From: Harriotta raleighana
Taxonomy: Eukaryota
Assembly (NCBI GenBank): GCA_050575255.1
Contig: JBNZDD010013602.1
Location: 96,333-160,332 of the forward strand
DNA length: 64,000 nucleotides
Reading direction: 5' to 3'
Part shown: in pieces, positions 1 to 64,000 of the stretch
Layout: each line of letters opens with the position of its first letter
How positions within the stretch are numbered: the stretch's first letter is position 1
The notes under the pieces: generated by a model
Database searches by the model: none
What the model was told of the DNA's origin: nothing
Seen by the model: only the letters and a program-made list of their open reading frames with translations
Made by a program: the position numbers and the translations under genes

Positions 1-15700: not shown

Positions 15701-18700
15701 TTTTTTACTGCTACAGTTCGAATGGTCCCGAGTCTATCCCAGCTTCTAGAGCAGACTTCCTGAGCATTCCTTCCAGTCTCCTTTCTCCCTTTCTACCCCT
15801 CTGACTGCACTCCCCTCTTTACAGAGCTTCCCCCCTCTCAGACACCCCCACCTACCCAAGACAAAGCAAGCTTGTGAAGGACACCTGACTCAACAAACTA
15901 CAACAAAATTACATTTATAGAACGCCTTTCACATCTGGAGGACGTCCCAAGGTGCTGGGATGTAACAAAGACAAGAAAATCCCAAAGCCTGAGATCTGGA
16001 AAAATAAAATAAATCAACACCAAAGCATAGAAGTCCTGTATAATGTTATTAGACAAATACAGCAATTGTTCTGCACCAACAACAAATTATCTTTAACTGA
16101 AAACAATTTGAGGGCACTACAGAAACATATACACAATATTTTTGTTGGTTTAGGTAAATGTGTTTATTTTGAAATGTATTAGCCATTTATTTTATGCTAT
16201 TCGAACATACAGAAGGAGGGAACGCCTTTTCATAGTCACCTTCTTGACCTGGTGATTACCCAGGGCTCACCCTCTCAACCATCACCGATAAAGCTATCAT
16301 TAAATACATATAAAGCATAAAACACAATTTCCCTTAAGTCCTCCTTCCTTCTCCTTGGCACTCAGCCCAAAATGTACTTTATAATTGATGTCGCTTTCAT
16401 ATTTCAGGTAAATATACACAAGAGGAATACAGGGCATTTCTGTCTGATAGTGCTACAGAAACAGATGACTTCCAATCTTTTGTTGATTTAGGTAAATATC
16501 TTGTACATTTATTTAGTTTCAGCCACTCAATTTAAGGCAGTAGCTCTTACAATCTGTAAATCAATCCCCAAAAAATCAAAATGACATTTATATAGCGCCT
16601 TTCATGTTGGGAGGACGTCCGTAAAAGCTAGAAAGAGCAAGAATGAGCTCTTAATGAGTAATTGATTTATTCGGCACTGTGATATTCATAGTTATTGTTC
16701 CTTTTGTATTTCAGATCAACCATTTCTTCCAAAGCAGGGATTTGTGGCCTCAGATATTGCTGTACAAACAGAAAATTTAATATCTTCACCCTCTTATTCA
16801 GGTAACACTAAAAAGTTTAAGTCACTTTATTCATTGCAAAGTCACCTGGCCTATTAGTCAGGGTGACTTTGTATTAATAACGCCTCCCAAGTGATATTTT
16901 GTGCCAACATCATCCACACATTCAAGAATATTCTAGACAGATTTTGTAAGGAAGAGAGCATCAGTAGCTACAGACTCACAAGTTATGCAATATACCCTGC
17001 ATTGTATAACAGGATAAAGGATTTATCATCTTATGTTGCTGGTGTCTCTATACAACTACAAACAGTAGTGTGTTTGTAGATATCATTTAGACTTGGACTG
17101 GTTTGGAACTGATAATATTTTACTGTTGGAAGAATACCATTGCAACCTTATCTGTATTTCTAGGTTTTTTTCTCCCTCTTATCACTTGAAATGTCTTGAT
17201 ATATTTCAGCTATGAAAAGTGGTAAGCAGTGCACTTCACTGGGACCCGAAATCTGTGTACAAATGCAGTTTGCTGAATCTCCTGGTAATAAATTGTGTAA
17301 AATTTTGCTTTAGTATTGCATGAAATATATTTTGTATAAACTCTTAATATCAATCAATATATAATCAATATTACATTTATACATCACCATTCACGTCGGC
17401 AGGATGTCCGAAGGTGCTGTTGCTTTTGAAGAGCAGGCTTCACTGTTTTCTCCCCTTATATTGCAGTTAGGTACATTTAGTGGTTGTATCTTATCTAAAT
17501 ACTTTATTTTCATTTCTTTCAATGGCTCTGAATGTGCTAAATGTTTCTTTGTACATCGCACAACCAATATTGTCGTCATTGGAGACTTCCATTGTTGTTT
17601 CAGGTTCTTCAGCTACCCAAGACAAAGCAAGCTTTCTTCAAGCTTGTTGTTGACCTTTTTATTTAAGATATTTTCATCTGCTATTGCCACAGTACACTGC
17701 TCCTGTGAATCCAAATTAACAACAAGATTGATGAACTCTTCTTTTTGCAAGTCTAGAGATTCATAAACTACTGGCATCTTCCTCAGCTGAGGTCACTTAT
17801 TTACCCAGTCAGTACAGTATGTTGAAGCAGAATGAAGTGCATCTTTCTTAAGGGAATAGTCCGATTGCTTAATGTATTGTATCTATTTCCAACAGGGCTG
17901 TGCAGAGGCAGTACAGATGTGTACTGTTACTTTGAAAAGGAACACTGTCCCTGTAGAATACCCAAGATGAGAAAGGTGACACAATTGTTTAAACTTTCAG
18001 CTTTATGTAATATTAATAATCCTCACATTTATATAGCACTTTTCATTACTTTTAGATGTCTCAAAAGTGTTTTACACAATATACTTTAAAGTGAAGTGCC
18101 TGGAAAATTGTGGGCAAAACGCGGCAGCCATTTGCGCACATCAGTGTCCCACAAACAGTTGTGGATTGAAGTGACCAATCTTATTACTGTTTTTTCATGA
18201 GGAATTATTATCAGGGGTGTGGAGTAAGGATTGTTAACACTGGAATTCTTTCATACTTCCATTTTTGTTTTAGGATAAACTAAAGTGGATCATTATTAAT
18301 CCGACTACTCCAGAAGGTGCAAATGGGAAATTCTGGTAAACTAGACAGTAGAATTTTTGCAATTTTAGCTCCATTCATTTTAGTTTGTAACCAACACTCT
18401 TGAGATGTTATCCTATGGGAAATACACTATGTAAATGCAAGTTGTCATAAATAGGACAAAATAGGTCAGGAACTGCAAATATTATAAGAGGAATTGTGCA
18501 TGAATTTTAATTCCTATTTACTTAAAATCAGTGCCCAAATTAATATTTTCAATATTCTTTGAAAGCCTTACCTTACCAAAGAAAGGCCATTATGAATGTG
18601 CTGAAACAGGACTGAGATGGGAATCGAAATCGAATGCTAGAATCTTTTACAAGTATAGCTCCTGGGATGACTATATTTCTGATGTGCAAAGAGAATGCTG

Positions 18701-21700
18701 GATAATCGGAGGACCATTGTTCAACATTGATGTTAGTTATGGTGATATTGCTGCTGTTCATCTTCCTCATTTCATCTGTGAATCAGGTATCTTGTCAAGT
18801 GGTATATGCTTAATATTTTTCTGATCGTTTATTACACATTATGGTGCATGGTTTCTCATGCTGTGTATTACTACCAGTTACTTTGACGTTAATAAATGCT
18901 GTATTTGATATTGCGCTTCTAACATAAAAGTGTAACCACTGACGCAATCGGCACTATCTTCAATAGTACAGTGCTCCCTCTATATGCCACAGTAGTGTCA
19001 ATGAGCTTTCAATGGTTGGGGGGTGGGGGCTTGAACCAAGAGCCTCATCACACAGAGACACGAGGTCTACCAACTAAACCTGAAGGTCATTACAATCAGT
19101 TGAGAGGAAGTACAACTTCCTAAAGGCTTTGGTCTTTTCTGATGTTTTCAAAATTCTCCCTAATAATATGCTGTGTGCACATTGGCTGTCACATTTGCCA
19201 ACAATCACTGCACTGAACAGCAAATCTCAGTGAAGTAACTTGAAATATTTTAGCATTACAGGCATATTAAATGCAATGATCATCCATTTACTATTTTTGC
19301 TTGCATCAGCCCACAAAATTACAACCTTCAAATTCAGATATTAAGTATCTGAATAGCTGCATGCTCTCATAACTTTCAATTGTACAAATGATAATCAAGT
19401 TTGATGCTTATCTTGATTATGAGGTGTAAATATTGCAAGTGGTAATAGCTCTATTAGTGAAGTCAATTATTAAGCTTTGCACTAAATTTCTCTGGTTGTA
19501 TTGCCAGAGTCTAATGTATGGCCTTGATACTTTAGTCTACAAGAGCCTTAATTGCTGTCCACATACCCGATATTTTCTGGTGCAGACTCAAGATCCAAAA
19601 TGAAGTCACTTATTTTAATGTGAATGTGTACCTTATTGATGCAATAGATAAAACTTGTGAATATTTTTAGGTTCAGGGGAAGCAATACATTCTGCGAGGT
19701 ATTGTATTGTGTGCCTCAGAGATGACACTTTAGTATTGGAAAATCCATCAGAAATCCATTTATCTTATGTCGTGCAAAGAAAACAACCGCTGACCTTGAT
19801 GGGTGTCATCCTCGGTCAGGTCCACCAGGTGGCTATTCATGCTATCATAATGGTATATCAAACATTTCGAGTTGATTGTTCAATTCTTCATGTATATGTG
19901 TTACCAAATGATGGCTCATTAATACAGGTAACTGAAAATATTACATTTTATGTTATTTTTAGCTGTGAAAAGACTTCAAAGTTAATACATAGACTGTGCT
20001 TTCAACTAAACTTCGGTAACAATAAGATGTAGTGTACTTGAGATCGAATATTTGTGGGTTTTACTACAAAATCTTAATGTTAGTTGTCAAACTAATAGAA
20101 ATAATTAATATGCAGTTATCCATCTAAAAATAAGCAGGAATTTGCACACTTCATATATAACCTCTCCATTGCCAGCCTCCACTGGCTTCTAATAACCCAA
20201 CAGAAAGACCAAGATCTTTAAATTGATCTTAAAGAGTCTTAATATTGCTTACTTTTGCTAATTCCTCCAAACTAATTCTCCCTAATTTCAGTGGTTCTTG
20301 GCAGACCAATAATTAATATGATGGCAAATATAATTATGAATATTGTTTTTCTGTCAATGATAATGAGATGGAGCATCTGAGAACAATTCAGATGCAGATT
20401 ACTTGTTGTGGTCATTTTCTTTGCATTTTGTTTTAAAGTATAATCTTAAGGAAGCAGTTATCTTTTTCTAACTTTTTTCAGGTAGTTGACTTACAGGAAA
20501 AAGAAATAAAGTCCCTGAAAGTTCAAAAGCCTCCACAAGTAACATCAGTTTATTATGGCAAGAAGTATAGGCTGACATCTTTTTCAAATGTAATTATCAC
20601 ACCACTGGTAAGCGTCCCAGGTCAACAATCCCCCAAATAAAATTGGTCACAGACACTTTATTGATAGATCAGAGTTTATTATGATATTAACAATTTATTT
20701 ATTATTGATAAATTCTTAAATGAACAGATTCTTGAAACAATAAAAACCTAATTCTTTAGTGTTGATTCAAATACAATACTGTAAGAAAATCGTTATTTTC
20801 ATTATTTTCTTAAAACAATTGTCATTGTAATCGTTTTTCTGTAGTTAATTGCTCTGTTCCTGCTACACCTACTATACTTCCATCAAGCACATTTTCCTGT
20901 TCATTATACTCTCTCATTCTTGTTATTATTACAGGATATAAAATTGGGTTATTTCAGATATAAACAACAGCAACCATTCTATGAAGTTCATATCCAGGAG
21001 TTGAAATATAGCATTAAGCTGTGTTTGACTGAAAGAAGCAAGCTCAATGTTTTATGGGAAATATTGTTAAGACCAGGTCAGTACTACTGTACATAAATTC
21101 AGATATAAAAGACATGCATAAATCATGTTAAATTGAAAGAAAATAATAGTTTGAAGAAAGAGTCTGTATATTCTGTTCATTCTATTTCTAATGAAATAGA
21201 ATGTTATATTGGCTGCCATTTCCTTACAATACAGATTCAATGCATTTTGCAGGAAAATCTTGTAAAGTACATTATGAGACCTTGATGGATGGGTAAGGCT
21301 GTATCAAATGCAAGGATTATTATAAATTATCTATGACACATGGATCTGGGACCAGTTTAAAACATGTTGCTTTTTGTCCTTTTGAAAACCACAGCAACAA
21401 TAATTTACAGTTTTTTAACCATTGTGCTTTTCTTTCAGATATGTTTAAGAAGTTGAAAAGATGTGTAGAATTTGTTCAAAGACACAAAAAGGAAATAATT
21501 TATTGTCTCAAAACAATTCACCCTATCCTGTTGCATTTACGAGACACAAATGTTATCACTAAATCTGAAGAGTTGGAAATTGTTGCTCATAATGTAGAAA
21601 TTCAACAAAATAAAGCCCTGCTTCAACTAGTAATGAATAAGGGAGAAGATGCAGAAAATGAACTGTATAAAGCATTACTAAAAAATTCAGATTTTGTGCA

Positions 21701-21884
21701 GAACTTGGAAGTTAACTACTCACAGAAATTATGTAATAACTGTATAAGACAATTTGGTTTAACAACAATACAGCCAGGATGCTTCTCTACCACACGGAGA
21801 CCTGAAGGAATGTGGTTTCTTCATGTGGTTTGTATAATTTTTGGTATAATTTCAGGTTTTTTAATTGGCTACAGATTTTCTTAA
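363..21884 (+). CDS. Gene A: multi-exon UBL-FIIND-linker-FIIND-CARD-TM protein (CARD8/NLRP1-like, roughly 1300-1400 aa)
   Basis: UBL exon 363-624 (TFDLNVLRVDGRQFRVGVKPGDTMEDVKIKL...LRLLSAQQPLEDDLTVAECGL). Micro-exons 1197-1229, 1667-1699, 2072-2131, 2956-3026. FIIND1 exons 3150-3208, 3287-3507 (GNYECAVTGLRW...GPLFNI...AIHLPHFICL), 3622-3875 (HVELQMPTF/SLMGV...LHVYIIPND), 3969-4088, 4569-4710. About 23 phase-1 linker exons at 4975-17284. FIIND2 exons 17896-17975, 18274-18335, 18566-18786, 19671-19927, 20482-20607, 20935-21076. CARD+TM exon 21439-21884. Phases join in frame; a single transcript is inferred. Confidence 0.75.
3150..4710 (+). other. FIIND domain 1 (ZU5+UPA) of gene A
   Basis: Five exons with FIIND hallmark motifs; His 27 residues before TF/S (Ser codon 3741-3743), the same spacing as NLRP1 H1186/S1213 and CARD8 H270/S297. 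Confidence 0.9.
7100..7700 (-). mobile_element. CR1-type LINE ORF2 fragment (degenerate)
   Basis: Broken ORFs with ALNKFFDSVFTKEE, KSQRPDKLHLRILKDL and DSQCGFIK...AVDVCLDFSK, typical of CR1 reverse transcriptase. Confidence 0.8.
18274..21076 (+). other. FIIND domain 2 of gene A (catalytically degenerate)
   Basis: GHYECAETGLRW, GGPLFNI, AAVHLPHFIC and LHVYVLPND are retained; the cleavage site reads QPL/TLMGV and the catalytic His position is Cys. Confidence 0.85.
21439..21884 (+). other. Terminal exon of gene A: CARD plus C-terminal hydrophobic tail
   Basis: VEFVQRHKKEII...LLQLVMNKG...LYKALL (CARD of the ASC/NLRP1 type), followed by MWFLHVVCIIFGIISGFLIGYRFS*. Confidence 0.85.
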
Positions 21885-22995
21885 ATGTTGGTTTCTGTAG
21901 CACTAAAATTCAATGTACTAGAATCAAAGTTTTATTTACCAGAGGAAAATAAAAATCACTTTCCAGCAGCAAGCAATCTTAATAGATCCTCAGTTTTCTG
22001 TTCCTGAAATAAGAAATGATTTGCATTTGATATTGCACATTTTAAGCAAATAATACTATAGAGCATTTGTAAAGTTGTACATATTTGCAAAGCAAAAAAT
22101 TACTGCAATTGCCGAGTTCTCAATATTCTGTTTCTAAGACTTAGTCATTAAAGAAAGTCTATACAATGCCTTAACACCTGAAAATCTGCCACAAAAAAAT
22201 ACTTTCAAAGCATTTTCCAATTTGGAATTTCTTCCAAATTCTAAATAATTATTTTGAATAATTTTGGTCTAAATAATTATTTTGTGGATTTCAAGCCAAG
22301 TTAAATTTTTAATAAATAAGTTGACAATCTTTAATCAAGAAAAATGGGGTGATACCAATTATTTTACAAAAGTGACTCAGAAGACAGGAAGAATTTAGGA
22401 AAACAATACGATAGGAGAAATGTGTAACAGACAGGTTTAGCCTTAGCCTTAAAGAGAAAGTCTCAGGGTTTATTTTGCACTGTCCATACACAATTCAAAG
22501 AGTTTAAATTGTTTAAAGAGTGGCCAAATTGAAAAATGAAGTAAAATATTGAAAGTTCTGAAAGAGTCAGTGACATTAGGTTTCACTCTGTGTCAGTGTA
22601 ATGTAGAGAAAGACATGTAATGACATGTATTGGCCTATATTTTCATTCGTTTTACTTAATTCTTCACACTTTGTTGTGTATATTTTATCTTGAGTAAAAT
22701 TACTGTATTCTATCCTTTGTACTGAGAAAGTGAAATGAAGGCCTATTTGTTCCGGCTACTCTCGGCTGGTTTGTATCTATGGGAACTTAGCACATACTAC
22801 ATGGGCTCAAGGGCAGCGAGGTTGGTTGTAGTTTACAATGTAGATTTACAATTAGAGAGCATCGTTCACAATGTCCCAAAGCTCCTGATATCTGGCTTTG
22901 CAATGAACAGGTTATTAAATCTCAAACCAGAAGAATTTATAAAATTGTAACACCTTTGTCTACAGGAACTCACCTTGTCTGTTGCTTGTCAATTT

Positions 22996-25900
22996 TTACT
23001 GCAAATCTTTTACAAGGTAGGGATCATGTTCCTCCATTGCAATGTAAAGCTGCTCTTGGGCATATGTCCCTTTTTTCATTACCATTTGCATTAGTGTTTC
23101 ATTCCTGCTCATACGTTTTTGATTTCTACGAATTTCCTGTTCTTCATCCTCATTGATCACCTTTTCTTCAAACAAGTGTCTAAGGTAAGGGTCAATTACT
23201 CCAAGTCTCTCAATGATACGTTTTCTGTGCCGCTTAATGAACTCCACAGCTGTAGAAACAATTCTGTATTAAGAGACAGGAGTCCATAGGATATCGTGAC
23301 AATTTTCAAAAATGTCTTTATGCACCAATTTGCTTAAAATTAAAAAGATAAAACAACCGAACTTTAAAAAAAATCTTCTGACAGAGTTTTCTCTGAAGTT
23401 TGCACAGTAGATGAGGTACAAGATTGCTTTTTGACTAAGCATAGTTCTAGCAGTACTGTTACATCTAACTCTGGTTTTCACCAGTGACTAAAGTAAAGCA
23501 GTGGTGGCCAACCCACAAGAGGCCACGAGGGTGTCAAGATGTGGCTCGCTCAACAGTCATACACTCATCCACATTCAAATGGACAAACGTCCACAAATAT
23601 CCATAAAGTGAATGAAGTTGGAATTTATCTGGAAAATCATTGACCAGGACACCAGTCTATTTTCAAATGTGTCATGGGATTGTTCATTTCTGTCTAATCA
23701 GCAGGCCTCTCATTGATAGGACAGAAAAGTGACCCATTTCTGAGTAAATCAGATAATGCGGTGTTTCCCCAGGACTGTACTAGAGTTGCCCAGATTGTAG
23801 GGAGATGATATCAGTATAATTTTCTATGTTAATTTTGATGAATACCATTTCAGCTATTGAAACATTCTGTTAGATCCCAAACCTGCATAGTTATATTGTA
23901 TACATGGTAATACTGGTTGTTTTTTTGGCAAAGTCATGTCTATAGTGGCCATTGTTAAAAATGCAATAGATACAAATGAATGAGATTTCTGTCAAAACAC
24001 TCATCTCAACACCAGAGATTTTGAATCTAGAATAAAATGATTTTACCAATTACCCTCCAGAAAATCTCCAAGACTTACCAAGGCTTGCGTCCAAAGATAC
24101 TTTGGGAGAAACTTGAAGCTCCTCTAAGGAAAACAAAGATAGGTTGCAGTTCATGGCAATTAGAAACGTTTCTCTGAGATTTATTGTAATTTGATTAAAA
24201 TCACAAACTTGGTTCAGATTAAGGTCCTTCAACCCATTTGACTTCAACTTTCTAGAATATCCACCCAGCATCTCCCCATCACAACATCAAAGTATATTTT
24301 AATAATAACATAATCATGGATTTAATAGAGACCCTTGGATGCTGGGAGTACGTCTCAAAGCGCTTCACAGGATTTACTGTAACATGTAGTGACTATTTTG
24401 TAGGCGAATACGGCAGCAAATTTGTAAACAGTGATGTAGTGAATGACTAATTTTTGTCTGGGGGAACTATTGGCCTGGTCTTCAGGAGAAACTCATTCTC
24501 TTGTTAAATAGCGCTACAGGATTTTTAACATCCATCTGAACAGGCAAACGGGTCCTAGGTTTAACATCTCACTCTGAAAACTAACGCCTCAACAACGCAG
24601 CACACCTCCAGCACTAGTGGAGTGTCAGCCCAGACAATATGATTTCAAAGTTCTGACATGGGGCTTGAACTCAACACCACTTTATTTCCTATGCCCACGC
24701 TGGCAGGAAATTTAAAAAAAACTTGAGATAAAAATAAGAATCTCAAAGTAATATTATAAATTCAATTATATTCTAAAACATGTTATTGGAACGTGAAGAA
24801 ATTGTAACATTTCTTTATATTTAAAAAAAAACAATTTCTGCAATGCTATAGTAATTCAGTACATGCCTGGAGGAATAGAGGACCTTCAGATACATTAATA
24901 AGTAACTCCACAAACTAATATTACTTTGCCACCAGCAAAATGAACTATATTTTGTAGTCCTATGCCATTACACATCATTATGTTGAACTGCTACACTATG
25001 GATGGATCATTTTAACACTTACTTGGCCTCAGCAAGGTCATCCATAAAGGTTTGCTCTTTTTTATCTTCGGGGACAGCTTTAACTCAATGTTGCTTTTCT
25101 CATCTTCACTATATACTTCACAGAACTGTTGGTATTGATCACTTCTCAAATAACAAAAGTCTATATCCTGCAATAAAAGTAAAAAAAAGTAATTGTGCAT
25201 CACTACCAGGTGCTTTTCTTGAGTACAAATGGCTTTCCACCCAGCCAGCCAATTTCTGCAAGACCATTTATCTGGTACCCTTCATACAGAGTAGCATCTT
25301 GGAGCGCTGAAGCAGTTGGCAAAGAGAAAGCTTAAGATGGTGGCTATTCCAGAATTTCTGCTCAGTCAACCATGTGTCTACAGGACCCTGAAAGGGTGGA
25401 ATCATGTCAGGCAGCTGATGGCAATCAGGGGCATAGCCAGGTCTGGAAGTGGGGCATTGGCTGACACTGTACAATAGCTCTGGCCAAGTTGCGCTTTCTC
25501 TGAAACTTGCATCTAAGATATGGATAGTACAAAAAGAGTTCTCCAGAACTCCGTTACCAAATATCCTGATTCCACTAAAATTGATGATCTCACAAGATCA
25601 GTTTGGATGAAGAATTATCCTTCTAATTTTGATTTCTTTCTTCCAGAATATAGTCAACCAGAATATAGTCTACCTGTCACACATCATGCAGTTTGCCTTT
25701 TCCAATCAAGTGTGTCCTCACATGAACAGAAGTTTCTGATATAAGCCATTCACACACATTCTAGAACCACTTACTGGTGGAATAATCTTGATGTTGGCAG
25801 GGCTGGTCAAGGAATACGTTTTGCCATAACTGAGTGGTTTCATCTGTGCAGGTTTCACAATTTTCTTAGCATCTGATTCCTGTTCCTTAACAGCCTGCAA

Positions 25901-28653
25901 AGAGATTTGGGCATTAGTATCCTCAAGATTCATTTTAACCTGGAATCATTTGATAGGTTTAAATAATAGGTAGAAATTACCTTTATTATTGACGATTCAT
26001 TTGGTACAAAGTAGACGTGAAGGGTTAATTCTCCAACAGTCTGCCTCCGATAAATCATTCCCAGAGTGTGAATGGGGAAAAGCCATGAGGATATCTTCGA
26101 AATAACAACACTGAGCAGAGAAAACTTTGGTGACTTCAGTTCCACATGGTTGGGATAGACTGCTGATGGGTTCATGAGTGAATAGTTCCCATCTTTCATA
26201 TGAATAATTTTCAATTCATCCTTAGGTAGGCATCCTACACATACAAAATGTGGTTTGTCATGTTTCAGTGAACTACATTCTCAGAAATGATAATCCTTGC
26301 ATTTTATACATTACATCACATCATTGGCTGTCACAGACTCAAAATTCTTCACAAGGTTTAAGTGTAATGACTGTATATTAGTAGGCAAACTTGGCATAGC
26401 AATTTCCTACATACAAATGGCTATACTAGTGAATGACCAATTTTATCTGGGACATTGCTGGTCAGGATATTGTCTTTTTGAATAACATCATGGGATCTGT
26501 AATGTCCACATGAACAGGTACAAAGATTAGTATTATTATATCTGGTAAGGAATATGAAAACAAGCTTGCATATATAATGTGAATGAATTGCCAGTACCAG
26601 TCAGGACAACCAAGTTCTACAGTGGCATACACAATAATTACTGCTCCTATTGCAGCTGCAATTAGTCTCTGTCTCACTTCAGTTGTTGTGCCACATTTGA
26701 GCTCCTGCCAAAAGCTGTTGTAGCTGTCAAGTGGAACATGAGGTGGGATTTGAGTTTATTAAATGATTGATTGGATTCATCCTTCAGAGGCTAATTATCA
26801 TCTTGAACCCAAAAAATCAAAACACTTCTAATTGTGATTGAAAAGTTTCAATAATTAGAGGAAATAATGAAAATAACATACCTTTCAAGCATAAAAAATG
26901 GGGCAGGTGAATAGCTGTGACCTTTCCAGTTTTTACCTGGATATCAAACAGTGGTCCACAGATTTGCAGATCGCTATCCGTTTTAGAAAGATATTCATCC
27001 CATGATCCATATTTACAGTCAATGATAGCTTTTGACTTGGTTTCCAATCTCAGTCCAAGTATGGAACATTCATAATCTCCTCCAGCTGGAAGAGAAATCC
27101 TAAACAGAAATTATTTAAAATGGTGTCCATTTTAATGTATTGCATTAATATTTATCTTCTGATTTCTGCAGACAGTATTCTGGACCCGAGCTGGGGGTAG
27201 AGTTTGGGGAGGGTGGAAGGCAGGAGGGAAACAGATTGATCGAAAGCACGGTCAAAGAGGAGAGCCTAGAGGTGGGTCTTGAAGGAGATGAGGGATGGGG
27301 CAAGGCGGAGGGACAAAAGGAAGGAGTTCCAGAGGGTGCAGGCAGAGTGGCTGAAGGCCTGCCCACCAATGGTGCAGTAGGTGAGGGTAGGGGGTGAAGC
27401 AGACAGAAGAGATCATAGCTTAATCATTCAGCATTATATTTTTGTTATATTTTACCTGAAGCTCATCTCAGCTTCTGAAAGAACATCTGGATCCACCACA
27501 ATCCATTTTGATGAGTTCTTGAAGGAAACATGGAGAGACATGTAACAACTCCACTGTTAACTGGAAACGGTGAAACACTGCTGCTTATGCAATTACCTCT
27601 TTCCCACAAAGTTCACAAGAAATTCTTCTGTATTCCTCAAATTCCTCGAATGCCCCTCTACCCTGTCCGGCTTAAGAAAGTAGAACAATATGAGTGAAAA
27701 CAAAATTAACTTTAATGTAACAACAACATTTCCAGTGCATTGGGACGTCGAGAGGACATCCCATGGTACTGGAAATGTTATGTTCTCACAGTAGTAATAG
27801 TATGGGGGGTGGGGTGGGGGTTCTGATCAGCTTGTACAGTTGTATTATGTACAGTAAATTATGTATTTGTACAGGCAGAATGTGCGAGGTAATGTCAACG
27901 GTGTACACAACATCCTCCCATAGTCAACCCAACTCCTCTAAAACTTGATGGATGAAATGGATGTTTATTTTATGATTATATTGGGACTATATAACAACAT
28001 TGAAACATTTCTGAGCTGGGCGGGTCAATACTCCAGCATTCCTCTGATGAAAGTCCAGTCTGGCTTAGCAGAACTTAGGGAGGGGCAAACAGAGAGCGGG
28101 AATGCTTCCCACTTGATACTAGCTAGACAAACGATAGAAAGCTTGTCTCAATCGCGGACATGTTCTCTTGACTAAAGCTACTTGACAATACTGGATATCA
28201 ACCTAGACAGACAATCGGTGCTTCCCTTGGCCGCTGATTGGACACATTCTGAGAGATGTGCATGCAGTTTCTTCACAGAACACTCCCTCTTTCCCCAGTT
28301 ATTACAGAATACCTTTACAATATTGTATATCCTTTGGAGCGCTTTGAGATATCTCTAGGAAATCAAAAGCTCCCTGTATGAAACGTGAGTGTTATTATCG
28401 CAGTTTTTTCTTTTAAAAAGGGCAACATTCCTCTTAAGGTACAAAATTCATCTAAATTCTGTAGTTTCAGCAGCAGTTTGAATCAAATGGCCTGAGCCAC
28501 ATTTTGCAATGATGTTTTACCATGTTTACCCAGGCAAGATTGTAGTTATGGAGCACAAGATGAAGAATAGTGAATACAACATAGAATACCTGAAGTGGAA
28601 TGGCGAATGGCCGGCTTGTTATGCTTGGTAGGTGTTTTGCGCTTGGCTCCCAT
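22996..28653 (-). CDS. Gene B: CARD8-like FIIND-CARD protein with short basic N-terminus (~411 aa)
   Basis: Minus-strand exons 28590-28653 (MGAKRKTPTKHNKPAIRHSTS), 27597-27670, 27456-27517, 26882-27099, 25981-26234 (HVELKSPKF/SLLSV), 25775-25894, 25023-25167, 24079-24123 and 22996-23249 (CARD). Total 1236 nt, all GT-AG and in frame. The first coding exon is the least certain. Confidence 0.82.
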
Positions 28654-30559
28654 GGGTTTGTCTACACAAGGCAAATATATGTTTCAGACAGCTATATACA
28701 AATAATGTGATGCACCCACTCCCAGGAAACCACACTCACCACATCCCAACACGCGCCTTCACACGTTCCGCTGACATCATATTCCAACAAATGCAACAAC
28801 AGCAGCAACAAAATCACACTTAAAATGCAAGGATTATTATTATTATTATTACCTAAGTATATGACATCATCTTCATCGACTGTAACACAGAACACAATGG
28901 ATTAGGTGAATTCATCACAGATTCCTCACAACTCTCACCAACCATACAACATTTAAATGGATATAGCCCATTATTCTCTTGTGGATATTATTATTCCTAC
29001 ATACAAATGCAAGGATTATTATTATTAAGTGGGAATGTATCCCTCGAACTAAGCAAAGCTTGACAAGACAGCACAGTGGGCTCCCCACTCTATGTGTCTC
29101 TCTCTCCTGCAATCACAGCAGTCACACAGCAAACCTTTCCCTGTTCTGGAGAGATGTCATTGAGGATAACAGCTTAGTTTTAGTTACTTACCAGACACAC
29201 TGGAATTAACTGAGTCTTCATCTAAAGTCACTGTGTCAAACGTATCGACCATTGACCTGAAATTCATTCTGTGTCGAGGCTGAAAGAATATGGAAAGTCG
29301 GGTTGAAAAAACAATATTTTTTTTCTGCAGAAAGTTAGTTAGTTTCCTCTGAAGTTTAAAAAAAAATTAGTTAATGCTAGGATTTCTGGGAATGACTGAG
29401 GGAGACTGAGGTTGGATCCCTGTTGCCCTTTGGCAATTTGCCAACGAGAGACTCGGTGAAGCTGCTTGGGATGCCCAAACCCAAGAGGGAAAGCCCAAAC
29501 CCAAGAGGGAAGGTGATCGATCAGTCAATCATCAATCAATCANCTGGCAATTTGCCAACGAGAGACTCGGTGAAGCTGCTTGGGATGCCCAAACCCAAGA
29601 GGGAAGGTGATCGATCAGTCAATCATCAATCAATCAATCATTAGTCAATCAGCCTATGCTGCTCGCACTCTTTCCCTCAACTGACTTGAGCATAAGTTGC
29701 CAGGAAATTGTTCTCATGTCTTCCAGCTCTAGTTTCTCACCACTGATAAAGTGCAAGTGGAAACTCAGTACAGTGGCTGGTGTGTGTGGAGGGAGGATGG
29801 GGAGTGGGTGCGGGAGGGGTGTGCCTTCTTGGAATTGGGTTCAAAGAACAAGAATCAATCAAATCTTCTCTTACTTCCTGATTATTTGTTAACCCTTACC
29901 TATCCCACACAGCAATAACAGTTCCACCTGCTGTATTTGATATATATGACGCTTTGCGGGTTGGGGAGGGTATTTGGTTTTGATCAGGACCCGTGTCTAA
30001 GCGAGCACTGCGCACGAGGATTGGGCCATTGCTTTTATGGACTTTTCGCCTGTAAAATAAGAGGTCAATTTACTTTACGGTGTATCCTGTAAATCGCTTT
30101 GGGGTGTCTTGATAAGGTATATGACTCTTGATCTCCAGCGTGTGAGGTCTCAATCACTTGTTAGATGTCAGATGAGAAACTAATGACTCTCCTGCTGGGG
30201 ATGGGGGGAGGGGAGGAGGAGGGTGGGGTGTAGATAAACAAGGACTGCTTATGCTTGCTCCAAAGTCACCCACTTGACAACTGAATGTCACAATCCGGAA
30301 TATAAACTCTTACAAAGAACGACAGTCTTTGACTGATTCACTGACTGAAACCAATCATTTTTGAAAAAGTGTTCAGTCAGTCATAGACCCTCAATTCCCT
30401 CTCCAAGTGATAAGACATTCCTCGCCCCCTCCGTGTGAACAAGTGAGGTTCTTTCCACTGTCGTCCCCACTCCCCCCACTGCTGCTGTGTTCGATGATGT
30501 TATTCCCCAGGTAGGGAGGACACAGAGAGGTTTGGGGTGCGAATGTGCAGTCTATCATG

Positions 30560-30628
30560 GAGTCCGGCAGCTCGTTGAGTAGAGCACTCACCTTGCAAGT
30601 GAGAGACCCGGGTTCAATTCCCATGGAA
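30560..30628 (+). mobile_element. tRNA-derived SINE head
   Basis: A-box-like agctcgttgagtagagc, anticodon-arm-like ctcaccttgcaagtgag and B-box ggttcaattcc; the acceptor stem is poor, so a functional tRNA is unlikely. Confidence 0.5.
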
Positions 30629-30724
30629 ACAGAGTTCACCACCCCACCCCTGCTACTTGTATAAATCTCTCATATCAAATCCAGCAGGAGGGGCAGGTGG
30701 TTAAGAGAAGATTCAAACACAAAC

Positions 30725-30900
30725 AAAACACAAAATACTACAGATGCTGAGAATCCGAAACAAAAACAGAAGTTGCTGGGCAAACTCAGCAGGTCAGGCA
30801 GCAGTTCTGATGAGAGGTCGTGGACCCGAAACGTTGACTCACTTTCTGTTCTCCATGGATGCTGCCTGAGTTTCCCCAGCACCTTCTGTTTTTGTAGCAA
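30725..30900 (+). mobile_element. Palindromic repeat (Penelope-like derivative) containing a minimal hammerhead-ribozyme-like motif
   Basis: Arms acaaaaacagaagttgctgggcaaactcag and ctgagtttccccagcaccttctgtttttgt flank CTGATGA-ga-ggtc-gtg-gacc-c-GAAACGTT. Confidence 0.55.
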
Positions 30901-32539
30901 GAGAAGGGTTGATTAACTAGGTCGGNGTTTCCCCAGCAACTTCTGTTTTTGTAGCAAGAGAAGGGTTGATTAACTAGGTCGGTGTAGTTAATCATTCCTT
31001 GCTCTTCAAACACAATTCCTAGAAGACACCCCCAGCCCCTCCCACACACACACACACACACTCAGCCTCTGTATGTCCACTCATCACTGGTTAGAANACC
31101 CAGCCCCCAGCCCCTCCCACACACACACACACTCAGCCTCTGTATGTCCACTCATCACTGGTTAGAAACTAGAGCTGGAAGGAATGAAAACAATTTCCTT
31201 CAAACTTGTGTTCATGTCAGTTGAGGCGGAGTGGGTGCGAACAGCATGCACACTGCGTGTAGGCTGATTGATTCATGATTGATCGATCGATCACCTTCCC
31301 GCTTGGTTAACTGCTGCTGTGGCTGAGGAAATTGTTTTGGACCCGAGTTTAACCCTGCGGAGAGGTTTCAGGTTTCATCCCAGGCAGCTTCACTGAGTCT
31401 CTCGTGGGCAAATTCCCAGATCTGTGGGGAAAACTAACTTTCTGCAGAAAAATACATTGTTTTTTCAATCGACTTTCAGCCTCAACACAGAATGAGTTTC
31501 AGGCACATGAAACCGGTTGATACGTTCGACCCAATGACTTTAGTTCAAGCCCCAATTAAACCCAGTACCACCGGTAAGTAACTAAACTGTTACCTTCTAA
31601 TGACATCTCTCCAGAACAGGGAAAGGTTTTGCTGTGTGACTGCTGTGATTGCAGGAGAGAGTGAGAGCCCACTGTACTCACATGTCAAGCTTTACTTAGT
31701 CAGGTGGATATATTCCCACTTTGTGCAATTCCGGAGAATATTAAACGCATGATGGCAAGGAGCCAAGACTTTGGGATCTCACCAGAGTGTGGGCTGGGTT
31801 GGGTGGCTGGTGGTGGGTGAGGGGGGGAAATCTGCTTGAAACCTCAGAGCATTATGTTAATTTCAGTGTGGAGGGCTGTGTGGTTTCTTGGTAGTGTGTG
31901 CATTACTTTTTTTTCCATAGCTGTCGGAAACATATAAGAACATACAGTAAGAATGTTTGCTTGTGCAGACAAGCCCACGGGAGCCAAGCATAATAAGTCT
32001 GCCAATTTGCTATTCCACTACAGGTATTCTAGGTTCACTAATATTCACTATTCTTCCCCGTGTGCTCCATAAACTGTACAATCTTGCCTTGGTAAACATC
32101 ATTGCAAATGTTGCTCATTCAATTTGATTGAAACTGCCGCTGAAAGTACAGGATTTAGATGAATTTTGTACTCCTGGGATGAGGAATGTGATCTTGCATT
32201 TGTCACGTCAGCATTGTGGTGGATGGTGTGATTTCTTAGTCGGGTGTGAATTACTTTTTTTTATATAGCTGTGTGAAACATATATGTGCCTCAGTGTTGG
32301 CAAGTGTTTGAGGTAGAGACATTAAGAATTCCGTGATTATTAATACAACTCGTGCACATAAATCGAAGTGGATTGAACTTTGTGGTTTCTGATCTCCATG
32401 TCGTCGTGCGTGTTTGTCTTAATATAAAAGGTTCAATATTCTGCTCCTCGAATTGCCTGGACTGAAGGCTCGCCCACTAAAGTTGGGGTGGGTGGGTTGG
32501 GGGACATAGACAGGCCGAAGCCTGCTGAGCAGAGGGAGC

Positions 32540-32840
32540 GGGCAGGCTGGTAGGGGATTAGGTCATAGAGATAGAGGTGGGGGGAGGGGCAGGTCATTTG
32601 AAGGTGAGGAGCAGGATCTTGAATTGAATCCTCTGGGTGATGAAGAGCTAATGGATTCGGGAGAGGATGGGAGAGGTAGGATCATGAAGCTTGGAGCAGT
32701 AGAGGACACTAGCTACAGAGTTCTGGATTATCTGCAATCTATGGAGGGAGGAATTGGGAAAGCCAACAAGCAGGGCGTTGGTGTAGCCAAGTTGGGATGT
32801 GATGAGGGTTTCAGCGGCCTGAGGATGAGGTAGTGGCAGA
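32540..32840 (-). mobile_element. L2-clade LINE 3' fragment
   Basis: Translates to AAETLITSQLGYTNALLVG...LHRLQIIQNSVASVL, a typical L2 ORF2 C-terminus. Confidence 0.7.
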
Positions 32841-33365
32841 GGCCCACTCAAGACTCTCCTCTTCAATGGTCCCATCGGCAACTCCTATTCCCTCCCCCCC
32901 TCCCCCCTCGGTCTCCAGCTCCAGTCTGACACAGTGACAGTCCAGCACCTTGGGATGTCCACCTGATGTGAAAGGCATTATACAAATGTAATTTTGTTGT
33001 TGTTTATTATTTACAATTATAATATAAATCTAAATTTTCAACTTTAATGTCAATTATTATTGTATTTTAGCGGCGAATGAGTGTGGCAGTTTGGAATTGC
33101 TCAAACTGAGTTTTGAATCGGTTTTAAGGGGTTAAGTTTACAGAGTGAAAGAGAAACCAGGCTACTGTCAAACTTCCGCTGGGACTTTGAAGAACACGAA
33201 AGTGGTTTAGAAACACAATCAATGACTTCAGTCCAACAGCTTCTACCATGAACCGAGTAATGAATTGCTGAATTATTCTTTATTCTTATTCTTAAATGAA
33301 CGGTGATTTTATTTATATTCAGCAATCCCTGAGCAATTTCTAGTTTGAGTGCTGCAAATCTCAAG

Positions 33366-36300
33366 ATGGCAGCAGCCCTAGAGACAGAGGTTTGCATTGA
33401 TCTCAGAGCACAGTGGAGGGACTGCCATTCTTTCCCGATTATTATTGATTTCAATACCGAGGAAGACTATAGGGTCCACATAAACCTGTCTGAAACAGTG
33501 GAATGGTTGAAAGAGGAATTGTCGGATATATTGGAAATTCCTCCTTATTCACTTGAGTTATTTTTGGATGAGAAGAGAATGCATGATAACCTAATGCTTT
33601 CTGTCTACGATATCAAGCCGATGAGTACAGTGTTTTGCAAACCAAACAGTGAGTAAAACTAATTTCTGCCCTAAGCTTCAGAAGGAGCCCAGAGCAGCCT
33701 CTGTGTGTGTCTGTTTGTGAGTGCGCATTGTGTGTGTGTGTGTCTTTCTGGGTATGTGTAACTCAATCACCTGTCTGTTTGTGTTGAGTTGAGTGTGTGT
33801 GGATCTCACTGTGTGTATGAAGAATCAAGAATATGTTTTTGACAGCGTGTGAAGCAAAAGACCAAATTGTGAGTGAGACTTGCAATAAACAAGGTAGGAA
33901 GGGTTCTGGGCTATACTGGTTATGCTCCGAGATGCTATCCCTCATGGAAGTTACTATATAAATGTAAGTTGTTGTTGCTGCACTAGGGATGACTACTTGC
34001 CAAAATCTGCACAAAGTCCTGCATCTGCAGCTCGTATCCACAATGCTGCTTGACCGACCACCCTTATTCTGACCTGGCTCTACCCTACTCCTAATGCCTT
34101 GCTCCTCACTACCTCTATGACCTGTTAACTGCATAATGACCTATCCGCACCCTCCACTCAGCAAACTCTAGACTGCTCCATGTCCCCCACCCTACCCTCA
34201 GCACCTTAGGACATCCTCTGACATGAAAGGCGCTCTATAAAAATAATTTTGTTGTTGTTGCCCTCCCCATCCCACCATCAGGGGACGGGCCTTCAGCCAC
34301 GCTTTGGAATTCCATCCCACAGTATCTTCGTCTCGCTCCCTCCCTTGCCTGTTTCAAGGCCACTATCAAGACTCATCTCCTCAACCATGCCTTTAATCTT
34401 AATTTTTAATGTCAATTATTATTGACTTGTAGATGCAAATCAGTGTTACAATTTGCAATTGCTCAACCTAGGTTTGAATCAGTTTAAGGGGTTACGTTTA
34501 GTGTGAAAGAGGGAGGAAACAATACTAATGACCCAAGAGACCCAGAGGGCACATTACATTACTTCCTTATAATAGTTGAGACCGTCAGACTCCATAAATT
34601 TTTTAAAAGAGAAAGTCTTTGAACACATCGGTGTAGCTCCCGAGTTTCAGTCCCTATTGTTTGATGGCATTTATCTGGAGAATGAGAACCGCAGTCTCCG
34701 CGAGTGCGGGATCCAATCGGGATCCACCCTGTGTGTAATGTATGATTCTTTCCTGAGATTGAATCCTTTTCTAATCGAAGAGCAGTCACCTAGATGTATA
34801 GAGGCTCAAGGGGGTAGTTTTCCACTGATATACCATATACCATCCAAATGAGGCCATTAGGCCCATTGTGTCTCTGCCGGCTCTTTGAAAAGTACTGCCA
34901 AATGATTCCCACTCCTCTGTTCTCTCCCCATAGCGAACATTCAGTGCTTTGGGACATCCTCCCTCCGTGAAAGGCACAATGCAAATGTAATTATGTTGTT
35001 GTTGTTCTCCCCAAATAATTATCTACTCCTCTCTTAAAACATTGCCCCCACTCTTTGGATCTCTATCCCACAATATCTTTGCCTCGCTCCCTCCCTTGCC
35101 TCCTTCGAGACCCGTCCCAAGACCCACCTCTTCGACAATGCCTTCTTTCATTCTCTCATCCCCTTCTGCCCGCCTTACCACCCCCTTATTTATTTTATTT
35201 ATTCAAATCTCCTGTGTATTGCTTTGCAGCACAAAGTGGTGCTGAAATGGTGAACTCAGGTAATGTGTGTCATATACTGGGAGCAATTGAGATTCCCAAT
35301 TTGTCAACTAATTCAAGCAACTCATTATAATGGATCTTTCTGTGTGATACATCTTTTACCTGCTCTCGACGCAAATACAAAAAGTTTCTTACACAATCCA
35401 CGATATTCTCATCGATGTCAAATAAAGTATTTTTGTTGTGGTTGAGAGTAAGCAGCTGATGCTGAATAATCCTGGTACATGGCATTGGTGTTGAACATCA
35501 AGGTGGCTGACATGTCAGAATCTGCCTTGCAAAGGTCCTCCCACCATTCTGAAGGCAAATGTCCATCAAATAGAGGAAACGGTGATGCATGTTCATGTTT
35601 GTTTGCCTTTTCATTAGAAGTTATTGATAACTACAACAACTTGCACTTATACAGTGCCCTCCATGCATGGTAGCATCTCGGAGCGCTCTTAACGGTGGGG
35701 CAGAGCCTGTGGGGGAAGAGGTGACCAAAGCACAATCGAAAAGGAAGGTTTTCACGCGGGACTTGAAAAAGGGATGAGAGGGGGACAAGGTGGAGGGATT
35801 GAGTGTTCCAGAGACTTAAGGGCGTAGTGACTGAAAGCACAACCCACAATGGTGGAGAGGAGAGTGCGAATGACAAGCTGGAGGCCGGGGCCAGTTGAGT
35901 GGAATTTAAATAAAATTACGACACATGTGATACATACAGAATAATGCTTTTCTTCTCTGTACATTCTCCATATATCTGTTTTATTGTTAATAATTCAAGA
36001 ATTTGTCAGGCATTTATTCTAATCTCCTGTGTATTGCTTTGCAGCACAAGGTGGTGCTGAAATGGTGAACTCAGGTAATGTGTGTCTTATATTGGGAGCA
36101 ATTCAGATTGCTAATTTGTCAACTAATTCAAGCAACTCATTAGAACAGATCTTTCTGTGTGATACATCTTTTACCTGGTCTTGACACAAATATTAAAAAG
36201 TTTCTTCCACCATCCATGATATTCTCATAGATTTAAAATAAAAGTATCACTCTCCTTGGTTGCTCATTTTAACTCGTGGAGCCCATACAGAACCACGTCA

Positions 36301-39300
36301 TTTGTTTCAACTCTCTGAGGCTTGGGGCAACAAGTTCGTGAATACACATTCTTACATTCAACACTTGAAATCCACCTTGATTGGTGTAATATGGCATTGA
36401 CAAAAAGTCATTTATGAAATCAAGTCATTGTGATTTTCTTGCTTAAACAAAAACTTTCCTTCGCATTCTTTCAGGTACAATTGAAGGCATTGTAACAGGT
36501 AATCATGTGTTGCTATTTAACATCAAAATTAAAGAATTTTACTTATGAGGAATGTATGGAAATTATGAAAGGTGACGAACATAGTTTGTTGTATTTTCTG
36601 CATCCTTACTCTGAGGACCAGACCTTTTTTCTAATGAATTTAAAAATCTGCATGGAGAAACAATTTTCCAACTAAGAAAATTTTTAAGGAACATGTGAAA
36701 CCTGAGCAATTTTAACATTTAGAGCATTTTGTGTGTAGAAACTCTGGGAACTTGATGGCTTTCTGTATTGAAAGGATTCATTCAATGTTATTAGTATGTT
36801 TCCTGATGTGACAATGTTAAAATAAAAAGTACAAATACTTCTGTGCTCAACTAGCTCTGCGACAAGTAATAATAATAATTGTCTTTAGAGTTCTTGCTGA
36901 GTCAGTTCTGAGGACTGAGCTGAGTACAGAAAAGTATTTTAGTCTCCACCCATCAAAAATGTGGAATAGATTTATTGTTGGATGCAGAAATCTATAGCTT
37001 GACATGGGTGGTATAAAATATGAAGCTTACATTCCTTCAAACATTAAAATTATTATCTTTGAGTAGAGCAGAATGCTGAACATTTTTCCACATATGAAAT
37101 AGTACCTGGATTTATTCTGTTAATATTGATAAAATTACTAATGTACAGATTTATTTCAGATTGGGAACCTTACAAAGAATCTGAAGCTATGAGTCAATCA
37201 GGTATCTGAATTCCTTGTTTTATAAAATCATTAATTAAAGTTGCTGATAGGTTAAAACAATTCACTTTACAGTATATTCTGTGAAGTGCTTTGAGACGTC
37301 TAGAAGACATGAAAAGCACTATATCGAATGGAAGGATTATAATTATTATATAACTTTTCATCTTGCCCAGGAATTGAACCCAATTCCTCTCATTTGTGAG
37401 CATTGTTCTAACCACTAAACTATGGGGCTTTGATTGAATTGCAAGAAAGTAATATGCAGTATTCACAAGGATAGGGAAAACTAAAAGGTTGATTTTCCTT
37501 TTTTTGAATGATTACAATCTCCTGCAATAAGAAGCTTTTTCCATTTTTCAAAGAAAAGTTGAAAAGTTTTGTTACTTTCTGTGAATATTGTTGGGTACTA
37601 AAAGTAGTAACACCACTAAGTGAATCCAGTGTTGTTGTACATCAGTTTAAAATGAGAAGGAGCAGGTTCCACTGATTCGTATTATTCTACTTTATTAAGA
37701 TGGACAGGAGAGAAGGCCATTCAGGGAATTTGAGAAATACAAAAGAATTTCTTGTGAGCTTTGTCAAGACGAGGTAAGTGCATAAGCAGCAGATTCTTTC
37801 ACCGTTTCCAGTTAACAGTGAGTTGTTGTGACATATCTCTCCGTGTTCCCTTCAAGGACTCATTGGAATGGATTGTGGTGGAACCCAATGTTCTTTCAGA
37901 AGCTGAGATGGTTTTCAGGTAAAATATCAAAAATAACGCCGAATGATTAGAACTGGTGTGGAATTGCAATAATTGTTTAAACATTTCTCTTCAGGATTTC
38001 TCTTCCAGGTAAAGGCTATTACGAATGTGCTGTAACCAGACTGAGATGGGAAACCAAGAAAGAAACTACCATTAGCTACAGATATAGCTCCTGGGATGAT
38101 TTACATTTAAAAAAACATTTACGTAGAGACGTGAAATATTTAGGCCCATTGTTTAATTTCAACGCAAAGAATGAAGAGATTGCAGCTATTCACCTGCCTC
38201 ATTTTGTTTGTCTGAAAGGTAATTTGCTAACTTTCAAAATCCTTCTAGGTAGACTTATTTTGATTTGCAACATAAAAAATTGAAAATATCAGCCTTGCTT
38301 AGGGGTCAGATTGGCTCAGTTAGTAGCACTTTCATATCTGAGTCATAACTTTATCTGTACAAGCATCACTTTGGGACAGCTACATTATCTGAGACGTCAC
38401 CCTTTGGATGAGATGTTTCCTGTTCAGGAACATATTTAAGATCCATGGCCCTATTCGTAAAGAGTATGGAATTTCTTGTGATGTCCCAACAAGATCCTAG
38501 ATACTTCATGACTGTTTGTGCAACATTGCAGTGCAAAAGTCAGTTGCATGTTTGACTGCAAATATGCAGTCATTGCACCTTACAGTAAATTTTGTGAATC
38601 ATAGACTTTGATAACATGCTATGCTGATATATTAAATATATGGATTATTATTAACAACAAAATTGCATTTATAGAACTCCTTTCACATCGGGGGGACATC
38701 CCAAGGCACTGAAAAAACATTACTGAGAACCATCAGCCAACATTTAATAAATAGTAATAATCATCATCCTTAGCATCCCTCACATTGGATTGATCTGTCA
38801 AAGCGCTTCAGAGGATATACTGTAAAGTGCAGTGATTGTATGTTTCACAAACAACCATGAAGTGAGTGACCAATTTTATTTGGGGCTTTGTTGGTCAAGA
38901 CATCGGGAGAAACTCTTTTCAATTAGTGTCATGCGATCTTTAATGTCCATCTGAACAGGCAGACAGGACATTGGTTTAACATCTCATTTAATACAAAATG
39001 CAATAAACTGCAATCCCATTAATATTTATCACTCAAAAACACTTGTTGGAAAGAACTAAAGTACTTAAAATATCTTCTAACTTGTGACATTTTATGCAGA
39101 ATTATTGGCTTTATTCCCCAAGTGGGGAAAAAAATATATAGTACATATTCATAATTGCTCTACACTCAATGTGCCTTTCACATATGTGAAAACAAATTTA
39201 ATACTGATTTACAATTACCTCCAGTTTGTAGTGTTTTAACTTGCATTTAGTTCATTCACTTTATACTGTTGTAGTTTGTTAAAATATATAAACCTTTATA

Positions 39301-42136
39301 AACCTGCTAACATATATAAATAAATCTTTCACTGTGGTATGTAGAGTCAAAGTACGTACCATTCTTTGAGATTTTTAATTTGTAAAATACTGAATTTTCA
39401 CTAAAATTAATATTGATTCAAGACCCCCGCTCCAGTTTGTCCTGTTTTAACAAATACTTGCATTTAGTTCATTCACTTTGAATCGTTGAGGTTTGTTAAA
39501 ATATGTAAAGTTTATAAACCTGTTAACAAATATAAACCTTTAATTGTTGTATGCAGGGTCAGGGAATGTGCCATCCTTTGAGATTTTTCATTTAAAAAAT
39601 ACTGAATATTCACTAATGACTCCAACAACAATTGGTGCAACGCATGTGGAATTGAAAAACCCAAGCTTTTCTCTCATGGGTGTCATGTCTCACATATTGG
39701 CTTGGTTTCAAATTCACACTGTGGGAATCATTTATCAAACACTGACTGCTGAAGATGTAACGCTCCATGTCTACATTTTACCAAACGACTTATCAATACT
39801 GAAGGTATTTTCTTATTTTGAAAACCGTCTTCTACAGTCTCTGAACAACATGTACATTCAGCTGACAACACAGTCATGTCAACCTGGCTCAGTGGTCGAC
39901 TCAGATTTAGAGGGTTGTGGATTCAAGCATTAGAATCATATAGTCGCAGCTGACACTCCAATCTCGACAAAGTGATGCAGCACTATATCAAATGCAAGGA
40001 TTATTATTTGTTATATCTTGTTCTAGACAGTTCAGATGCAGGAAACAAATTCTGGAAAAATTGAAAAGCCTCCACAGATCAAGTCATTACATTACGGACA
40101 AGAGTATTCACTGCAAAGCCCTTCTAGTGTTGAAATTTCTCCATCAGTAAGTACTATCATATCATACTTTGAGGAACTAATTTCTCCATTGTTTCCCGAA
40201 CCAGTTCCCCCACAAATCATTGTCCTCTGTGTGTTGCAGGCTGTAACTCTGCATTACCTGAGCTGTAAGCAACACCAACAGTACTATGAAGTATACTGTG
40301 AAGATCAGAATACCAACATTGAGTTACAGCTGACTAAGTTAGACAGGACGAATGCTTTGTGGACAGTTAAGTTGAGAAAAAGTAAGTATTAGAGAAGTGA
40401 TCACTGTAGAAACATTAGGAACATATAATTAGTGCTAAAATCCCAAATCAGAAGCCCCAATTATAGTTGACTCCCAGAGCTTGCTTCTGATTATCATCAT
40501 CATCAAAGAGATCTACAAAATCATTAAAGAAATTTGCATGATTGGCTGTGAAGTCCATCAGAAGCTCTAAACTTCCTCCAACCTCATCCAGGTCCACATA
40601 CTGGCATGTTCTATCAGGGAACATCTCATCCACTACCATTGCTCAATTCAAACGGCTTTCCCTCAGAGATCAGAGAACTTTTAAGTAGTCACGAATAAAA
40701 GCCCAATACTTTGCTGCACAATACCCTTCTAGACATTTATTACTATGCCTTAACGACTGTACCTTTTTATTCCCCTTAGAGGATCTTCGCGTTTCAAACA
40801 AACAAGGTGGAACAAGAGGTAGATATTTTCCGCAACATACTTCAAATGAATTGTCGTTACAAGTTAAGAAATAATTAATTTGACTAGTATAAGAGAGAGA
40901 AAGACCAGAAGTAATAAATAATCAGAGAGAAAGAGAAAAATTGCTTGTGAGAGGGAGTCAAAAGGTTGAATTGAATGAAGAAAGCATCTCTTCCTTCCAG
41001 AACACTCCTACTATCCTCTATTGCAGCATTAAGATGATTTTTAAATCAGTTCAGCCTTTTCCTATCTGACATCCGGAGAACCTTTCCAGGCATTCACAGC
41101 CTCTGATCAATGAAAAACTTCTGTGGTAATGGTCGTGAAATTACTCTTTAGATCTAGACCCACCAACCACAATTGGCTTTATAAATAAAACAACTGTTTA
41201 TTAATATCAATATTCAAAAATAAATCTACTTTTCATCAAATTTATTTAAATTTTCTGGATCAAATCCCCAAACTTTTTTTGTGGATTAGAAACTATCTTT
41301 ATTGGTTCTCAAAATATATTTGCATTTTCAGCAAAAGCCAAACCAAATATATTTCTCTCGTACAATACTTTAGTTACGGCCACACATCACTCATGTGTAA
41401 AGTAGGCAACATATTTGTAGTCATGATGAATGAATAGCCTTTTACTGAAGTTTTGTAATTTTTTCCTTTTCTTCAGATGTGCCTGACGGAAGCATAAATG
41501 GTAAGTCCAAATATATCACCAGATAAGCTTCTGATCCATCCATCCATCCATCCACCCACCACCCATCTAATTTTTTTAACATATCCATTCTAGCAGAGAT
41601 AACTAAATGGAAATGAGGAAGTGTCGCCACTTCCCCGAATCCCCCCCACCCTGCCCCCTGAACCAAGGACAATTCTAATATTCTAGCAATTAGCTATTTT
41701 AAATCATCAAATAGTGCCAAAGATTTGGAAATGTTATGACATCAAAACAAATAAAATACAAATGAAGAATGAAACTAACATAATAGAAATGCTTTATTTT
41801 GATTGCATGTGGCTACTTAAGGATGTGTTCTGAGTTACATGCAGAAACTGTCTCTAATACAGAACTATTTCTACAGATGTGGAGTTTGTGAAGCGGCACA
41901 GAACACGCATCATTGAGAGACTTGGAGTAATTAACCCTATCCTTAGATATTTGATCGAAGCAGCTGTGATTAACGAGGATGAACAGGAGAAAATTCTTTC
42001 CACATCAACAAGATCAGAAAAGAATCAGGCACTGATGCAAATAGTAATGAGCAAAGGAATACATGCCCAAAAGGAGCTTTACAGAGCAATGGAGAAAATT
42101 GATCCCTACCTTGTAGAGGATCTCAAGAATTTCTAG
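33366..42136 (+). CDS. Gene C: UBL-FIIND-CARD protein (~513 aa)
   Basis: Exons 33366-33648 (UBL: [49 protein letters not shown]), 36475-36498, 37160-37201, 37700-37773, 37857-37918, 37995-38218, 39557-39804 ([14 protein letters not shown]), 40027-40146, 40240-40381, 40780-40818, 41477-41500 and 41877-42136 (CARD). Total 1542 nt, in frame. Confidence 0.82.
34400..34800 (+). pseudogene. Truncated intronic copy of a UBL cassette (homologous to the first UBL of gene D)
   Basis: [53 protein letters not shown] matches 45822-46080. The upstream UTR-like block matches 33030 and 45500. No ATG exon start or donor was found. Confidence 0.65.
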
Positions 42137-42759
42137 CTCCAACACATTTCTGGGATGTAGTGTTTCTGGTCTGAATGTCTTGGTGTTTCTTCTAACACCA
42201 ATCCTTCATGGTATCCTTTACCATGTGGGACCATGGTTGATTCACTTCTCAATGCAAAGTGTATGTGGTCCATGAGGGTTTCCTTAAACCACATTGCTTC
42301 TCTCTGTTTGAGTTTCTTTGCTCCTTGTCTCTATCAAGCCTAATGTTCTGCCTGCTTTGCTGATGGCCTTTGAGTTTTGTAATAGTCACATTAATTAACT
42401 TTACACTTGCGATTCTGAGCTCCGCTTCAATATTTTCTTATCATTTTACATATTGAAGGATTAGCCAATATATGTTCTATATTATAAACGATGTGTTAGT
42501 CAGTATCTAAGTGTTGCATCATCCATCCATCAGTCTCCAACAATCACATGCCACTCTACCAGGGAGCCTTTTATACTGTGTTCCAGATACTGTTTTTTTT
42601 CTCAGGATATATCTTCACTCTAAAGAAAAAGAGCTCAGTGACTACTTATCCAGTTTATTTGTTAAAACATGTTTAAATCCAGTATGCATATGTAAGTTTA
42701 TGTACATACATATTCGTGCATAAATATGTTATTTTTTATTACTATATTACTGCACTTCT

Positions 42760-43360
42760 CAGGAGATTACGTGTATTGAAGAACAAATATACTATACTGT
42801 ACTTCCGGATGATCTGAAGAAGTAAACCTTTTTTTTCCCCAATAAACAATTTGGTCATATAATCCGTAGATTTGAAAGGTCACACTACAAGAGATGATAG
42901 AGTTCCAGTGAAACACAGAATCATACAGCAGGGCGTAGAAAGAAGGCCATTTGGCCCATCATATCAGTGTCGGTTCTTTTAAAAGTGCTGTCGAAATCCA
43001 TCCCACTCTCGCCCACTTTCTCACCAAAGCCTGGCAAACCTGCCCTCCCCACGCTGGGGTCCTGGCCCCTGACTGTCAAGCGCTTCGGGACATCTTCCCA
43101 ATGCTCTACAAATGCAATGTAGTTGTTCTATCCTATTTATAAAGCCTAGTAAGCCTGTATTAAAAGCTTTAACTACCCGTCCTGCCACTATCAATGACTG
43201 ACTGACTGACTGACCCGGAGAAATTCTCAAATTTATTTTTCATGCTTTGGAAGTTCCCGCCTTTCGTGCACTGCACCTGCACTGGAGAGTGGGTGGGGTG
43301 GTGGGGGGCAGGCAGCCGCTGTAGGGGGGGCTAAGTGCGGATGGGCCCCAAGGCAATTAT
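42760..43360 (+). repeat. Degenerate duplicate of the ACYP1 upstream region (61200-61215 plus 61937-62450)
   Basis: Colinear similarity, e.g. cttttaaaagtgctgtcgaaatcca, cctccccacgctgggg, cccgtcctgccac, and ggaagttcccgccttt vs ggaaattcccgccttt. Confidence 0.8.
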
Positions 43361-43639
43361 CTGTTTCAGACAGCTATATAAAAATAATGTAGTCTATACA
43401 CTACCAAGAAAGCACACAGCCCACCACATTCTCCAGTATATCCCATCACGCGACTTGACACATTCCGTTGACATTCCAACAAATTCAACAACAGCGGCAA
43501 CAAAATGATCTGACTAACGAAAGATCATCTTGGTTGACAAACGACCAGATTAGTGATCCAAGACACCTTTACCCACATTCCCTTCCACAGGTGGGGGTAC
43601 TGGGTTGAAAATGGGTTACGAGGGCAGTGAGGAATGGGA

Positions 43640-45686
43640 GAGACACAGGGACAAAAATTTGCAGAACAGGAATAACTGATAATAACAACACAACTATATA
43701 GCGCATCTCACGCAGGGTAGTGTCCCAGAGCACTTTGGCCTTGATTTCAAGAGCGACGGGCAATGTCAACATTGAGGTGGTAGGTGGGGAAGTATATATG
43801 GAAGTTGGAGAGGAGAGTTGAGAAATCTGAGGATATGGGGCAGGAAACTTTACAAAGTTAAAGTCACCCAAAAAGAAGGGATGCTCAGTACTGAAAGAGA
43901 GAGATTAGGTGAGAGGAGATGTCAGTGAGGTAAGAGCTGTGGGGAGAGTGGCGTCTAGAGGTGATGTCAATCCAGGGTCTGGCATTGGAGAACTATGAGG
44001 ATGATCTGAGCAATCATTAGACAAGCTATGGTTCTTCAGTCTTGAAAAAAGGTGATGCAGAAGCAAACTGATAGACGAATAAAATATTAACTGAGTGATT
44101 GTTGGAAAAAATAAACCCAGGACAATAATTTAGGAGGCACTAAAGACAGAACAGGAAAAAATGGGTTTAGTTATAAAAGGCTTTTCCTGTTTGACTACAT
44201 TGGTGGGATGGGGTTTCCCTTTCTAACCCCCCTCTCGGCTCTCATTATCAGCTCAGGCATCAAGCCGGGGCTGTCAAGCACCCTGCATCGACATCCTAAC
44301 GTGAATGGGAGTAGTTATTTGCAATTCTAATAAAATTTAAATTTTCAACTTTAACATAAATTTTTGTTATCTTGTAGCTGCAAATCAATGATACAATTTG
44401 GGGCTGCTCAAACTGGGTTTGAATGTGTTTAAGGGGTTAAGTTCAGTAGAAAAGAGGGAGGAACAATGCTAATGACACAAGAGCATTAGAACCAGGAAAT
44501 GCACATTCCAAGGAGTGNNNNNNNNNNNNNNNNNNNNNNNNNNNNNNNNNNNNNNNNNNNNNNNNNNNNNNNNNNNNNNNNNNNNNNNNNNNNNNNNNNN
44601 NNNNNNNNNNNNNNNNNNNNNNNNNNNNNNNNNNNNNNNNNNNNNNNNNNNNNNNNNNNNNNNNNNNNNNNNNNNNNNNNNNNNNNNNNNNNNNNNNNNN
44701 NNNNNNNNNNNNNNNNNNNNNNNNNNNNNNNNNNNNNNNNNNNNNNNNNNNNNNNNNNNNNNNNNNNNNNNNNNNNNNNNNNNNNNNNNNNNNNNNNNNN
44801 NNNNNNNNGAGACACAGGGACAAAAATTTGCAGAACAGGAATAACTGATAATAACAACACAACTATATAGCGCATCTCACGCAGGGTAGTGTCCCAGAGC
44901 ACTTTGGCCTTGATTTCAAGAGCGACGGGCAATGTCAACATTGAGGTGGTAGGTGGGGAAGTATATATGGAAGTTGGAGAGGAGAGTTGAGAAATCTGAG
45001 GATATGGGGCAGGAAACTTTACAAAGTTAAAGTCACCCAAAAAGAAGGGATGCTCAGTACTGAAAGAGAGAGATTAGGTGAGAGGAGATGTCAGTGAGGT
45101 AAGAGCTGTGGGGAGAGTGGCGTCTAGAGGTGATGTCAATCCAGGGTCTGGCATTGGAGAACTATGAGGATGATCTGAGCAATCATTAGACAAGCTATGG
45201 TTCTTCAGTCTTGAAAAAAGGTGATGCAGAAGCAAACTGATAGACGAATAAAATATTAACTGAGTGATTGTTGGAAAAAATAAACCCAGGACAATAATTT
45301 AGGAGGCACTAAAGACAGAACAGGAAAAAATGGGTTTAGTTATAAAAGGCTTTTCCTGTTTGACTACATTGGTGGGATGGGGTTTCCCTTTCTAACCCCC
45401 CTCTCGGCTCTCATTATCAGCTCAGGCATCAAGCCGGGGCTGTCAAGCACCCTGCATCGACATCCTAACGTGAATGGGAGTAGTTATTTGCAATTCTAAT
45501 AAAATTTAAATTTTCAACTTTAACATAAATTTTTGTTATCTTGTAGCTGCAAATCAATGATACAATTTGGGGCTGCTCAAACTGGGTTTGAATGTGTTTA
45601 AGGGGTTAAGTTCAGTAGAAAAGAGGGAGGAACAATGCTAATGACACAAGAGCATTAGAACCAGGAAATGCACATTCCAAGGAGTG
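43640..45686. other. Apparently identical ~880-bp duplication on either side of an N gap (44518-44808); probable assembly artefact
   Basis: 43640-44517 is repeated at 44809-45686. Confidence 0.75.
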
Positions 45687-45821
45687 ACTGCCTTAAATGG
45701 AGTCCGACAGTGTCTCTCTGAATTACACTTTAATATTTATATTTTTAGCAATACCTGAGCAATTTCAAAGAACACAGACAATACCACATCAATTTCTAGA
45801 TTGAGTGCCGCAAGTCTGAGG

Positions 45822-48800
45822 ATGGCAGAAGCCCAGCAGCCAGAAATTTACATAACTCTTGAAGTATTCAGAAGTGAGTGCGGCCCACTGGGGAAAGAAA
45901 CCATTGTGCAGGCAAGGCTGTCGGACTCCGTCAAACATTTTAAAGCAAAAGTCTTTGAAGAGATCGGTATAGCTCCCGAGTTTCAGCTCCTGGTGTTTCG
46001 TGGCAAATATCTGAAGGATGAGAACCGCAGCCTCCAGGAGTGCGGGATCCAATCGGGATCCACCCTGTGTGTATTGCGTAATACGGATTCTTTCCAGATT
46101 TTAATTCGTCTAATGGATAACAGGATAATACCTATACAGGTGGAACCGACTGACATAGTGGCAATACTCAAAGAGGAACTGTATGATATAATGGGATGTC
46201 CTCCCGATTCAATTCGTTTGATATTTAAAAGCACACCAATGCAGGATGATTTACAGCTCTGTGCCCATCAGATATACCCCAACTGCTCAGTACTACTCAT
46301 ACTCAGATGTAAGTAAAATCTAATTCTGACCTAACATCATAGAATTATATGGCATGATAGGAAGTCATTAGGCCTTGAAAGGCCTAATGACTTCCTACCT
46401 GTTACCTGCTTCGGTGCAAATCTTGACCATCCAGCACCTTGGAGAGTCCTCTGGACATGAAAGGTATCCAAATGATTTTGTTGTTGTTGGAGTAAGTAGC
46501 TGGTGCTGAATAAGCCTGGTACATGGCATTGGTCTTGGACCTCGAACATCAAAGTGGCTGACATGTCAGACCCTGCCCTGTAAAGGTCCACCCACCACCC
46601 TGAAGGCTAATGTCCAACAAATAGAGGAAACTCTGATGCAGGTTCACATTTGAAGGTTGACTTTATTATTATTATTTTTATTATAATTATCAGAACCATG
46701 ATAGAAGTTACTGACAACAACACCTTGCACTTATATAGCACCCTCCATGCAGGATAGTATCTCAGAGTGCTTAACGGTGGCGGAACCTGGGGGTGGGAGA
46801 TGACCGTAAGCACAATCAAAAAAAAAATAGTTTTCAGGAGTGGCTAGAAAAAGGTAAGAATGGGGGCAAGGCGGAGAGATTGATGAAGAGTGTTTCATAG
46901 TTTTGGGGCACAGTACGACCCTCCAGTGATGGAGCGGAGGATAAGAGGGACAAGCAAGGGGACAATGCAAGTCAAGTGGAAATTGAATTATATTGCATGA
47001 TGCATGCAGACTGATGCATTTGTTCTCTGTACATTCTCCATGTATCTATTGTATTCTTAATATTCAAGCATTTGACTTGCGTTTATTCTAATCTCCTGCG
47101 TTTTGCTTTGCAGTGCGCGGTGGTGGTGGTGGAATTAAGTCAGGTAATGTGTGTATTACATTTATACTGGAAGCAATTCAGATTCCTAATTTGGCAACTA
47201 ATTCAAGCAAATCTTGTAATGGATCTTTCTGTGTGATACTTTTGCCTGTTGTTGGGATTTCTGATCCCGAGGATTCAAAATATGACCTGACCATCTAAAT
47301 TGGTGCAGTCAAATTTTATTAAACAAAGCAAGATTAACATACTGTATGTGGGTTAACGTATNACCTGGTGTTGGGATTTCTGATCCCGAGGATTCAAAAT
47401 ATGACCCGACCATCTAAATTGGTGCAGTCAAATTTTATTAAACGAAGCAAGATTAACATACTGTATGTGGGTTAACGTATTTAAAAAGTCCATACTACTG
47501 ATTGTAGANGCCTGTTGTTGGGATTTCTGATCCCGAGGATTCAAAATATGACCTGACCATCTAAATTGGTGCAGTCAAATTTTATTAAACAAAGCAAGAT
47601 TAACATACTGTATGTGGGTTAACGTATTTAAAAAGTCCATACTACTGATTGTAGAGAGTATATCTGGTCTCAGCAAGAACAGCAAACTCTGGTCTCAGCA
47701 ACCTCGGGCTGCACAAACCTCAGTTCCCCGAACTCTGGTCTTCGCAACCTCTGCTCAGCTCAGCTTGTCTCCTGATTTCTCTCCCTTATCTCAAAGGAAA
47801 ACTTTTCTTCTCACTTTCCTTCTAACTTTCCTTCTGTAACTGACCCTTCCCTGCCTGTAAAACAGAACTGGAATCATGCTACCAGTTCCAGTAGTTCTGG
47901 ACAACAGTGGCAGGCTGGAGATCTCGATTTCAATCCTCGGGATCGGAAATCCCAACACTTGGTCTTCACTCAAAATAAAAAAAGCTTCTTGCACAATTCA
48001 CATGATACTTTCATAGATGTAAAATAAAGTATCAACCTCCTTGGTTGCTCACTTCAACTCTTCAACTCATGGAGTCCATGCAGAAGATCATCATTTTAAA
48101 AAAATCTCTGAGTCTTGGGCAACAACTGCTGGAAGACATTACCTAGAGTCCAAGTTTGTGAACACATATTCTTATTTCCAACGCTTGGAATCCACATAGA
48201 CGTATATAGGCACACAGCTGCTGCTTAAACACTACAGTACCTCCAATTGGTGGAAGGATCGCTCAATGGAAAAGAACGTGTACCTGAGCTGCGGTCAGGA
48301 TGACATCATCTGCAGACATGGGGTAAATNGGGTCAGGATGACATCATCTGGTAAATTTCGAAATGTATGCGGATGAAACCCAACTCTAGCTTTCCGTTTC
48401 CACCAGGTCTACCAGCTTCCTGACTGTTTTCCTGTCTGACATTGAGTTCTGATCAGAAAAAAAACTTTCTCAAGGTGAATGTCCGCAAGACTGATGCCTT
48501 CCTGATTGGCTTGCGTCAGCGCCTCTGCTGGCACTGACAGCATCCAAGGCTCTCNCGGTCAGGATGACATCATCTGCAGACATGGGGTAAATTTTGAAAT
48601 GTATGCGGATGACACCCAACTCTAGCTTTCCGTTTCCACCAGGTCTACCAGCTTCCTGACTGCTTTCCTGTCTGACATTGAGTTCTGATCAGAAAAAAAC
48701 TTTCTCAAGGTGAATGTCCGCAAGACTGATGCCTTCCTGATTGGCTTGCGTCAGCGCCTCTGCTGGCACTGACAGCATCCAAGGCTCTCCACTTCTCTAA

Positions 48801-51800
48801 GCCAGTCAGGGAGGCGTCTTGTTCGACCCTGAACTGTCCTTCTACCTGCACATTCGAGCCATGATCAGTACTGCCTTGCACTACCTTCAAAACATCGCCA
48901 GACTCCGCCACTGCCTCACCCCACAGGCTGCCAAAACCCTTGTCCANTGCACATTCGAGCCATGATCAGTACTGCCTTGCACTACCTTCAAAACATCACC
49001 AGACTCCGCCACTGCCTCACCCCTCAGGCTGCCAAAACCCTTGTCCACACATTCGTCACATCAAGGCTCGACTGTGGAAACTCCCTCCTTGTCAGTCTTC
49101 CTGGTTGTTCCCTTTATAAGCTGCAGATCATCCAGAACTCTGCAGCTCGTGTCCTCACCCGCAACACGCTCGGTGACCAGATCACTTCCACGCTCGCCCA
49201 GCTCCATTGGCTCCCCATCCCCTAGAGGATCTAATTCAAGATCCTCATCCTCACCTTCAGGCCATTCACGGCCTTGATGACCCACCTACCTCTCCGACTT
49301 GCTGTCCCTCTATCAACCCCCACCCCACCACCATTTAGCGGGCTTGGCCTGCTCTATGTCCCCCGCCAGATCCGCCCTACCATCGGCACACGGGCTTTCA
49401 GCCTCTCTGCCCCCATCCTCTGGAACTCCATGCCACCATCCCTTCGCCTTTCTCCCTCCCTCGCCTCCTTCATGGCCGGTCTTGAGACCCTCCTCTTTGA
49501 GAGTGCCTTCTGCTGCACTCCAACTCTCTCCCTCCCCTCCTAACTCTCTCCAGCTCTTCCCCCCTACCCTGCCCCTCTCCCTTGCTCAGGTCCCTTGACT
49601 TGACTATTCAGCATTTTGGGACTTCCTCCTGATGTGAAAGGTGCTCTATAAATATAATTTTGTTGTTGTTGTTGAGTGCTCTAACCACTGAGCTACAGGA
49701 CTCCACAATATGTAAAAGAGTCAATTCTGGAATAAGCTCGTTGTAATTTTCTTGCTAACAAAAAACTTTATTTTGTATTCTTTCAGGTACTATCGGAAGC
49801 ATTGTAACAGGTAATCAGAATTTGCTATTTAACACTAAAAATGAAAGAATTTTAGTCAGGAGGAGGTTATGGAAATTATGAAAAGTGACAAACACTCTAC
49901 TCTTGTGTACCAATACATTGCAAATGTAGTTTTTGTATGTTTCACTCTTCATTCTGTCCCGCTTAACACCTTTCAAACGTGTGGATTACATTTTATTTTT
50001 TACTAAATAATGAGAATAAATAATCGCTTTGCGTCAGTGCCAAAATACTTGGGAAATGTATGTTTGGTGAAAGAGGAAGAGTCAGGGGAGGAATCTTATT
50101 TTTCCCAATATGCTGTTGTAAAAGAGTCAATTAGCAGATCATTGTGATTTTCTTGCTTAAACAAAAAACTTTATTTTGCATTCTTCAGATCCAATTGGAG
50201 GCATTGTAACAGATAATCAGGAATTGCTATTTGACACTAAATATGAGTTTTAGACATGAAGAAATTATGGAAATTATGAAGTGACAAAATTGTTGTATTT
50301 TACATTTCTGTATCCTTACTTTGACGACCAGACCTTTATGAATTAAGAAATCTGTATGAAAAAACAGGTTTCAACTAAGTATATTTTCAAGTAATGTGAA
50401 GCCTGAGCAATTTTAACATTCAAAGTATTTTGTGTGTAGAAACTCTGCGAACTTGATAGCTTTTGGTACTGATACATTAATATGGTATTAGTTTAGTCTG
50501 CCATGTTGTTTCTTATTTGACAATATTAAAATAAAGCACAAATGCTTCTGAGCTCAACTCACCCTGTGACATATATCTATAATTTATTTCAGATTGGAAA
50601 CCTTATAAAGAATGTAAAGCTGTGAGTCAATCAGGTAAATTAATTCCTTGTTTTGTAGATTGTTAAGTGAAGCTGCTGATATATACTGTACTGTATAATA
50701 TATATTTTTTAAATTCTTACATTTGGGACACCATATAAATTCCACACAACTGAAAAATATACATCAGGTGAAGCAGTTTTCAATCAATTTGTATTCTATT
50801 CCTATTCCACTGTGTATTCAGTGTGGTGCACTCAGTGTAGTATTGCGTACAGTACACCATCTTTGAATGTGCATTTGGATCTCTATGTCAAACTGCTTTC
50901 GGGTTGTGATTTTTTTCCTTTGATGAAGTTTGCACTTATCATGGTACGAAATGTTATTCTCACTTTCTTGTCTTTTAGCGCCTTTTCCCAGCAGCTTGGG
51001 ATGTCCTCCTGACGTTAAAGGCGCTATACAAGTGTATTTTTGTTTGTTTGTTGTTTTTTTTGTGGTTGGCTGACTGTTTGGATTCTACTCCAATAATAGC
51101 CTGAACATAGCTGTTCTAAAGCAAACACTGGTTAGTAATTTTTCTGATAAGGTTAAACGGAAAAGAGATGTGCCACCCTAATGGGATATTCTTCTGCCTT
51201 GCTACAATCCTATCATTGTTAGCTGAGATGTCAACACAAGTCTGGCAATAACTAAATTAAGTCAACTCCTCCTATCATAACTGCTCCTTTCAATCCTTGG
51301 CTTTTCTCCCTGTCTATTTCTTATCTTGCTTCATAAATCTTCACTCCGTTCCAATACAGAAATCCTGCAGAGCTATTACTATCACTTCTGTGAGAACAAT
51401 AAATTTGTTACTTTCTGTGAACATTGTTGGGCACTAAACTTAGCAGCTACACAAGACAATAAAATATTGTACATCAGTTCAAAATGAGAAGCAGCAGGTT
51501 CCACGATTCATATTATTCTACTTTCTTAAGATGGACAGGTGAGAAGGCCATTCAGCGAATTTGAGAAATACAAAAGAATTTCTTGTGAGCTTTGTGAGGA
51601 AGAGGTGAGTAAATGCATAAAGCACAGCAGTCTTTCACTATTTCTAGTTAACAGAGGAGAGGTGTTGTTAATGTCTTTCCGTGTTCCCTTCAAGGACTCA
51701 TCAGAATGGATTGTGGTGGAACCCAATGTTCTTTCAGAAGCTGAGATGGTTTTCAGGTAAAACAACAAAAATAACGCCGAATGATTAGAATTTGTGTGGA

Positions 51801-54800
51801 ATTGCAACAATTTTTAAACATTTCTCTTTAGGATTTCTCTTCCAGGTAAAGGCTATTATGAATGTGCTGTAACCAGACTAAGATGGGAAACCAAGAAAGA
51901 AACTACCATTAGCTACAGATATAGCTCCTGGGATGATATATATTTGCCGGGAAACTTTAAATATGTAGGCCCATTGTTCCACTTCAACGCAAAGGATGAA
52001 GAGATTGCAGCTATTCACCTGCCTCATTTTGTTTGTCTAAAAGGTAATTTGATAATTTTCAAAATCCTTCTAGATACACTTATTTTTATTTGCAACATAA
52101 TAAATACAAAAATATCAGCCGATCAGTTAGTAGCTCTCTCACTTCTATGTCATACATTTGTGGGTTGAAGCACCAAGTTGGGATTTTGAGCTCAGTTAGG
52201 CTGACACTCCAATACAGTGATGGAGGACAGATGCATTGCCTCAGATGCCACCCTTCGGTTGAGATGGTATATCATGATCCCGTATTCCTATTCAGTAAAA
52301 TATTTAAGAACACATGGCCGTATCCGTAATTAGAATACAATTTGTTGTGATGTTTCAACAATATCCCCGATTTAAAAAATGGTAATTTGGTTCATGGATG
52401 TTTGTGGACTATTGCAGTATAAAGGTCGGTTATGTCTGTCTGCAAATATGCAGTCATTACACTTACAGTAAATTCTGGACTTGGGTGTAAAGAGTACAGT
52501 TTCCAAGTTTGCAGATGACACTAAGTTAGGGAGAATAGTAAATAGTGAGGAGGATAGTAACCATCTGCNTGAAATGATGATAACATGCTAAAGTGACATA
52601 TAAATTGTATAGATTATTACATTTAGAACATTAATGAATTTAATGAGGAAAGATCATTTAATTTGTTCATGGCACTCTGACAACCATCATCTGGTATTCA
52701 ATAAATACGTAGTAATACAGTAAAACCTCGATAATCCGACATTCCAAAAGACGGCAAGGCCCTAAAACCAGCAAGATTTAAAAATACTATACATACATCA
52801 TTATTTTTTTTCCAATGTCAGCAAATCAGCCCAAATTCGGAATAGCTACTTGCAGTTCACGCTGGCGCCACTCTGTCACCCAGCTCTGTGGTTGCCGCTT
52901 GGGCATAGTTTGGCTGCAGTGCTAGGTTAACATTTTATGTGGTCGATGGGGCAGGGCTTCCCCAGATATATCTAGGGTAGGTTGAAGCACTCTGAGACGC
53001 CATCCGGTGTGGAGGGCACTATATAAATTGAAGTTGTTGTTGTTGTTAAATACTAGCAAACTCCGAAATCCGGTAGGTGAGTGACCCCAACTGTGCCAGA
53101 TTATTGAAATTTTACTGTAATTATCATCATCAGCGTCCTCACATTGGGATTATGTCTGAAAGTACTTCACAGAATAATCTGTAAAGTGCAGTGATTGTAT
53201 GTTTCACAAACAACTATGAAATGAGTGATCAATTTTATTTGGAGGCTTTGTTGGCCAGGATATCGGGAGAAATTCTCATCCCTTTTCAAATAATGTCATG
53301 CGATCTTTAATGTACATCCTGACAGACCGGACCTTGGTTTAACGTCTCATTTATTAGAAGTTAAACATTAGAGGTGCAGTCTATTCCATGTGATTAAACT
53401 GCAGCCCCATTAATATTTATCACTCAAAGAACTAAAGTACATGTACAATATTTAGAAAACTCTTACTTGTCAGATATTTTATGCTGAATTACTAGCTTTA
53501 TTTCACAAGTGGAAGAAAATATTATACAGTACTGTACATATTTGTACATGTTCTACACTCATAATGTACCATTCACATTAAACAAGTTTAATATTGTTTC
53601 AAGACCCTCTCCCTAGTTTCCACTGTTTTAACAAATACTTGCATTTAGTTCATTCATTTTAAATTGTTATAGTTTTTTAAAATACATAAACCTTTATAAA
53701 CCTGTTAACAAATATAAACATTTAATTGTTGTTTGCAGGATTGATGAGTATGCCATCCTTTGAGATTTTTCATTTAAAAAATACTGAATATTCACTAATG
53801 ACTCCAACAACAATTGGTGCAACGCATGTAGAATTGAAAAACCCAAGCTTTTCTCTCATGGGTGTCATGTGGACCTGCGCATCGGCTTTTTTTCCAATTC
53901 ACACTGTGGGAATCATTTATCAAACACTGACTGCTGCAGATGTAACGCTCCATGTCTACATTTTACCAAATGACTTATCAATACTGAAGGTAATTTTCTT
54001 ATTTTAAAGCCAGTCTTCTATGACAATAATATGCATATTCAGACTCTGATTTAGTGGATTGAGGATCCAAGCCTCAACACTTGGAATCAAATGGTCGAAT
54101 CTTACATTCCAATCTCGACAACGTGATATGGCACTATATCAAATGCAAGGATTATTATTTGTTATATCTTGTTCTAGACAGTTCAGATGCAGGAAGCAAA
54201 TTCTGTAAAAATTGAAAAGCCTCCACAGATCAATTCATTGCATTATCGCCGATTTTATTCACTGCAAAGCCCTTCTGGTGTTGAAATTACTCCATCAGTA
54301 AGTACTACCATATCATACTTTGATACTAATTTCTCCATTGTTTCTTGAACCAATTCCCCCACAAATCATTGCCCTCTTTGTTTTCCAGGCTATAAGTCTG
54401 CATTACCTAAGCTATAAGCAACAACAACAGTACTATGAAGTGTATTGTGAAGATCAGATTACCAACATTGAGTTAAAACTGACTAAGATAAAAAAGACGG
54501 ATGCTTTGTGGACAGTTTTGTTGAGAAAAAGTAAGTATTAGATATTCGAACACTGTAGAAACATTACGAATTTATAATTAATGTTAAAACACTAAATCAG
54601 AAGCCGCAATTATAGTTGACTCCCAGAGTGAGCCACTGCTTGCTACTGATTGTCATCATCATCAAAGAGGTCTTCAAACTCATTAAAGAAATCTGCATCA
54701 TAGCTTTCTCATTGGCTCCAAAGTCAATTAGAAGCTTTAAACTTCCTCCAACCTCATCCAGGTCCACACACTGGCATGCGCTATCAGGGAACACCTCATT

Positions 54801-56323
54801 CACTGTCATTGCTCAATTCAAATGGCCTTCCCTCAGAGATCAGAGAACTTTTAAGAAGTCACGAATAAAAGCCACACCTTTCAATTTTCAAACTGCTGCA
54901 CAATACCCTGCTAGACATTTATTACTATGCCTTAACTACTGTGCCTTTTGATTCCACTTAGATGATCTTCGCAAGCAAGCTATAATAAGAGGTAGATATT
55001 TTTCACAACATACTTCAAATTAATTGTTGTTACAAGTTAGTAAATAATTATTCCGACTAGTGCAAAGATAAAGACCAGACGCAATAAATAGTCAAAGAGA
55101 AAGTGAGAAATTGCCTGTGAGAAGGAGTCAAAAGATTGAATTGGATGAAGAAGCCACTTCAGTTGATCTGATCTCTACCTTCCAGAACACTCCTACTATT
55201 CCCTATTGCAGCATTAAGCAGATTTTTAAATCAGTTCAGCATCTACCCTCTACCATCCGGAGAACTTTTCCAGTTATTCATAGTCTCTGATCAATAAAAA
55301 ACTTCTGTGGCAATGGTCGTGAAATTACTCTTTAGATCTAGACCCACCAACCACTAATTGGCTTTATAAATAAAGTAACTGTTTATTAGTATCAATATTC
55401 AACAATAAATCTAATTTTAATCAAATTTATTGTTTTTATGGATAAAATCCCCAAACTAAATTTTTTTGTGGATCAGAAACTATCTTTATTGGTTCTTAAA
55501 TATATTTGCATCTTCAGTAAAAGCCAAACCAAATTTATTTATCTTGTGCAATATTTTAGCTACATCACTCATGTGTAAAGTAGGCAACATATTTGTAGTC
55601 ATGATGAATGAATAGCCTTTTACTTAAATTCTGTAAATTTTCCCTTTTCTTCAGGTGTGCCTGAAGAAAGCATAGAGGGTAAGTCCAAATATATCACCAA
55701 ATAATCTTTTGAAGAATCTGTACATCAAACCATCTATCTCTCCACCTATCTAATATTTTACCACGTATGCATTCTAGCAGAGGTAACTTGATGGAGATGA
55801 GTGTCTCCACTTCCCCCAACACTCTTCCCCCTCCCCCCCTTAAACCGAGAGCAATTCGAATACCCCAGAAATTAGCTATTTTGAATCATCCAATTGTGAC
55901 AAAGATTCAGAAAGGTTATGACACCAAACAAATAAAATCAAATACAAATGAAGAATAAAACTAATATGATAGAAATGCTTTATTTTGACTGCATATGGCT
56001 AGTTCAGGATGTTCTGAGTTACATGCAGAAACTATCTCTAATACAAAACTATTTCTACAGCTGTGGAGTTTGTGAAGCGGCATAGGAGAAACATCATTGA
56101 GAGACTTGGAGTAATTGACCCTATCCTTAGACATTTGTTCCAAGTAAATGTGATCAACGAGGATGAACAGGAGAAAATTATTTCCACAACAACAAGATCA
56201 GAAAGGAATCAAGCACTGATGCAAATAGTAATGAGCAAAGGAACATGTGCCCAAAAGGAGCTTTACAGAGCAATGGAGAAAAATGATCCCTACTTTGTAC
56301 AGGATCTTAAAGAAAATCAGTAA
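45822..56323 (+). CDS. Gene D: di-UBL-FIIND-CARD protein (~576 aa)
   Basis: Exons 45822-46308 (two tandem UBLs, donor t|gtaagt), 49787-49810, 50593-50634, 51531-51604, 51695-51756, 51832-52043, 53739-53989 ([14 protein letters not shown]), 54178-54297, 54389-54530, 54962-54991, 55655-55678 and 56061-56323 (CARD). Total 1731 nt, in frame. Confidence 0.82.
48290..49672 (+). mobile_element. L2-clade LINE 3' fragment in intron 1 of gene D
   Basis: (M)YADDTQL; [15 protein letters not shown]...[13 protein letters not shown]...LHWLP; ends in a (ttg)n tail; internal n-gap duplications. Confidence 0.8.
52478..52566 (+). mobile_element. Short CR1 RT fragment
   Basis: tccaagtttgcagatgacactaagttaggg = [10 protein letters not shown]. 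Confidence 0.6.
52718..53117. mobile_element. Tc1/mariner (Tigger-like) MITE
   Basis: Imperfect TIRs cagtaaaacctcgataatccgac / gccagattattgaaattttactg, flanked by TA; absent from the paralogous gene C intron (~38757). Confidence 0.7.
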
Positions 56324-57111
56324 CAGGCATCAAATAAGTAGAGGTTTAATTGCTAAAAGAATGGGACAAATAAATATTCTTGCTACTGTTATTTCTGCAA
56401 CATTACGCAGTCAGAGCAAGGTGTTTCAAATAGGTTGGATTATATTAAAACTGCCTGGTTTTGTTTAGTTTCTCCAAACTTTATTGATTTTCTAGCTCAA
56501 ACACATTTCTGGGATGAGGTGTTTCTGGTCTGAATGTCTTGGTTTTTCTTCTAACACCAATCCTCCGTGTGGTTCTTTACCATGTGGGACTATGGTTGAT
56601 TCACTTCTAGATGCAAAGTGCATGTGGTCCATGAGGGTTTCCTTAAACCACATTGCTTCTCTCTGTTTGAGTTTCTTTGCTCCTTGTCTCTATCAAGCCT
56701 AATGTTCTGCCTGCTTTGCTGATGGCCTTTGAGTTTTGTAATAGTCACATTAATTAACTTTACACTTGCGATTCTGAGCTCCGCTTCAATATTTTCTTAT
56801 CATTTTATATATTGAAGGATTAGCCAGTATATGTTCTATATTATAAACAATGTATTAGCCAGTATCTAAGTGTTGCATCATCCATCCATCAGTCTCCAAC
56901 AAACACATGCCACTCTACCAGGGAGCCTTTTGTACTGTGTTCCAGATACTGTATCCTTGTTTTTTTTCTCAGGATATATCTTCACTCCAAGGAAAAAGAG
57001 CTCAGTGACTATTTTTCCAGTTTATTTGTTAAAACTTGTTTAAATGCAGTATACGTTTATATAATAATAATAATCGTTGCATTTGATGTAGCGCTTTTCA
57101 CATCTTATCGN

Positions 57112-60100
57112 CTTAGCGTCCTCACATTGGGATTATGTCTGAAAGTACTTCACAGAATAATCTGTAAAGTGCAGTGATTGTATGTTTCACAAACAACTAT
57201 GAAATGAGTGATCAATTTTATTTGGAGGCTTTGTTGGCCAGGATATCGGGAGAAATTCTCATCTCTTTTCAAATAATGTCATGCGATCTTTAATGTACAT
57301 CCTGACAGACCGGACCTTGGTTTAACGTCTCATTTATTAGAAGTTAAACATTAGAGGTGCAGTCTATTCCATGTGATTAAACTGCAGCCCCATTAATATT
57401 TATCACTCAAAGAACTAAAGTACATGTACAATATTTAGAAAACTCTTACTTGTCAGATATTTTATGCTGAATTACTAGCTTTATTTCACAAGTGGAAGAA
57501 AATATTATACAGTACTGTACATATTTGTACATGTTCTACACTCATAATGTACCATTCACATTAAACAAGTTTAATATTGTTTCAAGACCCTCTCTCTAGT
57601 TTCCACTGTTTTAACAAATACTTGCATTTAGTTCATTCATTTTAAATTGTTATAGTTTTTTAAAATACATAAACCTTTATAGACCTGTTAACAAATATAA
57701 ACATTTAATTGTTGTTTGCAGGATTGATGAGTATGCCATCCTTTAAGATTTTTCATTTAAAAAATACTGAATATTCACTAATGACTCCAACAACAATTGG
57801 TGCAACGCATGTAGAATTGAAAAACCCAATCTTTTCTCTCATGGGTGTCATATGGACCTACGCATCGGCTTTGTTTCCAATTCACACTGTGGGAATCATT
57901 TATCAAACACTGACTGCTGCAGATGTAACGCTCCATGTCTACATTTTACCAAATGACTTATCAATACTGAAGGTAATTTTCTTATTTTAAAGCCAGTCTT
58001 CTATGACAATAATATGCATATTCAGACTCTGATTTAGTGGATTGAGGATCCAAGCCTCAACACTTGGAATCAAATGGTCGAATCTTACATTCCAATCTCG
58101 ACAACGTGATATGGCACTATATCAAATGCAAGGATTATTATTTGTTATATCTTGTTCTAGACAGTTCAGATGCAGGAAGCAAATTCTGTAAAAATTGAAA
58201 AGCCTCCACAGATCAATTCATTGCATTATCGCCGATTTTATTCACTGCAAAGCCCCTCTGGTGTTGAAATTACTCCATCAGTAAGTACTACCATATCCTA
58301 CTTTGATACTAAATTCTCCATTGTTTCTTGAACCAATTCCCCCACAAATCATTGCCCTCTTTGTTTTCCAGGCTATAAGTCTGCATTACCTAAGCTGTAA
58401 GCAACAACAACAGTACTATGAAGTGTATTGTGAAGATCAGATTACCAACATTGAGTTAAAACTGACTAAGATAAAAAAGACGGATGCTTTGTGGACAGTT
58501 TTGTTGAGAAAAAGTAAGTATTAGATATTCGAACACTGTAGAAACATTACAAACTTATAATTAATGTTAAAACGCTAAATCAGAAGCCGCAATTATAGTT
58601 GACTCCCAGAGTGAGCCACTGCTTGCTATCGATTGTCATCATCATCAAAGAGGTCTTCAAACTCATTAAAGAAATCTGCAACATAGCTTTCTCATTGGCT
58701 CCAAAGTCAATTAGAAGCTTTAAACTTCCTCCAACCTCATCCAGGTCCACACACTGGCATGCGCTATCAGGGAACACCTCATTCACTGTCATTGCTCAAT
58801 TCAAATGGCCTTCCCTCAGAGATCAGAGAACTTTAAGAAGTCTCGAATAAAAGCCACACCTTTCAATTTTCAAACTGCTGCACAATACCGCTAGACATTT
58901 ATTACTATGCCTTAACTACTGTGTCTTTTGATTCCACTTAGATGATCTTCGCAAGCAAGTTATAATAAGAGGTAGATATTTTTCACAACATACTTCAAAT
59001 TAATTGTTGTTACAAGTTAGTAAATAATTATTCCGACTAGTGCAAAGATAAAGACCAGACGCAATAAATAGTCAAAGAGAAAGTGAGAAATTGCCTGTGA
59101 GGAGTCAAAAGATTGAATTGGATGAAGAAGCCACTTCAGTTGATCTGATCTCTACCTTCCAGAACACTCCTACTATTCCCTATTGCAGCATTAAGTAGAT
59201 TTTTAAATCAGTTCAGCATCTACCCTCTAGCATCCGGAGAACTTTTCCAGTTATTCATAGTCTCTGATCAATAAAAAACTTCTGTGGCAATGGTCGTGAA
59301 ATTACTCTTTAGATCTAGACCCACCAACCACTAATTGGCTTTATAAATAAAGTAACTGTTTATTAGTATCAATATTCAACAATAAATCAAATTTATTGTT
59401 TTTATGGATAAAATCCCCAAACCAAATTTTTTTGTGGATCAGAAACTATCTTTATTGGTTCTTAAATATATTTGCATCTTCAGTGAAAGCCAAACCAAAT
59501 TTATTTATCTTATGTATCTTTAGCTACATCACTCATGTGTAAAGTAGGCAACATATTTGTAGTCATGATGAATGAATAGCCTTTTACTTAAATTCTGTAA
59601 ATTTTCCCTTTTCTTCAGGTGTGCCTGAAGAAAGCATAGAGGGTAAGTCCAAATATATCACCAAATAATCTTTTGAAGAATCTGTACATCAAACCATCTA
59701 TCTCTCCACCTATCTAATATTTTACCACGTATGCATTCTAGCAGAGGTAACTTGATGGAGATGAGTGTCTCCACTTCCCCCAACACTCTTCCCCCTCCCC
59801 CCCTTAAACCGAGAGCAATTCGAATACCCCAGAAATTAGCTATTTTGAATCATCCAATTGTGACAAAGATTCAGAAAGGTTATGACACCAAACAAATAAA
59901 ATCAAATACAAATGAAGAATAAAACTAATATGATAGAAATGCTTTATTTTGACTGCATATGGCTAGTTCAGGATGTTCTGAGTTACATGCAGAAACTATC
60001 TCTAATACAAAACTATTTCTACAGCTGTGGAGTTTGTGAAGCGGCATAGGAGAAACATCATTGAGAGACTTGGAGTAATTGACCCTATCCTTAGACATTT

Positions 60101-61050
60101 GTTCCAAGTAAATGTGATCAACGAGGATGAACAGGAGAAAATTATTTCCACAACAACAAGATCAGAAAGGAATCAAGCACTGATGCAAATAGTAATGAGC
60201 AAAGGAACATGTGCCCAAAAGGAGCTTTACAGAGCAATGGAGAAAAATGATCCCTACTTTGTACAGGATCTTAAAGAAAATCAGTAACAGGCATCAAATA
60301 AGTAGAGGTTTAATTGCTAAAAGAATGGGACAAATAAATATTCTTGCTACTGTTATTTCTGCAACATTACGCAGTCAGAGCAAGGTGTTTCAAATAGGTT
60401 GGATTATATTAAAACTGCCTGGTTTTGTTTAGTTTCTCCAAACTTTATTGATTTTCTAGCTCAAACACATTTCTGGGATGAGGTGTTTCTGGTCTGAATG
60501 TCTTGGTTTTTCTTCTAACACCAATCCTCCGTGTGGTTCTTTACCATGTGGGACTATGGTTGATTCACTTCTAGATGCAAAGTGCATGTGGTCCATGAGG
60601 GTTTCCTTAAACCACATTGCTTCTCTCTGTTTGAGTTTCTTTGCTCCTTGTCTCTATCAAGCCTAATGTTCTGCCTGCTTTGCTGATGGCCTTTGAGTTT
60701 TGTAATAGTCACATTAATTAACTTTACACTTGCGATTCTGAGCTCCGCTTCAATATTTTCTTATCATTTTATATATTGAAGGATTAGCCAGTATATGTTC
60801 TATATTATAAACAATGTATTAGCCAGTATCTAAGTGTTGCATCATCCATCCATCAGTCTCCAACAAACACATGCCACTCTACCAGGGAGCCTTTTGTACT
60901 GTGTTCCAGATACTGTATCCTTGTTTTTTTTCTCAGGATATATCTTCACTCCAAGGAAAAAGAGCTCAGTGACTATTTTTCCAGTTTATTTGTTAAAACT
61001 TGTTTAAATGCAGTATACGTTTATATAATAATAATAATCGTTGCATTTGA
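57112..61050 (+). repeat. Near-identical second copy of the 3' half of gene D (alternate haplotype or very recent tandem duplicate)
   Basis: Starts right after an n at 57111 and matches ~53130-57110. Intact exons at 57722-57972, 58161-58280, 58372-58513, 58942-58971, 59619-59642 and 60025-60287. Confidence 0.85.
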
Positions 61051-61215
61051 TGTAGCGCTTTTCACATCTTATCGACGTGCCCAAAGCGCTTCACAGAATA
61101 TATTGAAAAAGTGAATCGACTGTATAGTTTTGGGGCGGAATGTACATTCATACATATGTGTGCATAAATATGTTTATTTTCTATTACTGTATTACTTCTC
61201 AGGAGATTAAGTGTA

Positions 61216-61936
61216 CAGGCAGTCCTCAAGTTACGTCCGGGTTAGGTTCCTAAGATGTGGTGTAAGTCGAATTTGTATGTAAGTCGAGTCACCCCCCCTA
61301 TAATGCTTACAGTAACATACAGTGATTGGTTGTAGTGTATAGTGGGCTGCCCTCTCTCCCCTGCACCCCTCCTAATATGTACAGTACTGTAAATAAAATA
61401 AAATATTACTATACTTACATGGCTTCATTGTGAGCTTGACACACGATGTAGCGCAACACAGGAGATCACACGCGAAGTAGCGCAACACAGATCACATGCG
61501 ACATAGCGCAACACAGATCACATGCGACTTAGCGCAATGCAGATCACATGTGACGTAGCGCAACGCAGATCACATGTGACGTAGCGCAACGAAGATCATA
61601 TGTGACATAGCGCAACGCAGATCACATGTGACGTAGCGCACCGTCTAAAGGCTGGAGAGTACTGTCCCGCCGAGCTCACAGACTCACACAGTACCTGTAC
61701 AGTACACTCTCGCGTCTCGCCTCCATCCTGTTCCTGTCCCGAACGCGTATTGTGGTCCTGTAAGTGTTGAGAGCGGTGACTCCAGTTTTCNATCGCGCGT
61801 GGGGCAACTAAAGTATTTACATAGTAGTGTCGTAACTTCGAGAACTTGGATGTAACTCGGACGTAATTTTACTGATTTTAAGTGTCGTAACTTTGAATTG
61901 TCGTACCTCGAAACGTCGTAACTAGAGGACTGCCTG
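61216..61936. mobile_element. Tc1/mariner (Tigger-like) non-autonomous DNA transposon
   Basis: TIRs caggcagtcctcaagttacg / cgtaactagaggactgcctg with TA TSD; the paralogous empty site gtgTAttgaagaac is at 42771-42784. Confidence 0.85.
61446..61640. repeat. ~26-bp minisatellite (tagcgcaacgcagatcacatgtgacg), about 7 copies, inside the MITE
   Basis: Direct tandem repeats visible in the sequence. Confidence 0.85.
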
Positions 61937-62324
61937 TATTGAAGAACAAAGGTGCTACTGCGTACTGTACTTCCAGATGATGTGAGAAGTAAACATACTT
62001 TTTTTTCCCAATTTGTGGTGATAATAATCTGCCCATCGTGTCAGTGTCGACTCTTTTAAAAGTGCTGTCGAAATCCACCCCCACTCTCCCCGCTTTCTCT
62101 CCACAGCCCGGCCTCCCCACGCTGGGGGGCCTGGCCACCGACTGACAAGCGCCTCGGGACGTCCTCCCAACGCTCTACCAATGCAATGTGGTCGTTCTAT
62201 CCTATTTATAAACCCTCGTAATCCCGTATTAACACCCTTTTGACGACCCGTCCTGCCACCACCATCAACGACCGACTGAACTGACCTGGAGAAATTCTTT
62301 CAAATGATTTCTTCTTCAGGTTTC

Positions 62325-62530
62325 GGAAATTCCCGCCTTTAGTGCCCTGCGCCTGCGCTGTGAGGCGCCGCTGTGGTGCATGACGCGATCACGGGCGGGC
62401 TGGGGGAAGGAGGGGAGGGGGGAGGGGGTGGGGGTGTGGGCGCTAAGACCTGTGGGAAATGTCGTTTCTAACTCAGGCGCGGTTCTCCGCTTCAGTCAAG
62501 CGGGAGCGCACTACAACTCCCAGAAGTCTG
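62325..62530 (+). promoter_or_regulatory. CpG-island promoter of ACYP1 with kB-like, NRF1-like and ZNF143/THAP11-type motifs
   Basis: GGAAATTCCC (reverse GGGAATTTCC) at 62325-62334, TGCGCCTGCGC at ~62348 and ACTACAACTCCCAGAAG at 62510-62526. Confidence 0.6.
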
Positions 62531-62581
62531 TGCCGCAAAGGGCCTACAAGTTCCCCCCCCTCCCACCACCAAGTCCCCCGG

Positions 62582-62974
62582 ATGTGGCGGTTGCTGTGGC
62601 GCGGCGCGAGCGTCCCCCTCCAGGCTGTTGCTAGGGCGACCCGGCACTTCGCTTGGGCGCCAGCCATGTCGTCGTCCGCCGGCCCAAATGTCTTGGTGTC
62701 GTCGAATTACGAGGTGTTCGGGAGGGTCCAGGGGGTGTTTTTCCGCAAGCACACGGAGAAGGAAGCCAAGCGCCTGGGCCTGAGGGGCTGGGTGAAGAAC
62801 ACGCCGCGGGGCACGGTGCAGGGGCAGCTGCAGGGCTCCGAGGAAAATGTCCGCATCATGAAGGCCTGGCTCCGCAACACGGGCAGCCCCAGCTCCAAGA
62901 TAGAGAAGGTGCAGTTCAGCGACGAGAGGCGCATCCCACAACTCGAGCACTCGGACTTCCGAATCGTCAAATAA
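62582..62974 (+). CDS. ACYP1: Acylphosphatase, ACYP1-like, single coding exon; alternative ATG at 62666
   Basis: [16 protein letters not shown]...[20 protein letters not shown]...GSPSSKIEK...SDFRIVK; FFRKHT and the terminal IVK resemble ACYP1 rather than ACYP2. Confidence 0.9.
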
Positions 62975-63059
62975 ATGCCCCACTGCCCGCCCGCTCGTCC
63001 TGAGATTTAAACACCCGACACCATCCTCTCCCCCCCCCCCTACCAGCCCCCAACCACCA

Positions 63060-63670
63060 CCCCAGGATATGTATTGAGGATAAACACCCCCCCACCCCGC
63101 GCCCACCACAGGAAAAAGATTCAGGATAAACACTCGACCCTCTCCAGGTTATGGACTGAGGATAAACGCCCGACCCTCTCCAGGTTATGGACTGAGGATA
63201 AACACCCGACCCCCTCCAGGATATGGATTGAGGATAAACACCCGACCCCCACCCCCGCCGCCTCGAGATATGGATTGAGAATAAACACCCGACCCCCTCC
63301 AGGATATGGACTGAGAATAAACACCCTACTCCCAGGTTATGGACTGAGAATAAACACCCGACCTCCAGAATATGGACTGAGAATAAACGCCCAACACACA
63401 GGCTGATGTTAAAACACCCGATCTCGGGATATGGACTGCGATTAAACACCCGAACCCAGGTTATGTATAGCCTGATATGGATTGAGAATAAATACCCGAC
63501 TCTGGATAAGGACTGGTAATNTGATCTCGGGATATGGACTGCGATTAAACACCCGAACCCAGGTTATGTATAACCTGATATGGATTGAGAATAAATACCC
63601 GACTCTGGATAAGGACTGGTAATCAACACCTGAGCTCCAGGGTATGCCCTAATATTAAACACCCGGCCAG
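63060..63670. repeat. ~37-39-bp minisatellite (ggatatggactgagaataaacacccgaccccctcca)
   Basis: More than 10 degenerate tandem units downstream of ACYP1. Confidence 0.85.
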
Positions 63671-64000
63671 TATATGAACAGATTGATGTGAAACGCCACG
63701 TTGCTGCTCCTTCTTCTTCTTCTCGATATACCAGGAGAAGTTTACCTGATAATCAACCGATAATCAATACCTCGACTGAAAAAAAAAGAATTGATTTGTT
63801 GCTTCCCGGGTTATTTTCCTGCTTCTGCTGCAAATCTCAGCAGCACCGAATGCTGAATCTGTCGGGAGAGCCCCTCATCCCCGGTGTTGTTGTATTTGTC
63901 TCTCTCTGGTCCCTCGGGTCTGCCTCGAATTGCTGGCTATGCCTCACCAACTGCTGATCAGTATTTCCTGGATTAACAATTCTCTTTTGTGTCCCGATTC

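Follow-up and report, generated by a model that had tools for sequence, protein, structure and literature searches.

Introduction

The biology of FIIND domains rests on self-cleavage, and the evidence that a FIIND left uncleaved can repress comes mainly from engineered mutants. In CARD8, the exchange S297A abolished cleavage and F296H severely reduced it, H252 and H270 were crucial, and E279A lowered cleavage (D'Osualdo et al., PMC3210808). H942 is the catalytic residue of rat NLRP1, its mutation abolishing cleavage, and the Phe before the scissile bond was described as a structural anchor (Huang et al., 10.1101/2020.08.13.250241). Thr and Cys were named as possible autoproteolytic nucleophiles in general (D'Osualdo et al., PMC3210808); a Ser-to-Thr test of the FIIND nucleophile was not found in the sections covered of that paper or of PMC3334886. 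A natural non-cleaving allele is mouse Nlrp1b3 (allele 3, V988D; Frew et al., PMC3334886), and the uncleaved FIIND-CARD of NLRP1 or CARD8 was reported to be inactive or nearly so (PMC3334886; 10.1101/2021.01.13.426575). Engineered CARD8 S297A and rat NLRP1 S969A still bind DPP9 (10.1101/2021.01.13.426575; 10.1101/2020.08.13.250241), and the uncleavable CARD8 FIIND-S297A, besides binding DPP9, suppresses CARD8-CT in cells (Sharif et al., 10.1101/2021.01.13.426575). The contacts reported for CARD8 comprise K272-E274, M276-E279, L368/F370 and F405/Y406, with Y406 forming part of the UPA-UPA interface, and E274R abolishes DPP9 binding (Sharif et al., 10.1101/2021.01.13.426575).

Here we analyzed a stretch of 64,000 nucleotides from Harriotta raleighana (GCA_050575255.1, contig JBNZDD010013602.1; hereafter the window), in which a predicted gene, gene A, carries two FIINDs, the CARD-proximal one (FIIND2) looking like a conserved pseudo-autoprotease. 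No description of a gene A-type protein was found in the mostly open-access literature searched by title and start of abstract, nor is one mentioned in the sections covered of PMC11258412, PMC8195603 (both evolutionary) and PMC11760013. FIIND alignments in supplements (e.g., Fig. S2 of D'Osualdo et al.; bioRxiv) could include such sequences.

Materials and Methods

The exon model of gene A was assembled by eye from the genomic sequence and is a prediction; the survey, tree, identity values and interface-residue numbering were based on a 38-exon, 1343-residue version of it. FIIND2 orthologues were gene models, and five sequences spanned the cleavage site. The family survey comprised 148 FIIND domains spanning both positions (His and F/S), from the best 150 of 522 matches plus earlier matches, with 14 mammal-looking proteins out of 155 proteins removed beforehand. 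The FIIND tree was built from 40 of 164 domain rows and midpoint-rooted, rodent P0158 being excluded. A model of the catshark orthologue was used as a stand-in for the fold of the window FIIND2.

Results and Discussion

Gene A joins two FIINDs in one predicted chain

Gene A was predicted to comprise 40 exons between 363 and 21884 on the forward strand, with AG/GT at all junctions and a single open frame of 1374 residues, in the order ubiquitin-like domain (UBL), FIIND1, long TQT-motif linker, FIIND2, CARD and C-terminal hydrophobic tail (Table 1). In this model, the cleavage positions are H260 and S287 in FIIND1, and C1066 and T1093 in FIIND2. A ubiquitin-like domain N-terminal to FIIND1 was also present in P0004, P0012, P0015, P0149 and P0156. 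Nearly all linker exons were phase 1, and the last six are common to the RefSeq model of Callorhinchus milii (P0001), the first of these six only partly. The exon carrying the cleavage site gave partial Pfam matches to FIIND and UPA-FIIND, single UPA exons of FIIND2 scored under the Pfam cut-off alone, and the last exon was homologous over its full length to the C-terminus of the electric ray Narcine.

Table 1. Positions of the predicted gene A features within the window.
Feature	Position	Strand	Basis
Exon 1, ubiquitin-like domain	363..624	+	Pfam ubiquitin, 36.3 bits
FIIND1, 4 exons; His at 3660-62, Phe/Ser with Ser at 3741-43	3287..4710	+	Sequence, Pfam, site check
Acidic linker of ~540 residues, 24 short exons	4975..17975	+	Splice model
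Three LC8-type [TV]QT motifs (putative)	Exons 13534-13626, 13769-13855, 16715-16801	+	Motif count in linker
FIIND2 exon 1 (ZU5), structural His in HLPHF kept	18566..18786	+	Pfam FIIND, 83 bits (cut-off 25.8)
FIIND2 exon 2: ZU5 end, degenerate cleavage site, UPA start	19671..19927	+	AG/GT, phase 1 to 0
Cys at catalytic His position (CARD8 H270 / NLRP1 H1186)	19712..19714	+	Codon TGC; PDB-chain alignment
Val-Leu-Glu, equivalent to V277, L278, E279 of the CARD8 ZU5-DPP9 interface	19733..19741	+	Column map
Pro-Leu/Thr instead of Ser-Phe/Ser	19787..19795	+	Codons CCG (Pro, 19787-89), CTG (Leu, 19790-92), ACC (Thr, 19793-95)
FIIND2 UPA exons 20482-20607 and 20935-21076	20482..21076	+	Partial Pfam UPA-FIIND, splice model
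Last exon, coding for the CARD, a helical spacer and the predicted membrane tail, up to the stop	21439..21884	+	Pfam CARD, 36.4 bits
Predicted C-terminal transmembrane helix, then 5 residues	21810..21866	+	Mean hydropathy 2.4 over 19 residues

The same domain order was found in one predicted chain of Narcine bancroftii (P0156), in which a preceding integrase piece is probably a gene-model error. Because of this chain and the open 40-exon GT-AG model, the assignment of FIIND1 and FIIND2 to one gene, already proposed in a first-pass annotation of the sequence, is supported by the predicted structure. Two separate genes were considered unlikely: no CARD was detected between the FIINDs, no GC-rich CpG island was found past the first 2 kb of the window, and both halves occur in a single chain in P0156 as well as in P0012. 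No NACHT or LRR was detected by Pfam in full-length P0156, and the window linker consists of short acidic exons; the FIIND is followed directly by the CARD without NACHT/LRR (Pfam, window exons and P0156), which is the CARD8-type order. The predicted protein can be classed neither as NLRP1 nor as a plain CARD8, and the database names 'NLRP1-like' derive from the FIIND in these proteins.

Two exon-like pieces were left out of the model: one at ~14687-14750, which resembles exon 14940-15008, lacks a donor and hits a stop, and one at 2281-2313, which has splice ends in the wrong phase. A Cys-rich exon lies right before each ZU5 (17896-17975 for FIIND2, 2956-3026 for FIIND1), with CPC before FIIND2 and, in the orthologues P0012, P0015 and P0156, CxxC before FIIND1.

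The cleavage site of FIIND2 is degenerate

A His lies 27 residues ahead of F/S in five of the six window FIINDs (FIIND1 of gene A and those of genes B, C, D and E); the sixth, FIIND2, reads Cys...PL/T, its site being QPL/T. The codons thereby bear out the first-pass observation, and FIIND2 deviates at three cleavage-relevant positions, His, Phe and Ser. When the C. milii protein, which is 93% identical, was aligned to PDB chains, the Cys fell on NLRP1 H1186, rat H942 and CARD8 H270, and L/T fell on F/S. The structural His (CARD8 H252) and the Glu (E279) were both retained. A sequencing error was ruled out because RefSeq XP_007900136.1 (P0001, C. milii) carries the same Cys and QPL/T, and so was a frameshift in FIIND2 exon 2, which is colinear with the orthologues (2 gap columns in 203). 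Contrary to RefSeq, P0002, the UniRef version of this C. milii gene, has His at -27, yet still PL/T. Since its matching peptide IIHLL falls at 19279 within an intron of the window, and no GT donor follows it up to 19340, the His-bearing model looks patched together. An alternative His-bearing exon within intron 18787-19670 was likewise rejected: three-frame translation gave no FIIND exon, and IIHLL has no nearby donor.

Loss of the cleavage set is shared by FIIND2 orthologues

The site reads Cys..QPL/T in the window and C. milii, Cys..KPL/S in the catshark Scyliorhinus torazame, Cys..QSL/A in the electric ray Narcine and His..HPL/G in the skate Rhinoraja longicauda. None of the five combines His with a nucleophile; Phe is absent from all five, Leu being present in each, and Cys occupies the His position in four. 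The His of the skate is either a reversal or retained. At the nucleophile position the residues are T, T, S, A and G, so that Ser or Thr is still present in 3/5 and the Ala and Gly copies are without any nucleophile; on the strength of this column, Thr as a conserved alternative nucleophile was dropped. A Thr by itself would be no proof of an inactive site. The first-pass annotation had regarded FIIND2 as a pseudo-autoprotease and had named an orthologue with a canonical site as evidence to the contrary. None of the five has one and two lack a nucleophile altogether, so that its reading of FIIND2 as a pseudo-autoprotease is supported. When conservation of the substitutions was checked, as it had proposed, loss of the cleavage set was shared (5/5) and the individual residues were not, Thr being lineage-specific and the skate having His.

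In the FIIND2 alignment, 92 of 203 columns were invariant and only 7 showed at least four different residues, among them the nucleophile column; drift at the catalytic site while the fold stays constrained is the pattern of a pseudo-enzyme. Between the window and the electric ray, identity was 60.5% in FIIND2, 68.3% in FIIND1, 29.7% in the linker and 56% in the CARD. Relative to C. milii, 226/249 residues were identical in FIIND2 and 97/120 in the adjacent linker, with FIIND2 exons at 86-93% (exon 2, 80/86 residues) and the linker at 81%. The FIIND2 copies formed one clade in the tree (100/100), split into chimaeras vs. elasmobranchs and apart from the FIIND1 clade (100/100); their branching matched the species, and branch lengths were similar to those of FIIND1. 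Chimaeras and elasmobranchs diverged ~400 million years ago. As judged from these gene models, the best explanation of the patterns is that self-cleavage of FIIND2 was lost before chimaeras diverged from sharks and rays and that the domain has been kept since. The ZU5-UPA fold appears to be conserved: the catshark model (pLDDT 82.7) matched the rat NLRP1 FIIND (7crw_A) with a TM of 0.82 and CARD8 (7jn7_B) with 0.80, and Pfam scores for FIIND and UPA-FIIND were 109 + 56 bits in C. milii P0001 and 108 + 77 bits in the catshark.

Among the 148 surveyed domains (best 150 of 522 matches plus earlier matches), 118 were canonical (H..F/S) and 30 non-canonical, Ser was present in 137 and Phe in 133, and all three positions were changed in only three (window FIIND2, P0001 and P0105). 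Among the best 150 of 522 matches plus earlier matches, a Cys at the His position was also present in three proteins unrelated to FIIND2, of which two have tandem FIINDs. Since degenerate FIINDs are not rare, FIIND2 owes its interest to being conserved and to the surrounding architecture, and not just to the substitution. An atlas search matched generic FIIND-CARD clusters only. Outside the window, Cys or Asn was noted at the His position of the vertebrate FIINDs P0014, P0025, P0114 and P0007, a group that includes tandem-FIIND proteins and one FIIND-caspase-FIIND-CARD model.

FIIND1 and the DPP9 interface

FIIND1 is canonical in the window and in bamboo shark, both of which have the His, and carries Tyr instead in three of five orthologues (Narcine, P0015 and P0133). 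As these three do not group in the tree, the His of FIIND1 seems to have been lost more than once. The Tyr leaves the electric ray without a canonical FIIND, and because of it UPA1 is probably not freed in any of the three.

At the CARD8 contact positions, FIIND2 has a basic residue at 272 in 5/5 orthologues, E279 in 5/5 and L278 in 4/5; at E274 it has Asp or Asn, and the four orthologues that span Y406 read H, Y, N and N there. FIIND1 lacks E279 in 5/5, has Arg at 274 in 3/5 and keeps L368/F370 in 5/5. The retained L278 and E279 are weak evidence, since both residues are family defaults (106/141 and 126/141, respectively, among the best 150 of 522 matches plus earlier matches). Taken together the contact residues give a mixed picture, and DPP9 binding by FIIND2 is a plausible hypothesis. 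The five canonical window FIINDs (exons near 3624, 25981, 39556, 53738 and 57721) have Arg or Met at the E279 position, the equivalent Glu being kept in 126/141 other FIIND domains (best 150 of 522 matches plus earlier matches); FIIND1 and genes B-E, which are without it, may therefore be cleaved with a different efficiency or bind DPP9 differently.

The C-terminal tail and the linker

A hydrophobic 19-mer lies 4-9 residues before the C-terminus in all three complete orthologues and is missing from the canonical paralogue P0003. Its hydropathy was 1.55 in the catshark and 1.77 in the electric ray, and the catshark model contained a tail helix (404-421) of low pLDDT. Gene A, P0011 and P0156 are therefore probable tail-anchored FIIND-CARD proteins, as judged from predicted hydropathy.

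The window linker contained 3 [TVIL]QT motifs vs. 0.30 expected (shuffle p=0.002). Counts were 7 in Narcine and 8 in the skate (both vs. <0.8 expected), 6 in P0012 and 4 in P0013, and the short linker piece of C. milii had 1, which was not significant; TQT-type motifs were thus enriched over shuffles in 5/6 linkers. The GTQTE motifs of the window are similar to VSRGTQTE, reported as the best LC8 anchor in a study in which many TQT anchors failed to bind LC8 (Jespersen et al., PMC6607443).

Neighbouring genes

Four canonical FIIND-CARD paralogues, genes B-E, lie at 22999-27110 (-), 37981-42133, 51818-56320 and 57709-60284 (+). Gene B, 75% identical to P0003, runs convergently to gene A. A tandem copy of 4 kb (53132-57110 vs. 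57115-61074; 98.8% identical), the second copy of which lacks the first FIIND exon, is either a recent duplication or an assembly duplication. An 878-base repeat (43640-44517 vs. 44809-45686; 100% identical), with an N run between its copies, is likely an assembly artefact. Ubiquitin-like ORFs occur in the cluster at 45759-46313 (two such domains by Pfam), 34576-34848 and 33333-33653 and are possibly related to the source of the N-terminal domain of gene A. An acylphosphatase ORF (62660-62971) forms a single open frame with a Pfam score of 87 bits.

A proposed uncleavable scaffold or brake

FIIND2 very probably does not cleave. We propose that the gene A product, instead of being a sensor that can be released, sits on a membrane and scaffolds or restrains CARD signalling, a reading to which we assign a probability of roughly 0.5. 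Because the cleavage site is degenerate and a hydrophobic tail follows the CARD, a UPA-CARD fragment would not be releasable from the predicted protein. With FIIND2 uncut, the ZU5 would remain covalently attached to UPA-CARD and the UPA-CARD filament seed would therefore not be released, and degradation starting at the N-terminus would take the CARD down too. The C-terminal tail would serve as a membrane anchor, and LC8 would dimerise the linker; both features, which the first-pass account of FIIND2 left out, shape the proposed mechanism. In its simplest form, the gene A protein would hold, in trans, UPA-CARD pieces from the canonical paralogues (genes B-E), with or without DPP9, as the engineered uncleavable CARD8 S297A does. 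A more elaborate version, which we put forward as doubtful, is a dedicated, membrane-tethered inflammasome brake, a natural counterpart of CARD8 S297A, in which a permanent, LC8-dimerised site-A FIIND recruits DPP9 and traps the UPA-CARD of the neighbours, the UBL/FIIND1 module setting its lifetime.

That chimaeras, sharks and rays have all kept a dead FIIND implies selection for a task independent of cleavage, and the FIIND2 copies are natural reagents for testing DPP9-assisted capture as that task. If the more elaborate version is true, the roles of sensor and DPP9 checkpoint would be split between two genes across cartilaginous fishes, with the checkpoint on a membrane. The combination of UBL, two FIINDs, LC8-type linker, CARD and membrane tail suggests that FIIND-CARD signalling could be membrane-organised.

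Alternative readings

Tail-anchored CARD adaptors such as MAVS cluster CARDs on a membrane and recruit a caspase or adaptor. Gene A could likewise be a positive adaptor, in which FIIND2 is uncleavable and the protein, whether full-length or cut at FIIND1, uses LC8 and/or freed UPA1 to bring its CARDs together on a membrane and recruits a caspase or adaptor. Conservation of the CARD (56%, window vs. electric ray) and of the tail fits such a role, as do the multivalent TQT linker, the canonical FIIND1 of the window and bamboo shark, and the N-terminal UBL, which could target the N-terminal piece for degradation. However, the FIIND-CARD of NLRP1 and CARD8 reportedly has little or no activity when uncleaved (PMC3334886; 10.1101/2021.01.13.426575), and the His is absent from FIIND1 in 3/5 orthologues; we regard a positive adaptor as unlikely.

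The first-pass annotation had suggested a function in cis. In such a model, cleavage of FIIND1 frees UPA1, which is then captured by DPP9 and the FIIND2 of its own chain in a single-chain ternary complex. The ZU5-side DPP9 contacts (L278, E279) are better kept in FIIND2 than in FIIND1, and three of five FIIND1 copies carry Arg at the position of E274, where the change to Arg abolishes CARD8-DPP9 binding (10.1101/2021.01.13.426575). The site-B residues L368/F370 are kept in 5/5 FIIND1, and the long linker would give enough reach. This idea is weakened by the Tyr in 3/5 FIIND1 orthologues, and inhibition of a cleaved FIIND1 in cis is not supported as a general rule: in the three orthologues with Tyr (Narcine, P0015 and P0133) UPA1 probably stays attached, yet Narcine still keeps FIIND2. 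Moreover, no CARD adjoins UPA1 and Y406 is not conserved in FIIND2, which makes capture in cis rather improbable.

That FIIND2 still cleaves, via Thr/Ser or via the conserved Cys attacking the bond between Leu and a small residue, is highly improbable. Thr and Cys can be autoproteolytic nucleophiles generally (PMC3210808), Cys is present in 4/5 and Leu in 5/5 orthologues, and the +1 residue is always small. However, the acyl shift is excluded by the +1 Ala of the electric ray and Gly of the skate, the latter also being without the Cys; Phe is gone in 5/5, mutation of the His abolishes cleavage of rat NLRP1, and the CARD8 His is crucial (10.1101/2020.08.13.250241; PMC3210808).

Neutral decay, a pseudogene or an annotation artefact, to which the non-canonical 30/148 surveyed FIINDs (best 150 of 522 matches plus earlier matches) and the one UniRef model with His (P0002) could point, is largely refuted and barely credible given the open frame with GT-AG ends across 40 exons, the identity to C. 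milii (226/249 in FIIND2 vs. 97/120 in the adjacent linker) and the conservation of FIIND2 over four lineages.

Comparison with known systems

The scaffold or brake proposed here shares features with several described systems. Multivalent LC8/DYNLL partners also carry several TQT-type anchors in a low-complexity region, those of gene A being putative; a literature search on such partners listed no example from the inflammasome family. MAVS and CARD19 are tail-anchored CARD proteins, with a CARD and a C-terminal membrane helix and no FIIND; gene A resembles them in its CARD and predicted C-terminal membrane helix. The ZU5-UPA-death-domain modules of UNC5b and ankyrin have the same fold (Foldseek E 2e-10 and 4e-10) and are scaffolds for which we know of no self-cleavage. 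Unlike these, FIIND2, only 11-14% identical to them, is nested in the NLRP1/CARD8 FIIND family; because it derives from within that family, its loss of cleavage is secondary.

Closest is the FIIND-CARD end of CARD8 and NLRP1, with which gene A shares the order ZU5-UPA-CARD, the fold (TM 0.80-0.82) and the 27-residue His-Ser spacing. As in CARD8, no NACHT/LRR was found and a long low-complexity segment lies ahead of the FIIND. In contrast to CARD8, the CARD-proximal FIIND of gene A is without the catalytic set, and gene A also encodes a second FIIND, a ubiquitin-like domain and a C-terminal hydrophobic tail, with TQT motifs in its linker. In being predicted uncleavable, FIIND2 resembles CARD8 S297A, rat NLRP1 S969A and mouse Nlrp1b allele 3 (V988D). 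Whereas these are either mutants or a single allele of a gene whose product cleaves, in FIIND2 the catalytic residues themselves have changed, and this holds for each of the five orthologues, which come from four lineages.

Follow-up and report, generated by a model that had tools for sequence, protein, structure and literature searches.

Gene B of the chimaera Harriotta raleighana very probably encodes, in the order UBL-UBL-LRLRGG|G-linker-FIIND-CARD, two ubiquitin-like domains (UBLs), the ubiquitin tail LRLRGG followed by Gly, a linker, a FIIND, and a CARD. As judged from genomic DNA and homologous protein sequences, birds and turtles would share this joining of a UBL to an RGG tail, including an RGG exon that can be skipped. 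The placement of RGG on a micro-exon of its own is the central feature of the gene and was missed in the original prediction made for this DNA.

FIIND Gene Cluster

The window (the whole 64,000-nt stretch of DNA analyzed) contained a cluster of FIIND genes, namely, gene 1, gene 2, gene 3, paralog A, and gene B. The positions of the first four were as follows:

363-4710, forward strand: gene 1, one UBL without a GG tail and FIIND; groups with UBL-FIIND proteins of ray, skate, and catshark (coordinates without the 3' end)
18567-21884, forward strand: gene 2, FIIND-CARD coding stretch (coordinates without its long micro-exon N-terminus)
22996-27670, reverse strand: gene 3, FIIND-CARD; FIIND 74% identical to that of a Callorhinchus CARD8-like protein without a UBL
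33366-42136, forward strand: paralog A, one UBL (UBL2-like) with a degenerate tail; FIIND-CARD 80% identical to that of gene B

The closest named relatives of the cluster genes were proteins of Callorhinchus, catshark, skate, and ray; no close ortholog of paralog A or gene B was found, the best outside match reaching 51%. Word-index searches against longer proteins gave zero matches, a result of little weight, either for the di-UBL exon of gene B (178 candidates) or for a FIIND exon (21 candidates). It should be noted that gene B is flanked by assembly gaps and exact duplicates. The neighbors of the cluster were an Mpv17/PMP22-family gene, an OAS cluster, and a polyubiquitin gene, and OASL-type di-UBLs were present on the contig. 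PXMP2, OASL, and UBC lie together both on human 12q24 and on chicken chromosome 15 (about 12.7 Mb), and the chicken CARD8 entries sit on 12.70-Mb records, which hints that the chimaera cluster and chicken CARD8 occupy the same locus. At a second FIIND locus of the genome (G000:C13729, about 12.2 Mb), no evident UBL was found in the open-frame listings for 20 kb around and upstream of the FIIND exon.

Exon Structure of Gene B

Gene B comprised 13 exons with canonical AG/GT borders, spanning 45822-56323, which joined into a stop-free open frame of 586 aa in the order UBL1, UBL2, 46-residue linker as far as a CxxC motif, FIIND, and CARD:

45749-46308, forward strand: first coding exon, ATG at 45822, UBL1 (residues ~9-89) and UBL2 (residues 90-162), ending in LILR plus 1 nt; donor GTAAGT
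47114-47143, forward strand: RGG micro-exon, 30 nt, phase 1-1, skippable in frame; completes LRLRGG (G76 equivalent at residue 166), next residue Gly
49787-49810, forward strand: linker micro-exon, 24 nt (paralog A counterpart 36475-36498)
50593-50634, forward strand: linker exon, 42 nt (paralog A counterpart 37160-37201)
51531-51604, forward strand: linker exon with the CxxC motif at residue 213 (joined frame)
51695-51756, forward strand: start of FIIND (ZU5) (joined frame)
51832-52043, forward strand: FIIND ZU5 exon (Pfam FIIND, E 1.3e-22)
53739-53989, forward strand: end of ZU5, His322, SF|S autoproteolysis site (F348|S349), and start of UPA (Pfam and motif position)
54178-54297, forward strand: UPA exon (joined frame; the paralog stretch scores as Pfam UPA-FIIND)
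54389-54530, forward strand: UPA exon (joined frame)
54962-54991, forward strand: UPA-CARD linker micro-exon (joined frame)
55655-55678, forward strand: UPA-CARD linker micro-exon (joined frame)
56061-56323, forward strand: CARD exon and stop (Pfam CARD, E 6.4e-17)

The ATG at 45822 has a strong Kozak context and is contained in the open frame 45759-46316, with an in-frame stop upstream (45756-45758) and the acceptor ending at 45748. The exon includes two Pfam ubiquitin stretches (E 8e-27), in agreement with the original prediction of two UBLs within one exon; the donor, beginning at 46309 in phase 1, directly follows LILR, and read-through into the intron would give the end LILRCK*, both as anticipated. 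The proposed fusion of the di-UBL to FIIND-CARD was borne out by the open spliced frame and by homologs with UBL, FIIND, and CARD in one chain. The di-UBL exon is a real feature, heading a FIIND-CARD open frame. Its fold predicted from the single sequence had a pLDDT of 36 and was left unused.

The earlier claim that the tail ends at LILR and is non-conjugatable was not supported, as RGG comes from the micro-exon at 47114-47143. This micro-exon has a pyrimidine tract, a CAG acceptor, and the donor CAG|GTAATG, and, once spliced in, it restores the complete ubiquitin tail (LILR|LRGG-GGG, with Leu from the split codon); the 15-residue reading across the spliced junction contains the full LRLRGG at residues 161-166, followed by Gly. 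Since the micro-exon is symmetric, the junction 46308>49787, which had been put forward as the fusion splice, is in frame as supposed; however, it bypasses the micro-exon and lacks GG in its product, and it would thus represent an exon-skipped isoform resembling the short isoforms of birds. Two homologous copies of the micro-exon were found in paralog A, with no further match in the genome search. The flanks agreed with these copies at 27-28 of 30 bases upstream and 11 of 12 downstream, and the coding bases at 16-17 of 30. In paralog A itself, the tail reads QSG or QGG, encoded by micro-exons 35230-35259 and 36045-36074, and a relic UBL1 fragment is present at ~34576-34755. The pattern of an acceptor followed by Leu-Arg-Gly-Gly, picked only after the site was known, was found a single time in the window, for an expectation of 0.07, and at least once in 7 of 100 whole-window shuffles; the LRGG-giving acceptor is one of 89 YAG sites of the 3.5-kb stretch.

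The downstream exons have the FIIND-CARD sensor layout, with Pfam FIIND, UPA-FIIND, and CARD on exons and ZU5-UPA followed by a C-terminal CARD. SF|S at F348|S349 and H322, 26 residues upstream (placed by an ungapped count-back from SF|S), are kept and represent the equivalents of CARD8 S297 and H270. Gene B has the FIIND-CARD sensor features as far as these can be read from sequence. The equivalent of CARD8 E279 is Met in paralog A, gene B, and gene 3, Gln in chicken, and Glu in 212 of the 307 sites scored; in CARD8, Glu-279 raises FIIND autoprocessing, according to the accessible text of PMC3210808. The predicted structure of a tortoise homolog resembled ubiquitin (TM 0.90) and the NLRP1/CARD8 FIIND structures, its UPA part being of low confidence.

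Relationships of the UBLs

Among comparisons of the di-UBL exon with solved structures, linear di-ubiquitin gave 78 bits, FAT10 gave 38 bits (over one domain only), and ISG15 gave 37 bits; the spacing of the exon tracked that of linear di-ubiquitin, and the inner tail was degenerate. UBL2 was identical to the ubiquitin of the same genome at 27 of 76 positions, with R42 and I44 kept and K48 and K63 lost, and its top matches among 31 domains were ubiquitin (46 bits) and the UBLs of the falcon (42 bits) and ostrich (38 bits) sensors. The UBL tree was mostly without resolved branching. In a language-model search with the di-UBL, ISG15 clusters ranked second and third (0.92), which fits the common two-domain layout. 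Thus, the ISG15/FAT10-like character originally proposed applies to the tandem layout and fails for descent, and by these sequence comparisons the UBLs of gene B resemble ubiquitin more than they do ISG15 or FAT10. An origin of the exon from ISG15 or OASL was rejected on the scores of 78 bits with di-ubiquitin vs. 37 with ISG15 and only 28 with the OASL-type di-UBL of the same contig, and membership in FAT10/UBD was rejected on the single-domain match and the internal tail. LRLRGG lies at residues 161-166 of 586, unlike in free ISG15 of ~160 aa, in which the tail is at or near the C-terminus. A free-looking di-UBL (G000:C13602:6200-6667), considered as ISG15, was reassigned as what is probably the final exon of an OASL gene.

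UBL-FIIND-CARD Proteins of Birds, Turtles, and Other Vertebrates

A FIIND profile search gave 531 representatives, of which 150 were listed and 74 of these scanned with Pfam; an N-terminal ubiquitin domain was present in 12 of the 74, belonging to turtles, birds, lungfish, rays, catshark, and one unnamed source. A second search, with a query built from UBL-bearing proteins, gave 196 matches, and ubiquitin and FIIND occurred together in 62 of the 120 matches listed (counted by hand), including chicken CARD8. No songbird, crocodilian, amphibian, or mammal names were noticed among these 120. Most of the homologs are automated gene models. The bird "CARD8" and turtle CARD8-like proteins have the structure UBL-RGG-linker-FIIND-CARD, and no stand-alone UBL form was found among the homolog matches, in which the UBL was always upstream of an intact FIIND.

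Turtles and birds were represented by 45 genera, each by the form nearest to LRLRGG, a choice that inflates the following counts: RGG was present in 35 genera, RLRGG in 25, and LRLRGG in 10, and the remaining 10 were without RGG in the forms seen. The residue after RGG was Gly in 29 genera, Ser in 5, and Asp in 1. Among these best forms, identity to ubiquitin was 82-93% at positions 73-76 vs. a mean of 35% over positions 1-70, and three core hydrophobic positions were even more conserved than the tail; R42 was kept in 76%, I44 in 78%, K48 in 18%, and K63 in 0%. Across all 82 entries, with no picking of forms, tail identity to ubiquitin was 50-87%. The GG tail was absent from the UBL-FIIND proteins of three shark/ray genera and lungfish in the forms seen.

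In chicken, buzzard, and ostrich, the paired RefSeq isoforms were the same through R72 and differed by a cassette of 16, 13, and 16 residues, respectively, starting with L/V-R-G-G at ubiquitin position 73; the short forms correspond to the expected product of a phase-1 skip with a split codon. The position and phase of the cassette equal those of the gene B intron, which points, from the bird proteins, to the same splice point. Gene B has the UBL with RGG followed by Gly or Ser (here Gly) of the sauropsid family, and its DNA shows the intron interrupting codon 73 and the separate RGG exon that the isoform pairs predict for birds. Among 20 listed sequencing-run assemblies from two chicken clusters (contigs of 1.1-2.5 kb), 14 contained LRLRGG and 6 had no UBL part, and the RGG-skipped junction was found in none of the 20. 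Chicken thus transcribes the RGG-bearing long form, and its skipped form is known from gene models.

Judged from the sequences, either the ancestor already had the UBL, with replacement in the other paralogs, or the UBL was captured twice. The shared intron favors an ancestral UBL over a double capture. In the FIIND tree (60 rows; a quick method with a midpoint root and no named mammalian CARD8), the sauropsid UBL clade was placed among other tetrapod FIINDs, and the chimaera, ray, and lungfish genes stood apart with weak support; by keeping the chimaera genes off the sauropsid UBL clade, this tree leaves room for an independent origin.

Proposed Mechanism and Alternative Explanations

It is probable that some GG-directed enzyme cuts the gene B protein at LRLRGG. 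Host deubiquitinases (DUBs) process ubiquitin fusions fast; therefore, a perfect LRLRGG may be processed constitutively. Divergent avian LRLRGG pro-forms are cut by viral OTU and PLpro (papain-like) enzymes, as described in the accessible text of PMC8764230, and in 34 of the 35 genera with RGG, cleavage behind this tail would put Gly or Ser at the new N-terminus, with the linker still attached. Together, the viral cleavage of divergent LRLRGG and the degron-class residue after GG make a bait for DUB-type enzymes the favored reading of the UBL. In its full form, the reading that gene B is an inflammasome sensor of the CARD8 type, with an N-terminal bait that imitates a precursor of ubiquitin and is cut by a deubiquitinase-type enzyme, falls just short of being probable, and we propose it tentatively; that the trigger is a pathogen enzyme is likewise plausible, at slightly less than an even chance.

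According to this proposal, FIIND would cleave itself at SF|S, and the UPA-CARD piece would be kept silent. The diverged UBL would be a poor substrate for host DUBs, whereas broad-specificity LxGG enzymes (such as pathogen DUBs, OTUs, and papain-like proteases that strip ubiquitin, ISG15, or OASL) could cut it after GG. The cut would uncover Gly (or Ser), a residue of the N-degron class of CRL2-ZYG11B/ZER1, and the remaining linker would serve as the engagement point of the proteasome, which would degrade the linker-ZU5 piece, so that UPA-CARD would be freed and caspase-1 recruited. Skipping of the RGG exon would yield an uncleavable isoform. These steps have precedents in the accessible parts of the literature: FIIND sensors fire upon degradation of the N-terminal piece (PMC7483925); viral protease cuts expose Gly/N-degrons, which are read by CRL2-ZYG11B/ZER1, activating NLRP1 and CARD8 (10.1101/2024.06.24.600508; PMC7458402); and Ser is also recognized by ZER1/ZYG11B (PMC9741652). 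Some observations count against the bait: in the forms seen, paralog A, gene 1, and lungfish have no RGG, nor do the three shark/ray genera or 10 of the 45 genera of sauropsids, and the Glu-279 equivalent is Met in gene B and Gln in chicken. It should also be noted that Gly or Ser after GG may reflect only a simple Gly-rich linker. A conserved myristoylation motif after the cut site was considered and rejected by eye.

The residues on which the bait reading relies could also be explained by host DUBs that constitutively strip the UBL, as in ubiquitin-ribosomal fusions, in which case the UBL would set a defined Gly/Ser N-terminus and turnover, and the sensor would monitor proteostasis/DPP9 or guard DUB activity (a blocked cut leading to degradation of the UBL fusion and firing). 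The exact LRLRGG of gene B and 10 of 45 genera, the largely kept R42, I44, and R72-G76, the small residue after GG, and the restraint of FIIND sensors by DPP9 (accessible text of PMC7483925) are consistent with such processing. However, the UBL body of gene B is only 27/76 identical to ubiquitin, the loss of K48 and K63 weakens the ubiquitin-fusion-degradation route, and the fast divergence, paralog turnover, and skippable RGG exon seem to resemble host-pathogen conflict more than housekeeping. Constitutive stripping is the main rival of the bait reading, but we consider it rather unlikely.

Less likely still is that the UBL acts uncleaved, as a decoy baiting pathogen E3 ligases or ubiquitin-modifying effectors or as a proteasome handle docking Rpn1/10/13, the N-terminal piece being degraded without a GG cut. 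This reading leaves unexplained why 35 of 45 genera retain L73-G76 with a Gly behind it and why this tail has an exon to itself, although the GG-less UBL-FIIND proteins (gene 1, paralog A, rays, and lungfish) would need a function too, and for these members of the family an uncleaved-decoy role may hold. NLRP1 is described as a decoy sensing bacterial and viral E3 ligases in the accessible parts of PMC13037943 and 10.64898/2026.10.24.761588.

It is very unlikely that the di-UBL exon stands alone or has no function in this species, with 47114-47143 unused and LRLRGG a coincidence or relic: the read-through stop directly past the donor, the decay of the same region in paralog A, and the flanking gaps and duplicates with no close ortholog found agree with it, but the 13 canonical exons join without a stop, the splice flanks are conserved, the junction has the position of that of the bird isoforms, and the pattern has a low chance expectation. 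Finally, the least probable reading is that the main product is a released UBL-GG, which would be conjugated in the manner of ISG15 or avian OASL and delivered together with an inflammasome module, since positions 71-72 are highly variable in birds and the UBL always occurs upstream of an intact FIIND among the matches, even though the tail is intact, the contig also carries an OASL cluster, and avian OASL di-UBL is conjugated via LRLRGG (accessible text of PMC8764230).

Comparison with Known Systems

UBA52, RPS27A, FAU/FUBI, and SDE2 are UBL-GG fusions in which a DUB cut exposes a new N-terminus, and they have housekeeping functions and host enzymes; to our knowledge, none of them is fused to a death-fold sensor. 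Gene B has the UBL-GG layout in common with these precursors, and its UBLs precede such a sensor. ISG15, avian OASL, and FAT10 resemble gene B in their tandem UBLs, and the pro-forms of ISG15 and OASL have LRLRGG with an extension cut by viral OTU/PLpro enzymes; in gene B, what follows the tail is an inflammasome module of 420 residues, and an intron interrupts the tail itself.

Human CARD8 shares with gene B the linker-FIIND(ZU5-UPA)-CARD order, SF|S, and the catalytic His, and in both, activation would be expected from functional degradation once the N-terminus is cleaved. Its N-terminus is disordered, with no folded domain, according to the accessible parts of PMC7483925 and PMC13037943, whereas proteins of the UBL family are led by one to three folded UBLs and an RGG tail; by its N-terminus, with two predicted Pfam ubiquitin domains in the lead, gene B is not mammalian CARD8. 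NLRP1 and mouse NLRP1B are FIIND-CARD alarms as well, set off by pathogen proteases or E3 ligases with a Gly/N-degron after the cut; gene B differs in having no NACHT, LRR, or PYD, in its decoy, which would be a whole captured ubiquitin-mimic domain, and in its predicted DUB-type trigger. The nearest designs are those of chicken XP_415289.4 and Gopherus XP_030438946.1 (UBL-RGG-G/S-linker-FIIND-CARD, with the RGG cassette from ubiquitin position 73), which have one UBL vs. two in gene B, the FIIND-CARD identity being ~37% for the best turtle matches. Gene B would work like CARD8/NLRP1, yet its N-terminus sets it apart from mammalian CARD8, and it is neither ISG15 nor FAT10.

Significance for Inflammasome Sensing

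Bird and turtle UBL-FIIND-CARD proteins are present in databases under automatic names only, and their UBL is undiscussed in the papers found. No description of a UBL within any FIIND-CARD protein turned up in the literature searched, which included few subscription papers. The main text of the bird inflammasome survey PMC11258412 contains no word beginning with "ubiquitin", and its supplement contains neither "ubiquitin" nor "Ubl"; a word search of the CARD8 protease paper PMC10249858 gave no "bird" and no "ubiquitin-like"; and the accessible part of the domain survey PMC8195603 mentions FIIND fusions, none of them with a UBL. As far as their accessible parts go, recent studies cover E3 ligase sensing only (PMC13037943; 10.64898/2026.10.24.761588), and the first of these, of 2026, treats integrated decoys of vertebrates as an open question, with one case of surface mimicry demonstrated.

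Deubiquitinases are widely used by viruses and bacteria to antagonize immunity. The FIIND sensors known so far respond to proteases and E3 ligases of pathogens, and none for deubiquitinases was found in the literature searched. In gene B, a whole domain appears to have been captured as a decoy, as in plant NLRs. It is conceivable, if somewhat doubtful, that an inflammasome sensing DUB activity, with the RGG exon as its arming switch, has been kept by jawed vertebrates since the split of cartilaginous and bony fishes and is the principle of bird "CARD8". Birds have retained CARD8 while being without ASC and most inflammasomes, according to the accessible part of PMC11258412. The design offers a testable answer to what bird CARD8 senses, with the natural uncleavable isoform as a control in chicken cells. 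If true, DUB sensing would be how bird "CARD8", among the few inflammasome sensors retained by birds, works.

Repeats and neighboring genes at the FIIND locus

Downstream of gene B, the di-UBL-FIIND-CARD frame, positions 57115–61074 of the window repeat positions 53132–57110 over 4 kb with 98.8% identity. The repeat contains the final six exons of gene B, has N at the junction, and in the copy the SFS motif (predicted FIIND self-cleavage site) begins with Ile instead of Ser. The 57115–61074 repeat represents either a recent partial duplication or a second haplotype retained in the assembly. An exact duplicate of 878 bp (43640–44517 and 44809–45686) flanks an assembly gap just 5′ of gene B; the promoter region of this gene is unreliable. 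A second copy of the micro-exon starting at 49787 was found at 50190–50212; it is dead, its donor being mutated.

Between gene 1 (UBL and FIIND) and gene 2 (FIIND-CARD), a long series of small candidate exons occupies approximately positions 8000–18340. In ray proteins (P0001), UBL-ZU5 is linked to a second ZU5 via a long low-complexity stretch; by analogy, alternative joining may connect gene 1 with gene 2. On one side, the FIIND cluster is bordered by a gene of the Mpv17/PMP22 family and on the other by a single-exon frame for an acylphosphatase, the two flanks being at window 62447–62974 and G000:C13602:91215–91346. A six-copy polyubiquitin gene with D52E in one copy is located at 1.83 Mb of the same contig.

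Other UBL sequences in the genome

An OAS gene cluster (G000:C13602:42–18496; loci L041 and L065–L067) was detected about 80–95 kb 5′ of the window. In at least one of its genes, the probable last exon encodes a di-UBL that carries LRLRGG and a 5-residue extension, and for which the top single-stretch matches were the chicken OASL UBL and ISG15; a similar OAS/di-UBL set is present on contig C13546. On the contig bearing the window, locus L049 (25489–25608) contains a partial UBL with LRLRGG followed at once by a stop, its upstream part being N, which is possibly ISG15 or another OASL end. The lone divergent UBL of locus L057 (G000:C6922:364–564, minus strand) ends in GG-stop and by eye is FUBI- or FAT10-like.

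Probable turnover of the proposed N-terminal bait

The proposed bait, an N-terminal UBL with an RGG tail, seems to have been altered in paralog A, in the following region of the window:

33366–36074, N-terminal region of paralog A

Here UBL1 seems to have been lost through an in-frame deletion, a relic UBL1 copy is retained in the first intron, and the micro-exon is present in two tandem copies, both with degenerate tails, which together seem to reflect rapid bait turnover.

Among homologs P0043, P0173, P0180, and P0062, the tail region of gulls and kittiwake forms a tandem repeat of several SLRGG/SLQG units, and the RGG unit is repeated in quail; these are putative repeated bait sites. In three accipitrid genera (P0187, P0234, P0237), RAG replaces RGG, possibly with changed specificity. 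A CxxC or CxC motif directly 5′ of FIIND (window 51531–51604), a possible metal or redox site, is kept in the genes of the window, rays, turtles, and birds.

Other N-terminal domains among the FIIND-CARD matches were BIR, AIG1 GTPase, and PARP14-type RRM (P0065, P0083, P0033, P0093); FIIND-CARD appears to have captured many decoy domains.
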